Positions 1 through 64,000 of a DNA stretch of 64,000 nucleotides are shown here, one piece after another (position 1 is the stretch's first letter; each line of letters opens with the position of its first letter). Source of the DNA: Pseudomonadota bacterium (GTDB taxonomy: Bacteria; Pseudomonadota; Gammaproteobacteria; Burkholderiales; Nitrosomonadaceae); the NCBI GenBank assembly GCA_018240285.1, contig JAFEGA010000003.1, positions 18,097-82,096 on the forward strand. The letters run 5' to 3'. The notes below the pieces were generated by a model. The model did not search any database. It was not told where the DNA came from and saw only the letters and a program-made list of their open reading frames with translations. Both the position numbers and the translations under genes were made by a program.

Positions 1-1
1 C

Positions 2-703
2 ATCCGCTTGAAAAACCCATTCAGTAACGATGAATGGAAAAATCTGCTGGAACAGGTCATCGCAAAAAATGACGGAGAAGATCAGTATCTGTATCTGCAC
101 ATCACACGCGGCGTCGCCAAGCGCGATCATGCGTTTCCCATTGGCGTGCCGCCGACCGTATTCATCATGAGCAATCCGCTGCTGCCGCCACCCGCGGGAC
201 TGTTAGTCAGCGGCGCTTCAGCCATCACCGCGCTCGATAACCGCTGGATCCGCTGCGATGTCAAAGCCATTTCACTGTTGCCGAATGTGCTGTTGCGGCA
301 ATTGGCGGTGGATGTGCAGGCGCTGGAAACGATCCTGATCCGCGACGGATTCCTGACCGAAGGTGCTGCCAGTAATATCTTCGTGGTTAAAAACGGCGTG
401 CTGCTGGCGCCGCCGAAAAGTAATCTGATGCTACCCGGCATCACGTACGACGTGGTGCTCGAACTGGCGTCGGCAAACCGCATTCCGCACGAAGTTCGTG
501 ACATTTCCGAAACGGAAGTGCGCACGGCGGATGAGATTCTATTAACATCCTCGACCAAGGAGATCATGCCGATTACGGTATTGGACAATCAACCGGTTGG
601 CAAAGGAAAACCGGGTGAACTATTCGCGCGCTTACATGCGTTGTATCAGGACTATAAAGCCACGAATATGCGCGGTCATTCCTGCGGTTGCTCGCATTCG
701 TAA
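2..703 (+). CDS. dat: D-amino-acid aminotransferase / class IV aminotransferase (5' partial)
   Basis: RCDVKAISLLPNVL (PLP lysine), EGAASNIF, LPGIT and LTSSTKEI motifs; lies upstream of ybeD-lipB-lipA as usual; the frame is open to the window edge. Confidence 0.85.
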   Translation: MRLKNPFSNDEWKNLLEQVIAKNDGEDQYLYLHITRGVAKRDHAFPIGVPPTVFIMSNPLLPPPAGLLVSGASAITALDNRWIRCDVKAISLLPNVLLRQLAVDVQALETILIRDGFLTEGAASNIFVVKNGVLLAPPKSNLMLPGITYDVVLELASANRIPHEVRDISETEVRTADEILLTSSTKEIMPITVLDNQPVGKGKPGELFARLHALYQDYKATNMRGHSCGCSHS

Positions 704-723
704 TCGACACATTCAGTTTACCG

Positions 724-990
724 ATGTCAGAACAACCTTCACTGATCGAATATCCCTGCGATTTTCCAATCAAAATCATGGGTAAGGCGCAGCAGGATTT
801 CACCCAGATTGCATTGGCGATCGTTAAATTTCATGCACCCGATTTCGATACCACGAACATGACAGTCAAAGCCAGCAAAAACGGTACTTATTTAAGCTTG
901 ACCTGCACCATCCGCGCGACTTCGCGCTCGCAGCTGGATGCTCTGTACCAGGCTTTATCGAGTCATCCCATGGTTGCCGTGGTACTGTAA
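724..990 (+). CDS. ybeD: YbeD/DUF493 family protein
   Basis: LIEYPCDFPIKIMG...SKNGTYLSLT...LYQALSSHPMV; likely start is ATG 724 inside ORF 688..990; sits before lipB. Confidence 0.9.
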   Translation: MSEQPSLIEYPCDFPIKIMGKAQQDFTQIALAIVKFHAPDFDTTNMTVKASKNGTYLSLTCTIRATSRSQLDALYQALSSHPMVAVVL

Positions 991-1008
991 TTGTTGTGAT
1001 CGTTCACG

Positions 1009-1662
1009 ATGCAAAATCTTTCCCTATCTGCTTCCATTCCGCCGCATTTTGCCGTCAAAACAATGGGATTATGCGATTACCAGACAACCTGGCAGGCGAT
1101 GAAGGATTTTACGCATAACCGCAGCGAACAAACCCGCGATGAAATCTGGTTATTGCAACACCCGCCGGTTTTTACCCAAGGTATTGCGGGTAAACCCGAG
1201 CATCTGCTGTACGATCATGGCATTGCGGTGATTAAGACGGACCGCGGCGGACAGATTACTTTTCATGGGCCTGGGCAAATCATTGCCTATTTGTTGCTGG
1301 ATATACGCCGCTTGAAGCTCGGCGTGCGCGAATTGGTCAGACGAATGGAAAATGCCGTGATCGGCGTGCTGCAAGATTATCACGTCAAAGCCATCGGCCG
1401 TACAGAAGCGCCCGGCGTGTATGTCGGCAAAGCAAAAATCGCGTCGCTGGGTCTGAAAATTCGGAGAAACTTCTGCTACCACGGCATCGCGCTGAATGTG
1501 GACATGGACTTAACGCCATTTTCGTACATCAATCCTTGCGGCTACCAAGGATTGCAAGTCACGCAAACCAAAGATCTGGGCATTCCCGACGGTGTGGAGA
1601 TTTTAGGTGCAAAACTAGCAAATCATTTACAAGAAACACTTCTTTCCAGAACAATCAACTGA
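1009..1662 (+). CDS. lipB: Octanoyltransferase LipB
   Basis: [32 protein letters not shown] and HGIALN...INPCG motifs. Confidence 0.97.
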
Positions 1663-1666
1663 ATAT

Positions 1667-2611
1667 ATGACTACCGATACCCGCCAAAAAGGCGCCGACA
1701 AAACGGCGCGAAATCCCGTCAAAATAGCACCGCAATCGCGTGACGATTTGCTGCGCAAACCTTCTTGGATTCGAGTCCGTTCACCCAATAGCGAAAATTA
1801 TTACGAAGTCAAACGCTTATTGCGCGAACACAAACTGCATACCGTGTGCGAAGAAGCCTCCTGCCCCAACATCGGCGAATGCTTCGGTAAAGGCACCGCC
1901 ACTTTCATGATTCTGGGCGATTTATGCACCCGCCGCTGCCCTTTCTGCGATGTCGCGCACGGTCGGCCAAAACCACCGGATGCCGATGAACCGCTGCATC
2001 TGGCACAATCGATCGGTGCCATGAAATTGCGCTATGTGGTCATCACCAGCGTGGATCGTGACGATTTACGCGACGGCGGCGCGCAGCATTTTGCCGATTG
2101 CATCCGTGAAATCCGCACGCATTCGCCGCACACCAAAATCGAAACCTTGGTGCCTGATTTCCGCGGCCGTCTCGAAGTGGCTTTGGAAAAACTTGCCGCT
2201 TGTCCGCCGGATGTTTTGAACCATAACCTCGAAACCGTGCCCAGATTGTACAAACAATGCCGGCCGGGTGCGGATTATGCAAATTCCTTGAAACTACTGA
2301 AAGACTTCAAGGCGCAGTTTCCACACATTCCAACCAAATCGGGTTTAATGCTGGGATTGGGCGAAACCGACGAAGAAATTCTGCAAGTACTGCGTGACCT
2401 GCGCGATCACAATGTGGAAATGTTGACCATCGGCCAATACTTACAACCCAGCATCGGTCACCTGCCGGTGATGCGCTACGTTACACCCGAAGGCTTTAAA
2501 TTTTTTGAACATGCCGCACTGGAAATGGGTTTCAGTCACGCCGCCTGCGGCCCGATGGTGCGCTCCAGCTACCACGCCGATCAGCAAGCGCATGAATCCG
2601 GTTTGCTCTAA
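1667..2611 (+). CDS. lipA: Lipoyl synthase LipA
   Basis: [12 protein letters not shown] and CTRRCPFC Fe-S motifs, C-terminal RSSY. Confidence 0.98.
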
Positions 2612-2868
2612 GAAGTCCGGGAAAATTAGTGTATTCAGTCATACTGCGTTGAAATCAGGTTAAAAAGTTCATTGTCTACTTGTAAACCGTATTTATCCCC
2701 TGATTTCACCGTGGCTGACAATTTCTCATTACGCCTTTCAAAAATCTCTTGAAACAGAATCAGAAATAGCTTTAACTCATTGCGTTTCTTCCGATATTAC
2801 TTCTCAAATGTTTGGAGTAAGCTACAGATCATCGATCCATCTTGATTCAAAAATAAATAGGGGTATTT

Positions 2869-3726
2869 ATGGAGAAAAGCGCAATACTCAGTGCGTTGAC
2901 CGCCGAAGTCGAACAGGGAAGATTGATTTTCCCCACTTCGACGCATGCAGCGATCAGAATTAATCGTGCTTTAAACGACCCCGATTGCAATTTTGAGATG
3001 GTGATCAAGTTCATTCAATTGGAACCGCTATTGTCGGCCAAAGTCGTCGCTATCGCCAACTCCGTGGTATTCAACCGCTCAGGAAAAAGAATCACCGATG
3101 TGCGTTCGGCCGTGAATTTGATCGGCGTACGGATGGTGCGCAATCTGGCAACGGCTGTCGTGGTGCAGCAACTTGCCGCAGCGCAAGTGCGGAGCGAAAT
3201 GGTAACGCAATTATGGCAGCATTCCGCTCATGTGGCGGCACTGGCACAAGTTATTGCTCGTCGCATTACAAAACAGGACCCGGATACTGCTATGTTTGCG
3301 GGAATAATTCATGAGATCAGCTGGTTCTATCTGTTAGCGCGCGAAAAGTATTATCCCGGCCTGGTCGATGAGAATATGACCAGTTCCTGGAACAGCGACG
3401 AAGATTTAGAGGATGAAACGGAACTTGAGTGCGAAATAAAAATCGGTACTGCTATTCTCAAAGCGCTATCGATTCCAGAATCGATCATCGATAGTATCGT
3501 TTATCTATGGCGCGGCTGCCTGGCATTTCCTCCCACCACCCTCGGCGATACGCTATTGTTCGCCGATCAACTGGCTCCCGTTAAATCTCCTTTCATGCTA
3601 CCTTCAAACCAAACGGGCTATAGCATCGCAAATATCGATTTATTAATCGATGAGGAAACATTAAGCAATATCCTTATGGATTCGAAAATGGAAATCAATT
3701 CCTTAACACAAGCACTGTATGTATAG
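2869..3726 (+). CDS. HDOD domain-containing protein (stand-alone)
   Basis: EPLLSAKVVAIANS...AVNLIG...LWQHS...AGIIHEIS, the HDOD pattern. Confidence 0.85.
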   Translation: MEKSAILSALTAEVEQGRLIFPTSTHAAIRINRALNDPDCNFEMVIKFIQLEPLLSAKVVAIANSVVFNRSGKRITDVRSAVNLIGVRMVRNLATAVVVQQLAAAQVRSEMVTQLWQHSAHVAALAQVIARRITKQDPDTAMFAGIIHEISWFYLLAREKYYPGLVDENMTSSWNSDEDLEDETELECEIKIGTAILKALSIPESIIDSIVYLWRGCLAFPPTTLGDTLLFADQLAPVKSPFMLPSNQTGYSIANIDLLIDEETLSNILMDSKMEINSLTQALYV

Positions 3727-3750
3727 AAAACCGGCGAATAAAATTTATCA

Positions 3751-4170
3751 TTAAGCCGCGATAATCTCATAATCATGCGTTATTTTTACCGTCTGTTTTA
3801 GCATAATGGAAGCCGAGCAGTATTTTTCCGCAGACAGATTAATGGCACGCTCGACCGTTTGCGGATTCAAATTGTGACCGGTAATAACGAAGTGCAAATG
3901 AATATCGGTGAATACTTTCGGATCAACCGGCGCACGCTCGGCTTCAATTTCAACGACGCAATCGGTTATATCCTGACGGCTTTTTTTCAGGATCAGTACT
4001 ACATCGAATGAAGTGCAGCCACCCAGCCCCATCAGCAACATTTCCATCGGCCTTGGCCCAAGATTCTGTCCGCCAGCATCCGGCGCACCATCCATCAATA
4101 CCGAATGTCCGCTACCGGATTCCGCCAGAAAACTGACATTTCCTTTCCATTTAATACGAGTTTTCATCAT
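3751..4170 (-). CDS. OsmC/YhfA family protein
   Basis: GPRPMEMLLMGLGGCTSFDV and SAEKYCSAS (two conserved Cys). Confidence 0.92.
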   Translation of the reverse strand: MMKTRIKWKGNVSFLAESGSGHSVLMDGAPDAGGQNLGPRPMEMLLMGLGGCTSFDVVLILKKSRQDITDCVVEIEAERAPVDPKVFTDIHLHFVITGHNLNPQTVERAINLSAEKYCSASIMLKQTVKITHDYEIIAA

Positions 4171-4215
4171 TTTTTGGATAATTCAGAAAATTTCCTGGAG
4201 TTTTTACACAAATAA

Positions 4216-4243
4216 AAAGCCGGCGTTGTTAAGCGCCGGCTTT
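4216..4243 (-). terminator. Intrinsic terminator after cytochrome c552
   Basis: Perfect 10-bp stem AAAGCCGGCG/CGCCGGCTTT with an 8-nt loop, followed on the minus strand by TTTTTATTT. Confidence 0.85.
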
Positions 4244-4260
4244 CCTGAATTCAGAATGAA

Positions 4261-4572
4261 TTACTTCAGAGTCAGAATAAAGTCAGCTAATGCTTTGGCA
4301 TTTTCCGGGCTGACGTTAGCATTTGGTGGCATTGGGATTGTGCCCCATACACCGCTACTTCCTTTTAATATTTTATCTGTAAGGTATGCAGAAGCATCAG
4401 CTTGACCTGCGTATTTACCAGCAATATCTTTCAGGGCCGGGCCAACCAGCTTGGTATCTACATTATGGCAATTCAAACATCCACTACTTTTTGCCAAATC
4501 AGCGTTGGCTTGAGCAACACCAGCTAATAAAATGGCAGATGCAGCAACTGCTCCAATTAAAACTTTTTTCAT
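4261..4572 (-). CDS. Class I cytochrome c (c551/c552 type)
   Basis: Signal peptide, CLNCH haem motif, VGPA and WG.IPMPP distal Met. Confidence 0.95.
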   Translation of the reverse strand: MKKVLIGAVAASAILLAGVAQANADLAKSSGCLNCHNVDTKLVGPALKDIAGKYAGQADASAYLTDKILKGSSGVWGTIPMPPNANVSPENAKALADFILTLK

Positions 4573-4875
4573 ATCTCTTCCTTATAAAAATTATAAAAGG
4601 GTTGATATTCTAACCCGAACTTTACAGACTTGCAGCAATTCCTGTCAGTTTGTCATTACGAGTATGGCATCCGTTGACGTACATACCCAAAAACTACCGG
4701 TAATGCTGCTAACTCCGATGATACTGCGTTGCTGAGACTTAAAGGTAAATTATTTAGTTCCGGCGCAACAACGAAATCGCAGCGAACATTGCTTCACGAT
4801 GACGGAATCTGTTTAACCGGCAATCAGCACACCGTCAGGAGCTAATACCACTCTACCGGGGATGTCACTCCCAAG

Positions 4876-6549
4876 TTAATCCGTTATCGCTCCCGCGCTG
4901 GCGCTGGAAACCAGTTTCGCGTATTTCGCCAATACCCCGCGTGCATAACGCGGTTGTGGCGGTTGCCAAGCTGCGCGCCGCTGCGCCAAAACATCATCCG
5001 GTACATTCAGTTGCAGCAAGCGCTGCTCGGCGTCGATGGTAATCGAATCGCCTTCCTGCACCAATGCGATAGTACCGCCGACAAAGGCCTCCGGCGCAAC
5101 ATGCCCGACCACCATGCCGTAAGTACCGCCGGAGAAACGCCCATCGGTGATTAAACCGACGGAATCACCCAAACCTTCGCCGATCAGCGCGGCGGTCGGT
5201 GACAACATTTCCCGCATGCCAGGACCGCCTTTCGGCCCCTCATAGCGGATCACCACGACATCACCCGGCTGAATTTTACGTGCCATAATGGCCGCCATAC
5301 AGGTTTCTTCCGATTCAAACACGCGCGCAGGTCCGGTAATTTTCGGATTCTTGATACCGGATATTTTCGCCACACACCCTTCGGTCGACAGGTTGCCTTT
5401 CAGAATAGCCAGATGACCTTGTGCGTACATCGGATTATTCCATTGCCGGATCACATGCTGATCAGCGCGCGGTGTGTCGGGAATGTCTTTTAACACTTCC
5501 GCGATAGTTTGCCCGCTGATGGTGATGCAATCGCCGTGCAGCAATCCATGATTCAGCAACATTTTCATCACTTGCGGAATACCACCCGCTTGATGTAAAT
5601 CGGCGGCCACGTAACGTCCGGAAGGTTTTAGGTCGCACAATACCGGCACTTTGGCGCGTATCCGCTCGAAATCGTCTATACACCATTCGACATTAGCAGC
5701 ATGTGCAATCGCCAGAAAATGCAGAATCGCATTGGTTGAACCGCCCACTGCCATAATCACGGCAATGGCATTCTCAATTGATTGGCGCGTGATGATGTCG
5801 CGCGGCAGGATTTGCTTTTTGATCGCATTTACCAGCGCTTCGGCGGATTGCCCCGCGCTGATCAGTTTCTCGTCGTCTTCCGCGGACATCGTGGAAGAAT
5901 ACGGCAAGCTCATGCCCATCGCTTCAAACGCCGACGACATGGTATTCGCGGTATACATACCGCCGCAAGAACCAGCACCGGGGCATGCATGCCGTTCGAT
6001 CTGCAACAATTCCTCGTCATCGATTTTATGCGCGCTGTGCTGCCCTACTGCTTCAAATACGCTGACCACCGTCAAATCCTGATTTTTATAGTGACCCGGC
6101 TTGATCGTGCCACCATAAACAAAAATCGCCGGCACATTCATGCGCGCAATCGCAATCATCGCGCCTGGCATATTTTTGTCGCAACCGCCGATAGCGATCA
6201 CACCATCCATACTTCCGCCCTGCACGCAGGTTTCAATCGAATCGGCGATCACTTCGCGTGACACCAGCGAATATTTCATACCCTCGGTACCCATCGAGAT
6301 ACCATCCGATACGGTGATGGTGCCGAACATCTGGGGCATCGCCCCGGCCTTTCTGAGCGCCAATTCGGCTTTCAATGACAGTTCGTTCAACCCCTTATTA
6401 CACGGTGTAATCGTAGAATAACCATTAGCCACGCCAACAATCGGCTTGTTAAAATCCCCGTCACCGAATCCGACCGCGCGCAACATGGCGCGGCTGGGTG
6501 CGTGTTGTGTTCCTTGGGTGATAATCTGGCTCCGTTTATTGTCTGGCAT
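4876..6549 (-). CDS. ilvD: Dihydroxy-acid dehydratase
   Basis: [32 protein letters not shown] and TDGRFSG motifs. Confidence 0.98.
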
Positions 6550-6648
6550 GCTTGCTCCTGAATAAGATAAAAATACAATTTATGACCCGGCGTATGCAAA
6601 CGCACTTGGTATAATGTCCGCTATTTTACCGTAAATAAGGCCGAAACT

Positions 6649-7479
6649 ATGCTCGTTCACCCGCAAATTGATCCCGTTGCTATCGCCATCGGACCGCTCT
6701 CCATTCATTGGTACGGATTGATGTATTTGCTGGGTTTCACGCTTTTTGTTTTGCTTGGACGGTATCGCATCAAACACAATCACAATCCGCAGTCAGCTTT
6801 CACTTATGAAATGCTCGACGATGCCTTGTTTTACGGCATGCTCGGCGTGATTCTGGGCGGACGCTTGGGGCATGTACTGTTCTATCAATTTGGCTACTAC
6901 CTGGAGCACCCGTTACACATTTTCGCTATCTGGGAGGGCGGCATGTCGTTTCACGGCGGCTTTCTCGGCGTTTTCGTCGCGATGCTGCTATTGGCGCACA
7001 AGCATAAAATCTCATGGCTCACCGTCACCGACTTCATCGCTCCGCTGACGCCGCTGGGCTTGGCAGCAGGCCGCATCGGCAATTTCATCAATGGAGAACT
7101 CTGGGGACGGCACACCGATGTACCGTGGGGCATGGTTTTTCCGTATGTTGACGAATTTCCCCGCCATCCTTCTCAGTTATATCAATTTGCCCTCGAGGGC
7201 GTGCTATTGTTTATTTTTATCTGGATTTACTCATCTAAGCCGCGTGCAACCGGCGCAGTCTCTGGCATGTTTATGATCGGTTATGGCGTGTTACGCTCAT
7301 TCGCGGAATTCTTCCGCGAACCGGAGGATGGTTTCATGGGTGTAATGACACTCGGAATTACCATGGGCCAATGGTTATCGATTCCGATGATTGTGGCGGG
7401 AATCGCTGTGCTGATATGGTCTAACCGGAAAGCGGCAAGCCATGCGCATACTAATCCACGGAAAAACAAGAAACGTTAA
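6649..7479 (+). CDS. lgt: Prolipoprotein diacylglyceryl transferase
   Basis: [31 protein letters not shown] and RHPSQLY motifs. Confidence 0.98.
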
Positions 7480-7512
7480 CAATCAATTGGAAATTAAGAT
7501 TCATTCTCGATC

Positions 7513-8817
7513 TTAATCTTCGGATACCAGCCGTTTGGCAGGAAACCAGATCGTAAACCGGCTGCCTTTTCCCACCTCGCTGGTAATTTCGAGGCGCGCT
7601 TCGTGCCGGTTTAGCACATGCTTGACGATGGCCAATCCCAATCCGGTTCCGCCCGTTTCTCGCGAACGGCTGCTGTCGACACGGTAAAAACGCTCGGTTA
7701 AGCGCGGAATGTGCTCGGATTCTATGCCAATACCGCTATCCTGCACAAAGAATACCCCCTGCCCGCCGCGATTCTCCCAATTAATCGTGATTTCGCCATT
7801 ATCCGGCGTGTAGCGGATAGCATTGCTGATCAAGTTTCCAAATGCGCTACGCAACTCTTGCTCGCTTCCCAGCAACTGATCATGCGTTGCAATGTTTAAT
7901 TTGATTTGGTGGCGGCCTGCGCTGAGCGATTCGGCATCCTGCAGGATGCCGTGCAACAAGCTAACGACATTCACAGCCTTTTCGCTTGCTTTATTCTGTT
8001 CATTTTCCAGGCGCGATAGAATCAGCAAATCCTCAACCAGCCGCTGCATGCGGGTTGTTTGCTCGGTCATCAATGCCAGGGCGCGCTTGTTGAAGCCGCT
8101 ATTCACGTTTTCATCGGCTGACAAAGTTTCGAGGAATCCACCAATCACCGTTAACGGCGTGCGCAATTCGTGCGAAACATTGGCGATAAAGTCGCGTCGC
8201 ATTGTTTCTACTTTCTCAAACCGCGTAATGTCGCGGCTGATCAGCAGTTTCTGATTATAACCATACGGTACCAGTTGCAACGAAACGATCATGTCCTGCT
8301 GGCGCGTTTGTTTCAGAATCAAAGGATTACTGAATTTACGTGCGGCGAGATATTCAACGAACGGTATTTGCCTGACCAAGTAAGTGATTTGCTGCCCGGC
8401 ATCCAATGTCAGATTAATTCCCAAATGTTGCTCGGCCACCGGATTGCACCACTCGATCCGGTCGTGCTCGTCCAGAATGACGATGCCATCTGGCATCGCC
8501 GACGTCACACTGCGCATGCGTTCCAGCGCCAAGCTTAACAATTCCCGGCTTTGGCTATGCTGACGCACGTAGCGCGCCAAATGCGCGAATACATCGTCCC
8601 AGGCACCGGAACCGGCCGGAATACTGCCCGGTGTATGATCGGAAAGCTGCAACCAGCGTTCCAGCGCGACGATGTGGCGGGTGTGATGCAACACTATCCA
8701 CAACATCACTATGCTAAAAAAGATCAATGCATTCACGCTGCCGAGCATCATCCACACCACTGCGGTAATAAAGATGATGAACAGAATGTTAGAAGATCGT
8801 TGCCAAATATCAGACAC
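7513..8817 (-). CDS. phoR: Phosphate regulon sensor kinase PhoR
   Basis: N-terminal TM segments, PAS, ANVSHELRTPLT H-box, GTGLGLAIVKH; likely start is GTG 8817 (the ORF track extends to 8952); follows phoB. Confidence 0.93.
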   Translation of the reverse strand: MSDIWQRSSNILFIIFITAVVWMMLGSVNALIFFSIVMLWIVLHHTRHIVALERWLQLSDHTPGSIPAGSGAWDDVFAHLARYVRQHSQSRELLSLALERMRSVTSAMPDGIVILDEHDRIEWCNPVAEQHLGINLTLDAGQQITYLVRQIPFVEYLAARKFSNPLILKQTRQQDMIVSLQLVPYGYNQKLLISRDITRFEKVETMRRDFIANVSHELRTPLTVIGGFLETLSADENVNSGFNKRALALMTEQTTRMQRLVEDLLILSRLENEQNKASEKAVNVVSLLHGILQDAESLSAGRHQIKLNIATHDQLLGSEQELRSAFGNLISNAIRYTPDNGEITINWENRGGQGVFFVQDSGIGIESEHIPRLTERFYRVDSSRSRETGGTGLGLAIVKHVLNRHEARLEITSEVGKGSRFTIWFPAKRLVSED

Positions 8818-8867
8818 TGAATAAATCCTGAAAAAAGTGATTGCGCGGAAGAAAGCTGGGAAATGGC

Positions 8868-9590
8868 TTAAATTTCTACATCGGAATCTTTGACCGGCGA
8901 TGTAGCTAGCGCGGAAAACCGGTAACCTGTGCCTCGGACGGTTTGTATCCATTCATCTTTGCCTGCTGGCTGCAATGCCTTGCGTAATCGCCGGATATGC
9001 ACATCGACGGTGCGTTCTTCGACAAATACATGATCGCCCCAAACCCGGTCAAGCAGTTGGTTGCGCGAATAAACCCGTTCGGTATGCGTCATCATAAAAT
9101 GCAACAAACGATATTCCGTTGGTCCCAATTCAATTTCCCGATTCCCGGCCGTCACACGGTGATTAACTGGTTCAAGCCGCAAACCGTCAATTTCAACCAC
9201 TTCGTCTGAAGCTTCCGGAATTAACCTGCGCAGCACAGCGTTGATACGGGCAATCAATTCACGCGGCGAGAAAGGCTTGGTGATGTAATCATCCGCCCCT
9301 ATTTCCAACCCCGCCACCTTATCCGATTCCTGTGTGCGTGCTGTCAACATGATGATTGGAATCAGCCGGGTACGGTCATCGCGCCGCAAAACGCGAGCAA
9401 ACTCGATTCCACTCATTCCGGGCAGCATCCAATCCAGCAAAATCAAGTCGGGTAACGCTGCTTTGATAACCGCCATCGCTTTCTCGGCATTATCCGCGCA
9501 AACTGTTTCGTAGCCGGCTTGTTGCAGATTATAGGTAATCAACTCCTGTATGGCCGCTTCATCTTCCACAATCAATATCGTTGCCGTCAT
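8868..9590 (-). CDS. phoB: Phosphate regulon response regulator PhoB
   Basis: [33 protein letters not shown]...[14 protein letters not shown]; ATG 9590 preceded by AGGAG. Confidence 0.95.
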
Positions 9591-9675
9591 ATACACTCCT
9601 AGACCGGTCAATTTTTCTCTGCAGTTTGCTACAATGCGGTCAATGAATTTTTAGTCCGTAAACATTAAATATATT

Positions 9676-10086
9676 ATGGCCGGTTTAACCAAAAATACAC
9701 CTTATCCTACCGAAATTAAGCTGCACACGAAATCCAGAATACTCGACATCGCCTTCTCCGATGGCAAAGCTTTTCAATTTCCCTGCGAATTTCTGCGCGT
9801 TTTTTCACCATCAGCCGAAGTAAGCGGTCATGGCCCTGGACAGGAAGTGCTGCAAACCGGTAAGAAAATGGTCAATATCACCAAAATTGAACCCGTTGGC
9901 AATTATGCCATACAGCTTAATTTTACTGATGGCCATAATACCGGGTTGTATTCATGGGATCTGCTGTATAACTTCGGTCTTAATCAGGATAAAATGTGGC
10001 AGCAATATCTGCAACGCATGGTTGAGGCCGGTGCCAGCAGAGAACCGGCAACCCGCCCTAACACTGCAAATCATTCCTGCAAATAA
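9676..10086 (+). CDS. DUF971 / gamma-butyrobetaine hydroxylase N-terminal-like protein
   Basis: EFLRVFSPSAEV.GHG, VGNYAIQLNFTDGHNTGLYSW; usual position upstream of ubiE. Confidence 0.88.
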   Translation: MAGLTKNTPYPTEIKLHTKSRILDIAFSDGKAFQFPCEFLRVFSPSAEVSGHGPGQEVLQTGKKMVNITKIEPVGNYAIQLNFTDGHNTGLYSWDLLYNFGLNQDKMWQQYLQRMVEAGASREPATRPNTANHSCK

Positions 10087-10129
10087 ATTTTTAGCCATCG
10101 TCAACTAACTTGAGAGCCCAATTCCCGTC

Positions 10130-10864
10130 ATGACAAAAACTACCCATTTTGGCTTTAACACCGTTGCCGAAGAAGAAAAAGCTGGCAAAGTTGCAGAAGT
10201 GTTTCATTCGGTAGCGGAACGCTATAACTTGATGAACGACTTAATGTCGGCAGGTCTGCATCGCCTATGGAAGCGTTTTGCTATCGAAGTCAGCGGCGTC
10301 AGAAGCGGCGATAAGGTTTTGGATATCGCCGGCGGCACCGGGGATCTGACCGCGCTTTTTTTACAGAAAGTGGGCAAATCCGGTGAAGTTTGGCTGACCG
10401 ACATCAATAATTCCATGTTATCGATCGGCCGCGACCGCATGATCGACGAAGGCACGCCGACACCGGTTGCGCAGTGTGACGCAGAAAAATTACCTTTTCC
10501 CGATAACTATTTTAACTGCGTGAGCGTCGCATTCGGCTTAAGAAACATGACGCACAAGGATGCCGCTCTCAAGGAAATGCTGCGCGTCATTAAACCGGGA
10601 GGTAATGTTATTGTGCTTGAGTTTTCAAAAGTCTGGAAACCGCTGCAACCCGCCTATGACACATACTCATTCAAATTACTTCCCGCCATGGGAAAAGTGA
10701 TCGCGGATGATGCGGATAGCTACCGCTACTTAGCCGAATCCATCCGCATGCACCCTTCTCAAGATGAGTTAAAGGAATTGATGGAGCAAGCGGGCTTTGA
10801 GCGTGTCGAATACTTCAATATGACAGCCGGTATCGTGGCGCTGCACCGGGGTTATAAGTTATAA
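10130..10864 (+). CDS. ubiE: Ubiquinone/menaquinone C-methyltransferase
   Basis: [37 protein letters not shown] and YLAESI motifs. Confidence 0.97.
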
Positions 10865-10895
10865 GTAAAAATAAGGGATTTTTCAGTTGATTTGA

Positions 10896-12314
10896 TCAAT
10901 TCGGTTGGTCTTGAGAAACCATCGCTGTTGCAATATCCTGCTCCAGAAGCTTCAATTTTTCCTTCATCAGCTTACCGATAAATAATTGCGGTTCCGAAGG
11001 TATCAGATTTTCGTGCAGCTCGCGTTGCTTGATTTTCTCCATCGCTTGAACAAAATGCTCAACGAACTGATAGGGTTTGTTTTCCATATTCTTAAACAGC
11101 GCTTCACCAAAATAAGTATATTCATTTTCGTTTGCGCAACCGAAAGAGGTTTTGTCCGATGCAGCCGCGGTAAGAATCAGGCTGTGTTCGTCTTGCAGCG
11201 CCTTGATAAAGCCGCCAGAATAGCACGCTGAAACCAGAATGATACGCCAGCGGATATCGGCATCATCCAAATATGTTTTGATGTCTACAGGACGTATGTA
11301 ATTGAGATCGAGTGGCCACATCTCTACAGCAAGCTCATGATTCATCGATCCATGGCTGGTCAGATAAAGAAATATTACATCTTCGTCCCGATTCATTTTG
11401 CTGCCGATATGCTTCAGCGCAATCCTGAGGTTTGTGGACGATGCCAGCGGTGTCGAATCGAGTGTCTTTAGATTATTGACTAAAGCAACGGAACGTCCCG
11501 ACGTACCCAGACGCTCGTTCACGACCCGCCGCACATGGTCAATTTCCCGCATGAAAACATCTTGTGTGGAATCGGCGCCAAAGCCGACAAAGAACAAATC
11601 GTTAACCCCCGCGATACCCGGTTTGACCGGATCCAGCGCATTGTTCAAAAGCCGGTACTGGTTATAGTACACATATTCCTGATTGACATCGTAGCGGGCA
11701 TCATCGGTATACGCAGCCAGCTCACCGCCGTCGTCATAACCTTCGTTCCAGAAACTGAACGATAAATTGGCCAGCGGATAAGATGCACTCAGCCACAACA
11801 GGGTAATTAAGACAGCTTTAGGTTTATTGCCTTCGAGTAATTGCAATGCAATATAAAAACAAACGGCTAAAGCCCAGGCGATAAAAAGAATATAACCAGC
11901 CGCCAGGAATGTTTCAGGCAGGAAAATCAAAAGAGTAAAAGAAATCAAATAAAAGAAAGGCAAAACACAATAAGTGATCACCAAAATCTTCAGCAAATCG
12001 CCCTGATTGCCAGTTAATTTTGCAAACACAAAACTCATGATCAGAGCAATCAATAATTTGACACCGAGATAGCCCAGTCCTGACAGATCAAAAACAGCGC
12101 TGGATGTGACTGCATACGAAACAACCACTGCCATCAATGCATAAAACCCCAGTAACAGAAAGAATTGATCGTAAGAAACGGTTATTTTTTCGATGGCATT
12201 ACGGCGAAAAGCAAGCAACCGGATTCCGCAATAAAGATTCAGAGACATAATCCGGAATTCTCTAATCAATCCGGATTGTTTCGATTCTTTAGAAATGCTT
12301 GCGTATAAATCCAT
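10896..12314 (-). CDS. Membrane-anchored peptidase C13 (legumain-like) family protein
   Basis: About 5 N-terminal TM segments, then QDVFMRE, LYLTSHGS (His) and VSACYSGGF (Cys), SFGC; the true start may be downstream of 12314. Confidence 0.85.
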   Translation of the reverse strand: MDLYASISKESKQSGLIREFRIMSLNLYCGIRLLAFRRNAIEKITVSYDQFFLLLGFYALMAVVVSYAVTSSAVFDLSGLGYLGVKLLIALIMSFVFAKLTGNQGDLLKILVITYCVLPFFYLISFTLLIFLPETFLAAGYILFIAWALAVCFYIALQLLEGNKPKAVLITLLWLSASYPLANLSFSFWNEGYDDGGELAAYTDDARYDVNQEYVYYNQYRLLNNALDPVKPGIAGVNDLFFVGFGADSTQDVFMREIDHVRRVVNERLGTSGRSVALVNNLKTLDSTPLASSTNLRIALKHIGSKMNRDEDVIFLYLTSHGSMNHELAVEMWPLDLNYIRPVDIKTYLDDADIRWRIILVSACYSGGFIKALQDEHSLILTAAASDKTSFGCANENEYTYFGEALFKNMENKPYQFVEHFVQAMEKIKQRELHENLIPSEPQLFIGKLMKEKLKLLEQDIATAMVSQDQPN

Positions 12315-12617
12315 TCTTTTCTCCAGATTAACGATCAGTTACTACAGCGTATCATGAACGGCATTAATCGATTTGAATACAGTATCGTGACAACAGATTC
12401 TGACTTCTATTAAGTCAATAAAAAAGGAAAAATCGATCCTAACTCAGATAACTTCAGAGAAATAAAGTTTAACAGCAGCATGACATGTTTTATTGAATTG
12501 ACGGTATCAATAGGAGTGCGCTCCTATCAAACCAGATCTTCTAATCAAATTTTCAGGGGATTTATCTCAATCAATCACTGCTAAAAACACAAAAATGCGG
12601 GTAATTTATCGTGTTTC

Positions 12618-12644
12618 TAAAGTTTTTCCGTAGTAGATCGATAC
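12618..12644 (+). promoter_or_regulatory. Candidate sigma-28 (FliA) promoter of cheV
   Basis: TAAAGTTT-N11-ATCGATAC versus consensus TAAAGTTT-N11-GCCGATAA, about 90 bp upstream of cheV. Confidence 0.6.
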
Positions 12645-12731
12645 GATACACTTCTGATATTAATCCTGATTTTATCTTGGGTTAGTCGAAGATCCGAACA
12701 TAACTTACTTATCAATAGCGGGGAATATTAA

Positions 12732-13682
12732 ATGAACACAGCATTGCACGAAATCGATGAGCGCACTAACTTGACTGCCAGCAATAAGTTCGAATTGTTG
12801 TTGTTCAGATTGGGCGAAGCTTCCGGGAACGGTCAGCGGGAATTGTTCGGCATCAATGTTTTCAAGATTCGAGAGATTCTGGTCATGCCAACCATTACCG
12901 CGATCGCCAATGCACCCGATAATGTGATGGGTGTAGCCAACATTCGCGGTCAAGTGATTACCGTCATCAATCTACCTAAGGTTGTCGGTTGTACACCGAA
13001 AAAAGGACTCCCGATTCTATTAGTTACCGAATTTGCGCGTTCGACCCAGGCTTTTGCAATCGAGGAAGTCAATGAAATCATGCGCCTTGAATGGAATCAA
13101 GTTATTGCAGCGGAAGGCAAAGGCGGCAAATTAGTCACTAGCATCGCCAGAATTGACAGCAATGGGGAAGATTCCAGATTAGCGCAAGTGCTCGATGTTG
13201 AACAAATTCTGCGCGATGTTTTGCCTGCACCAATTGACGACATAACGACAGAGAAAATAGGTCCGTCGATAAAACTCCCGGTTGGGAAAGTTATTCTGGC
13301 AGCTGATGATTCACCACTTGCGCGCGGTATGATCGAAAATGAACTCAAAGCGTTAAATATTCCATTTATCATGACAAAAACCGGACTGGAAGCTTGGAAT
13401 CGCATTCAATCCCTGTCGGATGCCGCCACCGCCGAAGGCAAAACTATTCAGGATAAAGTTGCATTAGTGCTGACCGACTTGGAAATGCCGGAAATGGATG
13501 GCTTCACGCTCACACGCAACATTAAAAACGATCAGCGATTCAAATCGATCCCGGTTGTGATTCATTCCTCTTTAACGGGCGAGGCCAATGAAAAGCACGT
13601 CAAATCGGTAGGCGCAGATGCTTACATCGCCAAATTTGTCGCGGAAGAACTGGCCGAAACCATTCGCAAGGCGTTGGCTTAG
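12732..13682 (+). CDS. cheV: Chemotaxis protein CheV (CheW + receiver)
   Basis: FGINVFKIRE CheW domain; ADDS...LTDLEMPEMDGF...HSSL...KF receiver domain. Confidence 0.95.
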   Translation: MNTALHEIDERTNLTASNKFELLLFRLGEASGNGQRELFGINVFKIREILVMPTITAIANAPDNVMGVANIRGQVITVINLPKVVGCTPKKGLPILLVTEFARSTQAFAIEEVNEIMRLEWNQVIAAEGKGGKLVTSIARIDSNGEDSRLAQVLDVEQILRDVLPAPIDDITTEKIGPSIKLPVGKVILAADDSPLARGMIENELKALNIPFIMTKTGLEAWNRIQSLSDAATAEGKTIQDKVALVLTDLEMPEMDGFTLTRNIKNDQRFKSIPVVIHSSLTGEANEKHVKSVGADAYIAKFVAEELAETIRKALA

Positions 13683-13713
13683 TGATTGCTGCGGCCGGTA
13701 TAGACCCCGGCTA

Positions 13714-14394
13714 TCATTTTTCTGCCAGGAAATGTTCGACCATGGCTTGTTTATAATCGATCTGGCCAAACGAAATATCCTTTAACTCACCCTTCCGGTC
13801 GAACAAAATACAGGACGGCGTTCCCTGTAGTGCAAAACGCTCAAAAGTTTCCGCGCGCATCGATTTCTGCTCCATGTAATGCCGGACTTGCTGCAGCACG
13901 GTTTGTTTTTGCTCGGTGCTGAATTTGTCGAAATCGGGCAGAAATTTTTGCGCATACTGCAGTACACGTTCATTGGTAACCGGTTCGGTTTCCGCCACAA
14001 CGCGATCCATCCCCACGGCAAACGGTATTTTCCACGGCAACTTGCCTTCCCGCAGCAGGTTATACTGACTGAGCGCCTTATAAGTTTCACCGATCACTTC
14101 ACCGGTAGCTACCAGCTTCTGCAAGTTTTCCAGCGTATTTTTATCGTAATCCTCGAATGCGGTGGCCAGACCGATCACAACCAGTCCTTGCTGATGATAG
14201 CGTTCATGCAAGTCAACCGCTCTGGGTAGCGAATAAATGAAACAACCGGGACAGTTCACCTGAAAAACCTCGATCAATACAACCGAACCGATCAAATCGT
14301 TTAATGAAGATAAATCGCCTTGTACCCAAGTAGCCACCGTAATATCGGAAAGTGAGTGATGAATCATAGTCAATATAATAATTAGAATCAGCAA
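13714..14394 (-). CDS. Thioredoxin-fold redoxin (TlpA/AhpC-TSA-like) with long insertion
   Basis: EVFQVNCPGC CxxC motif, VIGLATAFE and LQGTPS (cis-Pro) segments; start may be ATG 14367. Confidence 0.75.
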   Translation of the reverse strand: MLILIIILTMIHHSLSDITVATWVQGDLSSLNDLIGSVVLIEVFQVNCPGCFIYSLPRAVDLHERYHQQGLVVIGLATAFEDYDKNTLENLQKLVATGEVIGETYKALSQYNLLREGKLPWKIPFAVGMDRVVAETEPVTNERVLQYAQKFLPDFDKFSTEQKQTVLQQVRHYMEQKSMRAETFERFALQGTPSCILFDRKGELKDISFGQIDYKQAMVEHFLAEK

Positions 14395-14444
14395 AAAACT
14401 TTAGAATATTACATAAGCTATGAGTTGCCGTGTAGAATTTTTAT

Positions 14445-14594
14445 CGACCTTGCCCCGATAATTCGTACATCTTAATGCGCTTATCATGTGGTCTTTTTCA
14501 ACTGTGCCACAAGCCAGTTTTGCTCAAACTTCATTGGACTGATGTAATTCAGTGTTGAATGCAATCTTCTGTGGTTGTAGTAGTTAAGCCAATC
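14445..14594 (-). mobile_element. IS3-family remnant: transposase C-terminus and right end
   Basis: The minus strand 14594-14484 reads DWLNYYNHRRLHSTLNYISPMKFEQNW...stop (IS3 OrfB C-terminal motif); end sequence CGACCTTGCCCC at 14445 resembles IS3-type termini; cut off exactly at the next IS. Confidence 0.8.
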
Positions 14595-15285
<691 letters not shown>

Positions 15286-15326
15286 TAGCGGTTCGCTAGA
15301 TCTCCGGCAATGGGGGGAAGTTTGGT

Positions 15327-15360
15327 AAAAATATGCTGCCGCATGCGGCGGCATATTTTT
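15327..15360. terminator. 34-bp near-perfect palindrome (bidirectional terminator-like)
   Basis: AAAAATATGCTGCCGCA/TGCGGCGGCATATTTTT, one G-U pair, A and T tracts at the ends. Confidence 0.7.
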
Positions 15361-15466
15361 GTACCGTGAGCTGCCATGCGCTCATCGGCAAAAATGACTT
15401 GTGGCAATTTTGTGCTACAACCGAGGCTTTTGGAGACCAACCGAGACTAATCGGTCATTTCTGGGG

Positions 15467-15486
15467 GAAGGCGGGATTCGAACCCG
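15467..15486 (-). repeat. att repeat: displaced 3' part of tRNA-Ser
   Basis: GAAGGCGGGATTCGAACCCG, identical to 21870-21889 within tRNA-Ser, with degenerate similarity extending either side. Confidence 0.9.
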
Positions 15487-15591
15487 TGGCAATATTTGAT
15501 ATATCAATCATTTATTGTTTTCCTTTGCTATTTTTGTGTCATTTAAAATTATTCTATAGCAGCGTCCAATAAGCACGAATTGAATGGCGAA

Positions 15592-16467
15592 TTAGACACT
15601 TCTCTGCTTAATAACGTTTACTAACTTTCTTGCTAATTCTTCAATGCCTAAGGATGAGCTTAGACTGACTTTGTCTGCCAATCTAGGGCTGTATTCATAC
15701 ACGTCATTAACATTAACGTTGTGCCAGATTGGAAGTATCACATTTGACTTTTTAAGTATTTCCCTTGTAAAGACAGAATCAAATTCTGCTTTACCCCAAC
15801 CCTCGTTGGATAGGAAGTTTGGAGACAAAATAACGATACATTTCTGAGTTTCTTTCAAGCCCTTCTCGATGCTAGCCCGGAGGCTGTCGCCAACTCTTAA
15901 AGAATACTCATCATACCAGACAGGACACATGAGTTTTGACATTTCAAGAGCAAGTTCGCGAGCTAGTGCGTCCTTGTCTCGAGAGTCATGGGAGATGAAA
16001 GCTAATGGCTTTTCAAGCTCAGATCTTATCATGGCATATTCCTTATCTCTTACCAAAACATAAAAACCATGAGCTGCTCCAAGTTCAGTGATGTGCTTTC
16101 TGTCCGCCTGATTTAAGCAGTGGTCAACATAAAAGTTAATTCGCTTGGTAAATAAAAGTGTTTCAGAGCTGGCTCTTTCAGAATAAGAAGGAAATCCACT
16201 TTCTATGCGGGTAGTATCACCCTCTGAGGTTAATACGCATTTATTGGTTTCTTGCAAAGAGAATATTACATTGGCGTATCCAAGAATATCTTCTATACCC
16301 TCTGATAGAAAAAAAGACCAGTACTTTGCATTTGCATCGAAATCTTTAGAGATTCTTGCCAGAATAGATTGATGCTGCGTTCCAGATTGGTCAATCACTT
16401 GCCAATTTTTATGCAGAGAGAAGCACTTGTTCAAATCTGTATCAAAATATTCTCTTAGTGTCGCCAT
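15592..16467 (-). CDS. TIR-domain protein with unrecognised ~150-aa N-terminal domain
   Basis: C-terminal AFISHDSRDK, VWYDEYSLRVGDSL, IVILSPNF, WGKAEF (catalytic Glu) and ILPIWH; likely start is ATG 16467 (ORF from 16491). Confidence 0.9.
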   Translation of the reverse strand: MATLREYFDTDLNKCFSLHKNWQVIDQSGTQHQSILARISKDFDANAKYWSFFLSEGIEDILGYANVIFSLQETNKCVLTSEGDTTRIESGFPSYSERASSETLLFTKRINFYVDHCLNQADRKHITELGAAHGFYVLVRDKEYAMIRSELEKPLAFISHDSRDKDALARELALEMSKLMCPVWYDEYSLRVGDSLRASIEKGLKETQKCIVILSPNFLSNEGWGKAEFDSVFTREILKKSNVILPIWHNVNVNDVYEYSPRLADKVSLSSSLGIEELARKLVNVIKQRSV

Positions 16468-16539
16468 ATGATTTCTCTGCAAAAGTGGCATACTTGAACC
16501 GCTGGCTATGAATGAAGGTGAATCCCTTGCAACTCATTG

Positions 16540-16983
16540 TTATGCCTTTTTTACAACAAACAGAAACGGCTTGATGCCGGTGACCATGGATTCATTCAAC
16601 TGCGTAAGGATATTCTCTACCTTTGCAGCTTCTTCTAGCTTAAAATCGATAGGCAACTTAATAGCTTGTTTTGCAATATCTTGTACTGCTTTTATAGATG
16701 CGATTTTATTGTTAAAATTCTTTTTGTCGTGCTTTTTTTCCTCATCATTCCATGACACCTGCATGTTCTTTGCGTTTAAGTGCTTCGCGCGAGCAACATG
16801 TACATGGCGTTGCTGCTTTAATGCGGGATCTTCAGCATCTACCCGTAGCATCCAATCCTTTTTTCTAGATGATACCCATCGCCCTTCATTGATGAGCACA
16901 TTTCCTGGGATCAGCTCCTGTGACACCTGCAGAATGAAGTAATCGATTCCTTCTTCACTCCGAAATTCTTTAAACGACCGCAC
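16540..16983 (-). CDS. Hypothetical 147-aa protein with RHVH...SWN...HD motif
   Basis: GTG start with AAGGAG SD 5 nt upstream and TATAAT at 17013-17018; intact; co-oriented with and 72 bp from the TIR gene. Confidence 0.8.
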   Translation of the reverse strand: MRSFKEFRSEEGIDYFILQVSQELIPGNVLINEGRWVSSRKKDWMLRVDAEDPALKQQRHVHVARAKHLNAKNMQVSWNDEEKKHDKKNFNNKIASIKAVQDIAKQAIKLPIDFKLEEAAKVENILTQLNESMVTGIKPFLFVVKKA

Positions 16984-17131
16984 GATTTCTCCTTGTTCGG
17001 CATAATAAGTAATTATACAGATCCAGTATCGGTGAATCGGTGTCAGATCTAGAATGAAGAATTATCCATTTTTATCAAGTGGAAAGGAGTAATCATAGGG
17101 TGCAGACTCGATTGATATTAGCCAGTGTTAT

Positions 17132-17506
17132 TTAAACATTATTTATTTGATTGGATTGTTTAATCAAAGACTCAGCAGGAATACCAAGTTCATGATGTAG
17201 TTTCCAGATCATTTTGAGTGTCAGAGAGCGTTTGCGATTTAATACTTCATACACACGGTTACTTTTCCCGATCATTGGTTCAAGGTCTTTGACTGTTAAG
17301 CCTTTCTGCTCCATTTCAAATTTAATCGCTTCGACGGGATCGGGGAGGTCAAGTGGAAAGTGCTTATACTCATAGGCTTCGATCAGCGTTACCAGAATAT
17401 CCAGTTTTTCACCTTCCGGTGTGTTGGGTTCGGCCGTCATGAGCGATTCCGCTTCTTTTAGTGCTGCGCGATAATCGGCATCAGTTTTGATAGGTTTGAT
17501 ATTCAT
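17132..17506 (-). CDS. higA: HigA-type antitoxin (HTH Xre)
   Basis: IKPIKTDADYRAAL...LVTLIEAYE..HFP...DPVEAIKFEMEQ...VYEVLNRKRSLTLKMI; start ATG 17506. Confidence 0.9.
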   Translation of the reverse strand: MNIKPIKTDADYRAALKEAESLMTAEPNTPEGEKLDILVTLIEAYEYKHFPLDLPDPVEAIKFEMEQKGLTVKDLEPMIGKSNRVYEVLNRKRSLTLKMIWKLHHELGIPAESLIKQSNQINNV

Positions 17507-17523
17507 GTTAGGTGTTCCTAGTG

Positions 17524-17826
17524 CTAAATCGTTTGTGTATCGATTTGATCGTATTGGGCATGTGTTCCGATGAAACGGATATAAACGATGCTGTAAGCGT
17601 AGTTGATCCATACTACTAGCCGGTATTTATTACCGGCAATATTGAATACGACTCTGGCGTCTTTCAGGATGCTGGCATTTTTGAAATCCGCCTTGACTTC
17701 CACGGGTGTTGCCCAGTTAGCCTTTAATGTATGTCTGTACCAAGCGAGTGTAGGCTGAATTGCATCGGCGTAAGACGAATCATCTTTCCAGAATGCCTTC
17801 AAGGTAGACAGAGCAATAATTCTCAT
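17524..17826 (-). CDS. higB: HigB-type toxin (RelE-like mRNA interferase)
   Basis: MRIIALSTLKAFW...W.TPVEVKADF..AS...RVVFNIAGNKYRL...FIGTHAQYD; upstream of higA. Confidence 0.92.
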   Translation of the reverse strand: MRIIALSTLKAFWKDDSSYADAIQPTLAWYRHTLKANWATPVEVKADFKNASILKDARVVFNIAGNKYRLVVWINYAYSIVYIRFIGTHAQYDQIDTQTI

Positions 17827-17833
17827 AGGTGAG

Positions 17834-17862
17834 ATATTAGTCCCGTTTTGGGACTTTCACAA
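17834..17862 (-). promoter_or_regulatory. higBA sigma-70 promoter with palindromic operator in the spacer
   Basis: Minus strand TTGTGA-17 nt-TAATAT; spacer contains AGTCCC-N5-GGGACT (17839-17855); ATG lies 7 nt after the -10. Confidence 0.75.
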
Positions 17863-18705
17863 CTATTTTGATGAAGGAATCCATCGCCCATACACTTTGA
17901 TGATCATTCCCCAGTCTTTATGCCCCATTTGCTTGGCAACATCCATGTAGTGTGCCCCCCTTGAGAGCATAGTCGACGCGAAGGTGTGTCGGGTTTGATA
18001 TGGGTTGCAGTAGCTGATGTTGGCTTGATTCAGTGCCGGAATCCAGACTTTCTTGTGGATCGGTTGATCGTTTCTCCATGGCTGATGGGTATCCGGGTCG
18101 TGAAAAACAGTTTCATTCTGTTTTTTTGTGAAAGCCTGCTGATTGAGCAGCGCTTCTCTGGCTTGCGGCTGTAATGTGACTTCCCGTTTCCCCGATTTGG
18201 TTTTGGTGTCTTTCAGCTGTCCGCGAACGTAAGCGCTGCTAACAAATATCCGGTTGTTTTCAAAGTCTACATCCTGCCAGAGAAGCGCGATTAGTTCGGA
18301 AGTCCTGAGACTTGAATAAAAGGCGAACTGAATCAGGTTTTTTGCCTGGCCGGTCAGTTCGTTCAAGATTTTTGTTACTTCCTCTTGTGTGAACGGCTCA
18401 GGTTCGCGGGTTTCTTTGGGCAGATTCTTAACTCTTATTAGCGGGTTTTTATCGATGATTTCATCATGGCATAGCTCATCGAACATTTGGCGCAGTGGAA
18501 TAAGGATGTTGCCTTTGCGCTTGTTGGAACAAGGGAGTTCCGACAGCCATTCCTTGATTCTACTTGCAGTCAGTTCGGCAATAGGCAGATCGCCAAAAGT
18601 GGGGATCAAGTGATAATAAATCGCGCTGTTGTAGTCTTGTAGCGTGCCTTTCTGCTGTTTGGCTTGGTTGCGTTGCAGCCAGCTTATTATTGCTTCTTTA
18701 ATCGT
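17863..18705 (-). pseudogene. Tyrosine integrase, N-terminally truncated
   Basis: LRTSELIAL, LKDTKTKSG, NPYQTRHTFAS and QMGH catalytic motifs; the frame stays open upstream (…WLQRNQ…LQDYNSAIYYHLIP) but has no Arm domain or start. Confidence 0.85.
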
Positions 18706-18892
18706 GTAGCGATCAGGGCGGAACGATCTGGCACATCCGCAGACCGGAAAACCCGTTTGCGACTAAATCGGAACACGAGAGCGAAATCCCGCTGATACCG
18801 CAAGATGGCGATCAATTTATCATCAACGACGGAGACATCGAGCAACTTTTTGAAACCGTCAGCAACCTGATGCAACGCATCGAGGAGGTGGC

Positions 18893-19057
18893 ATGATTCC
18901 ATTCGACGCAAAAAACTACAGAGCGCAACGCAATTTCAGCGTATCAGGATGGTCGGTTATCGGCATTGTTTCACTGGTGATTCTGCTTGCGTGGATGGGT
19001 GAGCGGGACCGTGAAGCGCAGGTTAATCGGGTGCAGGAAGCTGCGCAGTGCAGGTGA
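18893..19057 (+). CDS. Small phage-type membrane protein (54 aa)
   Basis: ATG after GGAGG; MIPFDAKNY...VIGIVSLVILLAWMG single TM segment; ends 3 bp before ssb. Confidence 0.45.
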   Translation: MIPFDAKNYRAQRNFSVSGWSVIGIVSLVILLAWMGERDREAQVNRVQEAAQCR

Positions 19058-19060
19058 CCA

Positions 19061-19492
19061 ATGGCATCAGTCAATAAAGTAATCCTCATCGGCAACTTGA
19101 GTAAAGACCCGGAAACTCGTTATATGTCGAATGGTGATGCTGTTACCAATATCACATTGGCAACGACTGATACCTGGAAAGACAAGAACGGTGAGAAGCA
19201 GGAAAAAACCGAGTGACACCGCGTTACTTTTTATCGAAAACTTGCTGAAATTGCAGGTGAGTACCTAAAAAAGGCCGTTCTGTTTATATCGAAGGCAGGC
19301 TTGAAACTCGCAAATGGACAGACAAGCAAGGCATTGAGCGCTACCATAGATATCATAGCAACCGACATGAAAATGCTTGGCAGCAAACCGCAAGGCCAGT
19401 AATCAGAAAGCAATCCCACCACTCCAAAAGCTGGCGCAAGCGGCGGTAATGATAGCGGGTTTGATGATATGGATGATGATATTCCGTTCTGA
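19061..19492 (+). pseudogene. ssb: Single-stranded DNA-binding protein, disrupted
   Basis: [17 protein letters not shown]...KTE*HRV...; premature TGA, frameshifts, and C-terminal DDMDDDIPF. Confidence 0.92.
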
Positions 19493-19530
19493 ATGAAATT
19501 CAACTTGGTTTTATTTTTTGGAGGTGATAT

Positions 19531-19731
19531 ATGCAAATAGACGTAGATAAATTAAGTAATTTAATAAACGAATTATCAGTAGATTGCGTAAATCATTGCG
19601 TCGAATCATCAGTCTTTTTAGGTGAAATTGATGATAACGTGATCAGACTTACGATTATAAATAAAGGAGAAGCTATCGAAGAACACGATTTCACTGGAGT
19701 TATTGACGGATTTAAGTGCGTGAGCGAATGA
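19531..19731 (+). CDS. Hypothetical phage protein (66 aa)
   Basis: GGAGG SD, ATG, intact short ORF overlapping the next start (ATGA); no recognisable family. Confidence 0.5.
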   Translation: MQIDVDKLSNLINELSVDCVNHCVESSVFLGEIDDNVIRLTIINKGEAIEEHDFTGVIDGFKCVSE

Positions 19732-20440
19732 CTCTAATAGAAACAACTAAAAACGCCAGACGTAACGAATTTAGGGATGTCGCAAGGTATAAGAAGCAGA
19801 AAAAATCACAAGGGATTGCGAAACACCGCTCTACTCTCAAATTCATGACAAGTATCTATTAGATAAAGATGAAATAATTGAAGATGTTCGTATTGACGTG
19901 GAAACATTATGTACCATAGCAATAGAGCTGATAAAGCATGCAGCGCCAGGCGTAGTCCGTGAAGCAGGTAGGATTATTGAGATTAGATCGTATAAGGATA
20001 GGATGAAATGAGTTTTTTCGAATGGCCGTGTGAACTGGTTTTCAGTGTTTGTACCTTTTTAGTAACGACAAAGGCTTTATTGGCATTCATTCTTTGCGTT
20101 ATCGCGGTCGGGATGATTTTCATAGTAATAAAAGAAATAATCAAGGATTTGAGGAAATAATCGAAGCTTGTGCTCATATTGGAATATCAAAAAGCTACTT
20201 ATGAGGAGGATGCCAGCCGACATTGGGCGTTCTGCTGAAGATACTGAAGCACTACGCAATATCTATTGATGAGATTGACGATGATATTACCTAATTTAAC
20301 CAAGCAGAAGATATGTACGATGTTTTGAAACAGCTTGTTTCTTGGTGCGATGAGAATAAATCAGGAGATAGCTTGTATTTCGTAAAACGGGCGCGCGAAG
20401 TGTTGGCAAAAATCGAATCAACAGAAAAGCACAGCAATCA

Positions 20441-20842
20441 ATGACCAATTACGTCACCATAAAAAAATTCTGTGCCGATACAGGATATTCACCTGATGCT
20501 GTTCGGTCAAAAATTTCACACGGTGACTGGGAAATCGGTAAAGAGTATATTAAGGCTCCGGACGGAAGAATTCTAATCAACATTGAAGGTTTTGAAAAAT
20601 GGGCGGAAAGTACCCCTGGCGTTCGAGAATCCAGCGAATCATCGATTGAAATCGATATCCGTTACAACGGTAAGTGCTGCCGTGAACGTCTCGCACTTAA
20701 GCCCACCCCCTCTAACTTGAAGAAAGCCGCGCAGCACCGAGCGGCGATTTTCAACGCATCGATGCCGGAACATTTGACTATGCGTACACATTCCCGAAAT
20801 CAAAAAACGCGCACAAATTCGCGCCATCGCAATACACCGTAA
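20441..20842 (+). CDS. Excisionase-like protein; C-terminus altered by a frameshift into the integrase frame
   Basis: YVTIKKFCADTGYSPDAVRSKI...KAPDGRILINIEGFEKW, typical of phage Xis immediately before int. Confidence 0.7.
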   Translation: MTNYVTIKKFCADTGYSPDAVRSKISHGDWEIGKEYIKAPDGRILINIEGFEKWAESTPGVRESSESSIEIDIRYNGKCCRERLALKPTPSNLKKAAQHRAAIFNASMPEHLTMRTHSRNQKTRTNSRHRNTP

Positions 20843-21745
20843 AAACCTATCTCACCGAATGGCTGGAAAATAAACGACCGGTGCTGAAGGCCAGCACACA
20901 CAAAGACTACACAAAAACGCTGCTGAATATCATCGTGCCGCGCTTTGGCGCCACACTGCTGCACATGCTCACCCGCAACGATATCCGGCAATGGATCGCC
21001 ACAGTGGATTGCTCGAATAAACGCATCGCAAACATACTCAGCCCGCTTCGCGCCGCACTGCAAGACGCGCATCATGACGACCTGATTCAGTCAAATCCGC
21101 TGTTCAATTGGACGTATAAACGCAACGAGCACCGCCGCAGAAAATGCACGTTGACCCGTTTACACAGGACGAACAGCAAGCAATCATGGAAACCGCAACC
21201 GGACAAATCCGGAATCAGTGCATCGCATTTTTTTGGATAGGCATGCGCACCAGCGAATTGATCGCGCTGGAATGGACAGATATAGACTGGAAGCGTAAGA
21301 AAATCACAGTGAACAAAGCACTCACAACGGCCGCAGACTCGGACGAAACCACAAAAACAAAAACCGGAACGCGCGAAATCGACATGCTTGCGCCGGTAGA
21401 ACAAGCACTCATCGATCAGAAACAATACACGCTATTGCAAGGCAGAAAGATTTTTTTGAACCCGGCAACAGGGAAAATATGGACGGGAGATCAGCAGATC
21501 AGGAAAACTTTCTGGATCCCGTTATTGAAAAAAACAAAGGTTAGATACCGTAACCCATACCAAACGCGCCACACCTACGCATCCATGATGCTATCGGCCG
21601 GTGAGAATCCGGCATGGGTTTCAAGTCAAATGGGACACTCAAACATCATGATCACGCTGCGAACATACGCGCGATGGATACCCAGCGATAACAGCAAGGC
21701 GGCAAAGCTCTCAAGATGTTTTTTGCAAAAAACGCAGAAAAGTAA
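20599..21745 (+). pseudogene. Tyrosine integrase with Arm-type N-terminus, multiply frameshifted
   Basis: MG.KY(P)GVR..SESSIEIDIRY...RERLALKPT, then MRTSELIAL, TKTKTG, YRNPYQTRHTYAS and QMGH spread over at least 4 frames; points toward tRNA-Ser. Confidence 0.9.
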
Positions 21746-21862
21746 CAACAAAAAGACCGAAGATTTATCAGCCATACTGACCAAAACATGCAAAAAGATG
21801 ACCAATTATGACAAAATACAGTCATTATTTTGTATGTAAGTAATTGATAAATAAGTAAATGC

Positions 21863-21954
21863 TGGCGGAGAAGGCGGGATTCGAACCCGCGGTACGGTTT
21901 GAGCCGTACACACGCTTTCCAGGCGTGCACCTTCAACCACTCGGTCACTTCTCC
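21863..21954 (-). tRNA. tRNA-Ser(GGA)
   Basis: GGAGAAG/CTTCTCC acceptor stem, anticodon loop CTGGAAA, long variable arm, GGTTCGAATCC, encoded CCA. Confidence 0.97.
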
Positions 21955-22036
21955 AGCAAAGTTCGACAAGGGGCAAAAGAATAAACCAGATTGCAGTTTC
22001 GGGCAAATTTGTTTTTAATGAATGCCGATTAAATAC

Positions 22037-22516
22037 TTAGACTAAATATTTCCACACAGAGAAAGTGGCACCTTGTCCCCCTATGGTGCCATCAGGTTTA
22101 TGGATATTCCAGATGAGAATCGGATCGGCCAGAAAACGTTGGCCGGTGCTGGAAATTCTGATGCCTCTGTAATCAGCAATATAGCCTTGCTTTTTCACTT
22201 GTTCCAGCATGCGGGAACGTTCTTCCCGTTTACCGGGTTCCGCCGTCAAGCGGGATGGGGTTTGGGTAAATTGCTGCCAATTCATCGCCCATAAATCGAG
22301 CGCTGCCTGATTGCCGTAATTCAAGACTGGATCGTCTTCCGTGCCGTGCGATGCTACAACAAATGCACTGTTGAATAGCCGCTCCGCTTGTTCTAGCGGC
22401 GTGCCCGTGCGCACGATCAATTCCTGCTTTACCCAGTGCGCGTAGCTATCGAGCAAATACTGGCACCATTGCACCATTTCGGGATCGGTCCAGTTAGTGT
22501 GCTGCAGATCAATCAT
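22037..22516 (-). CDS. Stand-alone MEKHLA domain protein
   Basis: FVVASHGTEDDPVLNYGNQAALDLW...PSRLTAE...YRGIRISSTGQRF pattern. Confidence 0.9.
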   Translation of the reverse strand: MIDLQHTNWTDPEMVQWCQYLLDSYAHWVKQELIVRTGTPLEQAERLFNSAFVVASHGTEDDPVLNYGNQAALDLWAMNWQQFTQTPSRLTAEPGKREERSRMLEQVKKQGYIADYRGIRISSTGQRFLADPILIWNIHKPDGTIGGQGATFSVWKYLV

Positions 22517-22526
22517 TTGGCAAGAA

Positions 22527-25112
22527 TTACAACCCTAAATAGCCTTTTGCGATTCGATAATAAACAATCCGCAAGGGTTTGCCTTCACGTGTGATTATCA
22601 TGCTCTGTATCGGTCCGGGCTGATCGAGAAGTCTGGTGATGTCATTGCCAGCACGATCATGCTCAAGGTGTGGTCGCTCCATGCCAACCAGAATGATGGG
22701 CCGGGTGGTGGGCGCTTCCGATGGATGCCAGACTTCATACATGGCGCCGCTGTCGCCAAACATATTGCGTGAGCGGATATCCATTGGTTCACCATGCCGA
22801 TTGTAAAAAGACATCGCGCTGGAAACCGACCATTTACTCATGCCCACGACAAGCGGTTTTTGCCCTGTTTCCCGCTGCACATTTTCGGCAATCTTTTCGA
22901 TCTCGTTGGTGGTTTCGCGCCAATAGTAACGAGTCATGAATGACGGATAGGGTACTCCCGGAATCCCGAGCACGACGTAGTGCAGCACGAGCGTATAGGC
23001 CACGATGGAAATGGCGATGGTCGGCTTCCAGGCGGCTTGAATGCGGCCAACCATGCTGCGCGGATTGACATCCTGCCCCATCATCCATGCCATAGTCGGC
23101 ACTATGGCTAGCCAAAGGGGAGCGGTCCAATGAAAACGCAATGAATCAAACATACTTAAGACAATAAATATGACCAGCGGCACACCTGTGAAGATGCATA
23201 CAAACAGTTTACGTCTGTGTGCCATCTCACTGCTGTTTGGCTGGTTTTTGGGCAGCAGCGCCCAGAGTGCGGCAACCAAACCCACGGGCGATAACAGCAC
23301 CAGCAGATCTACGAGCATAAGATGGAGTGAAAATAAATCATCGCCGACACCGCGCACGCGCGATGACTGAAATACGATCGAAGACCAATGATGTTCCAGA
23401 TTCCAGATAATGACCGGGGAAAACAGTAGTAGCGCCAGCAATGCAGCAAGGTATGGATGGGGACGGATCAGCCAGCGGCGCGCAGCCGGATCGACAATTG
23501 CAAATAACAATGCGGCTATACCGAGCAATCCCAGCGTATATTTGGACAAAATGCCGAGACCAAATGCGATTCCCATACCCAGCCACGCCAAACTGCGGTT
23601 TGCGATCAAGGCGCGTTCCATGTAATAGAGCGTGGCAGCCCAGGCGGCCATCACCGGTGCATCCGTTGTCATGAGAAAGCCGGTGGCAAAGGTGAACGGC
23701 AAAATAGCCAGCAACAGCGCAGTGCGTATGGCGGTCGATTTGTCATACAGATTCTGTGCCAAAGCATACAGAAAACCCATCGTGATCAAACCGCAAAGAA
23801 ATGCACCAATCCTGACACCGAATTCAGTATCGCCGGCGACTGCGGTACCGAGCCAAATCAACCATGCCACCAGGGGCGGATGGTCGTAAAAGCTTAAATC
23901 CATGTGCTGCGCGTAATTCCAGTAGTACGCTTCATCTGGAATCAGCTCTGTTTGACCGAGGTAGATCAGACGCAGCAATACGATGAGTGCGATGATTCCA
24001 ATTGAAGCAACACGCCAGCGCACATCCGGAGCGGGTGAATTCTGTGTCGCGGATGGCAAGTAAAAGACGGATCCCAAGTAAACTATGATTGCGCTAACCG
24101 CAGTGGCGGGAAAAATAGCCAATAGCGGCGGCGTATGCCACTCATAAACCAGCAAAGCCAATAAGCCGCCACGCATGAACAGCGCAATACCGCCAAGCGC
24201 TGTAAAACGGCCAATCAGGCGCCAGTCCAGTTGTCCTTCTGGTTGTAGCCGGAATAATTCGCGTGAATTGAATGCGTACACTGCCGCAGCAGCGAGAAAG
24301 CTCACGATATGCGCCAATGCCACTCCGGCGCCGCTGCTCATCAATAGCTGGTAGATTACAATATCGATAAGCGCGCAAAACAGACCGGTTGTCACATGCC
24401 GCTTGGTATCATGAATAGCAACTGCACCGCCCGCAAGCACCATCAGCCTCTCTAAATAAGCCCATTGGTGGTGAAACGACAATTTCGAAGTGCCGCGTGT
24501 CCGGTCGCGAAAGCAGATGGGGATCTCAATAACTTTCAGTTTGCTTTGTCCAGCCATCAACAATTCGAGCAGAATCTTATAACCGCGCGCTTGCCCGGAA
24601 ACGGCTGAGGCCAGTTCGCGGCGGAAGGCAAAAAAGCCGGAAGTGGCGTCGTTGACATCGCATAGCGGGCGTGCCAGCCAGCCGCCAACGCGCGATAACC
24701 ATTGCCGGTGCAACGGCCAGCCTTCGGTACTGCCACCGGGAACGTAACGGCTGCCGACGGCGATATCGTGACTGCCGTTCAATACCGGTTCCACAAGCGC
24801 ATGTAGCCGCTCGGGCGGATGACTCAGATCGGCATCCATGACGACAATGACTTCGCTCTTCGCGGCAGCTGCGCCAGCCAGAATCGATGCGATCAAATCG
24901 GGCTTTTCCGTGCGCTCAATCAGTCTTACGTGCGCTTTTTCCTCCCAAGCATGAACTTTCTCGGATGTGCCGTCGCGCGAACCGTCGTCGACGAAAATAA
25001 CTTCAAAACTATCCGGCGGCAGATCCAATGCAAGTAGCGAATTTAATAAGGGATCGATGTTGTCAGCTTCATTCAATGTCGGAATGACGATGGAAAATTG
25101 TGTTGAGTGCAT
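22527..25112 (-). CDS. Fusion of DPM1-like GT2, GtrA-like domain and ArnT/GT39-like transferase
   Basis: IPTLNEADNI, VDDGSRDGT, MDADLSHPP, SGFFA (GT2); 4-TM GtrA-like middle; LIPDEAYYWNY...YDHPP (GT-C) with many TM segments. Confidence 0.88.
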   Translation of the reverse strand: MHSTQFSIVIPTLNEADNIDPLLNSLLALDLPPDSFEVIFVDDGSRDGTSEKVHAWEEKAHVRLIERTEKPDLIASILAGAAAAKSEVIVVMDADLSHPPERLHALVEPVLNGSHDIAVGSRYVPGGSTEGWPLHRQWLSRVGGWLARPLCDVNDATSGFFAFRRELASAVSGQARGYKILLELLMAGQSKLKVIEIPICFRDRTRGTSKLSFHHQWAYLERLMVLAGGAVAIHDTKRHVTTGLFCALIDIVIYQLLMSSGAGVALAHIVSFLAAAAVYAFNSRELFRLQPEGQLDWRLIGRFTALGGIALFMRGGLLALLVYEWHTPPLLAIFPATAVSAIIVYLGSVFYLPSATQNSPAPDVRWRVASIGIIALIVLLRLIYLGQTELIPDEAYYWNYAQHMDLSFYDHPPLVAWLIWLGTAVAGDTEFGVRIGAFLCGLITMGFLYALAQNLYDKSTAIRTALLLAILPFTFATGFLMTTDAPVMAAWAATLYYMERALIANRSLAWLGMGIAFGLGILSKYTLGLLGIAALLFAIVDPAARRWLIRPHPYLAALLALLLFSPVIIWNLEHHWSSIVFQSSRVRGVGDDLFSLHLMLVDLLVLLSPVGLVAALWALLPKNQPNSSEMAHRRKLFVCIFTGVPLVIFIVLSMFDSLRFHWTAPLWLAIVPTMAWMMGQDVNPRSMVGRIQAAWKPTIAISIVAYTLVLHYVVLGIPGVPYPSFMTRYYWRETTNEIEKIAENVQRETGQKPLVVGMSKWSVSSAMSFYNRHGEPMDIRSRNMFGDSGAMYEVWHPSEAPTTRPIILVGMERPHLEHDRAGNDITRLLDQPGPIQSMIITREGKPLRIVYYRIAKGYLGL

Positions 25113-25344
25113 CTCAGAGAGTGGATTAGTTAGTTTTTTGATTGTTGCAGCAAAAGTGAATTTTTAACGAAAGCGCAAATATATTTATTATTCACAATAT
25201 CTTCACTATGGTTAATCTATCATTTACTTGTTTAATGCGATATGGTTAAACTTATGAATATCAATTATTTTTAACATAACAGGGAATATCTGGGAGCCGA
25301 TTGTGTAATGAAATCGCTGTCAGTATAAATTAGGAAAACAACAA

Positions 25345-26649
25345 ATGGGGATTGATTTAGGGTTTGACAGGATTGTCCGGGATTTAAGCGGTGCGAGATG
25401 GATTCTTTCTCAATTAACGGAAGATGATACGGCGGCAACGTCGATTCATCGCTATTTCCGGCGTATCGTCTGGAATGAGAGTGGTTTTGCGGATCGCTGT
25501 ATTATGCTGCTAGTGTTACCGCTTATGCCTATTTTGATCATTGCGCTGACAGTGGTTTTCACGGCGCTCAATGGATACGCGATAAAAAAACGGACGGGGA
25601 AAGGAATTGTCCGCCAAGCTTATGAGCAAATCGGTGTTGCATGCCGTTTTGCAATTTTACCACCCTGGTACTATATCTTTGAGTTACACGATGACGACAA
25701 AAGGCTGCGCGCCAATGAATATCTCAATCGTTTTGAAACGAAGGCCGGGCTGTACCTTTTTCTGCGGAATAATAACGGCGGACTTCCGGTTCCTGCCGAA
25801 CGCACGACGCAATGCATCCGGGACAAGACGCTCTTTATGGTACATTGCCGGAAAAATGGCGTTACCGCGGCGCCTATTCTTTGGATAATCAAGAATAAGG
25901 AAATTATACCGGTGGATTGGGATAAATCCGGTTTTCCGGAGTTTGATCTTTTCATCAAACCGCTGAACGGGCAAGGCGGCAGAGGGACGATCCGCTGGGA
26001 TTATCTGGAGGATGGGCAATTTCTCTGTAACGATGGAAGCCGCGCAAATGGAAGTCAGGTGCTCGAAATTCTGCGGCAAAATTCGGAACACACGGCTTAT
26101 ATCGTGCAACCACGGCTGATTAATCATCCCGAAATTGTTGATTTAGCCTGTGGCGCGTTGGCGACCGTGCGCGTTATGAGTTGCCGCAATGAAACGGGCG
26201 ATTATGAAGTCACCAATGCGGTCTTCCGCATGAAGCGCTACGCGGATGTAATCGTCGACAACTATCACGCAGGCGGCATTGCGGCCAATGTCGATATCGA
26301 AACGGGAGTGCTGGGGGCAGGCACGCGCGGCGGTTGGGGCGTGGTGACCGATGGCTGGTATGAAGAGCATCCCCTGTCGCATACCGCGATACCACAGCGT
26401 AAGCTTCCGTGCTGGGATACGATGATCGATTTTGTGCAGGATGCGCACAATCGCCTTTTCCCGGATCAAGTAGTCATTGGTTGGGATGTCGCCCTGCTCG
26501 AAAATGGTCCATGTCTGATCGAAGCGAATAAAGCACCGGATTTGGACATCATTCAACGCGCACAGAAAGGACCGCTGGGAAATGAGCGGCTCGGAAAACT
26601 CCTGGCATTCAATCTACAACGGACAATCGAAACCAAGTATGCGCATTGA
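25345..26649 (+). CDS. Sugar-transfer-associated ATP-grasp family protein
   Basis: DK..F, FIKPLNGQGGRG, IVQPRLINH, TVRV, DNYHAGG, GWDVA...LIEAN. Confidence 0.8.
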   Translation: MGIDLGFDRIVRDLSGARWILSQLTEDDTAATSIHRYFRRIVWNESGFADRCIMLLVLPLMPILIIALTVVFTALNGYAIKKRTGKGIVRQAYEQIGVACRFAILPPWYYIFELHDDDKRLRANEYLNRFETKAGLYLFLRNNNGGLPVPAERTTQCIRDKTLFMVHCRKNGVTAAPILWIIKNKEIIPVDWDKSGFPEFDLFIKPLNGQGGRGTIRWDYLEDGQFLCNDGSRANGSQVLEILRQNSEHTAYIVQPRLINHPEIVDLACGALATVRVMSCRNETGDYEVTNAVFRMKRYADVIVDNYHAGGIAANVDIETGVLGAGTRGGWGVVTDGWYEEHPLSHTAIPQRKLPCWDTMIDFVQDAHNRLFPDQVVIGWDVALLENGPCLIEANKAPDLDIIQRAQKGPLGNERLGKLLAFNLQRTIETKYAH

Positions 26650-26724
26650 TCAGGGAAAGCGGATCATAACGCCGATTTTAATAAACTGTTCAATCGATAA
26701 TACATCTTTCAATAAAATGACCAT

Positions 26725-26750
26725 AATCCGGTATAATTCGCTACCGGATT
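26725..26750 (+). promoter_or_regulatory. 9-bp inverted repeat overlapping a TATAAT box upstream of the Kdo-hydroxylase-like gene
   Basis: AATCCGGTA-N8-TACCGGATT; TATAAT at 26732-26737. Confidence 0.5.
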
Positions 26751-26782
26751 GTCTTCGTTTCTGAATAACTCGAGGGTATAGC

Positions 26783-27736
26783 ATGATCAATGAGCAACAT
26801 GTCTCCAAAAGCGATGAAACTGAAATCCTGAAAATGTTCACTATTGAGCCTGGAATGAATATGTCATCGCCTGAAGTGCAACGCGCGGCTATTCAAACTC
26901 TGGAAGGTGGAGGGCTTATTTATCTTCCGAAAGGAGGGTTTGAGCTTTCCGAGCGGGAAAGGGAATTGATATCCGATACCGCGAATATCCTGACGCGCGT
27001 ACCCGATGTTGAAAATGGCAAACCTACGATTATTTTCGACCCGAAAAACGGACATATCAAGAAATATCATTTTGCGCAAATACACGGCAAGATGGTGCGA
27101 GCCCAGATCAAAGACGCAGCTTATCGCGATCTGGAGGTCATTATGGCGCGTTATGGACAATGGACTGAGAATATCATCACTCAACTATTTCCCAGCTACC
27201 GCCAAGCACTGGACCGCAAACGGGTTACTTACCGCCCTTTTGCACGCAATAGCACGCAAGCGCTGCATATAGACTCAAGCTATGGTTACCCCACGCAAGG
27301 GAAAAGCATGTTGCGTGTTTTTACCAACATCAATCCGGTTGGCCGGTTACGGGTCTGGCAGCTCGGTGAGCCTTTTGAGCCTTTTGTGCAACGTTTTCTC
27401 CCCGGCGTGCATGTCAAAGGTCCTTCTTGGTTTTCTAAACTGTTAGCCCAGCTTGGTATCGTTGATGGTGTTAAGACTAAATATGATCAATACATTGCGG
27501 CGCTACGCGCACTCGGCATGCGTGATAAGGAATACCAATCCAGTGCTCCGCGCCAATTGATGGAATTTCCCGCCGGAGCAAGTTGGATTGCAATTACCGA
27601 TTTGGTGCTGCATGGTGCAATATCGGGGCAGCATAGTTTGGATCAGACATTTTATTTGCCAGTCGAAGCGATGAACGATCCAGCGCGTTCACCGTTGCGC
27701 ATTCTGGAAAGATTGACTGGTGAAGCGCTGACTTGA
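26783..27736 (+). CDS. Kdo hydroxylase (KdoO)-family dioxygenase
   Basis: LEGGGLIYLP, LHIDS (HxD), LRVFTNINP...RVW..GEPF, YDQY, F.AGASW...LHGAISGQ.SLDQTF. Confidence 0.8.
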   Translation: MINEQHVSKSDETEILKMFTIEPGMNMSSPEVQRAAIQTLEGGGLIYLPKGGFELSERERELISDTANILTRVPDVENGKPTIIFDPKNGHIKKYHFAQIHGKMVRAQIKDAAYRDLEVIMARYGQWTENIITQLFPSYRQALDRKRVTYRPFARNSTQALHIDSSYGYPTQGKSMLRVFTNINPVGRLRVWQLGEPFEPFVQRFLPGVHVKGPSWFSKLLAQLGIVDGVKTKYDQYIAALRALGMRDKEYQSSAPRQLMEFPAGASWIAITDLVLHGAISGQHSLDQTFYLPVEAMNDPARSPLRILERLTGEALT

Positions 27737-27796
27737 GCACAGATACAGATAACAAAGGAAATTAGCTGAAAAGAATACATTTTTCATAAACCACTT

Positions 27797-28888
27797 GTGA
27801 TGGAAATGAAGTCATCAGCAGAGGTGTATTTTGGCGGCCCGGATCAGTCCGCAGGTTATCTGCGCAATGTGCTGGAAGAGCACATTGCTGCTGTTCCATC
27901 CGGCGGATCGATTGATTGGGTTACATATTACTTTCGTGACCTGAAGCTGGCTGAAGCGCTTATTCAAGCGCGCAAGCGCGGTGTTAAGGTTACTTTAAGC
28001 CTGGCAGGTAAACCGCGCACCGCCGATGCTAACGATGCTGTGATTGCCATGCTATCGGGGCCGGAAGGTTTGGGCGATGGCTTGCGTCTCGTGACCTTCC
28101 CAGGGTTGCCAGCTCCGCCAGGGCGGACATGGGCGCCACAATTGCATGAAAAACTTTACTGCTTTTCTCATCCCAAACCCATTGCGTTTATCGGCTCATT
28201 TAATCCGTCCGGAAATCAGGCGGAAGAAAGGCTCGATATCATCCGCGAGATCGGCGATCAAGATAAGGGTTACAATACATTGATAGGACTTACCGATGCA
28301 GAGTTGGTTACGCAACTGGTAAAGCACGCGCGCAACCTGCATAAGGCACAGCCGGGATTGTTTTATCGTTTTTCGGCGGATGCCAATAAAGCGATCCAGA
28401 GTGGCGATACTACCCTTCATTTCTGGCCGCGTACGCGCTCGCATCCGGTGATGCAATTTTTAAGCAAAGTAAGCGATAATGCGCATGTACGCATTTTTGC
28501 GTCGCATATCAGGAGCAAAGCAGCGGTTAATTTTATGATTGAGCTGGCGAGCCGCGGCGTTGATTTGGAGATTTTCGCCGAGGCGACATACCGGCGTGTC
28601 ACATCGAAGGTCGAGCAACGCTTAATGTCCGCCGGAGTTCGCTTTAAGCGCAGCCGGAATACGGATGAGTTGCCGATGCATCTCAAGTTAGTGCTGGTGG
28701 AGGATCGCGGTCAAGTATGGTCTATTTTCGGTAGTTTTAACTGGACTAATCCATCCTTCTGGCTCAATCACGAGATTGCGGCTATTTCAAGCGATCCGGA
28801 ACTATTCAGAGTGTTTTCGGAGCGTTGTGATTGGATAGAAAAAAGGGATTTCGTACTACCTGTGCAAACAGATTTGGTCACTGCGTGA
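27797..28888 (+). CDS. Phospholipase D-superfamily protein, two degenerate HKD domains
   Basis: QLHEKLYCF...GSFN and MHLKLVLVED...GSFNWT...N.E. Confidence 0.8.
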   Translation: MMEMKSSAEVYFGGPDQSAGYLRNVLEEHIAAVPSGGSIDWVTYYFRDLKLAEALIQARKRGVKVTLSLAGKPRTADANDAVIAMLSGPEGLGDGLRLVTFPGLPAPPGRTWAPQLHEKLYCFSHPKPIAFIGSFNPSGNQAEERLDIIREIGDQDKGYNTLIGLTDAELVTQLVKHARNLHKAQPGLFYRFSADANKAIQSGDTTLHFWPRTRSHPVMQFLSKVSDNAHVRIFASHIRSKAAVNFMIELASRGVDLEIFAEATYRRVTSKVEQRLMSAGVRFKRSRNTDELPMHLKLVLVEDRGQVWSIFGSFNWTNPSFWLNHEIAAISSDPELFRVFSERCDWIEKRDFVLPVQTDLVTA

Positions 28889-28893
28889 TAAAA

Positions 28894-30381
28894 ATGACAA
28901 ATACAAACGTGGGAGATTCGGTTTCAACGCTTATTATTCCGGTTGAGAGTCAGGTACGTGAACTGGACGCCAAAATTCTTTTGGCGTGTTTCGCAGCCGA
29001 ACGTGGCTTTCCAGTATTGATCGGTTCACGGGCTTTTACGCATTTTCAGGTGGCGTCCATCCCGCGTGGCGTTTATCTCGCTAAAAGCATGCGCAGTCTC
29101 AGCAGTTCAATGTTCAAGGCGTTACGTCAATTGGGCCATGAAATTGTTGCCTGGGAAGAAGAAGCGCTGGTGCATCCGCCTGCCGATACCTATTTTACAC
29201 TGCGGCTTTCTCCGCAAACGATCAATAAAGTGTCGCATGTCTTCGCCTGGGGGCGAGAAAATGTCGATTTAATGCAGCAATACCCCGACCTGCCGCAGAA
29301 TCTGCCGATTCACATTACGGGCAATCCGCGCGGCGATATGCTGAGACCGGAATTACGTCCGTTTTTCGATCCCGAAGTTAAAAAGTTGCGCGATCGATAT
29401 GGCGATTTCATTCTGATCAACACGAATTTCAGCGATGTGAATCCTTTTATTCCCAGCATTGGCTTATTTCAGGGCACAAAGGATTCCGATAAGACGGCGC
29501 GCCGCGGTCAAGCGGGAATCGGTATGAGTCTTGAATTTGCCGAAGGTTTGCGCGATCACAAATTAGCGATACTGGAAGATTTCAAACAATTGATTCCGGC
29601 GCTCGAACGGGCATTTCCCGATATGACTATCGTTGTCCGTCCGCACCCCAGCGAGAGCAATCAAATTTATCAGGATCTCGCCGCGCGCAGCGATCGGATC
29701 GTAATCAACAAGGAAGGTAACGTCATCCCTTGGTTGCTGGCGGCGAAGGCACTGGTGCACAACGGCTGCACAACAGGCTTGGAGGCCTATGTTCTCGGCG
29801 TTCCGGCAGTTTCCTATCTGGCGACATTGAATAAGCTTTATGACTATGATTTTCAGGGATTGCCGACAAAACTCAGTTATCAGTGCTTCAATTTTGAAGA
29901 GCTGCGGGAGATATTGAACCGGATCCTGGCAGGGGAACTCGGCGGCGCTGGCGGCGAAGAGCGCCAGGCCCTGATCGATTATTATCTGGCGGCACAGAAA
30001 GGCCCCTTGGCATGCGAACGCATTATCGATGTGCTGGAATCCAGCGGTTATTCTAAAAACCACCCGCCGCCCAGCCCACTGAGCACTTTTGCACAAGGGT
30101 GGTTATTCGTAAAAATTAAAGCGGCATTGACCAATCTCTACATGCGCCGTCCCGGACCCAACCGGTTGGCTTATCACGATCATCGTTTTCCGGAAATTTC
30201 AGTAGCTGATCTGGAGCAAAAGATCACCCGTTTTGGCCAGCTTCTGAATCGTTTTGATACGATCAAAATCGAACAACACTCAAAGCATCTTTTCATGATT
30301 CGTTCCCAATACGGAAGAAAAATGCCGCAAACCGCGCCTGCGGCGGAAATCAGTGAAAATTTCCGCGCTGTAAAAGAGTGA
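28894..30381 (+). CDS. Surface carbohydrate biosynthesis protein (TIGR04396-like, GT-B-type fold)
   Basis: IPVESQVRELDAKILLA, WEEEALV, TGNPRGDMLR, ILINTNF, VRPHPSE, VHNGCTTGLEA; start ATG 28894. Confidence 0.75.
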   Translation: MTNTNVGDSVSTLIIPVESQVRELDAKILLACFAAERGFPVLIGSRAFTHFQVASIPRGVYLAKSMRSLSSSMFKALRQLGHEIVAWEEEALVHPPADTYFTLRLSPQTINKVSHVFAWGRENVDLMQQYPDLPQNLPIHITGNPRGDMLRPELRPFFDPEVKKLRDRYGDFILINTNFSDVNPFIPSIGLFQGTKDSDKTARRGQAGIGMSLEFAEGLRDHKLAILEDFKQLIPALERAFPDMTIVVRPHPSESNQIYQDLAARSDRIVINKEGNVIPWLLAAKALVHNGCTTGLEAYVLGVPAVSYLATLNKLYDYDFQGLPTKLSYQCFNFEELREILNRILAGELGGAGGEERQALIDYYLAAQKGPLACERIIDVLESSGYSKNHPPPSPLSTFAQGWLFVKIKAALTNLYMRRPGPNRLAYHDHRFPEISVADLEQKITRFGQLLNRFDTIKIEQHSKHLFMIRSQYGRKMPQTAPAAEISENFRAVKE

Positions 30382-30418
30382 GTGTGATAAGACGAACAAG
30401 GCGTTCCCGGATTAAGTC

Positions 30419-31204
30419 ATGAAAAAAATTTTTCATCGGTACTTTTATAAAAGACCGATCCGTAATCTCGCGACGCAGATCAAGTCAGTGGTTGATTCTC
30501 TGGACGGTTCGGTGCCGGTACTGATCGTGTCTTATAATAACGGCGTTTACGTCGACCATTGTGTGCGGCAACTCAACACCCGTTCCATTAAACCGGTCAT
30601 TATCGACAATGCTTCCAAGGACGCCGAGACGCTCGCCATTCTTTCCGGGATCGCTGCGGCAAAAAGCGCTTTCGTCGTGCGATCAGCGGTTAACATGGGT
30701 GCGCGCGTAGGGTTTCAAGGACCGGTGTACGATGTTTTGCCGGATATATTCGGTTATACCGATCCGGACCTGCTGTTTAACCGGCACTTACCGGCGGATT
30801 TCATCCAGCAGCTGACGGATGTTTGCGATCGTTTCAAATGCTTCAAGGCCGGCTTTGCTCTGCCTTACCAGGTTGAATACAGTTTGACCGATCGCCGTAT
30901 GAAATCAAGCTTGGGCAATATCGTTCCTTTCGATAGACTCGTGACGGTGCCCCAATGGGAGTCGCGCTTTTGGCGTAAACCGCTCAAGCATGATCGGTTG
31001 GAAGTGTATGCCGCGCCTATCGATACAACGTTTGCGATTTATTGCAAAAAATACTATAACGGAGATTTTTTCGATGCCGTGCGCGTTGCCGGGGATTTTT
31101 CCGCGTTGCACATGCCGTGGTTTCCTGATTTGGATCTGCTGTCACCACAGCACCGCTCAGCTTACCTGAAAGGCAATAAATCATCGACTTGGGTCACCAA
31201 TTAG
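30419..31204 (+). CDS. Glycosyltransferase family 2-like protein
   Basis: LIVSYNN, IIDNAS, YTDPD (DxD) and APIDTTFA motifs. Confidence 0.65.
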   Translation: MKKIFHRYFYKRPIRNLATQIKSVVDSLDGSVPVLIVSYNNGVYVDHCVRQLNTRSIKPVIIDNASKDAETLAILSGIAAAKSAFVVRSAVNMGARVGFQGPVYDVLPDIFGYTDPDLLFNRHLPADFIQQLTDVCDRFKCFKAGFALPYQVEYSLTDRRMKSSLGNIVPFDRLVTVPQWESRFWRKPLKHDRLEVYAAPIDTTFAIYCKKYYNGDFFDAVRVAGDFSALHMPWFPDLDLLSPQHRSAYLKGNKSSTWVTN

Positions 31205-31336
31205 ATTGTGATTCCTTGGAGCTGAGGTAAATGTAAAACGGTTTCTTTATACAGAGTATGGATGTAGCGCATAACCGCCAGTTTTTGCTGGTATTTAGTT
31301 TATCAATAAATTAATAATGGAATAACCGGAAATTTT

Positions 31337-32215
31337 ATGAAAGTACCTAAGGTAATTGCCGAAATCGGTTGTAATCATAAAGGTGACATGGAAATCGCCA
31401 GGGAAATGATCGGAATTGCAGCGACATTTGCGAAATGCGATTTTGTAAAGTTCCAGAAGCGCTCCAACAGGGAACTGCTGACGCCGGAAGAATATAATGC
31501 ACCGCATCCCAATGCGCAGAACAGCTATGGCGATACTTATGGCGCACATCGGGAATTTTTGGAATTTGACGTCGATCAGCACCGGCAATTGCAGCAATAC
31601 TGCAAGGAGTTCGGTATCGGTTACTCAACCTCCGTGTGGGATCTGACTTCGGCGCAGCAAATTGCCGGACTCAACCCTGTGTTCATCAAAATACCTTCCG
31701 CGTGCAATCTCAATTTCCCGATGCTCGAATTTCTCGCCAGAGATTATCGCGGTGACATTCACATCTCCGTCGGTATGACCACGCATGAGGAGCAAGAACA
31801 AATCGTACAATTGATGGAAAAATGCAATGCCGCCGAGCGCGTTGTTTTATATGCCTGTACTTCCGGTTATCCCGTTCCATTTGATCAAGTGTGCTTGCTT
31901 GAGCTGCAAACGCTGAATAAGCGCTTCGGTTCGCGCATCAAGGAAATTGGATTTTCCGGGCATCATTTGGGAATTGCCGTCGATATCGCGGCGGTTGCGT
32001 TGGGTGCGTCCTGGATTGAGCGTCATTTCACCCTGGATCGCACCTGGAAGGGAACCGATCATGCGGCATCGTTGGAACCGGATGGTCTGCGCCGTCTGGT
32101 GCGGGATGTGCACGCTGTTTCTCAGGCGCTGACCTTCAAGGATGCGCCGATACTGGCAATCGAAGCACCGCAGCGCGCCAAGCTGAAACGGGTGCAGGGG
32201 GTACATTTCAACTGA
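31337..32215 (+). CDS. Short NeuB-family nonulosonate(-9-phosphate) synthase lacking the SAF/AFP domain
   Basis: IAEIGCNHKG, VKFQKR, IKIPSA, GFSGHH, ERHFTLD...DHAASLEP; 292 aa. Confidence 0.9.
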   Translation: MKVPKVIAEIGCNHKGDMEIAREMIGIAATFAKCDFVKFQKRSNRELLTPEEYNAPHPNAQNSYGDTYGAHREFLEFDVDQHRQLQQYCKEFGIGYSTSVWDLTSAQQIAGLNPVFIKIPSACNLNFPMLEFLARDYRGDIHISVGMTTHEEQEQIVQLMEKCNAAERVVLYACTSGYPVPFDQVCLLELQTLNKRFGSRIKEIGFSGHHLGIAVDIAAVALGASWIERHFTLDRTWKGTDHAASLEPDGLRRLVRDVHAVSQALTFKDAPILAIEAPQRAKLKRVQGVHFN

Positions 32216-33381
32216 TGCGCTGGGTTGCTTTTATGCCGCTGCGCGCCAATTCAAAATCCATCGTCGATAAAAATGTGCGTGCTATCGCAGGGCGGCCACT
32301 GTTTGCATGGAGTCTGGAACAAGCGATTGCCTCGCAGTGTTTCGACGAAATTTACGTGGCATCCGATTCCGCAAGAATCCGCGAGAAAGTACTGAATGAA
32401 TTTCCGGCAGGGGTGACGGTGCTGGATCGCTCTGCCGAAACGTGCACCGACACGGCCAGCACGGAAAGCGCCATGCTCGAGTTCAAGCAACGCGCTGCTT
32501 TCGATGTGTTGTGTTTGATCCAGGCCACTTCGCCGCTCACGCGTGCGGAAGATTTCATTGCGGCTAAGCAGAAGTTTCAAAATGAACATCTCGATTCCTT
32601 GTTAACGGCGGTGGAATCCAAGCGGTTTTATTGGACCAGTGACGGTACGCCGATCAATTACGACCCGTTAAAGCGTCCGCGGCGCCAGGATTTTGCAGGG
32701 TGCATGATGGAAAATGGCGCTTTTTATTTCACCCGGCTGGAAATCCTTGAGGAATCCGGCAACCGGCTGGGCGGGCGTATCGGCATTCATGAAATGGCGC
32801 CGGAGACAGCGATCGAGATCGATGATGAAACCGACTGGATCATCGTTGAGCAGTTGTTGTTGCGGCAAAAGCTGATGAAGCACAGCGCATACGCCGGGCA
32901 AGTGAAAATACTGGTGCTGGATGTCGATGGCACCTTTACCGATGGCGGCATGTACTATGGGCCGGAGGGCGAGGCATTGAAAAAATTCAACACGCGCGAT
33001 GCGCATGGTTTGCAACTGCTGCGCAAGAACGGCATCGGTGTTTGCGTCATGAGCAGCGAAAACAGCCCCGCCGTTGCGGCGCGAATGAAAAAACTCGGCA
33101 TCGAGGAATACTATCCGGGCGTCAACGACAAACTTGCGCAATTGAGAGAACTGGCAAGCCGCAAGGGGATTGCGTTGCAAGACATTGCTTATATCGGTGA
33201 CGATCTGTGCGATTTGGCCTGTCTCGAGCATGTAGGTTTTGCCTGTTGCCCGGCCGATGCAGTGCCGGAAGTTTTGCAAAAAGCCCGTTATGTTTGCGAA
33301 CATTCCGCCGGCCACGGCGCCGTGCGTGAAGTTTGCGATCTTATTGTAAAAATCAAAAATTCCGGCCGGATTACTGCGTAG
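32215..33381 (+). CDS. CMP-nonulosonate cytidylyltransferase fused to a KdsC-like HAD phosphatase
   Basis: PLRANSKSIVDKN, LIQATSP, ENGAFY, EIDD; then LDVDGTFTDG, FNTRD, YIGDDLCD, ADA...GGHGAVRE-type tail. Confidence 0.92.
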   Translation: MRWVAFMPLRANSKSIVDKNVRAIAGRPLFAWSLEQAIASQCFDEIYVASDSARIREKVLNEFPAGVTVLDRSAETCTDTASTESAMLEFKQRAAFDVLCLIQATSPLTRAEDFIAAKQKFQNEHLDSLLTAVESKRFYWTSDGTPINYDPLKRPRRQDFAGCMMENGAFYFTRLEILEESGNRLGGRIGIHEMAPETAIEIDDETDWIIVEQLLLRQKLMKHSAYAGQVKILVLDVDGTFTDGGMYYGPEGEALKKFNTRDAHGLQLLRKNGIGVCVMSSENSPAVAARMKKLGIEEYYPGVNDKLAQLRELASRKGIALQDIAYIGDDLCDLACLEHVGFACCPADAVPEVLQKARYVCEHSAGHGAVREVCDLIVKIKNSGRITA

Positions 33382-33444
33382 GTATGCGCCATCGGTCACT
33401 TGTCGAATGAATAATGGTTGTGCTGGTTCCTCACAAAAAATGAC

Positions 33445-34725
33445 ATGAGAGCACTCTTCTTTCTTCGTCATTACAACGATATCGATCATATCACCCCGGT
33501 TATTTTCAAATGGGTCAAATCCGGTCATGTTTGCGATGTGGTGCTGATCGGTCATCGCACTATCCGTAACGATTACCGCATTGAGTTCCTGCGCAAGCTG
33601 CCGGACGTGCGGGTGGCGCATATCCGTGATGTATTGACGCCGTTGCAATATCTGTTGTGGCGGCTGCAAACGTTGTTATTGTCACCGGGCATGAAGCGCT
33701 CGTTGCTAAAACCTTTGGCACAGAAAGCGATTGAAATTTACGGTACCGGAAACCGGCAGAAAGTTTGGCGCGATACGGCCGGAAAAGTGCTGGAGAGAAG
33801 TTTTACCGGTAGCGGCAAAGGTGTGGTTGTATTCGACTGGGTGACCCGGAATTCCCCGGTGTGCATCGAGTGGGTCGAAACCGTTATTGCCATGGCGCAC
33901 GATAGAGGCCTTGGCGCGGTTTCACTGCCGCACGGTGATAGTCCGCACGCCAATCACCTGATCCGGCGCGGTGAGTGGAAATTGCAGCCGGATACCATGT
34001 ATTCCGCCGGTTGTTTATTCGATAAAGTCGTGGTGCCGAATGAATTGTGCGCTGTGCGTTTCCGGCCTTTCATGCAACCACAATCGATCGCAGTGCTGGG
34101 GTCGCCACGTTACTGCACCGAATGGCTGGATAAATTGGCGGTATTACAACCGCCTTCACCGCTCGCACGTTCCGCTAGCCGCCTTAAATTGGTCATCTTC
34201 TTGCGCAAAAGCGATTTCACCACATTCTGGGAAGAAGTCGGTGAAGTGGTGCAGATGATCGCGGCTTTTCCCGGTGTTGAAATCATCATCAAACCGCACA
34301 CCCGCGGCGGCTGGCGTCAGCCTCTGACACGAAATGCGGTCATTTTACGTTTGCCGAATGTAAGCATCGCGGCAGATGATGTACACTCCGTTCATTTATT
34401 GAATTGGGCGGATGTCGTCATGGATCTCGCAACTTCGGTTGTTTTTGAGGCAGTTGTCGCAGGAAAACCAGTGCTGGCGGCGGATTATCTGCACGCGGGC
34501 CGCTCCGTTGTGGCCGACTATATGCCCGAAACCGAATTGCGCTGCCGCGATGATGTATACCAAAGAATCGGCGAGTTGATATCGTCAGGTTGCGGTTCAT
34601 TTTACGATGAAGAACACCGGCAGCGTTTTCTCAAGGAAATTATCCATGGTTGCGGAGATGAGGATGTTTTACCGCGCTATGTAGCACTACTGGAAGAAAG
34701 TTGCCGCCTCCGCGAAATACGGTAA
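33445..34725 (+). CDS. Hypothetical GT-B-like protein, candidate nonulosonate transferase
   Basis: NDIDHITP, LPHG, GSPRY, IKPHTR, TSVVFEA motifs like polysaccharide transferases; follows the CMP synthetase; start ATG 33445. Confidence 0.55.
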   Translation: MRALFFLRHYNDIDHITPVIFKWVKSGHVCDVVLIGHRTIRNDYRIEFLRKLPDVRVAHIRDVLTPLQYLLWRLQTLLLSPGMKRSLLKPLAQKAIEIYGTGNRQKVWRDTAGKVLERSFTGSGKGVVVFDWVTRNSPVCIEWVETVIAMAHDRGLGAVSLPHGDSPHANHLIRRGEWKLQPDTMYSAGCLFDKVVVPNELCAVRFRPFMQPQSIAVLGSPRYCTEWLDKLAVLQPPSPLARSASRLKLVIFLRKSDFTTFWEEVGEVVQMIAAFPGVEIIIKPHTRGGWRQPLTRNAVILRLPNVSIAADDVHSVHLLNWADVVMDLATSVVFEAVVAGKPVLAADYLHAGRSVVADYMPETELRCRDDVYQRIGELISSGCGSFYDEEHRQRFLKEIIHGCGDEDVLPRYVALLEESCRLREIR

Positions 34726-34732
34726 TGAATCC

Positions 34733-35797
34733 ATGGAAAATCCGGAAACGCAAGCCACTGCCAAGACTGTTGACGTCGTAATTCCGGTTTATAACGCACC
34801 GGAATTGACGAAGCGGTGTATCGATTCAATCGTTACTCACCTGGGAAAATCCATACAGCGCGTGCTCATTCAGGATGATGCATCCGGCTGTGAAACGCGT
34901 GAGATGCTGGACCATCTGCCGTATCCCTGCGTCGAAGTTTGTCATGCGGAAAAAAACCAGGGATTTGGTTTGACGGTCAATGCGGCCGTTGGCCGTTCGA
35001 ATGCTTTTTATGTGCTGATTTTAAACTCCGATACCGAAGTCAATCAGAACATTCTGCCGCAACTCTGCGCGGCATTCGATGCCGACGATAAACTGGCGGC
35101 CATCATTCCGGCGGGCAACAGCTATAACCGTTTCGATTTCAGCCGCTACGCATTGCACGAGGGAAATTATATTCAGACTTACTATCTTCGTGGCCATGCC
35201 ATTCTGATCCGCCGCGACGCCTTCTTGGCAGTTGGCGGCTTCGATGCCACATTCGGCCGCGGATACTACGAAGATATCGACCTTGGCCGCCGCCTCGATT
35301 TGAACGGCTGGCGTTTTGGCGTTCACCCCAACGTTCATATTTATCATAAAGGCGCAGGATCGTTCGGCGAGGATCGCATCCAACTGGCGCGGCGGAATCG
35401 TGCCGTGTACTTGTCGCGCTATCCCGAAGCGCAACAAAATATTCTATTGCTTTCGGGCAATTGCGCGCTGGCGGATTTCAATGAAGATTTTCTTCAAGCC
35501 ATTGAGCAAAGATTCCATGCCGGCGGGTCCGTTCATTGGTTTTCGCCGGCACAACCTTCCCATTTGAGCTGCTTACAAATGCATGGCTACGCTGCGCGGC
35601 TAAGAATGATATTGAAAGTATTATCACGCGGCTGGCAGCGCGCCGACAGACGCGTGACAGAAATATGGATCGCACCGGGCGCTCCCTTTTTTTTGCGCGC
35701 ACTGCTGACTGTTTGGGCTCATTGGCAGAATCTTAAGATCTTGGTATTTAAAGAGGCTATGACGCAAGATCCTGCTACCAAACTCAGAGTAAAATGA
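34733..35797 (+). CDS. Glycosyltransferase family 2 protein
   Basis: VVIPVYN, QDDAS, NQGFG..VN, ILNSD, FGRGYYEDIDL. Confidence 0.88.
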   Translation: MENPETQATAKTVDVVIPVYNAPELTKRCIDSIVTHLGKSIQRVLIQDDASGCETREMLDHLPYPCVEVCHAEKNQGFGLTVNAAVGRSNAFYVLILNSDTEVNQNILPQLCAAFDADDKLAAIIPAGNSYNRFDFSRYALHEGNYIQTYYLRGHAILIRRDAFLAVGGFDATFGRGYYEDIDLGRRLDLNGWRFGVHPNVHIYHKGAGSFGEDRIQLARRNRAVYLSRYPEAQQNILLLSGNCALADFNEDFLQAIEQRFHAGGSVHWFSPAQPSHLSCLQMHGYAARLRMILKVLSRGWQRADRRVTEIWIAPGAPFFLRALLTVWAHWQNLKILVFKEAMTQDPATKLRVK

Positions 35798-35925
35798 AAA
35801 AGTGGTATGGTTTTTATTCCCGCTGAAGTGGGATTCCTATACCGGGCCGTTGTGACTTCCTCAACAAGCGTTCTTGGAAAAAAGCAAAGAACCATTGGTT
35901 GACCGATAATCTCTGGCAAACAGAG

Positions 35926-36717
35926 TCATCGGGTTGTGGTGCTCCCCTGCTCCCGGTGCTTCTTGATCAGATCGTAGGCAGTTTGCACTTCCTGGGCTTG
36001 CTCGGTTGCTACCGCGATCATATCCTCCGGCACACCCTGCCCCATCAGTTTATCCGGATGATATTGACTCATCAGTTTGCGGTACGCGCGTTTGATTTCC
36101 TGATCGGTGCTGTCTTTACTGACGCCCAGTGCTTTGTAGGCATCGTCGAGAGCATTGGCCGAGCTGGCGCCGCCCGCGGCAAAGTGCATTTGGTTCATCA
36201 CCATGTCGAGCAATTGCTCGAATGCCGCCGGGTGATAATCCAAGCGGCCGGCGATGACGCGCAACAGATCTTCTTCGGCAGTATTCAATTGCCCGTCGGA
36301 TAACCCCATGATAATGAGATACACCAGCAGCATCTGCCGAAGATTGCGGGAATGGCCGCATACGGCGAGGAATTCGTTGAGTTGCGGATGAATATCGTAA
36401 TCCGGGGAAGCACCTTGCTTGAACAGCGCGATGGCTTTCAACCGGTGTTCGCGCGTCATACGCAGTTTATGCATGAACTGCTCGACGTGCGACACTTCAC
36501 TTTCGGATACCCGGCCGTCCGCCTTGGCCAGTTTTCCCATGAAAATAAAAACGGTTTCCAAAAAAACCACCTGACGGCGTGCGGCATTGAACGGATTGAC
36601 CCCACCGGGGCCGTAAGCCACCAGCCGGTCAATCACACTACCGCCGATCAGGCCGAGAATAAGACCGAAAAAACCCAGCGCCCAAAAACCGAATATCGCC
36701 CCCAGTAGTTTGAACAT
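35926..36717 (-). CDS. djlA: Co-chaperone DjlA
   Basis: N-terminal TM, TerB-like KLAKADGRVSESE, C-terminal J domain with YHPDK. Confidence 0.92.
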   Translation of the reverse strand: MFKLLGAIFGFWALGFFGLILGLIGGSVIDRLVAYGPGGVNPFNAARRQVVFLETVFIFMGKLAKADGRVSESEVSHVEQFMHKLRMTREHRLKAIALFKQGASPDYDIHPQLNEFLAVCGHSRNLRQMLLVYLIIMGLSDGQLNTAEEDLLRVIAGRLDYHPAAFEQLLDMVMNQMHFAAGGASSANALDDAYKALGVSKDSTDQEIKRAYRKLMSQYHPDKLMGQGVPEDMIAVATEQAQEVQTAYDLIKKHREQGSTTTR

Positions 36718-36764
36718 GGCGATTTCCCGTCAACAATCAGGTGTAAAAGCAGCGTAACCGGTCA

Positions 36765-37007
36765 TCAAGCTTGTTTTGCCCATTGTTCCGGTGTCAGCGT
36801 CTTCATCGACAGCGCGTGAATTTCTTGTTTCATTTTGTCGCCGAGCGATTTGTACACCATCTGATGTTGCTGCACGGTGTTTTTACCTTGAAATTGCGCA
36901 CTGACGATCAGCGCTTGGAAATGGCGGCCGTCATCGCCTTCCACCTGCACGTGTTCACACGGTAATGCCGCTTCAATATAAGTTTTTACGTTTTCTGCTG
37001 TAAGCAT
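36765..37007 (-). CDS. BolA/IbaG family protein
   Basis: GDDGRHFQALIVS..F.G...QQHQMVY...IHALSMKT. Confidence 0.93.
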   Translation of the reverse strand: MLTAENVKTYIEAALPCEHVQVEGDDGRHFQALIVSAQFQGKNTVQQHQMVYKSLGDKMKQEIHALSMKTLTPEQWAKQA

Positions 37008-37053
37008 TTCAATTCTCCTTCACGCATGATGGTCATGCAAAACAAATGTAACG

Positions 37054-37809
37054 TTAATGGCGCAATTTATAGCCGGTTTTAAGCATCCGTATGGTCAACA
37101 TGGAAATGGCCACCAGGCATATTGCCACAATCAACAGGCTAAGATAAGGCGAAATATCCGATACGCCGAAGAAGCCGTAGCGGAATCCGTCGATCATATA
37201 AAAAAACGGATTGAGGTGAGAAAAAAACTGCCAACCTGCGGGCAGCGAATGAATGGTATAAAACACACCGGATAAGAAAGTCAGCGGCAAAATGATAAAG
37301 TTCTGGAAAGCCGCCAGTTGATCGAATTTATCCGCCCAGATACCGGCAATCAACCCCAATGCGCCCAGTATCGCGCTGCCCAACACGACAAACAGCAAAG
37401 ACCAGACCGGCAGCATCAGCGGGATGTCGAAAAACACCAGTGTCACCAGATAAACACCCAAACCGACCAGCAGTCCGCGCACGATAGAGGCGATGATGTA
37501 TGCAAAGAATATGGCGTGATACGACAACGGAGACAGCAGGATAAACACGATATTGCCGCTGATTTTCGACTGAATCATGCTGGATGAAGCGTTGGCAAAG
37601 GCATTTTGAATGATCGCCATCATCACCAGTCCGGGAATCAGGAAGGTGGTGTACGCCACGCCCGGATACACTTCCACATGCGCTTCCAGCACGTGAAAGA
37701 AAATCAGCAAGTACAGCAACGTGGAAACCATAGGCGCGATGATTGTCTGGAAACCGACTTTCCAGAAGCGCAGCAACTCCTTATACAGCAACGTAAAAAA
37801 TCCGGTCAT
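37054..37809 (-). CDS. yadH: ABC-2 transporter permease (YadH-like)
   Basis: KELLRFWKV, PGLVMM...NAF, PLTFLSGVFY, NPFFYMIDGFRYG. Confidence 0.85.
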   Translation of the reverse strand: MTGFFTLLYKELLRFWKVGFQTIIAPMVSTLLYLLIFFHVLEAHVEVYPGVAYTTFLIPGLVMMAIIQNAFANASSSMIQSKISGNIVFILLSPLSYHAIFFAYIIASIVRGLLVGLGVYLVTLVFFDIPLMLPVWSLLFVVLGSAILGALGLIAGIWADKFDQLAAFQNFIILPLTFLSGVFYTIHSLPAGWQFFSHLNPFFYMIDGFRYGFFGVSDISPYLSLLIVAICLVAISMLTIRMLKTGYKLRH

Positions 37810-38723
37810 TTTGCTTGATTACCGCCATTTTTCATCATACTGACAAAAACATCTTCCAAGTCGGGCTGTTGCAGGTGCATTTCCAGAATCTGGATTTGCG
37901 CAGACCGTAAAACCGACAGGATGGATTCGACTTGCGCGTAATGATCGATGTGCAATTCGGCCATGCCGCCGTCGTGCCGGATCTGCAACGGCTGCAGCTC
38001 GGCCGGCAAGGTATCGGGTTGCAATCGCAATTGCAACGATTTGCCGGTGGACATTGCACCGATCAGATTCTGCGTGCTATCCAGCGCGACAATTCTGCCT
38101 TCCTTCAGCATCGCCACGCGATTGCACAGAGTTTCCGCTTCCTCCAGATAGTGCGTGGTCAGCACGATGGTGTGGCCATTGCGGTTCAGCCGTTGAATAA
38201 AATCCCACAACGTTTGGCGCAACTCCACATCGACACCGGCAGTCGGTTCGTCCAGAATGATGACCGGCGGTTTGTGCACCAGCGCCTGCGCAACCAATAC
38301 GCGGCGTTTCATGCCGCCGGATAATGCCCGCATGTTGGCGTTCGCCTTATCCGTCAAATCCAGATGCTCGATGACTTCATCCACCCAGCGCGTGTTGTGC
38401 TTGATACCGTAGTAACCCGACTGAATCAGCAGTACTTCGCGCACTGTAAAAAAAGGATCAAAAACCAATTCCTGCGGCACCACACCCAGATTGCTGCGCG
38501 CTTGTTGGTATCGCGCGATGACATCGTGCCCCATCACACTCACCGAACCGCTGTCGGCCAACGATAAACCGGCAATGATGTTGATCAGCGTTGTTTTACC
38601 GGCGCCATTCGGCCCCAGCAGCGCAAAAAACTCGCCGCTGTGAATCTCTAGATCGATGCCGGACAAGGCATGCACGGCGCCAAAGCGCTTCGATACTTGC
38701 TTGACGGCGATAGCGGGCAACAT
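37806..38723 (-). CDS. yadG: ABC transporter ATP-binding protein (YadG-like)
   Basis: GPNGAGKTT, LSGGMKRR, LDEPTAGVD. Confidence 0.85.
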   Translation of the reverse strand: MLPAIAVKQVSKRFGAVHALSGIDLEIHSGEFFALLGPNGAGKTTLINIIAGLSLADSGSVSVMGHDVIARYQQARSNLGVVPQELVFDPFFTVREVLLIQSGYYGIKHNTRWVDEVIEHLDLTDKANANMRALSGGMKRRVLVAQALVHKPPVIILDEPTAGVDVELRQTLWDFIQRLNRNGHTIVLTTHYLEEAETLCNRVAMLKEGRIVALDSTQNLIGAMSTGKSLQLRLQPDTLPAELQPLQIRHDGGMAELHIDHYAQVESILSVLRSAQIQILEMHLQQPDLEDVFVSMMKNGGNQAK

Positions 38724-38768
38724 CGGATGAATAACTTAGAACCTTGAAAACAGCAACACTGCACCCGC

Positions 38769-39080
38769 TCAGGAAGCGGTTTGCAGTGTGACTTCGGATG
38801 CCGGGAGCGGAATGAGTTCCGTCAGCCCATATAATTGAATCAAGCTTTTAAGACTAGCGGGCATATTGATCACATGCAATACCTGATTGTTATTTCGCGT
38901 TGCACGCAACCATTCCAGCAGCATACTGACAATCGTGGAATCGACTTCGGTTACTTTATTCAAATCAATGGTAAGCGGTTGGTCATCGAACAATGCAATC
39001 CCTCGTTGTGTCAACAGCACAACGTTTTCGATCGTGACGGCGCCCTGTACAACTATGCTGTCACCTTCACGAAAGATCAT
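38769..39080 (-). CDS. mlaB: STAS-domain protein MlaB
   Basis: IDLNKVTEVDS...LLEWLR...LIQLYGL; position in the mla operon. Confidence 0.85.
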   Translation of the reverse strand: MIFREGDSIVVQGAVTIENVVLLTQRGIALFDDQPLTIDLNKVTEVDSTIVSMLLEWLRATRNNNQVLHVINMPASLKSLIQLYGLTELIPLPASEVTLQTAS

Positions 39081-39113
39081 TTGCACCAAAGAGTTCACTA
39101 CATTCAGCCGCTG

Positions 39114-39734
39114 TTATTTCTTACCTTCCAGAGATTTATTCTTGTCCGCCAGTGCTTTCAGCAATCCTTCAACCCCGCCTTTGCGCACCTGGCTGTTAAA
39201 TGATCCGCGGTAATTGGTGACCAAGCTAACGCCACCGACCGTCACATCGTAAACTTTCCAGCCATCCGGCTTTTTCTCCATACTATAGTCAATCGGCACC
39301 GGTTCCCTTCCTTTTCCTTGCACAACCACTGTACGCACCGTAGTTTCGACGCTGTCGCCCAGTTGCTTGATCGGATTGACTTTGATCGTTTCGTGATTAT
39401 AAGTCGTCAGCGCATTGGAATAGGTGCGCACCAGCAAGGTACGGAATTCGTCGACCAATTTGGTTTGCTGTCCCGGCTCGGCTTTCGACCAATGTTGCCC
39501 CATCGCAAGCTGCGTCATGCGAGTAAAATTGAAGTGCGGCAGTATTTTGGTCTCGATCAGATCGAGCATTTTATCTTTATTGCCATTTTTCAATTCTTCA
39601 TCTTTCTGGATGATCTCGATCACTTCCTTGACGGTTTTGTCGACCAGCCGGTCGGGTGCCATCTCTACTGACCACGCCGGAAACGCCAGTAAGCTCGAGA
39701 TCGTCAATATTACTATTCCAAGAATTTTTTTCAT
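39114..39734 (-). CDS. mlaC: Phospholipid-binding protein MlaC
   Basis: Signal peptide, F..LLVRTYS, WKVYDVTVGGVSLVTNYR. Confidence 0.93.
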   Translation of the reverse strand: MKKILGIVILTISSLLAFPAWSVEMAPDRLVDKTVKEVIEIIQKDEELKNGNKDKMLDLIETKILPHFNFTRMTQLAMGQHWSKAEPGQQTKLVDEFRTLLVRTYSNALTTYNHETIKVNPIKQLGDSVETTVRTVVVQGKGREPVPIDYSMEKKPDGWKVYDVTVGGVSLVTNYRGSFNSQVRKGGVEGLLKALADKNKSLEGKK

Positions 39735-39812
39735 TGTTTCCTCACACTCATTTTATTTCACAGTCTGCAATACTAAACCAACAATCGCTAAATTAACAAA
39801 TATCCGCTCGCG

Positions 39813-40286
39813 TCACAAAGAGGAATCATCCTCTGAAGCCTTGTTAAACAAAAAGCGCCCGATCAATTCCTCCAGCACCATGGCGGAATTGGTTTTCATG
39901 ATTTTATCACCATCTTTCAGTTTCACCTCATCTCCGCCCGCAGCTAATCCGATGTATTGCTCACCCAGCAAGCCCGAGGTCAAAATACTGGCGAAGGTAT
40001 CTTTAGGAAACAGAAAGCGGCTATCCATGCTCATCGTCACCACCGCATCGTAGGTCTGCGTGCTGAACTGAATATCGGTAACGCGCCCGACGACGACACC
40101 CGCGCTCTTCACCGGCGCGCGCACTTTCAGACCACCGATATTTTCAAAATTACCGCTAAGGACATAACTGTGAGAAGGATTATAGACATTGAGATTACCC
40201 ACTTTGAGGCTTAAGATCATGAGCGCGGCAATCCCCATGACCACAAACAATCCCACCCACAAATCCATCGTTGTCCGCTGCATCAA
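39813..40286 (-). CDS. mlaD: MCE-domain protein MlaD
   Basis: FENIGGLKVRAPVKSAGVVVGRV, ILTSGLLGEQYI. Confidence 0.95.
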   Translation of the reverse strand: MMQRTTMDLWVGLFVVMGIAALMILSLKVGNLNVYNPSHSYVLSGNFENIGGLKVRAPVKSAGVVVGRVTDIQFSTQTYDAVVTMSMDSRFLFPKDTFASILTSGLLGEQYIGLAAGGDEVKLKDGDKIMKTNSAMVLEELIGRFLFNKASEDDSSL

Positions 40287-41080
40287 CTCACTCCTCTAAA
40301 CATGAAAGCGGTCAGAATAAAATCAAGCCCTAGAATCGCCAATGACGATGTGACCACGGTACGTGTTGTGGCTCCCGACACGCCTTCCGCGGTCGGCGGC
40401 GCATCGTACCCTTCAAAAACGGCGATGGCGGTAACCGCGACACCGAAATAGCAGCTTTTAATAAAACCGTTCATGATGTCAAACCTGAAATCGACCGAAT
40501 CTTGCATCTGCGACCAGAAAGACCCTTCATCCACACCGATGAAGACCACCGTCACAAGATAACCGCCGAACACGCCCATGACGGAAAATATCGCTGCCAG
40601 CAGCGGCATCGAAATCACCCCTGACCAGAAGCGCGGCGCGACCACGCGTGCTACCGGATCAACCGCCATCATACTCATCGCGGACAATTGTTCGGTTGCC
40701 TTCATCAAACCAATCTCAGCGGTGATCGCCGACCCTGCGCGGCTGGCAAACAGCAATGCCGCCACGACCGGACCCAATTCACGTACCAGCGACAATGCCA
40801 CCAGCGTGCCGACCGCGGATTCCGAGCCATACTTCTGCAATGTTTCATAACCCTGCAACCCCAGCACCATGCCGACGAAGAGCCCCGATACGACAATGAT
40901 GATCAATGATAGAACGCCGGTGAAATACAATTCCCGGATGACCAGATTGAAGCGGCGCACGCTGGTGCCGGACTTAAACAGCACCAGCATGAAAAAGCGG
41001 CTGGCCACGCCCAAACGCCAGACACTCTCGATCACGCGATGGCCGATATTCTGAATCCCGCTTACGATCCGCTTAGGCAC
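40283..41080 (-). CDS. mlaE: Lipid asymmetry ABC permease MlaE
   Basis: RELGPVVAALLFASRAGSA.TAEIGLMKATEQL, ATTRTVV. Confidence 0.96.
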   Translation of the reverse strand: MPKRIVSGIQNIGHRVIESVWRLGVASRFFMLVLFKSGTSVRRFNLVIRELYFTGVLSLIIIVVSGLFVGMVLGLQGYETLQKYGSESAVGTLVALSLVRELGPVVAALLFASRAGSAITAEIGLMKATEQLSAMSMMAVDPVARVVAPRFWSGVISMPLLAAIFSVMGVFGGYLVTVVFIGVDEGSFWSQMQDSVDFRFDIMNGFIKSCYFGVAVTAIAVFEGYDAPPTAEGVSGATTRTVVTSSLAILGLDFILTAFMFRGVS

Positions 41081-41885
41081 GCGTATTCTCCAGATTTAAA
41101 TCTTTTTGATAGCTCTGTGCCGGATAATGAAAAGGCACCGGCCCATCTTCTTCGCCATGCACAAACTGATGCACAAAAGGGGCGACCGATTTCCGCACTT
41201 CGTGCGGCGTCCCTTCGGCGGCAATCACGCCATCGGCAATAAAATAAACATAATCCACAATTTTCAGCGACTCCTGCACATCATGCGTAACCACGATCGA
41301 GGTCATACCGAGCGCATCGGTCAAACGGCGGATCAGATTTCCGATCACGCTTAAGGAAATCGGATCCAGTCCGGTGAACGGCTCATCGTACATGATCAGC
41401 ATCGGATCGAGCGCGATCGAGCGCGCCAGGGCCACGCGTCGCGCCATACCGCCAGATAATTGATTGGGCATTAAATGGTGCGCGCCGCGTAAACCGACTG
41501 CGTGCAATTTCATCAGCACCAGATCACGAATCATCGATTCCGGCAAATTGGTATGCTCGCGCATCTGAAATGCCACATTGTCGAACACCGACAAGTCGGT
41601 GAACAACGCACCAAACTGAAACAGCATGCCCATCTTGCGGCGCAACTTGAACAATGCATCGCGCTCCAGTTCATGCACCACCTGTCCGGCAAATTTGACA
41701 TAGCCCGATGTCGGTTCAATTACCCCGCCAATCAAGCGCAACAAAGTGGTTTTTCCCGATCCACTGCCGCCCATAATGGCAATCACCTTGCCGCGCTGCA
41801 TCGTCATGTCGATGCCCTTCAAAATCGCGCGCGTACCGTAGGAAAAATTCAATCCGCTGATTTCAATCAAATTCTCGGATGTCAT
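41073..41885 (-). CDS. mlaF: Lipid asymmetry ABC ATPase MlaF
   Basis: GGSGSGKTT, LFQFGALF, LSGGMARR, YDEPFTGLDP. Confidence 0.95.
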   Translation of the reverse strand: MTSENLIEISGLNFSYGTRAILKGIDMTMQRGKVIAIMGGSGSGKTTLLRLIGGVIEPTSGYVKFAGQVVHELERDALFKLRRKMGMLFQFGALFTDLSVFDNVAFQMREHTNLPESMIRDLVLMKLHAVGLRGAHHLMPNQLSGGMARRVALARSIALDPMLIMYDEPFTGLDPISLSVIGNLIRRLTDALGMTSIVVTHDVQESLKIVDYVYFIADGVIAAEGTPHEVRKSVAPFVHQFVHGEEDGPVPFHYPAQSYQKDLNLENTRA

Positions 41886-42225
41886 GATGTGTAATCCAAC
41901 GAGGTAAAGGTAATTCCGGAAAAAGCTGTCATTGAAGCGTTTGGATCGGATACGGATTCTGCAATCTGTTTTGCAGCGGCTAAATATTCATTCAATTTTG
42001 TCAGCGCCAATTTTAATCCACTTTCTTCATGAATATTGCGCTATATTGGGTTTTCACGGTTATTTTTGTGTTTTTTGAAATTTCCACCTGAACAGTATTT
42101 AATTTTTTGAATCTTCACAATCACCGGATGCTGCAAAACGCAACGATCAATTTTCTTGGCACCAGTCCCTCTCAATGCAGCTGCGGCAACCTGCATGCTA
42201 TTTGCTCGGCTAAAAGCCTCGTTCA

Positions 42226-43077
42226 GTGAACATTAGCGCCATGTTTCGCAGAAGACTGCCCTATTTGATCTATGGCCTGGTTCTCTGTTTTGCTGCTTCG
42301 CTAGTGTCGGCGGGTGAGATTTATCGCAGTGTCGATGAACGCGGCCGTGTCACTTATTCCGACACCCCGCAAGCCGGTTCCCGGCAGATCCCGATCACCG
42401 GCCAGCCCGGCCGCCAGCTCCACCAAGTCGATCACGTGTACGATGGAGACACCATCATATTGGAAAACGGCAAGCATATCCGGCTGCTGGGAATCAATAC
42501 ACCGGAAATCGAAAGCCGTTTACGTTCGGAAGAACCCGGCGGCACTGCCGCAAAAAAATGGTTGCAAAACAAATTGCGGAATAAGGCGGTTTATCTGGAA
42601 TTCGATCAAGTCAAGCGCGACAAATATAACCGCCTTCTGGCACATGTATTTTTACCCAATGGCGAACACGTGAACCTGTCGCTGCTGCAAAACGGTTTGG
42701 CTGCGGTCAGTATCATTCCGCCGAATGGCCGGTATAGCGAAAAACTCATTCAAGCACAGCAACAGGCCGAGCAATCTAAATCAGGCATCTGGTCCATGCC
42801 GGAATACCAATCCCACCCAATCACCCAGATCGCCAACCATACCAAAGGCTGGCAACGGTTTACCGGAACACCGGTAGCAATCAAAAAAAGCCGCAAATTT
42901 ACCCGTCTGCTCTTCAACGACAAAATCGATGTTCGCGTCGCCAACAGCAACACCCGGCTATTCCCCGATCTGGCAACCTACCTGGGAAAAAAACTGGAAA
43001 TCCGTGGCTGGGTCACGCGCAACAAGGATTTTTATTCCCTGCAGATTCAGCACCCCAGCGCACTGATCGTGCAGTAA
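42226..43077 (+). CDS. Secreted thermonuclease (DUF4124 + SNase)
   Basis: Signal peptide, IYRSVDERGRVTYSD, DGDT, IRLLGINTPE, DKYNRLLAHV. Confidence 0.85.
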   Translation: MNISAMFRRRLPYLIYGLVLCFAASLVSAGEIYRSVDERGRVTYSDTPQAGSRQIPITGQPGRQLHQVDHVYDGDTIILENGKHIRLLGINTPEIESRLRSEEPGGTAAKKWLQNKLRNKAVYLEFDQVKRDKYNRLLAHVFLPNGEHVNLSLLQNGLAAVSIIPPNGRYSEKLIQAQQQAEQSKSGIWSMPEYQSHPITQIANHTKGWQRFTGTPVAIKKSRKFTRLLFNDKIDVRVANSNTRLFPDLATYLGKKLEIRGWVTRNKDFYSLQIQHPSALIVQ

Positions 43078-43405
43078 TAGGTTGTAGCTTTGAAATTTTA
43101 TCCAGCGGAGCTTTTATGTCACAAAATGGTGGCAAAACAGAATCGTCTAAAGACGAAGTATGGATCGTACAAAACTCACCCTATGCACCACAAGAATGAA
43201 AAAATCCCTACCAGAAAGCGCCTGGATCAGGCCATGGTTTTACTGCAAGAAATCAGTTTCCGGAATGGATTCAATAAGATTACCGAGATTCTCTGCCTGG
43301 GTAGTGCAGTCCATAAATATAAATGGCAGCAATTTAGCCAAGCGAGGATCTATACGAATTTTTATCCTTCAACCTATCCGCTTTTGACTTAGTCTAATAA
43401 GCTTC

Positions 43406-45058
43406 TCACGTTGCGGATTTCGGCAATACGCTGTACACCTGATCGCGTCCTGCCCTCTTGGCTTCGTATAAAGCACTATCGACCCGGGATAACAGTATGG
43501 TGAGTGAAATATCTTCCGGCTCACTTTGAATGACCCCGATACTGAGCGTTACTTTGAGTGTTTTGTTGATCGTGCTGCAATGCACATTGGCAGCATGCGC
43601 TCTAATACGCTCTGCTGTTTTCAGTGCTTCATTAACCGCGGTGTCAGCCAAAATAATAATGAATTCGTCACCTCCATAGCGGGCGGCAAAGTCAACATTG
43701 CGAATTGATTGAGAAATCCTCTTCGCAACGCCTGCGATGATTTCATCCCCGGCAACATGTCCCAGGCTATCGTTCAGTGTTTTAAAATGATCAACGTCGA
43801 TCATCAGCACGGAAAACGGACGTTTGTTCCGTTCATACCGCGCCAGCTGATCATTGATAATCGCATTCAGCTTATTGCGGTTATACAAACCTGTCAGGCT
43901 GTCCGTTACCGATAATGTCTCCAATAGCGCGTTCTTTTGCTGCATCGCGGCACTGGCTTGTTCAATCGCAGCTTGATCCCGTCGCAACTGGTCCGTCATC
44001 TGGTTGAACATCTGAGTCAATTGACCCAGCTCATTGCGCTGCGTATTCATTAATTCAACATTGAGATCGCCTTTCACAATCCGCTCTGTTGCATCAATCA
44101 ACTTTCTCAACGGTACAACAATGGCATGGCTCATTTGGAAAGCGATGGTTGCTACTATCAGGATGATGATACTGATCAGGCTAGCAAAAAAATTCCGCTG
44201 CTGCTCCCAAAAAGCGTAGATCAACTGATGATTTCTGGTTGCAATGATAGTGATGAGCGGTTTTTCCGATACGTAAGCCAACCCTGCTACTTTTTCCTGC
44301 CTTGATCCTTGAAATATTTCATATTCCCCTGGGTGATCGCGCAATCGTTTCAAAACCGCCGGATCAAGCGTGACCGGATTATCCGGATTGACAATTGAAG
44401 TATCGCTGGCCAGCATGATGAAACCATTGGCATCCAGCAATAAAACATCGCCGGGTGGAGATTTCACTTTATCCTTCAAATTTGACTGGATATCGCGCAA
44501 ATCGAAAGTAACGATCAACGCACCCAAAATAAAATCATCTACTGACAATATAGGAACCGCGATACTCAATATGGCGGTTGCATAATCGGCATTCCACTGC
44601 GGCGGCGCGACCACTTCACCTTGCGTCGATGCGTCTTGCGGCCAATTTTGCGAGAGCTTAACGGGGAAAGGCGTCTCCATATTGCTGGCGATCACTTTCC
44701 CGTCGACATCGACGACAGTCAATTCCAATACGGCATCCAGCCGTTTATGCACGGACTTCAAGTACAGCTCGAGCGATTTTCGTTGGGCGATGAGTTTGTT
44801 CTTTTTCGATTGATTTTCCAGCGATAACCCTTCGATCAGAATTTTGGAAGTTGCCAGTTCACGAACTGTAAGGATTTGTTCTTTAATCCATAAATCCAAT
44901 TCCCGGCTAGCATAATTGGCCAGAGCGCGCAACTCACGGGTGACATTCTCGTTGATCATCGTTTCGTTTTGCTGAAACGACAGTATGCCAAGCGCCAATG
45001 AAGGAATCAGCGTGGCCAGAATGGAGAAAACAATGATCTTGCTTTTGATGCTTCTCAA
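43406..45058 (-). CDS. Membrane sensor diguanylate cyclase (Cache-HAMP-GGDEF)
   Basis: Two TM segments, HAMP (ELGQLTQMFN), DSLTGLYNR, RNVD I-site and GGDEF. Confidence 0.93.
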   Translation of the reverse strand: MRSIKSKIIVFSILATLIPSLALGILSFQQNETMINENVTRELRALANYASRELDLWIKEQILTVRELATSKILIEGLSLENQSKKNKLIAQRKSLELYLKSVHKRLDAVLELTVVDVDGKVIASNMETPFPVKLSQNWPQDASTQGEVVAPPQWNADYATAILSIAVPILSVDDFILGALIVTFDLRDIQSNLKDKVKSPPGDVLLLDANGFIMLASDTSIVNPDNPVTLDPAVLKRLRDHPGEYEIFQGSRQEKVAGLAYVSEKPLITIIATRNHQLIYAFWEQQRNFFASLISIIILIVATIAFQMSHAIVVPLRKLIDATERIVKGDLNVELMNTQRNELGQLTQMFNQMTDQLRRDQAAIEQASAAMQQKNALLETLSVTDSLTGLYNRNKLNAIINDQLARYERNKRPFSVLMIDVDHFKTLNDSLGHVAGDEIIAGVAKRISQSIRNVDFAARYGGDEFIIILADTAVNEALKTAERIRAHAANVHCSTINKTLKVTLSIGVIQSEPEDISLTILLSRVDSALYEAKRAGRDQVYSVLPKSAT

Positions 45059-45084
45059 TGTCGATCCCGTGAAGTAATAAAACG

Positions 45085-45510
45085 CTATGCAGTATGAAGC
45101 GCGACCGGTTGTTTATCCGGGTAATTACTCATTTGATAGCCTTGCCACAACCGGCCTGCAATAAACGTTGCAATGGCATTGGCTTGCTGCTGCAGATTCG
45201 GATTGCCCAGTTCCTCAGTTGTCTCTTTGAAAAGCTGCAGCCAGCGCTCAAACAGTGCCGCGTTAAGATCAGGCAAGGCGATATGTTTCGGCATCGGTGC
45301 GCCGCGGAACCGGCTGGTGCCGCGCAACTGCGCCGACCAGAAATTGATCATTTGCACAAAATGCGCATCCCAGTCGATGACATGCGCTTCGAAAATCGGA
45401 CCGAGCCCCGGATCTTTCCGGGCTTTTGCGTAAAATGTATGAACCAGATTTGCGATTTCTTCTTCAGTGTATAAATTGGGATCGGGCATTGGAAACATTG
45501 AATGACTCAT
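45085..45510 (-). CDS. Group III truncated haemoglobin
   Basis: FYAKARKDPGLGPIF...WDAH...FWS...H...F.RWLQLF. Confidence 0.9.
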   Translation of the reverse strand: MSHSMFPMPDPNLYTEEEIANLVHTFYAKARKDPGLGPIFEAHVIDWDAHFVQMINFWSAQLRGTSRFRGAPMPKHIALPDLNAALFERWLQLFKETTEELGNPNLQQQANAIATFIAGRLWQGYQMSNYPDKQPVALHTA

Positions 45511-45731
45511 AGATGGAAATTACCTCATTAGATAAAAAAGAATTTGTATGATAACAAAACTAGACTATAACGATGTTTTGCAGATAAGGCTGAAAACCGT
45601 TACTTTATGATCGAAACTAGTTTATCTTCGGATATCCGGATTGTCCAACTTTACAGCAAAACAGGCGTCTTTCTTTGTAGCGTAGCAGCGACCATAAGTT
45701 CCACGCGATTAGGTGACAGGGAGTAAGCAAC

Positions 45732-47342
45732 ATGAAAAATTTATACGGTAAGGCATTGCTGGTTGATCCGGTGTTCACCAAATCGACGGCATTTACACGC
45801 GAAGAACGGGAACGTTACGGTCTGCGCGGATTGCTGCCTTACGATGTCGCTACGATGCAAAAGCAAATAGCGCGCGTGCTGGATAACATGCGTTGCAAAA
45901 GCAGCGCGATAGAGAAATATATTTTTCTGAACGCATTGCTGGAGCGCAATCAGCGGCTTTTTTACCGCACCATGATTGACCATATCGAAGAGATCATGCC
46001 GCTGGTTTACACGCCGACCGTCGGTGAGGCCTGCAAGGAATTCGCTCATATTTTCAGAAAACCGCAAGGATTCTACATCACACCCGAAGACCGGGGAGCA
46101 ATCGCCGACATTCTCAAAAACTGGCCGGAACAGGATATTCGCGTCATTGTCGTAACCGATGGCGAGCGCATCCTGGGTTTAGGTGATTTGGGCGCCAACG
46201 GCATGGGAATTCCGATCGGCAAAGTCGCTTTATATGTCGCCTGCGCTGGTATTCATCCGGCGCACTGCATGCCAATCATGCTCGATGTCGGCACGAATAA
46301 TGTGTCGCTGCGAGAAGATCCGCTTTATTTGGGTTATCCGTATCCGCGTATCGATGCCGAGACTTATCGGGCGCTGGTCGATGAATTCGTGCAAGCGGTA
46401 CAATTGCGTTTCCCTAACGCCGTAATACAGTTTGAAGACTTCTTGACGCCGCACGCTTTTGAATTTTTAGAACGCTATGGCCATCAGGTGCGTTGCTTTA
46501 ACGACGATATCCAAGGCACCGCCGCTGTGACATTGGCGGGTATTTACACCTCATGCCGCATCACCGGAAAGAAATTCGCCGATCTGAATATCATGTTCCT
46601 CGGTACCGGATCGGCGGCCAGCGGAACTGCGGAATTGGTGGTGGAAGCGTTCTGCCAGGCAGGATTGAGCAAACCGCAAGCACAAAAACGGTTATGGTTT
46701 ATCGGCCGGAATGGATTGGTGACTACCGCCACTGACAACGTCAAAGCGCGTATCAAACCTTTTGCGCAGGAACACGCTGCGTGCAGCTTCGTGGATGCAA
46801 TCGGCGCAATCAAACCCGATGTGCTGATCGGCGCAACCGGCGTAGCCGGCACCTTTACCGAAGCCATCGTGCGCCACATGGCCGCAGTCAATGAGCGCCC
46901 GGTGATCATCGCCCTATCGAATCCGACCTCGCATACCGAATGCACTGCGGAACAAGCCTATCAATGGAGCGACGGTCGGGTAATTTTCGCCAGCGGCAGT
47001 CCGTTTGATCCGGTACGCTATGGCGATACGGTATTCAAACCGGCGCAAGGCAACAATGCCTATATTTTCCCGGGAATCGGCCTAGGCGTTTTCGCCAGCG
47101 CTGCAAGGCTGGTAACGCAGAGCATGTTCCTGGCAGCCGCCGAAGTGCTGGCAAGCACGGTCACGGAACAGGAAATTCAAACTGGCGCGGTTTATCCGGC
47201 ATTACCCCGGGTGCGCGACGTTTCGCTGGCGATCGCAACCGCCGTTTGCCAAGTGGCAATGAATGAAGGGCTGGCGGAGAAAGAGTTGCCGCACGATTTG
47301 AGCGGCTATATCCGATCGCTGATGTACGAACCGGATTACTGA
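45732..47342 (+). CDS. maeA: NAD-dependent malic enzyme
   Basis: VYTPTVG, VTDGERILGLGDLG, IQFEDF, FNDDIQGT, LSNPT, QGNNAYIFPG. Confidence 0.93.
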   Translation: MKNLYGKALLVDPVFTKSTAFTREERERYGLRGLLPYDVATMQKQIARVLDNMRCKSSAIEKYIFLNALLERNQRLFYRTMIDHIEEIMPLVYTPTVGEACKEFAHIFRKPQGFYITPEDRGAIADILKNWPEQDIRVIVVTDGERILGLGDLGANGMGIPIGKVALYVACAGIHPAHCMPIMLDVGTNNVSLREDPLYLGYPYPRIDAETYRALVDEFVQAVQLRFPNAVIQFEDFLTPHAFEFLERYGHQVRCFNDDIQGTAAVTLAGIYTSCRITGKKFADLNIMFLGTGSAASGTAELVVEAFCQAGLSKPQAQKRLWFIGRNGLVTTATDNVKARIKPFAQEHAACSFVDAIGAIKPDVLIGATGVAGTFTEAIVRHMAAVNERPVIIALSNPTSHTECTAEQAYQWSDGRVIFASGSPFDPVRYGDTVFKPAQGNNAYIFPGIGLGVFASAARLVTQSMFLAAAEVLASTVTEQEIQTGAVYPALPRVRDVSLAIATAVCQVAMNEGLAEKELPHDLSGYIRSLMYEPDY

Positions 47343-47367
47343 ACCGCATACTTTACCGGTTTGTTGT

Positions 47368-48198
47368 TCAAGCGAATAAATTGGTAACGCCGTCCAAGCC
47401 AACATAATCGATCGAATACGTCGCCTGCTGTTTGACGATCGGTTTGGCATGATACGCAATGCCAACCCCAGCCTCAGCCAGCATATCGAGATCGTTGGCG
47501 CCGTCGCCGATGGCGATGACCTGCTCGCGCCGTAATCCCAATTCATCGCAAACCTGTCTCAACACGTGCGCCTTGCCTTGGCGGCCGATGATGTCGCCGA
47601 CGACTTTTCCGGTTAACCGGTTATCTTCGATTTCCAGCACATTCGCCATGGCGTAATCGAACTCGAGTTTCGTTTTGATGCGCTCAGTAAAAAAAGTAAA
47701 ACCGCCAGAAATCACCATCGTTTTCAAACCCGACCGTTTCGCAAGTTGCAGCATTCTTTCCGCGCCGGGACTGAGTTTCACTCTTTCATCGTAGACTTGC
47801 TGCAAAGCATCTTGATGCAAACCTCGCAATAAAGCCGTGCGTCGCGTCAGGCTTTCTTCAAAACTGATCTCGCCGCGCATGGTTTGCAGTGTGATGGCTG
47901 CGACTTGCGGTTTGATCTGCTGCATATCCGCAATTTCGTCAATTGACTCAATGGCAAGTAGCGTTGAATCCATGTCCATGGCAATCAACTTGAAATCAGA
48001 AAGCTTTGTCGCCGCGTCGACAAAAGCAAAGTCCAATTCGGCTTCTGCGCAATAATCGGGTATAGCATCGGAATGAACCGCATGGGTTAAGCGGAAGGCT
48101 TGTCCGGTAATCTGCACGATGCCATCGGCATGGGATAGCTTTGCCAGTTCGCGCAGATCGCTGTTGTTTATTTCCAACCCCTGGATGATTAAATTCAT
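47368..48198 (-). CDS. serB: Phosphoserine phosphatase
   Basis: MDMDSTL, ISGGF, GDGANDL HAD motifs; likely start ATG 48198. Confidence 0.93.
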   Translation of the reverse strand: MNLIIQGLEINNSDLRELAKLSHADGIVQITGQAFRLTHAVHSDAIPDYCAEAELDFAFVDAATKLSDFKLIAMDMDSTLLAIESIDEIADMQQIKPQVAAITLQTMRGEISFEESLTRRTALLRGLHQDALQQVYDERVKLSPGAERMLQLAKRSGLKTMVISGGFTFFTERIKTKLEFDYAMANVLEIEDNRLTGKVVGDIIGRQGKAHVLRQVCDELGLRREQVIAIGDGANDLDMLAEAGVGIAYHAKPIVKQQATYSIDYVGLDGVTNLFA

Positions 48199-48239
48199 AA
48201 GACAGTCATTAACGTAATATTTTGTTCCTGAAAAGCATA

Positions 48240-49706
48240 TCAAGCATTCTCGCTCCACTCCATAATCCGGTTCCGGCCGGCATGCTTAGCAGCATAGAGC
48301 GCAGAATCGGCTGCTTTAATCAGATCTCTCGGTTCCCGGAAATATGTCATATTTTCCTGATAACCAGCGACACCAATGGAAGCCGTGATGCGAATTATGT
48401 TGCGGCCATCGAATTTATACGCAATATCCGCGATAGAATTTTTTAGCCGGGTAATAAGATTTCTTGACGTGGTCAAAGCTGTACCGGGAAGAATCAAAGC
48501 AAATTCTTCGCCACCGTAACGGCTCAAGGTATCATCCTGGCGGATTTGATCAAATACGGTTTTAACCACCATGGCCAATAACGAATCTCCCGCGATATGA
48601 CCATAGGTATCGTTGACGCTCTTGAAATGATCGAGATCGATAATTGCAATCGTCAGTGGCAAATCGTATTGCAACGCCAGATTGAATTCTTGCCGTAGCG
48701 TTTCATCAAAATAAGTACGATTATAAGCGCCAGTCAAACCATCACGCTGTGATTTATCTTCCAGGTCCCGCATTCTGGAAAGATCGTGAATCATCAGTAA
48801 CTCTTTGGCTTCCGACAAGATGCCATCAACTTCGGACGAATCGTGGATGTTTATTTCAAACAAATCTTCAACTGCTTTTAAACCGACTTCCATGATTTTG
48901 ATCACCTCGATAAGTGCATGAGCATCAAATCCGAGCCATTTTTGCGCTGCTTCGTTCAACGCCGTCATTTTTTCCGTCTCATGCGGAAAAAGAAAATAAT
49001 CGGCTAAATAACGGGAAACAGCCAGACACGATTGTAACGTTGGCCCCAGATTCTTGGGTTCCGGTTGTGAATGGCTATTGATGCAGGATAATGCGATGTA
49101 ATCCGGGATATGCCATTTTTTCAGCAATGCATAACCCAATTCATCGTGTCCCGCGCCGAATGCTTCGCGTTCGGTGTTCAACAAAACATCGTGATCGGAT
49201 GTCGATGCAAATACTTTGCCGTATTCTTCCGGCATGATAACCCAGAAAGCTAGGATGCCAATTTCCTGGATTAATCCGGCCAGGAATAAATCATCCAGGT
49301 AATTCAGCTCAAGTTTTTCCCCCAAAGCACGCGCGGCAAGTGCCGATGCAATGGAGCGGCGCCAGAAAATCGTGTTGTCAAAAGCCGTACTGGAATCCGG
49401 TAGCTTGCTCTTCATTAGTGAATGCGTCAGCGAAAAAGATAAGGCGATGACAAGAACGGTATGTGTACCGAGGATGCTAACCGCTTGCCGGATATTGGTC
49501 GCCACCCGGCGGGATTTGTATAACGGTGTGTTTGCTGTGCGCAACAGTTTCGCTGACAGCACGGGGTCCAGTGAAATATATTGGCAAACGCTGCCGATAT
49601 CGGCATCTGGATCATTCGCCATTTCAATTATCTTGACGGCCACGGCAGGTAAGCTCGGCAGCGCTGCACACTGATATAGCTGTCTTTTCAATGTATCATC
49701 AATCAC
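48240..49706 (-). CDS. HDOD-GGDEF diguanylate cyclase
   Basis: LPSLPAVA...DPVLSAKLLRTAN HDOD; DGLTGAYNR, RQDD I-site, GGEEF. Confidence 0.92.
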   Translation of the reverse strand: MIDDTLKRQLYQCAALPSLPAVAVKIIEMANDPDADIGSVCQYISLDPVLSAKLLRTANTPLYKSRRVATNIRQAVSILGTHTVLVIALSFSLTHSLMKSKLPDSSTAFDNTIFWRRSIASALAARALGEKLELNYLDDLFLAGLIQEIGILAFWVIMPEEYGKVFASTSDHDVLLNTEREAFGAGHDELGYALLKKWHIPDYIALSCINSHSQPEPKNLGPTLQSCLAVSRYLADYFLFPHETEKMTALNEAAQKWLGFDAHALIEVIKIMEVGLKAVEDLFEINIHDSSEVDGILSEAKELLMIHDLSRMRDLEDKSQRDGLTGAYNRTYFDETLRQEFNLALQYDLPLTIAIIDLDHFKSVNDTYGHIAGDSLLAMVVKTVFDQIRQDDTLSRYGGEEFALILPGTALTTSRNLITRLKNSIADIAYKFDGRNIIRITASIGVAGYQENMTYFREPRDLIKAADSALYAAKHAGRNRIMEWSENA

Positions 49707-50016
49707 TTATTATCCTTCTTGTTAGATAACAATTATATATTATTGAATAATATTATAATTACTCCCTATTATAAGAAACCGTATATTAACTTATTTTTTT
49801 AGCACTATTTACAATAATTCACAGGCATTTCCCGCTTATTTCCGATAGAGCAATACAAGTATTCATTTTTTCAACTGAGCTGATGCTATGATGTTGCATG
49901 ATATGCACGGAAATCATTATGCTTATTTTTGAGCAAAGCAATTGCACAATAACCGGCGGTAACAATAAATAAATTAGTGAATGACTCGGCAGAGCGTTCT
50001 TGACAAGGAGTTCAAT

Positions 50017-51513
50017 GTGGAATTTGGAATAAAAATAGCGACACCAGAAAAACAACGCGGTGCTTGTGCAATCATCGGTATTTTTGAATCAAGAAAACTG
50101 GCGGATTCGGCCAAAGTTCTGGATAAAATCACGCACGGCTATATCAAAAATATCCTCGCATCAGGCGACATAGACGGCAAGGCAAATACTACCCTCCTTT
50201 TGCACAATGTACCGGACACACTGTTCAAGCGGGTGTTGCTGGTAGGATTGGGCAAAGAGCAGGAATTCAAGGAAAAATCATTCCTATCGGCACTCGGCGC
50301 AGCTTTGGGCGCATTGCAAAAAACCGCAGTTACCGATGCTGCACTGTTTTTATCCGATTTTCCCGTTGCGGAACGCACGACTGCGTGGAAGGTAAATCAA
50401 ACCATAATTACCGCAGCCGGCAGCATTTACCGCTTCGATCAGCTGAAAAGCAAGCCAGACAATAATCAAAGCAGTTTGCGCAAGCTGGTCATGTATATCG
50501 ATAATCGCGATGAACTGGCTGTTTGCGAAGAAGCCATGCAACACAGCATAGCGATCGTGCACGGCATGAATCTGGCCAAAGATTTAGGCAATCTTGCACC
50601 CAATATCTGCACGCCGACGTATCTTGCCAAACAGGCTAAAGACCTTGCCAAATCCCATAAGCTCAAAGCCACCGTATTGGAAGAAAAAGATATGGAAAAA
50701 CTCGGCATGGGATCGTTGTTATCCGTTGCACGCGGCAGCGAGCAACTGGCGAAATTGATCGCGTTGGAATATCACGGCGCAACCAAAAAAGACCAACCGG
50801 TGGTTCTGGTCGGCAAAGGCGTCACCTTCGATACCGGCGGTATCTCGCTCAAACCTGCTGCCGAAATGGATGAGATGAAATTCGACATGAGCGGTGCCGG
50901 TAGCGTATTAGGCACGCTGCTGGCGGTAGCCGAAATGAAATTGCCGCTCAACGTCGTCGGCATTATCCCGGCCACGGAAAATATGCCCAGCGGCAAAGCC
51001 ACAAAACCGGGCGATGTCGTCACCAGCTTGTCCGGGCAAACCATCGAAATTCTCAACACCGACGCGGAAGGCCGCCTGATTCTGTGCGATGCGCTCACGT
51101 ATGCCGAACGCTATAACCCGAAAGCGGTGATCGACATCGCCACATTGACCGGCGCTTGTGTCATCGCATTGGGAAATTTCACCACCGGTTTGATGAGCAA
51201 CGACGACAAGCTGGCGCAAGAGCTTCTGGCTGCCGGTGAATTCGCTGCCGATCGCGCCTGGCAGTTGCCGTTGTGGGATGAATATCAGGATTTGCTGAAA
51301 AGCAATTTTGCCGACATCGCCAATATCGGCGGACGAGCAGCCGGAACCATCACCGCTGCGTGCTTTTTATCGCGCTTTGCCAAGAAATACCGCTGGGCTC
51401 ACTTAGATATCGCAGGCACGGCATGGAAATCCGGCAAGGAAAAAGGTTCAACCGGCCGTCCGGTACCGCTTCTGACACAATTTCTGATTGCGCAAGCGAA
51501 AGCTGCAAGCTAA
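50017..51513 (+). CDS. pepA: Leucyl aminopeptidase
   Basis: GKGVTFDTGG, MKFDMSG and NTDAEGRL metal ligands; GTG 50017 with AAGGAG SD. Confidence 0.97.
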   Translation: MEFGIKIATPEKQRGACAIIGIFESRKLADSAKVLDKITHGYIKNILASGDIDGKANTTLLLHNVPDTLFKRVLLVGLGKEQEFKEKSFLSALGAALGALQKTAVTDAALFLSDFPVAERTTAWKVNQTIITAAGSIYRFDQLKSKPDNNQSSLRKLVMYIDNRDELAVCEEAMQHSIAIVHGMNLAKDLGNLAPNICTPTYLAKQAKDLAKSHKLKATVLEEKDMEKLGMGSLLSVARGSEQLAKLIALEYHGATKKDQPVVLVGKGVTFDTGGISLKPAAEMDEMKFDMSGAGSVLGTLLAVAEMKLPLNVVGIIPATENMPSGKATKPGDVVTSLSGQTIEILNTDAEGRLILCDALTYAERYNPKAVIDIATLTGACVIALGNFTTGLMSNDDKLAQELLAAGEFAADRAWQLPLWDEYQDLLKSNFADIANIGGRAAGTITAACFLSRFAKKYRWAHLDIAGTAWKSGKEKGSTGRPVPLLTQFLIAQAKAAS

Positions 51514-51637
51514 GTGGATTGTTAACTTGCTGATTAATTCATCACTCGGAATGACTGCCGCACTTTATAAACCGTTACCGTGAATTAATCAGCAGCAGAA
51601 ATGCACAGGTTGCAAACTTGGCTAGATAAATAATTCG

Positions 51638-52063
51638 ATGACGCAGATTTATTTTTATTCGGGATCGAACGACAAGCTACTAACAGCTTGCCGGCTTTGC
51701 GCCAAAGCTGTGCAACAAAATCTGAAAGTGCTGATTTATGCCCCTGATGCGGCTGTGCTGGAGCAACTGGATCAATTGCTGTGGACTTTTTCACCCGTCA
51801 GTTTTATCCCGCATTGCGACATTCGTGAAGACAATGAGCTGGTGAGCGCAACACCGGTCATTTTGAGCAATCGCATCCCGACCGATAAGCAGTTTGACGT
51901 GTTACTGAATCTGCACTTGCAACAACCACCCGACTTCGACCAATTCAGCCGCTTGATCGAGATTGCGGATACTTCGGTGAAAGGCAAGCAAGCGGCGCGT
52001 ACGCGCTACCGCTTTTACAAAGATGCTCATTATCCGATACACCATTTCAATCTGAATGATTAA
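51638..52063 (+). CDS. holC: DNA polymerase III chi subunit
   Basis: LDQLLWTF...FIPH, ARTRYRFY; pepA-holC-valS context. Confidence 0.92.
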   Translation: MTQIYFYSGSNDKLLTACRLCAKAVQQNLKVLIYAPDAAVLEQLDQLLWTFSPVSFIPHCDIREDNELVSATPVILSNRIPTDKQFDVLLNLHLQQPPDFDQFSRLIEIADTSVKGKQAARTRYRFYKDAHYPIHHFNLND

Positions 52064-52086
52064 ATAAAAAACCGGATAATTCTGTC

Positions 52087-52434
52087 ATGAGTGACGATAA
52101 AACAGCAGCAGAACCCGATGATGCTGAAGTATTAGACAAATTCCGCAATTTGCTGGGCAAATACCAGAATCAAGGCAAAATCGCCGGTACAGCACCAGCA
52201 AGCAAGACGTTTGAAGATGATAAGACCGCATCGCATGAAACCGGCTCGATACCGCTGCTGACGGAAACCGTGATCCTGCATCCCGCAGTGATACAACGCC
52301 AGCCAGCCCGTTTGACACCGATACGGCAGATTCTCGACGCTGCATTGGAAGAAGTGCAAATCGAAATGGATGCGCAAAGCCGCAAGGCGTTAGCACGTGC
52401 ACTGGAAATCCGCCTGGTAAAACTAGGCAAATAG
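52087..52434 (+). CDS. Hypothetical protein
   Basis: IPLLTETV motif typical of the small gene between holC and valS; co-oriented. Confidence 0.65.
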   Translation: MSDDKTAAEPDDAEVLDKFRNLLGKYQNQGKIAGTAPASKTFEDDKTASHETGSIPLLTETVILHPAVIQRQPARLTPIRQILDAALEEVQIEMDAQSRKALARALEIRLVKLGK

Positions 52435-52527
52435 CCGCACCGCATACATAATTTTCTTGTTATCCGCAGCCATAGCCCATCCGCTATAATGGCGGTCTTT
52501 TGCGCCATTCAATACAACGAAAAATCC

Positions 52528-55299
52528 ATGGAACTCGAGAAAAGCTTTGACCCTAAACGCATTGAAGATCGCTGGTATTCCATCTGGGAATCGGCTGGGT
52601 ATTTCAAACCGGACGCGGCGGCCGATCATACCGGTCAATCCGCTTATTGCATCATGCTGCCGCCGCCCAATGTCACCGGCACGCTGCACATGGGGCATGC
52701 GTTTCAACATACTTTGATGGATGCACTGACGCGCTATCACCGCATGCTGGGCGACAACACCCTGTGGCAGCCGGGCACCGATCATGCTGGTATCGCCACG
52801 CAAATCGTGGTTGAACGTCAGCTTGATCAACAAAAGCTCGACCGCCGTGCAATGGGACGGGAAGCGTTTTTAGAACGAGTGTGGCAATGGAAAGAAGAAT
52901 CCGGCTCCACCATCACGCGGCAAATGCGGCACCTGGGTACTTCGTGCGATTGGACGCGCGAGCGCTTTACCATGGATGCTGAATTATCGCGCGCCGTGAC
53001 CGAAGTGTTTGTGCGCTTGTACCGCGAAGGACTCATATACCGCGGCAAACGGCTGGTCAATTGGGATCCAGTATTGCAAACCGCGGTTTCCGACTTGGAA
53101 GTGGTTTCAACCGAGGAGAACGGTTCGCTGTGGCATATCCGCTATCCATTGGAGCAAGCCGATGGCATGCATACTGAACCGAACGAAGCCTTGATCGTCG
53201 CCACCACCCGGCCGGAAACCATGCTCGGAGACGTCGCCGTGGCTGTGCATCCCGACGATCCGCGCTATCAACATTTGATCGGGCGCCATGTACGTTTGCC
53301 GCTGTGCGAACGGACCATTCCGATCATCGCGGATACCTACGTCGATAAAGAATTCGGCACGGGCTGCGTCAAAATCACCCCGGCGCATGATTTCAACGAT
53401 TATCAAGTCGGCCAGCGGCATCACCTGGTGCCGATCAATATCCTCACGCTGGATGGCAAAATCAGCGATCTGGCGCCGCTTGACTATCAAGGCATGGATC
53501 GTTTCGACGCGCGCAAGAAAATCGTTGCCGACCTGGAAGCGCAGGGCTATCTGGTCGAAGTTAAACCGCACAAACTGATGGCGCCGCGCGGCGACCGCAC
53601 CAACACCATCATCGAACCGATGCTGACCGATCAATGGTATGTCGCCATGGAAGATCTGGCTAAACGTGGACTGGATGTAGTCGCACAAGGCGAAGTCAAA
53701 TTCACACCGGACAACTGGACGCATGTGTACAACCAGTGGCTGGAAAATATCCAGGATTGGTGCATTTCGCGGCAATTATGGTGGGGTCACCGTATCCCGG
53801 CGTGGTACGACGAAGACGGCAATGTCACCGTGGCGCATAGCCTGGAAGAAGCTCAGCAATTGTCCGGTAAAAGCAATTTACGCCAGGATGACGATGTGCT
53901 GGATACTTGGTTTTCATCGGCGCTATGGCCGTTTTCCACGCTCGGCTGGCCGGATGAAACGCCGGAATTGCGCACTTTCCTGCCGACTTCGGTGCTGATT
54001 ACCGGGTTTGACATCATTTTCTTCTGGGTTGCTCGTATGGTTATGATGTCGTTGCATTTCACCGGCAAGGTGCCATTCCGTGAAGTTTACATCACCGGTT
54101 TGATCCGCGACGCCGAGGGTCAGAAAATGAGTAAGTCCAAAGGCAATGTGCTCGATCCGCTTGATCTGATCGACGGCATCGCGCTGCCCGATTTGATTGC
54201 GAAGCGCACCACCGGATTGATGAATCCGAAACAGGCTGAATCCATCGAGAAAAATACCCGCAAACATTTCCCCGATGGTATTCCGGCGTTCGGCACCGAT
54301 GCCCTGCGCTTCACGTTCGCCAGTCTGGCGTCGCACGGCCGCGATATTAAATTCGACATGCAACGCTGTGAAGGCTACCGCAATTTCTGTAACAAGCTGT
54401 GGAATGCGACACGCTACGTGCTGATGAATTGCGACGGGAAAGATACCGGCTTGGATGAATCTTTACCCCTCGCCTACTCCGCTGCGGATCGATGGATCAT
54501 CGGCCGGTTGCAGCAAGCGAAGCAAGCGGTTGCGCAGGCGTTTGCCAATTACCGCTTCGATCTGGTTGCACGCGAAATTTATGAGCTGGTGTGGGATGAA
54601 TACTGTGATTGGTACGTCGAACTTGCCAAAATACAATTAAACTCGGATCAAGCAGCAGCGCAGCGAGCAACCCGCCGCACCTTGGTGCGTGTATTGGAAG
54701 TTATGCTGCGGCTGGCACACCCCGTCATTCCGTTCATTACTGAAGAATTATGGCAAACGGTTGCACCGCTGGCGGGTAAATCCGGCGACAGCATCATGTG
54801 TCAGCGCTACCCGATCGCTGATTCGCAAAAAATCGATCAGCACGCAGTGGACAATATCTTGTTGTTGAAAGAGCTGGTCAATGCCTGCCGCACTTTGCGC
54901 GGCGAAATGAGCCTGTCGCCTGCAGTGAAAGTACCGCTGCTTGCAAGCGGAGATGTGCAGACACTGGAGAAATACCGGCCGTATCTGCTGGCGCTGGCAA
55001 AATTATCCAGCATGGAAATCCTGCCGGAAGGATTGCCCGACGCCGATGCACCAGTGTCGATCGTCAGAGATTTCAAGTTGATGCTTAAAATCGAGATCGA
55101 TGCAGCTGCCGAACGGGAGCGCTTGACCAAGGAAATTACCCGCATCGAAGCGGAAATCGCCAAGGCACAAATGAAATTATCCAACCCGAGCTTTGTCGAA
55201 CGCGCACCGGCCAATGTCGTCGAGCAAGAAAAAGATCGCCTGGCGGCTTTTAATACCAAGTTAGGCAGCTTGAACGAACAATTGAGAAAATTGAATTAA
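52528..55299 (+). CDS. valS: Valine--tRNA ligase
   Basis: [17 protein letters not shown]-terminal coiled coil; start ATG 52528. Confidence 0.99.
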
Positions 55300-55419
55300 G
55301 CGAGAAAGAGTTTATGAAAAAACACGAGAAACAATACTCTCATTCGCTGACCTCGCCCCTTGGAGTCTGGTTCTTCATTGAGTTCTAAATTTGAATCTCA
55401 TTAATCAATACCACAAAAA

Positions 55420-55441
55420 AACGGGAGCATCTGCTCCCGTT
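55420..55441 (-). terminator. Intrinsic terminator after the PEP-CTERM gene
   Basis: AACGGGAGC-ATCT-GCTCCCGTT stem followed by a T tract on the minus strand. Confidence 0.85.
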
Positions 55442-55470
55442 CTACATTCAGAATTACATCAAAGTTTAAA

Positions 55471-56046
55471 TTAGATCGCTGATTCTTTTCTGCGGCGCGC
55501 CACAAAACCAAGTAAACCAAGACCAGCTAATAGCATGGCATAGGTTTCAGGTTCTGGAACGGGAGCAAAAACAAAGTGATCATATGCAAAACCAGCGCCC
55601 GTGGAAGAATCATCCATGTACAGACTGGTTACGTGTGAAAATGCGCTTAGATCGACAAGACCGTCTGAAGATAATCCGACTGTGCCAAGTAATGTCGCTC
55701 CGTCGTAAATATTAACATCAACGTGGTCACCTAAATTATACCCGGATGCAACAAAACTCAAGTTATTAACTGCAGAAGAGAAATCAACCTTCAAGTCTGC
55801 TTCACAGTTGAAACTACCCGTTAGTGCACAGATTTCATGGTTGATTCCTGATGCGCCTACGTAAAGATCACTGCCAAAAGAAGTAATAGTCGCATTGGGT
55901 AACACTAATACAGTAGTACCTTGAGGACCGATCGGAAGTCCGCTGAAATCAAGCGTATCTGCCGATACACTAGTTGAAGCCAGTATTAAACTTGCTGAAG
56001 CAATGGTTACAAGCTTATTTGCAGTACTGCGAGCTATCTTATTCAT
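55471..56046 (-). CDS. PEP-CTERM sorting-domain protein
   Basis: Signal peptide; C-terminal VPEPETYAMLLAGLGLLGFVARRRK; GGAGG SD. Confidence 0.95.
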   Translation of the reverse strand: MNKIARSTANKLVTIASASLILASTSVSADTLDFSGLPIGPQGTTVLVLPNATITSFGSDLYVGASGINHEICALTGSFNCEADLKVDFSSAVNNLSFVASGYNLGDHVDVNIYDGATLLGTVGLSSDGLVDLSAFSHVTSLYMDDSSTGAGFAYDHFVFAPVPEPETYAMLLAGLGLLGFVARRRKESAI

Positions 56047-56197
56047 TTTTAAACCTCCCTAATTAATATTTTTAATTGAATCAATTTGATTAGAAAGCTA
56101 TAGAGCAATTTAATCTCGCTAAAATATAATTAATTAATTCTCAACAATAAATAGTATGTGTGTATCTTTTTTCTAGTACATATGTACTATTAATTCC

Positions 56198-56653
56198 TTA
56201 CTGATTGGACCAGTGCCTAAGCTTACCATCCTTATCAAAATACAGATAGGTTCCAGTTCCAATCTCGATGAAATCAGACCCGACAATCAGAGAATCGGCG
56301 CCGGGAAAGTGGTATTCCCAAGTATCTCCACCCGGATTTTACGGGTTCCATAGCACTCCATAACACCATTTGCACGGCAAACCCCACGAAGCGATGACTT
56401 GCTCTTTTGTCATACCCGCTGCGAGTTCTTTTAGAATCAATTGCTCTGCGTATCTCCTTCGGTAAACCGGCATCTGATAAAACCTCGTGTCTGATTCGGT
56501 TTTCCTTGACAATACTTCAAGGATCAGCTCAGCGGAGAAAACCCCTCTCTTCATTCTCGATTCGCTTAATCGAAGAGGAGTTGCAAAAATTAGTTTTAGG
56601 AATGTTAGGGCAAACTTGGAGTCGACGCCAATTGTAGAACTTTGCGCTAACAC
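56198..56653 (-). pseudogene. Disrupted small exported protein (GMTKEQV..SWG.P, SmpA/BamE-like motif)
   Basis: …GLPKEIRRAIDSK(frameshift)ELAAGMTKEQVIASWGLPCKWC…NP*NPGGDTWEY…YLYFDKDGKLRHWSNQ*; one frameshift and one in-frame TAA. Confidence 0.6.
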
Positions 56654-56805
56654 AGATAGACAAGTCGGTCCTTTATCGGTTTTTTTATTGCTTACTCATC
56701 TATCAAGTAACTACTTTATGATACTCACACAGTACCGTTGTAGCTAACAAGCAGAGAAAAATACTTTATGATATTAGATATAACCACTTAATTACTCGAT
56801 GTATT

Positions 56806-56881
<76 letters not shown>

Positions 56882-56950
56882 ATTTGGAAAGCAACAGTAA
56901 ACGAGACAATCTGTTTACTGGCAGTTGTAATAGATATTCGATGAAATGAA

Positions 56951-57027
56951 TGGCGCGCCCGGCAGGATTCGAACCCACGACCCCTTGGTTCGTAGCCAAG
57001 TACTCTATCCAACTGAGCTACGGGCGC
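56951..57027 (-). tRNA. tRNA-Arg(ACG)
   Basis: 77 nt, GCGCCCG/CGGGCGC acceptor stem, loop CTACGAA, encoded CCA. Confidence 0.97.
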
Positions 57028-57071
57028 TTGGTGCAATCTAATTACTTCCAGCTTGTTTAAGCAACCGGGAG

Positions 57072-57080
57072 ATTATATCA
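57072..57080 (-). promoter_or_regulatory. Extended -10 promoter for tRNA-Arg/tRNA-Phe
   Basis: TGaTATAAT on the minus strand, 45 bp upstream of tRNA-Arg. Confidence 0.55.
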
Positions 57081-57258
57081 GATTGAAGCAATTGCGGGAT
57101 TCGAACTTACGTTTTTGCTTATATTCGATGCCTTCAACTGTAACCGAATAAGTCGATTCGTTTCTATACAAATCATCACAATCTCTTTTGCGGGGGCGAT
57201 GATCGTGTATTTGGCCGGTCTTGTCAAGACTAAACTGCATTTGTGCACAGTTCACCGT

Positions 57259-58428
57259 TTACATATCTTCTTCCGGTTCCGGATCTTCTTTCAAAGGCGC
57301 TTGTGCTGATTGCATGAAGGACGCTGAACTATCCACGCTGCCGGGAATTTTCGGTGTTTTACAATGCACATCCGCATTTTGCGCGCGATGCCGCAGGGCA
57401 TGATCGATCAATACCAGCGCCAGCATGGCCTCGACAATTGGCGTGGCGCGGATGCCAACGCATGGATCGTGGCGGCCATGGGTTTCAACGATCGCTGGAT
57501 TGCCGTCTTTATCGATCGAGCGCCGCCCGAGGCGGATACTGGAAGTCGGTTTGATCGCGACATGCACGACGATATCCTGTCCGGTGGATATGCCACCTAA
57601 GATGCCGCCCGCATTGTTGCTCAAGAAACCATCCGGCGTCATTTCGTCGGAATGTTCCGTGCCTTTCTGTGTCACGCTGGCGAATCCGGCGCCGATTTCA
57701 ACGCCTTTTACCGCATTGATATTCATCATGGCGTAAGCGATTTCGGCATCGAGCCGGTCATAAACCGGTTCGCCCCACCCCACCGGCACGCCTTGTGCAA
57801 CTGCGCTGATTTTGGCGCCGACAGAGTCGCCGGATTTGCGCAACTGATCCATGAATTTTTCCAGTTGCTCGGTATAGCTGTTATCAGCGACGAAAAACGG
57901 ATTCTGATCGATGTCTTCCCAGCGTTTGAACGGAATGAGTATTGGGCCGAGTTGCGCCATATAACCGCGAATCACGATGCCGTATTTTTCCTGTAGCCAT
58001 TTCTTCGCAATGGCGCCAGCCGCAACACGAACCGCCGTTTCCCGCGCCGATGCGCGCCCGCCGCCGCGGTAATCGCGGATGCCATATTTTTGCCAATAGG
58101 TATAGTCGGCATGCCCGGGGCGGAACACGTCCATGATTTTGCTGTAATCCTTGCTGCGCTGATCTTCGTTGCGGATCAGCAAAGCGATTGGTGTGCCGGT
58201 GGTACGGCCTTCAAACACACCCGAGAGAATTTCCACGGTATCGGATTCGCGCCGTTGCGTGACATGGCGCGACGTTCCCGGTTTACGCCGGTCCAATTCT
58301 AGTTGAATCTCTTCGGTGCTGATCGCCAAACCCGGCGGGCAGCCATCGACGATGCAGCCGATCGCTGGGCCGTGCGACTCACCGAATGAAGTGACGGTAA
58401 AAAGTGTGCCAAGTGTATTGCCAGACAT
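57259..58428 (-). CDS. aroC: Chorismate synthase
   Basis: [35 protein letters not shown]. Confidence 0.98.
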
Positions 58429-58650
58429 ATGTTGCTATTTGGGTATTAAAAAGATTGTGCGAGTCTATCATACGCGCCCTGGTTTTTTGGCAATTTACCG
58501 CTCCTCTTGCGCTGGCGGCAATCCAATGTAAATTTGAGGCGCGTCAACAATGAAATGCAGTCGGCATGCTATACCTGCGTTAAAATGCGGTTTATTACTC
58601 GGCATACGCGCGTTTTAAATCATTCTCATAAAATTGGAACAGGAGTTTGC

Positions 58651-59547
58651 ATGAACACACCTCAAGTCAAGGAATTTCTTATCAGTTTGCAGGACAGCAT
58701 CGTCAAGGGATTGGAACAGGTCGATGGCAAAACATTCAAGCGCGATCAATGGGACCGCCCGGAAGGCGGCGGCGGTATGAGCAGCGTTATTGAAGAGGGC
58801 AATATATTGGAGCGCGGCGGTGTCAATTTTTCGCATGTGTACGGCGCAGGATTACCGGTATCGGCAACCGCCGCCCGTCCCGAATTGGCAGGCCGGTCGT
58901 TTGAAGCGATGGGAGTGTCGTTGGTGCTTCATCCGCGCAATCCGTATGCGCCAACGGTGCATATGAATGTGCGTTTCTTCGAGGCGCGCAAAGAGGGCGC
59001 GGATCCTGTCTGGTGGTTCGGCGGCGGCATGGATTTGACGCCATATTACGGCTACTCGGAAGACGCAATTCATTTTCATCAAACCTGCAAGGATGCGTTA
59101 CAGCCGTTTGGTGCAGATACTTATCCGCGCTTGAAGAAATGGTGCGATGACTATTTCTACTTAAAGCACCGCAAAGAACCACGCGGTATCGGTGGTGTAT
59201 TCTTCGATGATTTGAATCAACCCGATTTCGACACCTGCTTCAAACTCACACGCAATGTTGGTGAGAACTTTCTCAACGCCTACCGCCCGATCCTGGAACG
59301 CCGCAAGGATACGCCGTACAGTGAACGCGAACGCGATTTTCAGGCTTACCGGCGCGGGCGTTACGTGGAATTCAATTTGGTATGGGATCGCGGCACGTTG
59401 TTCGGATTGCAAACAGGCGGACGCACCGAATCGATTCTGATGTCGTTGCCGCCCATCGTGAAATGGCGCTACGACTGGAAACCGGCGGCTGGCACGGCAG
59501 AAGACAAACTGTACACGGATTTTCTGATCGGCAAGGATTGGGTGTAA
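58651..59547 (+). CDS. hemF: Oxygen-dependent coproporphyrinogen-III oxidase
   Basis: [42 protein letters not shown]; ATG 58651 with AGGAG SD. Confidence 0.97.
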
Positions 59548-59554
59548 TTGGTCG

Positions 59555-60790
59555 GTGAGTCAATTGTCGCTGAATAACCAAATTCTGCTGGGAGCAATTA
59601 CCGGCGCACTGTTCGGATTGTGGTTCGCACAACTGGGGCAGGATTCCACAATTAATCAGAACGGTTTGTACGCCGCGAAACTGGCCGGTACATTGTTCAC
59701 CGACTTGTTAAAAATGGTGCTGATACCGCTGGTCTTCACATCGATCGTCGTCGGTGTCGCGAATCTGCGAGCGCATCAGCAAATGAACCGCGTCTGGCAA
59801 GTCACGCTGATTTTCTTCATGTCCACGATGGCGCTGGCGGTTGCTCTGGGATTGGCGGCTGCCAATCTATTCCAACCTGGGCGCGAATTGCCGGTCGCGA
59901 TGTTCCAGGATGCTATGCAGAATTTCCAGGCAACGCAGATGTCATTGCCGGAATTCTTTGCGCATTTTCTGCATTCGCTGTTTCAGAATCCAGTTGCGGC
60001 GCTGGCGCAAGGAAACGTGCTCGCAGTGGTAATTTTTGCTTTGTTGCTCGGCATTGCGCTGGTTGTAGGTGGCGAACGCTACCGCAATATTCTGACTTTG
60101 ATGCAGGAATTTTTGGAATTGATTTTGATGCTGGTCGGCTGGATCATGCGCCTGGCTCCGCTCGGTATCATGGCACTGGTATTGCAGCTGGTGGCGACAC
60201 AGGATACCGGCTTGCTGACCGTCATGATCAAGTTCGTGGTGGTGGTATTAGGCACTACGCTGTTGCATGGTGTGGTCGTGCTGCCCTTGATCCTGTATCT
60301 GATGACCGGTGTCACGCCGTATAAATTCTGGCAGGGTGCGCGCGAAGCGCTGATCACCGCCATGGCTACCAGCTCGAGCGCGGCGACACTACCTGTCACG
60401 CTACGCTGCGCTGAGCAACATTTGCATGTCAAACGCGATGTCGCGGGATTTGTCATTCCTTTGGGCGCGACCGTGAACATGGATGGCACGGCGCTTTATG
60501 AAGCGGTAGCCGCTTTGTTTGTCGCCAATCTGGTCGGCGTCGAACTTACTGTAATGCAGCAAATGATCGTCTTTGTCACCGCGATGCTTGCTGCTATGGG
60601 CGCACCGGGTATTCCCAGCGCCGGCATGGTCACGATGGTGATGGTGTTGCAATCGGTCGGCCTACCGGCTGAAGCCATTGCTGTTTTACTGCCGATCGAC
60701 CGCATTCTCGACACGGTTCGCACGATGGTGAATGTGGAAGGTGATCTTGTGGGAAGCTTGGTGGTGCAGCACTGGATCAAGCGCAGCTAA
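59555..60790 (+). CDS. Dicarboxylate/amino acid:cation symporter (DAACS)
   Basis: TSSSAATLP, PLGATVNMDGTALY, DTVRTMVNV.GD. Confidence 0.93.
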   Translation: MSQLSLNNQILLGAITGALFGLWFAQLGQDSTINQNGLYAAKLAGTLFTDLLKMVLIPLVFTSIVVGVANLRAHQQMNRVWQVTLIFFMSTMALAVALGLAAANLFQPGRELPVAMFQDAMQNFQATQMSLPEFFAHFLHSLFQNPVAALAQGNVLAVVIFALLLGIALVVGGERYRNILTLMQEFLELILMLVGWIMRLAPLGIMALVLQLVATQDTGLLTVMIKFVVVVLGTTLLHGVVVLPLILYLMTGVTPYKFWQGAREALITAMATSSSAATLPVTLRCAEQHLHVKRDVAGFVIPLGATVNMDGTALYEAVAALFVANLVGVELTVMQQMIVFVTAMLAAMGAPGIPSAGMVTMVMVLQSVGLPAEAIAVLLPIDRILDTVRTMVNVEGDLVGSLVVQHWIKRS

Positions 60791-60822
60791 TTCAAGGCGT
60801 ACGTTTAATTCGGTCTTTATAA

Positions 60823-61971
60823 TTAAATCAGATCGATATCGCGGAAACGCTGTTGTATTTCCAGTACTTTGTCGGCGTTATTTACCAAGGCTTCGACGCA
60901 ATCACGATCCAGCTTGGAATTGGACATTTGCCGCAACATGGCAAACGCTTGCTCATTGCTCCAGGGCGCTTTGTATGAGCGGCGTGATGTGAGCGCGTCG
61001 AACACATCGGCTACCGCGCTGATACGTGCCTCGATTGGAATTTCCTCGCCTTTCAAGCCATTCGGATAACCGCTGCCGTCCACCGCTTCGTGGTGGAATT
61101 CGGCAATATTGCGCAGGATATTGGTGTGGCCGAATGCGCCCAAACCGAAATCTTCCAGCACGGAATCGATTATTTCCCGGCCTTTCACCGGATGTGTCTT
61201 CATGACATCGAATTCCGCCGGATCGAGCCTGCTCGGTTTGCGCAGAATATTGTCCGGAATGCCGATCTTGCCGACATCGTGCATCGGCGAAAAGAGAAAA
61301 ATATGCTCGATTTGTTCGTCGCTGATGCCATAACTTGACGCGAGTTCACGCGCGATCAGGCGGGCGTAGTGCGCAGTGCGGTCGATATGCGAACCGGTTT
61401 CGAGATCGCGGTAATGTGTCATGCTGCGTGCCGCGCGCACTGCGGCAAGCAAAGTGCGAATGGCAGAAAGCTCGTTGATGACCATCAAAGCGATCAAGTG
61501 ACCATAGATGTCGATCTGGCGCAGCGCTGGCGCTTCAAACGGATGCTCTTGCTGCGAATTAAAGAATAAAAAACCGACAAAAATGCCGCTTTGATACAGC
61601 GGCATGGTATAGCTGGATTTATAGCCTTTTGCGGCTATCCGCTTGGTATGCTCATGCGTGCCGTGGGCAAAAATATTCAAATCCTGCACCAAGCGCGGAC
61701 GGCGGTGCTCGATGATGGTACGTAACGAGGGAGCGGCACTGAGCGGCGCTTCATACGTGGTCACTGGATTATCATTACCTTCCGTGCTGTGCGTGTAGGT
61801 TTTGAGCATCTCGGTTTTTTCATCGAACAGCGCAATCGCCAAACGATCGATAAAAGGAAAATCCTGACGGATGATTTGATGCAGAAAACGCAACTTTTCG
61901 GCTAACGGTAGATTTTCATGCAATTTCGCCAGCGTATCCTGGTGGGTGAAAAAGTCTTCTTTCGATTGCAT
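60823..61971 (-). CDS. GAF + HD-GYP c-di-GMP phosphodiesterase
   Basis: ETGSHI.R, MHDVGKIGIPD, HHEAVDGSGYP, DVFDALTS; likely start ATG 61971. Confidence 0.9.
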   Translation of the reverse strand: MQSKEDFFTHQDTLAKLHENLPLAEKLRFLHQIIRQDFPFIDRLAIALFDEKTEMLKTYTHSTEGNDNPVTTYEAPLSAAPSLRTIIEHRRPRLVQDLNIFAHGTHEHTKRIAAKGYKSSYTMPLYQSGIFVGFLFFNSQQEHPFEAPALRQIDIYGHLIALMVINELSAIRTLLAAVRAARSMTHYRDLETGSHIDRTAHYARLIARELASSYGISDEQIEHIFLFSPMHDVGKIGIPDNILRKPSRLDPAEFDVMKTHPVKGREIIDSVLEDFGLGAFGHTNILRNIAEFHHEAVDGSGYPNGLKGEEIPIEARISAVADVFDALTSRRSYKAPWSNEQAFAMLRQMSNSKLDRDCVEALVNNADKVLEIQQRFRDIDLI

Positions 61972-62327
61972 ACAATTCCTTCCGGCGAATAATGATGAAG
62001 GTGACGGCCCGTGAGTAACGACACGGCCATCCGGCAATAAATTCTCCCAGTATTTTAAACGATTTATCGTGAATTCGTGGCGTTGGTTTTTTCTTGCAAT
62101 TTGCCGGATCTGAAAAGAATTGTTCTTCCATAACCGGCTTTATGGATGTGATGTGGCAAATTGTCACGCGGCAATATGCCACATTCCAAAAAGAAATCTT
62201 TCTTCCTACAATTTGTTCAACGCGGTTATTTCAAATCCGGCATGAATCGATAACCGCATTCCATTATTGACTTTAACTGGAAGGAGGATGACAAGCGAAC
62301 GCAACAGCGTACGCTGACATAGACCCT

Positions 62328-63188
62328 ATGAAAACACCTAAACGACTGGAACCATTAATTGAAGAAGGATTAATCGACAGCGTGATTTGCCAGCTCATGA
62401 GCGGCAAGGAAGCGATGATCTATATGGTGCGCAGCGGCGAGCAGGTCCGTTGCGCGAAAGTTTACAAAGAAAGTAATAAATGCAATTTTCATCAGCGCGT
62501 CTGTTATACCGAGGGGCGCAGAATCAAAAACAGCCGCCGCGCCCGTGCGATGGAAAATGGCAGCTTCTACGGCCGCAGCGCACGCGAGGAAGCTTGGCAA
62601 AGTACGGAAGTGGATATGCTGTGCCGCTTGGGGATGGCTGGTGTTCGCGTGCCGAAATTCTATAATTTTTTTGCCGGTGTGCTACTGATGGAACTAATCA
62701 CCGATGCGGAAGGCAATGTAGCACCACGGCTCAATGATATGATCCTGACACCTAAACAAGCGCGCAGCTATCACAAAATTTTGATTCAGCAAATCGTGAC
62801 TATGTTGAACGCGGGAATCGTGCATGGCGATTTGTCGCCTTATAACGTGCTCATCAACAGCCAAGGCCCGGTAATCATCGATTTGCCACAAGCTGTTAAT
62901 GCCGCCAGTAATCATCAGGCACGTTATATGATTAAACGGGATATTGATAATCTGACGGCATTTTTAAGCCGCTTCGCGCCGGAATTAGCGCAATCCGATT
63001 ATGCAAGTGAGATATGGTCCTATTATCAGCATGGAAAGTTGCCTCTGGCGCGCTTAACAGGGCAGATCAAACAAACGATCAAACCCATCAATGTTGCTGA
63101 TGTCCTGCAAGTTATTAATATGGTTATTAAAAAAGAAATTGCCTGGCAGCGCCACAAGCAAACACGATGGAATAATTCTTTGTCCTAG
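62328..63188 (+). CDS. RIO1-family Ser/Thr kinase
   Basis: LMSGKEA, CAKVYK, VHGDLSPYNVL, IIDLPQAV. Confidence 0.9.
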   Translation: MKTPKRLEPLIEEGLIDSVICQLMSGKEAMIYMVRSGEQVRCAKVYKESNKCNFHQRVCYTEGRRIKNSRRARAMENGSFYGRSAREEAWQSTEVDMLCRLGMAGVRVPKFYNFFAGVLLMELITDAEGNVAPRLNDMILTPKQARSYHKILIQQIVTMLNAGIVHGDLSPYNVLINSQGPVIIDLPQAVNAASNHQARYMIKRDIDNLTAFLSRFAPELAQSDYASEIWSYYQHGKLPLARLTGQIKQTIKPINVADVLQVINMVIKKEIAWQRHKQTRWNNSLS

Positions 63189-63232
63189 CGTTCAGAAAAT
63201 AACTCTAGCAACAAAGCCGCAGCAAATGCTCA

Positions 63233-63263
63233 TTGACCTGCATACACCAGCTTGTGTTATAAT
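63233..63263 (+). promoter_or_regulatory. Sigma-70 promoter of tRNA-fMet
   Basis: TGtTATAAT extended -10 (63255-63263), TTGACC 19 bp upstream, 13 bp before the tRNA. Confidence 0.7.
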
Positions 63264-63276
63264 TCCACACTTCTGA

Positions 63277-64000
<724 letters not shown>

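Follow-up and report, generated by a model that had tools for sequence, protein, structure and literature searches.

SpbK, encoded by ICEBs1 of Bacillus subtilis, is a TIR abortive-infection system that consists of one protein; attachment of the N-terminal domain to the phage portal clusters and thereby activates the TIR NADase (PMC12847820). [quoted passage not shown] AbTir, BtTir, BtpA (TcpB) and PdTIR are further bacterial TIR proteins, with a common layout of about 270-300 aa in which a non-TIR part at the N-terminus is followed by a C-terminal TIR domain. It has been established that the activity of AbTir requires E208, W204, G174 and S176, and that both AbTir and TcpB produce 2'cADPR (10.1101/2022.05.07.491051). 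The protein described here shares the layout of these four proteins and retains the residues essential in AbTir, namely the catalytic Glu, a Trp four positions earlier, and the Gly and Ser of the BB loop. On the other hand, while the N-terminal part of AbTir is a coiled coil (27-118), that of the present protein is an alpha/beta domain of ~153 residues without a detectable relative. Its likeness to SpbK is one of analogy: no sequence kinship between the two is detectable, a profile search of PDB with a threshold of E<=0.01 does not recover SpbK, and the N-terminal four-helix bundle of SpbK contrasts with the alpha/beta domain found here.

The gene of this TIR protein lies in a stretch of 64,000 nt of contig JAFEGA010000003.1 (the window; all coordinates are positions within it), directly downstream of a gene for a DUF6367 protein. 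Both genes are on the minus strand and occupy the distal end of a decayed tRNA-Ser integrative island of ~6.4 kb (Table 1). The distal att repeat, about 90 nt from the stop codon of the TIR gene, forms a direct repeat (D1) with 21867-21902, and the 19-nt core of D1 occurs in two exact copies in the window, versus 0.03 expected. The original prediction, made from the sequence of the window, had placed the two genes at the distal end of a prophage remnant, and their position at that end of a decayed integrative element is borne out by the tRNA-Ser direct repeat and by the broken integrases. It had also described two intact, co-oriented, AT-rich genes behind a TATAAT box and a Shine-Dalgarno site. 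Indeed, both ORFs are intact and co-oriented, the GC content of the pair is 0.400 versus 0.488 for the window, and the two upstream sites are readable in the sequence.

Table 1. Features of the island and of the two genes at its distal end (window positions; residue numbers for the protein domains)
Feature	Position	Strand	Description
Distal att repeat	15464-15499	.	copy of the tRNA-Ser(GGA) 3' end; marks the island end
TIR protein gene	15592-16467	minus	291 aa, ATG at 16467, MATLREYF...
N-terminal alpha/beta domain of the TIR protein	about residues 1-153		family-specific
C-terminal TIR domain of the TIR protein	about residues 156-291		AbTir/BtpA/PdTIR clade by sequence, W224xxxE228
Spacer between the DUF6367 and TIR genes	16468-16539	minus	72 nt
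DUF6367 gene	16540-16983	minus	GTG start, 147 aa
Upstream control region	16984-17020	minus	TATAAT 17013-17018; AAGGAG Shine-Dalgarno site 7 nt before the GTG
HigA-like HTH antitoxin	about 17506 (probable start M36) to 17132	minus	Pfam HTH_3
HigB toxin	17524-17826	minus	Pfam HigB_toxin E=1.9e-30
Truncated tyrosine integrase	17863-18609	minus	248 aa with TTG start, restricted to the catalytic part; Pfam Phage_integrase E=1.9e-21
SSB fragment	19061-19216
Integrase	20441-21839		split over several frames
tRNA-Ser(GGA)	21863-21954

Only one other copy of the DUF6367-TIR pair was found (locus L088), which retains the TATAAT box and the AAGGAG site, whereas the sequence farther upstream diverges. A canonical -35 element is absent upstream of the DUF6367 gene. 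The longest ORF of the TIR gene (15592-16491) is longer than the true gene, the start of which is set at 16467 because all homologues start there and because the upstream ATG of L088 runs into an in-frame TAG. The spacer between the two genes contains no promoter-like or terminator-like site, and its last 50 nt before the TIR start show a single mismatch to L088. A regulatory RNA in this conserved spacer was considered and rejected in view of the fold test, in which the predicted RNA is neither unusual nor stable (z=0.58), and of the Rfam search, in which the one match overlapping the spacer, to the eukaryotic GABA3 element on the opposite strand (E=0.88), is of chance level. In two RNA runs, a few low-depth contigs touch both genes, one of them covering 16883-17033, and none bridges 16500-16540; these contigs are compatible with expression of both genes, do not suffice as proof of an operon and may be DNA carry-over. 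The two genes are probably co-transcribed in this island. Comparison with L088 gives a dN/dS of 0.33 for the TIR gene and of 0.34 for the DUF6367 gene, so that both genes are under purifying selection.

Several lines of evidence define the C-terminal domain. The Pfam model TIR_2 matches it with E=1.7e-13 (51.6 bits, cut-off 28), and a PDB profile search with the protein recovers AbTir, BtTir, BtpA and PdTIR at E values of 1e-28 to 1e-38, the best match being AbTir (E=1.5e-38) with an identity of 44-46% over the TIR domain. Like the sequence searches, Foldseek with the predicted model returns BtpA, PdTIR and AbTir (E about 1e-9, target TM about 0.8). In the AF2 model the N-terminal domain, an alpha/beta fold of five strands and four helices, has a pLDDT of about 90, and the TIR half is only moderately modelled (pLDDT about 65). 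The N-terminal domain has no PDB relative by sequence, and Foldseek gives nothing convincing beyond the TIR matches. E228, W224, G193 and S195 align to AbTir E208, W204, G174 and S176, respectively, and are invariant in a family alignment of 26 sequences; in a wider set W224, E228 and G193 are kept by 71 of 71 members, the motif of the present protein being W224-G-K-A-E228. The catalytic Glu of the WxxxE motif is thus in place, as had been noted originally. Judged by sequence, the domain belongs to the AbTir/TcpB/PdTIR clade, and it is plausible that the protein is a NAD-cleaving protein of the defence type.

Among catalogued defence systems, the best PADLOC match of the TIR protein is PDC-S66 (E=3.5e-45, 152.7 bits), although only positions 151-281 of the 282 in the model are aligned. 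Distant members of the TIR family show the same PADLOC pattern with partial PDC-S66 coverage. Since DUF1883-TIR proteins of plasmids, which were considered as a possible equivalent of PDC-S66, likewise align to the TIR half only, the match reflects the TIR clade and not a full-length family, and the N-terminal half of the PDC-S66 model seems uninformative. PDC-S66 itself is an unvalidated single-gene PADLOC candidate, and the literature mentions of it are, in the text available from those sources, apparently genome surveys. The second match, ThsB1 of Thoeris (E=1e-33), is also limited to the TIR half. Thoeris was rejected, no ThsA model being matched by window ORFs of at least 100 aa and none being recurrent among 150 immediate neighbours in 80 loci of the family. 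CBASS, Pycsar and short pAgo (SPARTA) were likewise set aside: the matches to SAVED_TIR and Aga_TIR-PNTD (TIR-PNTD1-PNTD2) are weak and confined to the TIR domain, and the window has no cyclase or Argonaute. The original statement that ThsA, cyclase and Argonaute are missing agrees with this survey, in which none of these models matched any window ORF.

The family to which the TIR protein belongs is very large. A search with the protein gave 6606 matches, and the best 120 of these, contributed among others by cyanobacteria, gamma- and alphaproteobacteria and Legionella, are full-length with 60-99% identity. The full 290-aa architecture recurs across many phyla at 36-85% identity, and it is kept in all of 80 reference-genome loci from more than 15 phyla; members occur in free-living environmental bacteria, including MAGs from sludge, sediment and marine samples. 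The N-terminal domain, which had been called novel, therefore cannot be so called on grounds of rarity, since it defines this family. In the annotated plasmid and phage collections, no full-length member was found, and the matches there are at the level of the TIR domain.

No neighbour is conserved around the TIR gene in the 80 loci by BLAST clustering, Pfam or PADLOC, the largest non-TIR cluster found by BLAST being present in five of them. By Pfam and PADLOC the neighbours are mixed, with scattered AriAB, Gabija, AbiL, PDC-S35, Cas1 and type I MTase genes in addition to housekeeping genes. Defence genes appear to be modestly enriched; in one further locus, the TIR gene stands between GmrSD and patatin genes. 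The two halves of the protein evolve at different rates. Mean pairwise identity is 28% in the N-terminal domain versus 59% in the TIR domain, the TIR domain is the more similar one in 100% of 2485 pairs, and dN/dS is 0.48 versus 0.20. Hence it is the N-terminal domain that probably gives specificity. Fusions of this domain to other effectors were also sought, and a word-indexed profile search yielded nothing but TIR fusions and fragments. In the literature searched, no experiment on any member of the family was found.

We consider it rather probable that the TIR protein is an autonomous sensor-TIR NADase of the SpbK kind and that the DUF6367 gene is an independent accessory gene, both being carried as cargo at the attR-distal end of the decayed tRNA-Ser island. 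The protein would be kept inactive as long as no trigger, probably a phage protein or assembly, is bound by its N-terminal domain. Binding would cluster the TIR domains head-to-tail, and the active site would form in this arrangement. Cleavage of NAD+ would then release nicotinamide, the other product being ADPR and/or a cyclic ADPR isomer, of which 2'cADPR is the likeliest by homology, and the loss of NAD+ would lead to abortive infection. The DUF6367 protein would not be needed by the TIR protein, and the position of its gene upstream of the TIR gene would be due to chance in this lineage. The family moves between phyla and keeps all AbTir catalytic residues, while its N-terminal domain is uncharacterised. 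If its members do act in the manner of SpbK, few TIR abortive-infection modules of a single gene would be as widespread, and the N-terminal domain would be a new phage-sensing fold.

A doubtful alternative is that signalling, and not NAD+ depletion, is the main role of the TIR protein: once activated it would, in the manner of an orphan ThsB acting in trans, supply 2'cADPR or another ADPR-derived signal to a receptor or effector whose gene lies elsewhere in the genome. The matches of the TIR domain to ThsB models and the fact that AbTir and TcpB, its closest relatives, are 2'cADPR producers would fit this possibility, and a distant receptor was also raised by the authors of the SpbK study (PMC12847820). 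In the available part of one report, SIR2-SLOG ThsA effectors are described as responding to 2'cADPR and 3'cADPR (PMC11204291). Moreover, a gene for a 2H-phosphoesterase follows the TIR gene in two loci (L112/L113). Against this, no ThsA, SLOG, macro or other known receptor is encoded in the 64-kb window or recurs in the 80 loci, and a gene as mobile as this one, present in so many phyla, cannot count on a receptor supplied by the host. A solo copy has, in fact, inserted in a housekeeping region, between purHD/hemF and prmC/prfA/hemA (L114).

The relationship of the TIR protein to the DUF6367 protein bears on a second alternative. The 147-aa protein had been likened to DUF6367, and its membership is confirmed by a match to Pfam PF19894 (E=5.2e-41, 140.2 bits, cut-off 25) that covers positions 6-139 of the 142 in the model. 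The predicted RHVH...SWN...HD signature is also present, as a conserved RHVH...QVSWN...HD core, and its residues are largely family-wide: W36, R47, H60, H62, Q75, W78, H85, D86 and F90 are conserved across the family, which comprises 224 cluster representatives. A site for a metal or a ligand is suggested by this core of conserved His, Asp and Trp residues. Even with a profile of 109 sequences, no PDB sequence matches at E<=10. AF2 models the protein poorly (pLDDT 59.6), and the Foldseek matches in PDB and BFVD do not rise above noise. An affinity to DUF4160, which carries a similar-looking HxH motif, was rejected (hhalign probability 0.05), and neither a nuclease function, which the original prediction had considered, nor any known fold is backed by another Pfam, PDB or fold match. 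Fusions were of no help as a functional clue, the ten longer representatives having no other Pfam domain, and no mention of DUF6367 was found in the literature searched.

DUF6367 genes are found on plasmids, on phage or viral contigs and in defence islands. The plasmid copies stand alone between IS elements or adjoin an MTase/helicase locus. In about half of the lineages a co-oriented gene lies within about 140 nt downstream; across about 16 lineages compared, these downstream genes are unrelated to one another and, except for PDC-S35, match neither Pfam nor PADLOC. The TIR gene described here adjoins DUF6367 in only one of these lineages, the island family of the window. In one other lineage, DUF6367 is located 23 nt upstream of a gene of a different TIR type (PDC-S35/CAP12-TIR). 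This second occurrence of DUF6367 next to a TIR type exceeds what random genes would show, but defence islands are the habitat of both families.

The original prediction saw in DUF6367 and TIR a defence system of two components. It is unlikely that they form a true two-gene system in which, in this island lineage at least, DUF6367 would be a co-sensor, an antitoxin-like inhibitor or a second effector. In its favour, the two genes are co-oriented 72 nt apart behind one promoter-like region with no terminator between them, the spacer is nearly identical in L088, and both genes are under purifying selection. A shared promoter region, the lack of a terminator and purifying selection together mean that a lineage-specific functional link may exist, and the frequent occurrence of a co-oriented gene after DUF6367 and its independent association with PDC-S35 point the same way. 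On the other hand, DUF6367 is absent within 6 kb of the TIR gene in all 80 reference-genome loci and is missing near it in three closer lineages on metagenome contigs (71-73% identity); it is found also alone, and the genes that follow it are mostly not TIR genes.

L088 does not provide an independent case. It shares with the window island the promoter, both genes, the spacer and the att-adjacent position; the pair in L088 is thus a result of common descent, and the locus is a member of the same island family. Co-occurrence of homologues, which had been named as a check of the pairing, is essentially nil for this TIR family, with the caveat of the PDC-S35 neighbour in another DUF6367 lineage. 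As the TIR family is normally solo and DUF6367 is an unrelated mobile-element gene, the two genes probably do not make up a new defence system in which both are obligatory, and the pair should not be annotated as a new two-gene system. What stands of the original interpretation is a plausibly NAD-cleaving TIR protein of the defence type, an N-terminal domain that probably gives specificity, the absence of a known multi-gene system and the DUF6367 assignment, while the conserved pair, the rare N-terminal domain and the nuclease role are not supported.

It is also improbable, and more so than a true two-gene system, that DUF6367 is a small modulator of TIR-type NAD+-cleaving enzymes, e.g., a stoichiometric inhibitor or a product-binding protein, which in islands would restrain the TIR effector beside it. 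The present TIR protein and PDC-S35 would then be two independent cases, and the phage and plasmid copies would serve in counter-defence against TIR immunity. Were it so, the pair in the window would be an effector-plus-regulator cassette and would open a route to a new family of anti-TIR proteins. DUF6367 is a conserved mobile-element protein, and a real link between it and TIR enzymes, if true, would be new biology; the evidence for it is at present thin.

Very improbable, lastly, is that the TIR protein has no anti-phage role and is instead a host-directed Tcp-like effector, an enzyme of NAD-RNA decapping or NAD metabolism, or a toxin of island addiction or competition: BtpA/TcpB, among the nearest solved relatives, is described as an effector interfering with host TLR signalling, bacterial TIR proteins including AbTir can, according to the available part of one source, strip nicotinamide from NAD-capped RNA (PMC10937652), and ordinary housekeeping genes are numerous among the neighbours in the 80 loci, but the family is widespread in free-living environmental bacteria of many phyla, neither a secretion signal nor a secretion-system context was seen, and an arms-race sensor accords better with the fast-evolving N-terminal domain and with the occurrence in islands and near defence genes.

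As further cargo, the island also carries HigB and a HigA-like protein, which are a type II toxin-antitoxin pair outside the TIR unit. The PADLOC model PD-Lambda-2_A matches HigB over its full length. PD-Lambda-2, a system of three genes with a B protein of ~400 aa, was rejected, however, as the model PD-Lambda-2_B is matched only at positions 1-123 of 402 and the third gene was not seen; the pair is thus considered an ordinary HigBA. The original description of all phage genes of the remnant as broken holds for the integrases and SSB and has to be limited to them, since HigBA is intact.

The DUF6367 and TIR genes are both real, intact and co-oriented, as the original prediction had claimed, and the setting it gave them, the distal end of a degraded integrative element, proved essentially right, judging by the att repeats, the broken integrases and the fragment of an SSB gene. 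The 19-nt core of the repeat occurs exactly twice in the window (0.03 copies expected), and the interval of about 6.4 kb between the repeats represents the degraded element, with the pair ending some 90 nt from the distal repeat. GC content is 0.400 in the pair, 0.430 in the island and 0.488 in the window. The island holds two separate tyrosine-integrase remnants but only two att copies, which suggests that two elements accumulated in tandem and then decayed. The neighboring HigBA is an ordinary toxin-antitoxin pair that an automatic annotator could over-call as PD-Lambda-2, as HigB matches PADLOC PD-Lambda-2_A in full and HigA covers just positions 1-123 of the 402 in PD-Lambda-2_B.

Features of the tRNA-Ser island and its distal flank (window positions)
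Feature	Position	Strand	Remarks
tRNA-Ser(GGA)	21863-21954	-	
Integrase adjoining the tRNA	20441-21839		Split over several frames; Arm-DNA-binding and catalytic pieces
SSB fragment	19061-19216		51 aa
Second tyrosine integrase	17863-18609		Truncated
HigB/HigA pair	17132-17826		Intact; adjoins the DUF6367-TIR pair
DUF6367 gene	16540-16983	-	Upstream gene of the pair; GTG start, 147 aa
TIR gene	15592-16467	-	Downstream gene of the pair; ATG start, MATLREYFD..., 291 aa
Distal att repeat	15464-15499		Copy of the last 36 nt of tRNA-Ser(GGA)
IS3-family transposase remnant	14645-15290		Just outside the distal att repeat; HTH_Tnp_1, HTH_21 and rve pieces in three frames

Only one other copy of the pair was found, at locus L088, with 79% (DUF6367) and 85% (TIR) protein identity. 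At the DNA level, its similarity to the window begins about 35 nt 5' of the DUF6367 start, spans the two genes with their spacer and is lost past a tRNA-like att fragment; L088 is thus the same island family at a different host site and no independent pair. Since the split, both genes have been under purifying selection and are therefore maintained, with dN/dS of 0.34 for DUF6367 and 0.33 for TIR. The TIR gene was delimited as ORF 15592-16491, yet translation truly starts with the ATG at 16467, because every homologue begins there and the upstream ATG runs into an in-frame TAG in L088. As read from the sequence, AAGGAG lies 7 nt 5' of the DUF6367 GTG, and a TATAAT box is present at 17013-17018. 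Within the 72-nt spacer, a consensus scan detected no promoter-like or terminator-like site, and neither unusual RNA structure (z=0.58) nor a meaningful Rfam match was found; co-transcription of both genes is therefore plausible. Contigs of two RNA runs reach both genes at low depth, none of them across the spacer, and constitute weak evidence. The 50 nt 5' of the TIR start (16468-16520) carry a single difference between the window and L088, as compared with 86-90% identity in the flanking coding DNA. No promoter consensus, RNA fold or Rfam family accounts for the near-identity.

The TIR gene is a new predicted member of the TIR proteins of the AbTir clade, whose N-terminal domains vary. Pfam places TIR_2 and TIR at residues 165-265, and among proteins of solved structure the nearest are AbTir (E=1.5e-38, 44-46% identity), BtTir, BtpA/TcpB and PdTIR. 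The 269-aa AbTir combines a coiled coil (27-118) with a TIR domain (134-267), and its activity is abolished or nearly so by E208A, G174A and S176A and reduced by W204A; both AbTir and TcpB make 2'cADPR (10.1101/2022.05.07.491051). In a HMMER alignment, E208, G174, S176 and W204 of AbTir correspond to E228, G193, S195 and W224 of the TIR protein, all of them invariant in a 26-sequence alignment, and none of 71 members varies at W224, E228 or G193. The conservation of these AbTir-essential residues argues that the predicted enzyme would very probably be active when assembled, and we infer its reaction product by homology.

The N-terminal domain had been considered novel, yet its 153 residues are no orphan and full-length homologues are abundant. 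A protein search with the TIR protein returned 6606 matches, the best 120 of which are all about 285-310 aa long, with 96-97% query coverage and 60-99% identity, under source names including Stanieria, Vibrio, Sneathiella, Pseudoalteromonas and Legionella. With one genome scanned per species, residues 1-290 find matches at 36-69% identity in 80 loci, which come from more than 15 phyla and in every one of which an N-domain profile recognizes the domain. In the AlphaFold model, the N-domain is an alpha/beta fold of high confidence (pLDDT about 90, with a lower value of about 65 in the TIR half); no relative of it emerged from a PDB profile search or from the Foldseek hits other than TIR, and a search with the N-domain profile alone recovered only TIR fusions and fragments. 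The N-domain evolves much faster than the TIR domain, with mean pairwise identities of 28% versus 59%, the TIR domain being better conserved in all 2485 pairs, and dN/dS values against L088 of 0.48 versus 0.20. This is consistent with a role in specificity or sensing, for which SpbK provides an experimentally established parallel: binding of the phage portal by its N-terminal domain clusters and activates the C-terminal TIR NADase (PMC12847820). In logic, the TIR gene resembles SpbK and the PADLOC single-gene candidate PDC-S66. Its best PADLOC matches are PDC-S66 (E=3.5e-45) and ThsB1 (E=1e-33), in both cases to the TIR half of the models only. PDC-S66 also matches DUF1883-TIR proteins, whose TIR domain is 42% identical to the window's, through the TIR half only, and the N-terminal half of that model therefore seems uninformative. 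DUF1883-TIR proteins are common on Enterobacteriaceae plasmids, as in L111:1909-3459 (Shigella plasmid pMO17_54) and about 110 other enterobacterial plasmids; on pMO17_54 the gene lies divergent beside a second, ThsB-like TIR gene.

Of the proposed TIR defence operon, one part stands: the gene likely encodes a TIR NADase of the defence type, one of whose domains is probably a sensor. The two genes, however, form no conserved system. As had been stated, ThsA, cyclase and Argonaute are absent, with no model match in any window ORF of at least 100 aa, and the same holds for SAVED and STING. When co-occurrence of homologues was checked by six-frame hmmsearch, DUF6367 was missing within 6 kb from 80 of 80 TIR-family loci, a result reproduced with a 109-sequence profile, as well as from three closer TIR lineages (71-73% identity). 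No neighbor family recurs in more than five of the 80 loci by BLAST clustering; Pfam and PADLOC scans of 150 immediate neighbors yielded scattered families, many of them housekeeping, together with the defence genes AriAB, Gabija, AbiL, PDC-S35, AbiD, Cas1 and a type I MTase. The clearest case of a TIR gene standing alone is the metagenomic L114:4001-4870 (72% identity), which is inserted by itself between purH/purD/hemF and prmC/prfA/hemA and lacks mobile-element genes within 4 kb. Altogether, the lack of DUF6367 and of a conserved neighbor, and this solo insertion, establish the TIR family as an autonomous single-gene unit. In another close lineage, GmrSD and patatin genes flank the TIR gene, and the 147-aa protein upstream is not DUF6367. 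In the remaining one (73% identity), a 164-aa 2',5' RNA ligase/2H-phosphoesterase gene (PF13563; L112:1549-2043, L113:1322-1816) follows 95 nt after the TIR gene; an enzyme of this superfamily could conceivably process cyclic ADPR-type products, and the arrangement is confined to this single lineage.

The small partner was correctly named as DUF6367 (PF19894, E=5.2e-41), and it is an independent accessory gene. A word-indexed search gave 15 close relatives and an exhaustive profile search 224 cluster representatives, nearly all of about 150 aa, the few longer ones carrying no other Pfam domain. Conserved positions are W36, R47, H60, H62, Q75, W78, H85, D86 and F90. The family has no mention in the literature searched and no sequence relative in the PDB, and its AF2 model is poor, with Foldseek matches that amount to noise. 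A suspected link to DUF4160 was rejected. In a survey of about 16 lineages, the neighbors differ widely. On a 196-kb plasmid- or phage-like contig (L004:7048-9241), DUF6367 starts 6 nt after parB, with parA/parB upstream; on its downstream side come a NADAR-domain gene (NAD/ADP-ribose metabolism) and an extended series of small ORFs. Elsewhere it has HigB/HTH downstream, or Gabija upstream and ApeA near; an Acinetobacter plasmid carries it by itself, flanked by IS elements; it also adjoins an MTase/helicase locus on a Sphingomonas plasmid, and has distant members on viral contigs. Other downstream genes encode unrelated proteins of 264, 492, 235 and 203 aa with neither Pfam or PADLOC matches nor mutual similarity.

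A TIR-type gene lies directly downstream in two lineages, the window's own and that of L090-L093/L098, in which a 260-aa CAP12-type TIR protein, matching PADLOC PDC-S35 almost full-length, begins 23 nt after DUF6367 and precedes SIR2-HerA. This adjacency is the only observation favoring a link between DUF6367 and TIR enzymes, and, as defence islands are home to both families, it is a hint rather than proof. A modulation of TIR-type enzymes by DUF6367 is quite improbable. In L090:62-4120, as in L091-L093 and L098, DUF6367, the CAP12-type TIR, SIR2_2 and HerA form a co-oriented row of four, and DUF6367 may be the embedded first gene of a SIR2-HerA locus.

Finally, among the TIR-family loci, those of a 'Woesearchaeota archaeon' MAG (L037) and an Aliarcobacter MAG (L038) share the same three neighbor clusters (c3, c5 and c15) around their TIR genes, which suggests binning contamination or a very recent transfer.

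Follow-up and report, generated by a model that had tools for sequence, protein, structure and literature searches.

Organization and conservation of the locus

Nine tightly packed, co-oriented ORFs occupy positions 25345-35797 on the plus strand of the window (i.e. the whole 64,000-nucleotide stretch of DNA that was analysed), with intergenic gaps of -1 to 133 bp. An ORF check placed all nine at the coordinates claimed in the first-pass annotation of this DNA. The domain calls for the nine genes were made by Pfam and NCBIfam profile searches, and these matches bore out the proposed gene identities, as well as the absence of an epimerase, dehydratase, aminotransferase or acetyltransferase from among the nine genes. 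The suggestion of an ammonia-oxidiser-like host was also correct, the organism being Nitrosomonas-like. A further gene, g0, runs divergently from the nine and is a probable associate of the operon. The features were as follows:

g0: 22527..25112, minus strand, 861-aa protein in which a GT2 domain resembling polyprenyl-phosphate hexose synthases is fused to a multi-span, ArnT/PMT-like GT-C domain
g1: 25345..26649, plus strand, membrane-anchored ATPgrasp_ST (sugar-transfer-associated) protein, predicted carboxylate-amine or carboxylate-alcohol ligase
g2: 26783..27736, plus strand, Fe(II)- and 2-oxoglutarate-dependent dioxygenase of the KdoO family in which the HxD...H triad is intact, outside the KdoO equivalog
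g3: 27797..28888, plus strand, soluble PLD-superfamily protein with two HKD-type motifs
g4: 28894..30381, plus strand, member of TIGR04396 ('surface carbohydrate biosynthesis protein') and a predicted transferase or polymerase dependent on CMP-Kdn
g5: 30419..31204, plus strand, 261-aa protein of no assigned family with a sub-threshold GT2 resemblance
g6: 31337..32215, plus strand, short NeuB, predicted Kdn-9-phosphate synthase (Man-6-P + PEP)
g7: 32215..33381, plus strand, predicted fusion of an N-terminal CMP-Kdn synthetase and a C-terminal Kdn-9-P phosphatase (HAD C0 type)
g8: 33445..34725, plus strand, GT-B-like member of a family found across the Nitrosomonadaceae, a predicted CMP-ulosonate transferase that is the Kdn-locus counterpart of its paralogue g8' (on contig C11)
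g9: 34733..35797, plus strand, family-2 glycosyltransferase, paralogue of g9' (C11)

The start of g4 is most likely the ATG at 28894 rather than the TTG at 28831, and that of g8 is most likely at 33445 and not 33418. All nine genes were found with their order kept in a Nitrosomonas MAG (L001) at 78-93% identity, which marks the locus as conserved rather than assembled by chance. The operon is a composite in which separable modules can be told apart: the Kdn core, a set of duplicated glycosyltransferases and the tailoring pair. The PLD-TIGR04396-NeuB-CMP/HAD core is found widely among the Proteobacteria; neither this nor the composite nature of the operon was visible to the first-pass annotation. 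Of 80 loci from different phyla, nearly all retain the NeuB and CMP/HAD pair. We infer that the Kdn locus is an accessory add-on carried by approximately one quarter of the species of the Nitrosomonadaceae, a family of which 151 genomes were covered.

A predicted CMP-Kdn pathway

As judged from homology, the core of the operon almost certainly makes CMP-Kdn, an activated relative of sialic acid. The 292-aa product of g6 contains a NeuB domain (PF03102, 242 bits), and no SAF domain was found in it by the Pfam and NCBIfam searches. Over 283 aa, it shares 61% identity with the Kdn-9-P synthetase of Prymnesium parvum, an enzyme for which Man-6-P is the sole substrate, with ManNAc-6-P, Ara-5-P, Man and ManNAc not being converted (PMC6200933). 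The next gene, g7, overlaps g6 by one base and encodes a CTP_transf_3 domain followed by a KdsC/YrbI-type HAD domain. The N-terminal domain and the CMP-Kdn synthetase of P. parvum, an enzyme that rejects Neu5Ac, are 43% identical, and the top PDB match of this domain was PpNeuA (9t4z, 153 bits). The HAD domain is 37.5% identical to BT1713, the Kdn-9-P phosphatase of Bacteroides. At the site aligned with Glu56 of BT1713, g7 reads SSE, BT1713 TGE and E. coli KdsC TGR, such that g7 shares the Glu of the Bacteroides phosphatase as opposed to the Arg of KdsC. Glu versus Arg at this position is reportedly a marker of phosphatase specificity. Against the BT1713-based model NF058599, the HAD domain scored 141 bits (cut-off, 180) and was outscored by KdsC models, with both equivalog cut-offs unmet. 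The earlier proposal of a Kdn pathway is strongly supported by the similarities of g6 and g7 to characterised enzymes and by the Glu marker. In this pathway, g6 would condense Man-6-P and PEP to Kdn-9-P, the C-terminal domain of g7 would remove the phosphate and its N-terminal domain would convert Kdn to CMP-Kdn.

A host lacking known routes to lipid A and Kdo

Queries with E. coli LpxA/B/C/D/H/L, KdsA, KdsD, WaaA and WaaC/F produced no match in the host genome, which retains LpxK, a KdsB-like protein, LptA/B/D/F/G, an MsbA-like protein and a WaaL-like ligase. The genes skp, fabZ and rnhB are contiguous, with the lpx genes missing from between them. KdsA was not detected above its cut-off in any of the 151 family genomes, and lpxK is the only lpx gene reported for N. 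europaea (PMC3087551). Due to the absence of KdsA, KdsD, WaaA and the Lpx enzymes, Kdo2-lipid A is not makeable by the known route, and the KdoO-like g2 has no Kdo2-lipid A on which to act. The first-pass annotation was blind to this family-wide loss of lipid A and Kdo synthesis, which alters the meaning of the KdoO-like gene. A KdsB-like cytidylyltransferase gene adjoins an HpcH/HpaI aldolase gene in 147 of the 151 genomes; on C11, these two genes form an operon with g8', g9' and a WaaL-like gene. In loci of Nitrosospira and of the N. communis type, the Kdn cluster itself adjoins genes for LptFG, DAGK_cat, Tam41-like or WaaL-like proteins; a WaaL-like gene adjoins it in relatives only.

Putative tailoring enzymes and transferases

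The g1 product matched ATPgrasp_ST (PF14397, 116 bits) and has a TM-like segment at residues 46-64. The single genomic copy of g2 encodes a Kdo_hydroxy protein (PF11004, 284 bits) that scored 210.9 bits against the NCBIfam KdoO equivalog, under the 300-bit cut-off, and 154 bits against Methylacidiphilum infernorum KdoO (5y9i), with the HxD and distal His aligned. In g3, PLDc_2 was matched twice, the motifs being HEKLYCFS...GSFN (a variant with Ser for Asp) and HLKLVLVE...GSFNWT; a weak match to mitochondrial cardiolipin hydrolase was also observed. A g3-type PLD gene lies upstream of g4 in 18 loci.

The match of g4 to TIGR04396 was strong (406.9 bits; cut-off, 125), and a more distant relationship to the BFO_1060 family was detected (E 6e-15). 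An invariant RPHPxE motif of the HP type is present, and the AF2 model has a GT-B fold (pLDDT 88.9) for which Foldseek returned generic GT-B matches (TM 0.4-0.5), including TagF and UDP-sugar 2-epimerases. Genes of this type are found directly upstream of a short NeuB in approximately 30 loci of Proteobacteria, and three loci with two NeuB genes (L038, L042 and L043) also carry two of them. For g8, there was no Pfam match, a weak BFO_1060-like NCBIfam match and a weak match to KpsC (6mgd, E 0.0065). Its AF2 model is partly confident (pLDDT 63, with a poor C-terminal half) and matched generic GT-B structures, including WaaA; for both g4 and g8, UDP-sugar 2-epimerases scored level with transferases. 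The g8 family occurs in 145 of the 151 genomes, and g8', a 65% identical paralogue, adjoins the KdsB-like gene with the WaaL-like gene alongside. Similarly, g9 (Glycos_transf_2, 64 bits) has a 52% paralogue, g9', beside g8' and the WaaL-like gene.

For g5, the resemblance to Glycos_transf_2 was under the cut-off (E 0.009), no PDB match was obtained and, among the loci compared, the gene was found only in the host, L001 and L099. The g0 product has approximately 13 TM-like segments and ArnC/ArnT-like NCBIfam matches, with an N-terminal domain similar to dolichol-P-mannose synthase (5mlz, 159 bits). A paralogue of g0 is located on C43, and g0 is joined to the other end of the Kdn cluster in six loci (L008/L012/L014 and L112/L114/L149).

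Proposed fate of CMP-Kdn

Our favoured reading, held with somewhat better than even confidence, is that a CMP-Kdn core together with tailoring functions feeds a lipid-A-independent surface glycolipid. The GT-B-like g4 and g8 would use CMP-Kdn at the cytoplasmic face, with further sugars being added by the GT2 enzymes g9 and perhaps g5. The acceptor would be a lipid-linked glycan of a lipid-A-independent envelope glycolipid system of the Nitrosomonadaceae, tied to Lpt and the WaaL-like ligase. Two universal parts of this putative system are encoded elsewhere in the genome, i.e. the operon with the KdsB-like, HpcH-aldolase, g8', g9' and WaaL-like genes, and a block comprising LptFG, DAGK_cat, Tam41-like and CDP-alcohol transferase genes. 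Phosphodiester transfer or hydrolysis by g3 would be tied to g4, and g0 may supply and transfer a polyprenyl-phosphate hexose on the periplasmic side. The conserved but separable g1-g2 pair would tailor a lipid-linked 3-deoxy-2-ulosonate, with g2 hydroxylating C3 in a KdoO-like manner and g1 ligating something to a carboxylate; the target residue here would be Kdn, or else whichever product the KdsB-like enzyme activates.

A more detailed scheme is doubtful. In this scheme, an Lpt-exported glycolipid replaces LPS in the Nitrosomonadaceae and, in carriers of the locus, Kdn stands in structurally for Kdo. The g8 and TIGR04396 proteins, instead of WaaA, would transfer Kdn, and the KdoO-like enzyme would 3-hydroxylate it to an undescribed 'Ko-like' nonulosonic acid, while the ATP-grasp protein would modify the Kdn carboxylate and the PLD-type protein would link Kdn to a phospholipid-derived anchor. 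With genes for lipid A and Kdo missing from the family, the operon offers an entry to the question of what stands in for lipopolysaccharide at the surface of this ammonia oxidiser.

Alternative products, targets and destinations

Databases label g6 as an N-acetylneuraminate synthase, and the protein matches the TIGR03569 (209 bits) and PseI (140 bits) models, as might be expected if its product were Neu5Ac or an acid of the legionaminic/pseudaminic type, with the precursor coming from another locus or from uptake. These scores are, however, far under the equivalog cut-offs of 400 and 340 bits, respectively. The first-pass annotation had proposed a search for neuC, leg and pse genes elsewhere in the genome, and this search was negative in a genome that is 99.98% complete. 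There were 0 matches to the UDP-GlcNAc 2-epimerase family (PF02350) in the whole genome, a real sugar aminotransferase was not found genome-wide (PF01041, DegT, gave 35-bit partial matches only) and g6 was the only NeuB copy. A type II mannose-6-P isomerase (PMI) is present (199 bits). These homology searches show that the genome offers neither a ManNAc or amino-sugar precursor nor another nonulosonate synthase, and that Man-6-P can be made. With the nearest characterised relative of g6 rejecting ManNAc and ManNAc-6-P, and the fused phosphatase in g7 implying a phosphorylated intermediate, synthesis of Neu5Ac or of a legionaminic- or pseudaminic-like acid by g6 is considered highly improbable.

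Less easily dismissed is a proposal that g1 and g2 never touch Kdn and act on a 3-deoxy-ulosonate or other residue of the KdsB-like/HpcH-aldolase pathway, with adjacency to the Kdn genes reflecting a clustering of envelope modules and joint inheritance. This proposal rivals the Kdn-hydroxylase sub-claim only and not the Kdn pathway. Among 25 loci of 6 kb or more, 21 kept the g1-g2-like pair, often without NeuB, and the frequent neighbours of the pair are LptFG, DAGK_cat, Tam41-like, NTP_transf_3 and GNAT-like genes. Outside the family, the pair (44-57% identity) has LptFG and lipid genes as neighbours and a surrounding 10 kb free of NeuB, such that the link to Kdn may be one of co-inheritance and not of shared chemistry. 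The near-universal KdsB-like/aldolase pairing favours the same conclusion, as does the remoteness of g2 from g6 in some Nitrosospira (230 kb in G010). Against this, g2 was present in 27 of the 151 genomes and 24 of these also carry g6, the other three being MAGs of 62-81% completeness; hence, the family contains no reasonably complete g2-positive genome without g6 despite the universality of the KdsB-like pathway. For this co-occurrence, Fisher tests gave P = 4e-15 over the whole family and 8e-6 inside the genus, neither value being corrected for shared ancestry, and decay of g2 was only seen in genomes that retain g6, with decayed copies adjoining g6 in two genomes. The proposal is given serious weight, at a little under even chances. 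A different destination, i.e. a Kdn capsule or exopolysaccharide exported by an unrelated route such as the downstream ABC-2 system and unconnected with the Lpt/WaaL glycolipid, is unlikely. Serratia and Klebsiella are known to form Kdn capsules (PMC9000132), the short NeuB and CMP/HAD pair is found in a Bacteroides capsule locus behind an UpxY antiterminator (L065), the matches of g4 include TagF-like polymerases and an ABC-2 permease/ATPase pair is located 1.3 kb downstream on the other strand (37054-38723). This pair, however, is beyond djlA and was not by the cluster in the other loci examined, whereas the cluster in relatives adjoins LptFG, WaaL-like and ArnT-like genes. No classical export genes were detected among g0-g9, whether Wzx/Wzy, Wzm/Wzt, KpsMT, KpsC/S, Wza, Wzc or any chain-length or outer-membrane export protein.

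Comparison with known systems

The three chemical steps predicted for g6 and g7 are shared with the Kdn pathways of B. thetaiotaomicron (BT1713-BT1715) and P. parvum, which likewise utilise a short NeuB synthase and a KdsC-like, Glu-marked phosphatase. Fusion of the phosphatase to the cytidylyltransferase, as in g7, also occurs in B. faecis, whereas BT1713 stands alone. The present host differs in being a chemolithoautotroph without lipid A and in its downstream transferases and tailoring genes.

KdoO of Burkholderia, Yersinia and Methylacidiphilum (5y9i) has the same Pfam family, length and HxD...H iron site as g2, and Fe/2-oxoglutarate chemistry on a membrane-bound ulosonate is presumably common to both. 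Identities between g2 and KdoO-family proteins of other Gammaproteobacteria are 34-43%. The ATPgrasp_ST partner accompanies g2 but is missing in three examined relatives at 36-39% identity, and the defining substrate of KdoO, Kdo2-lipid A, is the one that the host of g2 cannot make by a known route. A predicted GT-B architecture is shared by g4 and g8 with the KpsC/KpsS beta-Kdo transferases, bacterial sialyltransferases, the Tannerella BFO_1060 family and TagF-like polymerases. A His-Pro type motif after a beta-strand of the C-terminal domain, seen in g4, and adjacency to a CMP-sugar synthetase gene are further points of resemblance to the CMP-ulosonate GT-B transferases, although sequence similarity to these is marginal, as seen in the KpsC (E 0.0065) and BFO_1060 (55 bits; cut-off, 200) scores.

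Streptomyces teichulosonic acids contain Kdn. Other bacterial surface polymers with this sugar are the capsules of Serratia marcescens KL1/KL2 and Klebsiella K4 and the K-antigen of Sinorhizobium fredii (PMC9000132). All of these belong to capsules or walls and come with classical export genes; the host locus has none of these genes and is associated with Lpt, WaaL and ArnT-type genes.

Gene content and architecture of the locus

The source genome (2.97 Mb in 48 contigs) is rated 99.98% complete, and the window corresponds to C33:18097-82096. The nine plus-strand open reading frames described by the first-pass annotation were present at 25345-35797 of the window, and each label was backed by Pfam/NCBIfam. 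These genes are separated by gaps of -1 to 133 bp.

Genes of the locus in order (g1 to g9, +) with Pfam/NCBIfam results, preceded by the divergent neighbour g0
g0, 22527-25112 (-): dolichol-P-mannose-synthase-like GT2 domain (159 bits to 5mlz) fused to an ArnT/PMT-like GT-C domain
g1: ATPgrasp_ST
g2: Kdo_hydroxy
g3: PLDc_2, two stretches
g4: TIGR04396, 407 bits
g5: GT2 resemblance, sub-threshold only
g6: NeuB, 292 aa, without a SAF domain
g7: CTP_transf_3 and KdsC-type HAD, fused
g8: no family assigned
g9: GT2

No significant family or PDB match was obtained for g5, which was confined to the closest relatives among the loci seen. Gene order from g1 to g9 was kept in a Nitrosomonas MAG (L001; 78-93% identity) and all nine genes were found again on a metagenome contig (i.e. 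L099). Five parts make up this composite locus: a predicted Kdn core that is widespread (g3, g4, g6 and g7), a pair of duplicated transferases (g8 and g9), an extra gene specific to the lineage (g5), a putative tailoring pair (g1 and g2) and an associated GT2/GT-C fusion (g0). Scanning of the locus for promoters and terminators detected sites no more numerous than in shuffles. The description of the host as ammonia-oxidiser-like also held, as the best matches of g6 carry the names Nitrosomonas and Nitrosospira. Cultured carriers of the locus among the named matches include Nitrosospira multiformis, Nitrosomonas communis and Nitrosomonas sp. Nm34.

Acquisition of the locus as a horizontal island was considered in the light of its left flank.

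Features to the left of the locus
15000-21954: low-GC stretch (0.41-0.45), ending at the tRNA-Ser gene
17863-18609 (-): tyrosine-recombinase fragment
21144-21839 (+): tyrosine-recombinase fragment
21863-21954 (-): tRNA-Ser

The low-GC stretch is a probable decayed integrated element lying directly left of the locus, and the presence there of tRNA-Ser and integrase fragments would fit an island; however, the GC content of the locus itself (0.46-0.54) matches that of the genome. A stand-alone MEKHLA-domain protein (22037-22516, -; 159 aa, 171 bits) is encoded downstream of g0. Two GGDEF diguanylate cyclases with SiaD-like best matches (43406-45058, -; 48240-49706, -) flank malic enzyme and serB and, being near a surface-glycan locus, are possible biofilm regulators.

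Homology of g6 and g7 to Kdn enzymes

Reference sequences for Kdn enzymes came from the supplementary data of Wagstaff et al. (PMC6200933), which list the genes by which the pathway of Prymnesium parvum was characterised. Over 283 aa, g6 exhibited 61% identity to the Kdn-9-P synthetase of this species; the P. parvum enzyme fully converts Man-6-P, with zero conversion of ManNAc-6-P, Ara-5-P, Man, ManNAc, ManN or Ara (PMC6200933). The N-terminal domain of g7 shared 43% identity with the CMP-Kdn synthetase of P. parvum, an enzyme inactive towards Neu5Ac (PMC6200933) that (as PDB 9t4z) was also the top solved-structure match for g7. The C-terminal domain was 37.5% identical to BT1713, a Kdn-9-P phosphatase of Bacteroides, and 40% identical to E. 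coli KdsC. The Glu56 position of BT1713 is occupied by Glu in g7 and likewise in its Nitrosospira, Bacteroides faecis and Elongatibacter orthologues; in E. coli KdsC it is occupied by Arg. A Glu at this position is reported to mark the Kdn-9-P phosphatase lineage, members of which are often fused to a cytidylyltransferase.

The first-pass annotation had proposed a Kdn-type pathway, to be checked against the rest of the genome. This check agreed with the proposal: g6 was the single NeuB in the whole genome, the Epimerase_2 family had zero members, and DegT yielded only partial 35-bit matches. A type II mannose-6-P isomerase domain was present (199 bits). Homology of g6 and g7 to Kdn enzymes likewise backs this reading, and the locus very probably encodes a Kdn pathway. 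An alternative in which g6 and g7 stand in for KdsA and KdsC and make Kdo was rejected, because KdsD is absent and the closest characterised synthase refuses Ara-5-P. No reports of Kdn or nonulosonates in Nitrosomonas were found in the literature searched.

Distribution of the predicted Kdn core

The short NeuB and CMP/HAD pair is strikingly well conserved: counterparts at 65-93% identity were found in Nitrosomonadaceae and other Proteobacteria as well as in Bacteroidota and Verrucomicrobiota. In Proteobacteria, TIGR04396 lies directly upstream of this pair and is often preceded by the PLD gene. Orthologues of g6 were detected in 38 of 151 Nitrosomonadaceae genomes sampled, including 18/82 of the window's genus and most of a sampled genus that appears to be Nitrosospira. 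Three gammaproteobacterial MAG loci (i.e. L038, L042 and L043) contain two NeuB genes, one Kdn-type and the other ~28% identical, together with two TIGR04396 genes. Here a second TIGR04396 gene accompanies the second, distant NeuB, as would be expected if each nonulosonic acid had its own TIGR04396 transferase. The g4 model is a GT-B (pLDDT 88.9) with an invariant RPHPxE motif, matching TagF and UDP-sugar 2-epimerases equally (TM 0.4-0.5). Foldseek produced only generic GT-B matches for g4 and for the low-confidence model of g8.

In Nitrosospira, a reverse-strand trio lies between the PLD gene and TIGR04396 (L011:5198-7730; also L005, L006, L009 and L015). Its products (i.e. an SDR, a Gfo/Idh/MocA oxidoreductase and a second cytidylyltransferase of 238 aa) suggest an additional activated sugar in those species.

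Lipid A and Kdo genes in the source genome

The genome was searched by tblastn with E. coli K-12 protein queries. LpxA, LpxB, LpxC, LpxH, LpxL, KdsA, KdsD, WaaA, WaaC and WaaF were not found, and LpxD produced only a weak hexapeptide-repeat match. The best KdsA score was 47.5 bits against a 314-bit cut-off, none of the 151 Nitrosomonadaceae genomes had a KdsA above cut-off, and the sole KdsC-family domain of the source genome is that in g7. The genes skp, fabZ and rnhB directly follow one another at C14:22010-23525, and the lpxD, lpxA and lpxB genes are missing from between them. LpxK was present (Pfam 220 bits; C20:22046-23029), as were a KdsB-like enzyme, LptA/B/D/F/G, a number of MsbA-like proteins and a WaaL-like protein. 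These results agree with a 2010 report in which N. europaea had lpxK only and N. multiformis had almost nothing (Opiyo et al. 2010; PMC3087551). Judged by gene content, the source cell would be able to make no Kdo2-lipid A by any known route, so that the KdoO-like g2 would reside in a cell lacking such a route. Nitrosomonas and Nitrosospira have kept the LPS transport machine despite the near-absence of Kdo2-lipid A genes reported for them in 2010, and no account of what fills their outer leaflet was found in the literature searched.

Paralogous transferases and an Lpt-linked lipid block

Paralogues of g8 (g8', 65% identity) and g9 (g9', 52%) occur on another contig, C11, where they adjoin a WaaL-like gene and an O-methyltransferase in a group divergent from a KdsB-like operon.

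Further gene blocks of the source genome
C11:77-86 kb (L081:5053-13849), KdsB-like operon: KdsB-like cytidylyltransferase, HpcH/HpaI pyruvate aldolase, 2-hydroxyacid dehydrogenase, epimerase/dehydratase, HAD
C43:82-90 kb (L096:6203-13756), Lpt-linked lipid block: GNAT-like, NTP_transf_3, LptF, LptG, CDP-alcohol phosphatidyltransferase, DAGK_cat lipid kinase, Tam41-like cytidylyltransferase

The KdsB-like cytidylyltransferase scored 312 bits (cut-off of 255 bits) and this operon may represent an unconventional way of making a CMP-activated 2-keto-3-deoxy acid. The KdsB-like gene was present in 147 and the g8 family in 145 of the 151 genomes. Given this distribution and the position of g8' by the KdsB-like operon, g8 is the copy, at the Kdn locus, of a transferase that is family-wide and presumably CMP-ulosonate-dependent; g8 itself has a faint match to KpsC and a generic GT-B fold.

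The C43 block is conserved, being found next to the Kdn cluster in Nitrosospira (i.e. LptF-LptG, CDP-alcohol transferase, DAGK_cat and Tam41-like genes), and could encode the lipid-anchor pathway of a molecule that substitutes for LPS. Parts of it were seen again beside g1-g2 homologues on unrelated metagenome contigs. In N. communis-type loci, g7 is followed by a WaaL-like gene and g0.

The KdoO-like/ATP-grasp pair

The iron triad of g2 is intact, its score is below the KdoO equivalog cut-off, and it exhibited 34-43% identity to KdoO-family proteins of other Gammaproteobacteria. Kdn has slightly less than an even chance of being the ulosonate substrate of g1-g2 in the source genome. In its favour, g2 was found in 27 of the 151 genomes and co-occurred with g6 in 24 of these (Fisher p = 4e-15 for the family and 8e-6 for the genus, uncorrected for shared ancestry); the three other carriers are MAGs of 62-81% completeness, and two g6 carriers have decayed g2 copies beside g6. 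A Kdn-specific role is opposed by g2 relatives of 44-57% identity in other lineages, for which a g1 orthologue was adjoining in 21/25 loci (of at least 6 kb), the neighbours were often LptFG, DAGK_cat, Tam41-like, NTP_transf_3 and GNAT-like genes, and no NeuB occurred within 10 kb. As the pair recurs in such settings, g1 and g2 form a module of their own, associated with the Lpt-linked lipid system. The product of the KdsB-like pathway is a possible, more tentative candidate for the substrate, and some other compound is unlikely. Three g2 relatives of 36-39% identity lacked the ATP-grasp. No reports of a KdoO/ATP-grasp pairing were found in the literature searched.

Nature of the product and comparison with known systems

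An ordinary exopolysaccharide or free capsule is a less favoured product of the locus, in which export genes of the classical capsule or O-antigen type are lacking; from this and the neighbours seen in relatives, we infer that a lipid-linked, Lpt/WaaL-associated product is favoured. Downstream of djlA are an ABC-2 permease/ATPase pair (37054-38723, -; YadH/NodI-like) and then MlaC/HpnM-like, MlaE and MlaF genes (39114-41885, -), which may export the product of the locus.

The locus and the two family-wide blocks on C11 and C43 provide concrete candidate genes for the outer-leaflet molecule of ammonia-oxidising bacteria (AOB), making the old question of its content approachable by experiment. 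A detectable sugar is predicted (i.e. Kdn, possibly hydroxy-Kdn), the KdoO dioxygenase family may have a new substrate, and a testable function is given to two uncharacterised transferase families (i.e. TIGR04396 and the g8 family). The surfaces of AOB bear on phage attachment and, in wastewater treatment, on the formation of biofilms and granules. Should Kdn be no more than a constituent of an ordinary exopolysaccharide, all that is new would be the host of an already described pathway.

Kdn synthesis as such is already known. The Bacteroides locus L065 has the fused architecture, unlike BT1713-15. What is new is the host, the company kept by these genes, and the combination of a KdoO-family enzyme with putative CMP-ulosonate-type transferases in a lineage apparently without lipid A.

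Follow-up and report, generated by a model that had tools for sequence, protein, structure and literature searches.

KdoO is an Fe/2-oxoglutarate/O2 enzyme that hydroxylates C3 of Kdo to give Ko in LPS. To our knowledge, no other deoxy-sugar hydroxylase with this fold has been characterized, and the assembly of the LPS core is the one setting from which KdoO is known. The dioxygenase described here belongs to the same Pfam family and shares the fold and the HxD...H triad with the KdoO enzymes of B. ambifaria and Y. pestis and with the structures from M. infernorum (5y9i, 5y9x, and 6a2e). True KdoO proteins are 31-38% identical to it over the full length, with a value of 32% for this reference KdoO, and all cofactor residues are kept. 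However, its host lacks Kdo2-lipid A, its score is 211 bits against an equivalog cut-off of 300, and it falls into a separate clade (hereafter clade A). Compared with KdoO, it has 8 residues fewer in the loop preceding HxD and an N-terminal segment extended by 10-20 residues, and it carries Arg in place of His225. Canonical KdoO genes come without a ligase, whereas those of clade A have an obligate partner, an ATP-grasp ligase gene, to which one of them is fused.

Three further systems offer partial parallels. MicC of the minviopeptin pathway is a KdoO-fold 2-oxoglutarate enzyme with a peptide substrate (PMC12912966), which takes the KdoO fold beyond Kdo substrates, but it is just a remote structural relative of the dioxygenase. 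In C. jejuni, the ATP-grasp enzyme Cj1438C amidates a sugar carboxylate inside the capsule polymer (PMC11800379). This C-terminal amidoligase of Cj1438 resembles the partner ligase in being an ATP-grasp protein of a surface-polysaccharide locus and serves as a model for the possible role of that ligase, but it belongs to a TupA-like Pfam family rather than to ATPgrasp_ST and targets the C6 carboxylate of GlcA. We know of no dioxygenase partner of Cj1438. Finally, the Kdn pathways of Bacteroides thetaiotaomicron and Prymnesium parvum combine, like the locus described below, a NeuB-family synthase with a KdsC-type HAD phosphatase and a cytidylyltransferase and include no ManNAc-forming epimerase. 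Our locus differs in that its synthase, at 292 aa, is short and lacks the SAF domain and in that phosphatase and cytidylyltransferase form a single fusion protein, as in vertebrate CMAS; moreover, neither domain of this fusion reaches its curated equivalog cut-off.

The dioxygenase and its catalytic residues

The window analyzed here is a 64,000-nucleotide stretch of contig JAFEGA010000003.1 from a member of the Nitrosomonadaceae (assembly GCA_018240285.1). The dioxygenase gene and the codons of its key residues are located as follows.

26783..27736, + strand: KdoO-like Fe(II)/2-oxoglutarate dioxygenase, 317 aa, clade A member (PF11004, NF053719, PDB 5y9i, fold, and tree)
27266..27274, + strand: codons of H162-I163-D164, predicted metal ligands 1 and 2 (HxD), aligned to KdoO H146/D148
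27506..27508, + strand: codon of R242, in place of KdoO His225 (alignment with 5y9i)
27611..27613, + strand: codon of H277, predicted metal ligand 3, aligned to KdoO H260

The genome has no second Kdo_hydroxy gene, and the 317-aa reading frame of this one is uninterrupted, with zero stops. The Pfam Kdo_hydroxy profile (PF11004) matches the product with 283.6 bits (E = 1.9e-84; cut-off, 25) over positions 2-275 of 275, and a sequence search of the PDB retrieves the KdoO structure from Methylacidiphilum infernorum (5y9i; E = 4e-44). The AlphaFold2 model (pLDDT 89.8) has the KdoO jelly-roll fold: Foldseek aligns it to the crystal structure 5y9x with an E value of 9e-31 and TM scores of 0.79/0.84, and the next fold, KanJ, reaches a TM score of 0.40.

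The alignment bears out the intact HxD...H triad of a KdoO-family Fe/2-oxoglutarate dioxygenase that had been claimed in an earlier note on this DNA, with H162/D164/H277 matching KdoO H146/D148/H260. These positions are near-invariant in the family alignment (first His in 143 of 147 rows, Asp in 141, third-ligand His in 143). Also kept are R151, R178, R190, and W192, which align to R127, R162, R174, and W176 of KdoO, a set that we take to bind 2-oxoglutarate. The roles of the KdoO triad and of the 2-oxoglutarate-binding residues reportedly go back to Joo et al. (2018). With dN/dS values of 0.04-0.06 against its orthologues, the dioxygenase gene is under strong purifying selection.

A separate branch of the KdoO family

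In a tree of 147 sequences (LG+G4, quick search, branch support by SH-aLRT only), a split with an SH-aLRT value of 99 separates the 40 rows of clade A from the remaining 107, in which the canonical rows are representatives of 50% clusters. Two sequence features follow this split. The loop before HxD has 10 residues in 38 of the 40 clade A rows versus 18-19 residues in 94 of the 107 others, and the position of His225 (M. infernorum numbering) is occupied by Arg in 38/40 and by His in 94/107, respectively. We take His225 of KdoO to adjoin the active site and to be catalytically important. The dioxygenase carries all the marks of clade A, namely, the 10-residue loop (R151-H162), Arg242, an adjacent ATPgrasp_ST gene, and placement inside the clade. 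Its score against the NCBIfam KdoO equivalog model NF053719 (210.9 bits; cut-off, 300) lies within the range of six other clade A proteins (194-240 bits) as opposed to that of five canonical-clade proteins (374-432 bits). As judged from these sequence comparisons, clade A represents a separate, previously uncharacterized branch of the KdoO family that is distinct from the LPS enzyme. The clade-specific change of His to Arg and the loop deletion offer enzymologists direct handles on substrate specificity.

The missing LPS pathway of the host

The genome, which is 99.98% complete, encodes no WaaA, LpxC, or LpxB, and tblastn searches of it with Burkholderiales WaaA and LpxC queries gave zero matches. 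KdsA was not found in it either; its two DAHP_synth_1 genes encode AroG and a DAHP-synthase-like protein. Within the genus, LpxC is encoded in 0 of 12 genomes surveyed and WaaA in 1 of 12, versus 8/8 sister families, and neither gene is found within 10 kb on either side of the KdoO-family loci examined. The lack of the lipid A/Kdo pathway has already been published for N. europaea and Nitrosospira (Opiyo 2010, PMC3087551). The host, a Nitrosomonas-type ammonia oxidizer, is thus predicted to make neither Kdo nor lipid A. Since WaaA, LpxC, LpxB, and KdsA are all missing, the dioxygenase should have a substrate other than LPS.

An ATP-grasp ligase as the conserved partner

The gene preceding that of the dioxygenase, on the same strand, ends 134 nucleotides upstream of it.

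25345..26649, + strand: ATPgrasp_ST carboxylate-amine ligase, 434 aa, conserved partner of the dioxygenase (PF14397, 116 bits)

This ligase is the truly conserved partner of the clade A dioxygenases. In 29 tree rows, all of them in clade A, its gene lies no more than 4 kb from that of the KdoO-like protein, compared with 0 of the 16 rows with known context among the other 107; for this comparison, related loci were gathered with a clade-level alignment, and canonical KdoO genomes (e.g., Burkholderia and Yersinia) are under-sampled. Altogether, there are about 30 adjacent loci from six or more phyla, including those from Nitrosomonadaceae, Nitrospira, Binatia, Chloroflexia, Salinisphaera, Nitrococcus, and delta/gamma MAGs. 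A ligase of the same type (~450 aa) is present in 28 of 28 KdoO-like-positive Nitrosomonadaceae genomes, and a single protein of 759 aa (P0123) is a natural fusion of the ATPgrasp_ST and Kdo_hydroxy domains. The KdoO fold thus appears to be in use where LPS is missing, in a previously undescribed conserved partnership with an ATP-grasp ligase.

The Pfam family ATPgrasp_ST owes its name to an association with sugar transferases. The predicted structure of the ligase is closest to those of amino acid ligases (Ddl, RimK, L-amino-acid ligase, and LysX), and its sequence weakly matches the alpha-L-glutamate ligase-like model TIGR02291. A PDB sequence search with the ligase found no match, an ESM Atlas search returned just the Pfam name, and a full-text literature search for PF14397/ATPgrasp_ST yielded nothing relevant. 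The earlier note had overlooked this gene directly upstream.

The surrounding glycan locus

The ligase-dioxygenase pair is embedded in a set of genes for surface glycan synthesis.

22527..25112, - strand: GT2-GtrA-PMT_2 (ArnC/GtrA/ArnT-like) three-domain fusion, divergent from the ATP-grasp gene (PF00535, PF04138, and PF13231)
27797..28888, + strand: PLD-like (HKD) protein (PLDc_2, 85.5 bits), syntenic in 16 related loci
28831..30381, + strand: TIGR04396 "surface carbohydrate biosynthesis protein," putative nonulosonate transferase (406.9 bits; weak BFO_1060 match)
30419..31204, + strand: GT2-like protein, 261 aa (weak Glycos_transf_2 match, 16.3 bits), syntenic in the closest Nitrosomonas loci
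31337..32215, + strand: short NeuB-family nonulosonate synthase, 292 aa, without the C-terminal SAF domain, probable Kdn-9-P synthase (PF03102, 241.9 bits)
32215..33381, + strand: fusion of a CMP-sugar synthetase with a KdsC/Kdn-9-P-phosphatase-type HAD domain (CTP_transf_3 and Hydrolase_3)
33418..34725, + strand: BFO_1060-like putative glycosyltransferase (weak NF046086 match, 21.9 bits), syntenic in 15 loci
34733..35797, + strand: GT2 glycosyltransferase (Glycos_transf_2, 64.1 bits)

The earlier note had placed the dioxygenase beside Kdn-type genes, and the NeuB-family synthase and the synthetase/phosphatase fusion indeed lie 3.6 kb downstream of it on the same strand. The synthase, the sole NeuB-family protein of the genome, scores below the NCBIfam equivalog cut-offs for NeuB and PseI. 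The HAD domain of the fusion matches KdsC with 158.5 bits, below the cut-off, and Kdn-9-P phosphatase with 141.5 bits (cut-off, 180); the best PDB matches are PpNeuA (9t4z) for the N-terminal domain and KdsC structures for the C-terminal domain. We infer a Kdn-type pathway rather than a Neu5Ac one because Epimerase_2 proteins (NeuC/WecB) are absent from the genome and PpNeuA is the best solved relative of the CMP-synthetase.

The GT2-GtrA-PMT_2 fusion adjoins the pair in 16 loci from Nitrosomonadaceae and Nitrospira. Tyrosine-recombinase fragments and a low-GC stretch are found directly upstream of the locus. In a scan of the locus for promoters and terminators, the sites were no more numerous than in shuffled sequences, and a literature search for nonulosonic acids in Nitrosomonas found nothing relevant. 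For the biology of nitrifiers, the locus offers testable candidates for surface glycan components of ammonia oxidizers without lipid A: Kdn, modified Kdn, and an ArnT-like transferase fusion.

Phyletic distribution of the pair

Among high-quality Nitrosomonadaceae genomes, all 21 that encode a KdoO-like protein belong to the 28 with a short NeuB, and 0 of the 66 genomes without NeuB encode one; these genomes are related and hence phylogenetically non-independent, and a shared island could be the cause of the co-occurrence. The association persists even with 230 kb between the two genes or with the genes on different contigs; they share a contig in 17 genomes, with a spacing of 3.6-20 kb in 16 of these. 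The KdoO-like gene is patchily distributed in the genus (7 of 51 genomes). Cultured carriers of the pair include Nitrosomonas supralitoralis APG5, Nitrosomonas sp. Nm34, and Nitrosospira multiformis Nl7, Nl12, and Nl18. In some Nitrosospira loci, the pair adjoins a second ulosonate route (HpcH aldolase and CTP_transf_3), and in four Nitrosospira loci it is flanked by PGA_cap and amidohydrolase genes instead of neuB.

Outside the nitrosomonads, NeuB is found in none of the five whole genomes of pair carriers (0/5) and in none of the non-Nitrosomonadaceae loci within 10 kb on either side of the pair. We therefore rejected NeuB linkage as a defining feature of clade A. The phylogeny suggested in the earlier note, which asked whether NeuB-linked homologues form a clade of their own, thus gave a divided answer: the clade stands apart from canonical KdoO, but NeuB linkage does not define it. 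A Chloroflexia MAG (G137) has no NeuB, no WaaA, and no bona fide KdsA (best match, 120 bits versus a cut-off of 314); since this carrier lacks any ulosonic acid pathway, clade A as a whole cannot depend on ulosonic acid.

In the non-nitrosomonad carriers, the third conserved gene encodes a ThuA-like protein rather than a sugar-acid enzyme. No ThuA-like gene is found in nitrosomonad carriers, and the ThuA-like proteins have no match in PDB sequence or NCBIfam searches. The flanks of the pair outside the nitrifiers are heterogeneous and include genes for a methyltransferase, an FAD oxidoreductase, an aldehyde dehydrogenase, peptidase M20, and citrate synthase. Glycosyltransferases do recur at the pair, with a GT4 gene between the two genes in Nitrospira and a GT2 gene in Salinisphaera.

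Predicted function

The reading that we tentatively prefer, with a confidence slightly short of even, is that of a non-LPS hydroxylase paired with an ATP-grasp ligase in the optional tailoring of the surface glycan of this locus, most likely on a Kdn-type sugar. We predict that the dioxygenase, with its KdoO fold, is catalytically active as an Fe(II)/2-oxoglutarate hydroxylase; together with the ATPgrasp_ST ligase encoded upstream, it would form a two-enzyme module, acting as an optional cytoplasmic tailoring step for the glycan of the surrounding genes. A Kdn-type nonulosonate, a 3-deoxy-2-ulosonic acid, would be produced by the short NeuB together with the HAD phosphatase and the CMP-synthetase. 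This acid would be the likeliest target of the dioxygenase, with hydroxylation falling on its 3-deoxy carbon as in the conversion of Kdo to Ko, and the ligase would probably amidate a carboxylate of the same unit. In this scheme, we infer the substrate, the hydroxylated position, and the group attached by the ligase; Arg in place of His225 could also mean a chemistry different from that of KdoO.

The proposal of the earlier note that 3-hydroxy-Kdn is formed survives in part: it agrees with the gene occurring in Nitrosomonadaceae only together with a short NeuB but leaves out the same pair in NeuB-free genomes. We regard it as conceivable, if rather doubtful, that LPS-less ammonia oxidizers carry a new surface 3-hydroxy-Kdn, which would be the nine-carbon counterpart of Ko and possibly amidated at a carboxylate by the partner ligase, made by a module that has spread among Nitrosomonas, Nitrosospira, and Nitrospira, in which case clade A would consist of new lipid-A-independent hydroxylases of deoxy-sugar acids (or aminoacyl sugars).

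Alternatively, the dioxygenase may leave the sugar alone and hydroxylate, or otherwise oxidize, an amino acid or a short peptide, which the ligase would join to a glycan or some other acceptor, with the Kdn locus being one of several contexts that recruit the module. The ligase, as the only universally conserved partner and one with a natural fusion, resembles Ddl, RimK, L-amino-acid ligase, and LysX and weakly matches TIGR02291, and the module is present in NeuB-free genomes, one of them without Kdo genes. The PGA_cap (poly-glutamate-capsule-type) and amidohydrolase genes at four Nitrosospira loci point the same way, and a changed substrate would also be in keeping with the shorter loop and the replacement of His225 by Arg. 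The precedent of MicC acting on a peptide (PMC12912966) is weakened by its remoteness, and the full-length identity of 31-38% to true KdoO with all cofactor residues kept speaks against this reading, as do the repeated proximity of the pair to two distinct types of ulosonate genes and the fact that in Nitrosomonadaceae the gene never occurs without the short NeuB pathway. On balance, we consider a peptide or amino acid substrate unlikely, if a serious competitor.

It is still less probable that the ATP-grasp/KdoO-like (plus ThuA-like) module makes or modifies a soluble small molecule that has nothing to do with the envelope and is, in nitrosomonads, a hitchhiker on a mobile glycan island. Such a role would accord with the heterogeneous flanks outside the nitrifiers, the ThuA-like third member there, the patchy distribution in the genus, and the recombinase fragments and low-GC stretch next to our locus. 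However, hitchhiking leaves unexplained why the dependence on NeuB in nitrosomonads holds for unlinked genes, the nitrosomonad carriers have no ThuA-like gene, and both the glycosyltransferases at the pair in Nitrospira and Salinisphaera and the origin of the ATPgrasp_ST name connect the module to sugar transfer.

Ordinary hydroxylation of the outer Kdo of Kdo2-lipid A to Ko during LPS core assembly, the "simpler option" of the earlier note, matches the Pfam membership, the intact triad, and the fold but is extremely improbable and was rejected, given an LPS pathway missing from the genome and the genus, the score below the KdoO equivalog cut-off, the different clade, the Arg for His225, and the shorter loop.

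In public databases, proteins of the clade A type are annotated as "Kdo hydroxylase family protein" or "Kdo hydroxylase." Such naming is misleading for a clade whose members miss NCBI's own equivalog threshold.

Integrity of the KdoO-like gene

The KdoO-like gene (window positions 26783 to 27736, + strand) is real, intact, and under selection, as shown by its full-length open frame, family match, fold, retained residues, and dN/dS. Its 317 open codons match Pfam Kdo_hydroxy over the whole length (283.6 bits, E value of 1.9e-84), and no other Kdo_hydroxy gene is present in the genome; the closest named homologues of its product come from Nitrosomonas and Nitrosospira. The protein matches the KdoO of Methylacidiphilum infernorum, which has a crystal structure, with an E value of 4e-44, and its AlphaFold2 model (36 homologues as input; pLDDT 89.8) aligns with KdoO structures at TM-scores of 0.79/0.84, the second-ranked fold being KanJ (TM 0.40). 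The HxD...H triad reported in the earlier note is indeed present as H162-x-D164...H277, aligned with that of KdoO. R151, R178, R190, and W192 correspond in the alignment to R127, R162, R174, and W176 of KdoO, which we take to be 2-oxoglutarate ligands; these residue roles reportedly go back to Joo et al. 2018. The triad and all four of these residues are nearly invariant across 147 family members, and dN/dS against orthologues with 85 to 96% protein identity is 0.04 to 0.06.

A host without the LPS substrate

The genome (2.97 Mb in 48 contigs, 99.98% complete) encodes no WaaA, LpxC, or LpxB; tblastn searches of it with WaaA and LpxC queries from sister families gave no match, and its two DAHP_synth_1 genes encode AroG and a DAHP-synthase-like protein, neither of which is KdsA. 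LpxC was found in 0 of 12 congeners (closed genomes among them) and WaaA in 1, while both are present in all 8 of the order's other families compared. This genus-wide absence agrees with the report that, of the lpx genes, N. europaea has lpxK alone and Nitrosospira multiformis lpxA alone (Opiyo et al. 2010; PMC3087551). Ordinary Ko formation on Kdo2-lipid A, the simpler option of the earlier note, is therefore unavailable in this host, and a classical KdoO, for all the likeness in fold, can be practically dismissed. The same genome encodes a full-length LptD homologue (G000:C12:68934-70034; 331 bits, 745-aa frame). The presence of this LPS-export outer-membrane protein without LpxC, LpxB, WaaA, or KdsA suggests a different glycolipid as its export substrate.

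A separate clade of KdoO-like proteins

The phylogenetic tree comprised 147 rows, namely, the loci and representatives of 50%-identity clusters (643 clusters at E ≤ 0.001 from 1.84 billion proteins searched). It was built by a quick LG+G4 search with SH-aLRT as the sole support, and the studied KdoOs of Burkholderia and Yersinia enter it only through cluster representatives and PDB alignment. A single branch (SH-aLRT 99) separates 40 rows, referred to here as clade A, from the remaining 107. Every row whose KdoO-like gene adjoins an ATP-grasp gene (29 in total) belongs to clade A, and the ligase is found in none of the 16 other rows of known context (Caulobacteraceae, Hyphomicrobium, Methylococcus, Terriglobia, Opitutae, and others). 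Five clade A rows have no recognized ligase in the locus: in three, the contig ends less than 400 bases away or is itself 2.4 kb long, and in L036 and L037 none was recognized, with an unannotated 406-aa open reading frame (ORF) directly upstream in L036.

Clade A proteins keep the cofactor residues and have an N-terminal segment that is 10 to 20 residues longer. The R151-H162 loop spans 10 residues in 38 of 40 rows, as opposed to 18 or 19 in 94 of the 107 others, and the position of KdoO His225 is occupied by Arg in 38 of 40, with His in 94 of 107 others; P81/T82, Y167, G278, and D287 are further discriminating positions. The NCBI curated KdoO equivalog model (cut-off, 300 bits) separates the two groups cleanly, with scores of 374 to 432 bits for canonical proteins and 194 to 240 bits for clade A. 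The window protein shares fold and cofactor chemistry with KdoO but differs from KdoO proper in three defining respects: the equivalog score, His225, and the substrate pathway in the host. A separate clade for NeuB-linked homologues, which the earlier note proposed to look for, holds as far as separation from canonical KdoO is concerned; however, the clade includes carriers without NeuB, and the shared partner is the ligase.

KdoO-like copies from Nitrospira/Nitrospirales metagenome-assembled genomes (MAGs; L032, L033, and L034) are 68 to 71% identical to the window copy. Of these, L032 and L034 were included in the tree and nest within the Nitrosomonadaceae subclade, which suggests, from sequence, transfer of the gene between nitrifiers. 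In the Nitrospira loci, a GT4 gene lies between ligase and dioxygenase, and the L032 and L034 MAGs also contain an extra, more distant ATP-grasp/KdoO-like/ThuA-like module (L044, L043).

The ATP-grasp ligase as the conserved partner

Searches of 67 loci of named organisms with each of the ten locus proteins placed NeuB and the CMP-synthetase fusion in Nitrosomonadaceae alone. In Nitrosomonas, Nitrosospira, Nitrosovibrio, Nitrospira, Binatia, Chloroflexia, Salinisphaera, Nitrococcus, and delta-/gammaproteobacterial MAGs, no more than 4 kb separates the KdoO-like gene from an ATP-grasp gene, which in most cases directly precedes it in the same orientation. In the metagenomic protein P0123 (759 aa), ATPgrasp_ST (residues 155 to 414) and Kdo_hydroxy (residues 483 to 755) are naturally fused in one chain, and the ~450-aa ligase type is found in 28 of 28 KdoO-like carriers among Nitrosomonadaceae. 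The closest structures to the ligase model (AlphaFold2; pLDDT 89.3) are those of D-Ala-D-Ala ligase, RimK, L-amino-acid ligase, and LysX, all of them carboxylate-amine ligases. An active-looking Fe(II)/2-oxoglutarate oxygenase and an ATP-dependent carboxylate-amine ligase act as a unit, a pairing for which we found no description in the literature; by their cofactor needs, both are cytoplasmic. Non-nitrosomonad modules have a ThuA-like gene as their third conserved component (13 loci), and the other flanking genes are heterogeneous. A second ATPgrasp_ST paralogue (G000:C43:258285-259106; 330 bits) belongs to a near-core ~350-aa type that 50 of the 51 genomes from this genus carry, irrespective of the KdoO-like gene.

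The window locus and a putative Kdn-type route

The locus consists of a fusion gene divergent from a run of nine same-strand genes, in this order:

22527-25112 (-), GT2-GtrA-PMT_2 fusion
25345-26649 (+), ATP-grasp_ST ligase (first of the nine)
26783-27736 (+), KdoO-like gene
third, PLD-like protein
fourth, TIGR04396 surface-carbohydrate protein
fifth, GT2-like protein
sixth, short NeuB, 292 aa
seventh, cytidylyltransferase fused to a KdsC/Kdn-9-P-phosphatase-type HAD domain
eighth, BFO_1060-like protein
ninth, GT2

The earlier note's placement of the gene beside Kdn-type genes holds: the short NeuB and the cytidylyltransferase/HAD fusion are in the same co-oriented run. The genome has no second NeuB and no member of the UDP-GlcNAc 2-epimerase family, and the best solved relative of the cytidylyltransferase is PpNeuA. 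From these features, a Kdn-type route (condensation of a sugar-6-P with PEP, dephosphorylation, and CMP activation) is a reasonable inference, not a proven one, since synthase and phosphatase score under every curated equivalog cut-off.

The divergent fusion is a single 861-aa polypeptide with an ArnC/GtrB-like GT2 and an ArnT-like GT-C PMT_2 domain, amounting to a full polyprenyl-phosphate-sugar "make, flip, transfer" system. In 16 loci it borders the ATP-grasp/KdoO-like pair, and a 62% identical paralogue is encoded elsewhere in the genome (G000:C43:176420-178990). Just upstream of the glycan locus are two truncated tyrosine-recombinase/integrase-like ORFs (17863-18609, -; 21144-21839, +) and a GC dip to 0.41-0.46 (16 to 22 kb), features that would suit the edge of a genomic island and the patchy occurrence of the locus across the genus. 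Downstream (35926-41885, -) lie genes for DjlA, an ABC-2-type exporter that could serve the locus glycan, and a lipid-binding protein:

37054-37809 (-), ABC-2-type permease
37806-38723 (-), ABC-2-type ATPase
39114-39734 (-), MlaC/HpnM-like lipid-binding protein

Distribution and possible substrates

Among 121 Nitrosomonadaceae genomes, the KdoO-like gene is present in 28, including 7 of 51 in the genus of the window and 20 of 43 in a second genus. All 21 high-quality carriers fall among the 28 high-quality genomes with short NeuB, and none of the 66 without it (including the unpublished G092 and G100, which lack both genes) has the KdoO-like gene; these are counts among related genomes, without phylogenetic correction. 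The three carriers without short NeuB are genomes 62 to 81% complete. The two genes share a contig in 17 genomes, 3.6 to 20 kb apart in 16 of them, and the dependence on NeuB is also seen at a separation of 230 kb (G028) and across contigs (Nitrosospira sp. Nsp11 and Nsp1, Nitrosovibrio tenuis). Production of a small molecule by a module that merely rides on the glycan island, as the heterogeneous flanks elsewhere might allow, appears improbable beside this pattern. Seven high-quality genomes have short NeuB without the KdoO-like gene, as expected of an optional tailoring step. In the congener G114 (C1:29051-29499), a decayed KdoO-like gene, in two fragments with a stop codon, lies ~9 kb from short NeuB, an example of a tailoring gene lost and a pathway kept.

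A second ulosonate-type route (HpcH aldolase, 2-hydroxyacid dehydrogenase, CTP_transf_3) neighbors the pair in several Nitrosospira loci. In L019, L020, L021, and L024, this putative route lies ~4 to 9 kb downstream of the KdoO-like gene and comprises NTP_transferase, HAD, epimerase, D-2-hydroxyacid dehydrogenase, HpcH/HpaI aldolase, and CTP_transf_3 cytidylyltransferase. The nitrosomonad subclade therefore looks tied to a ulosonic acid. We consider it a fair chance, short of even, that in this genome the pair tailors a Kdn-type residue of the locus glycan: the dioxygenase would hydroxylate its 3-deoxy carbon, in analogy to the action of KdoO on Kdo and as the earlier note had raised, and the ligase would form an amide at one of this unit's carboxylates. 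The model for the latter step is the Cj1438 amidoligase, which places an amide on a sugar-acid carboxylate, that of GlcA in the capsule of C. jejuni (PMC11800379).

Clade A as a whole cannot be defined as a ulosonate hydroxylase, given its other carriers. None of five non-nitrosomonad carriers has NeuB in the whole genome; four have WaaA, and the fifth, a single Chloroflexia MAG of completeness not known, lacks both WaaA and a bona fide KdsA (best match 120 bits; cut-off, 314). Four Nitrosospira loci have the pair flanked by PGA_cap and amidohydrolase genes, and MicC, a remote enzyme of the KdoO fold, acts on a peptide (PMC12912966). An amino acid or peptide attached by the ligase is, accordingly, a less likely but serious candidate for the target of the dioxygenase, set against the tie of the nitrosomonad genes to short NeuB.
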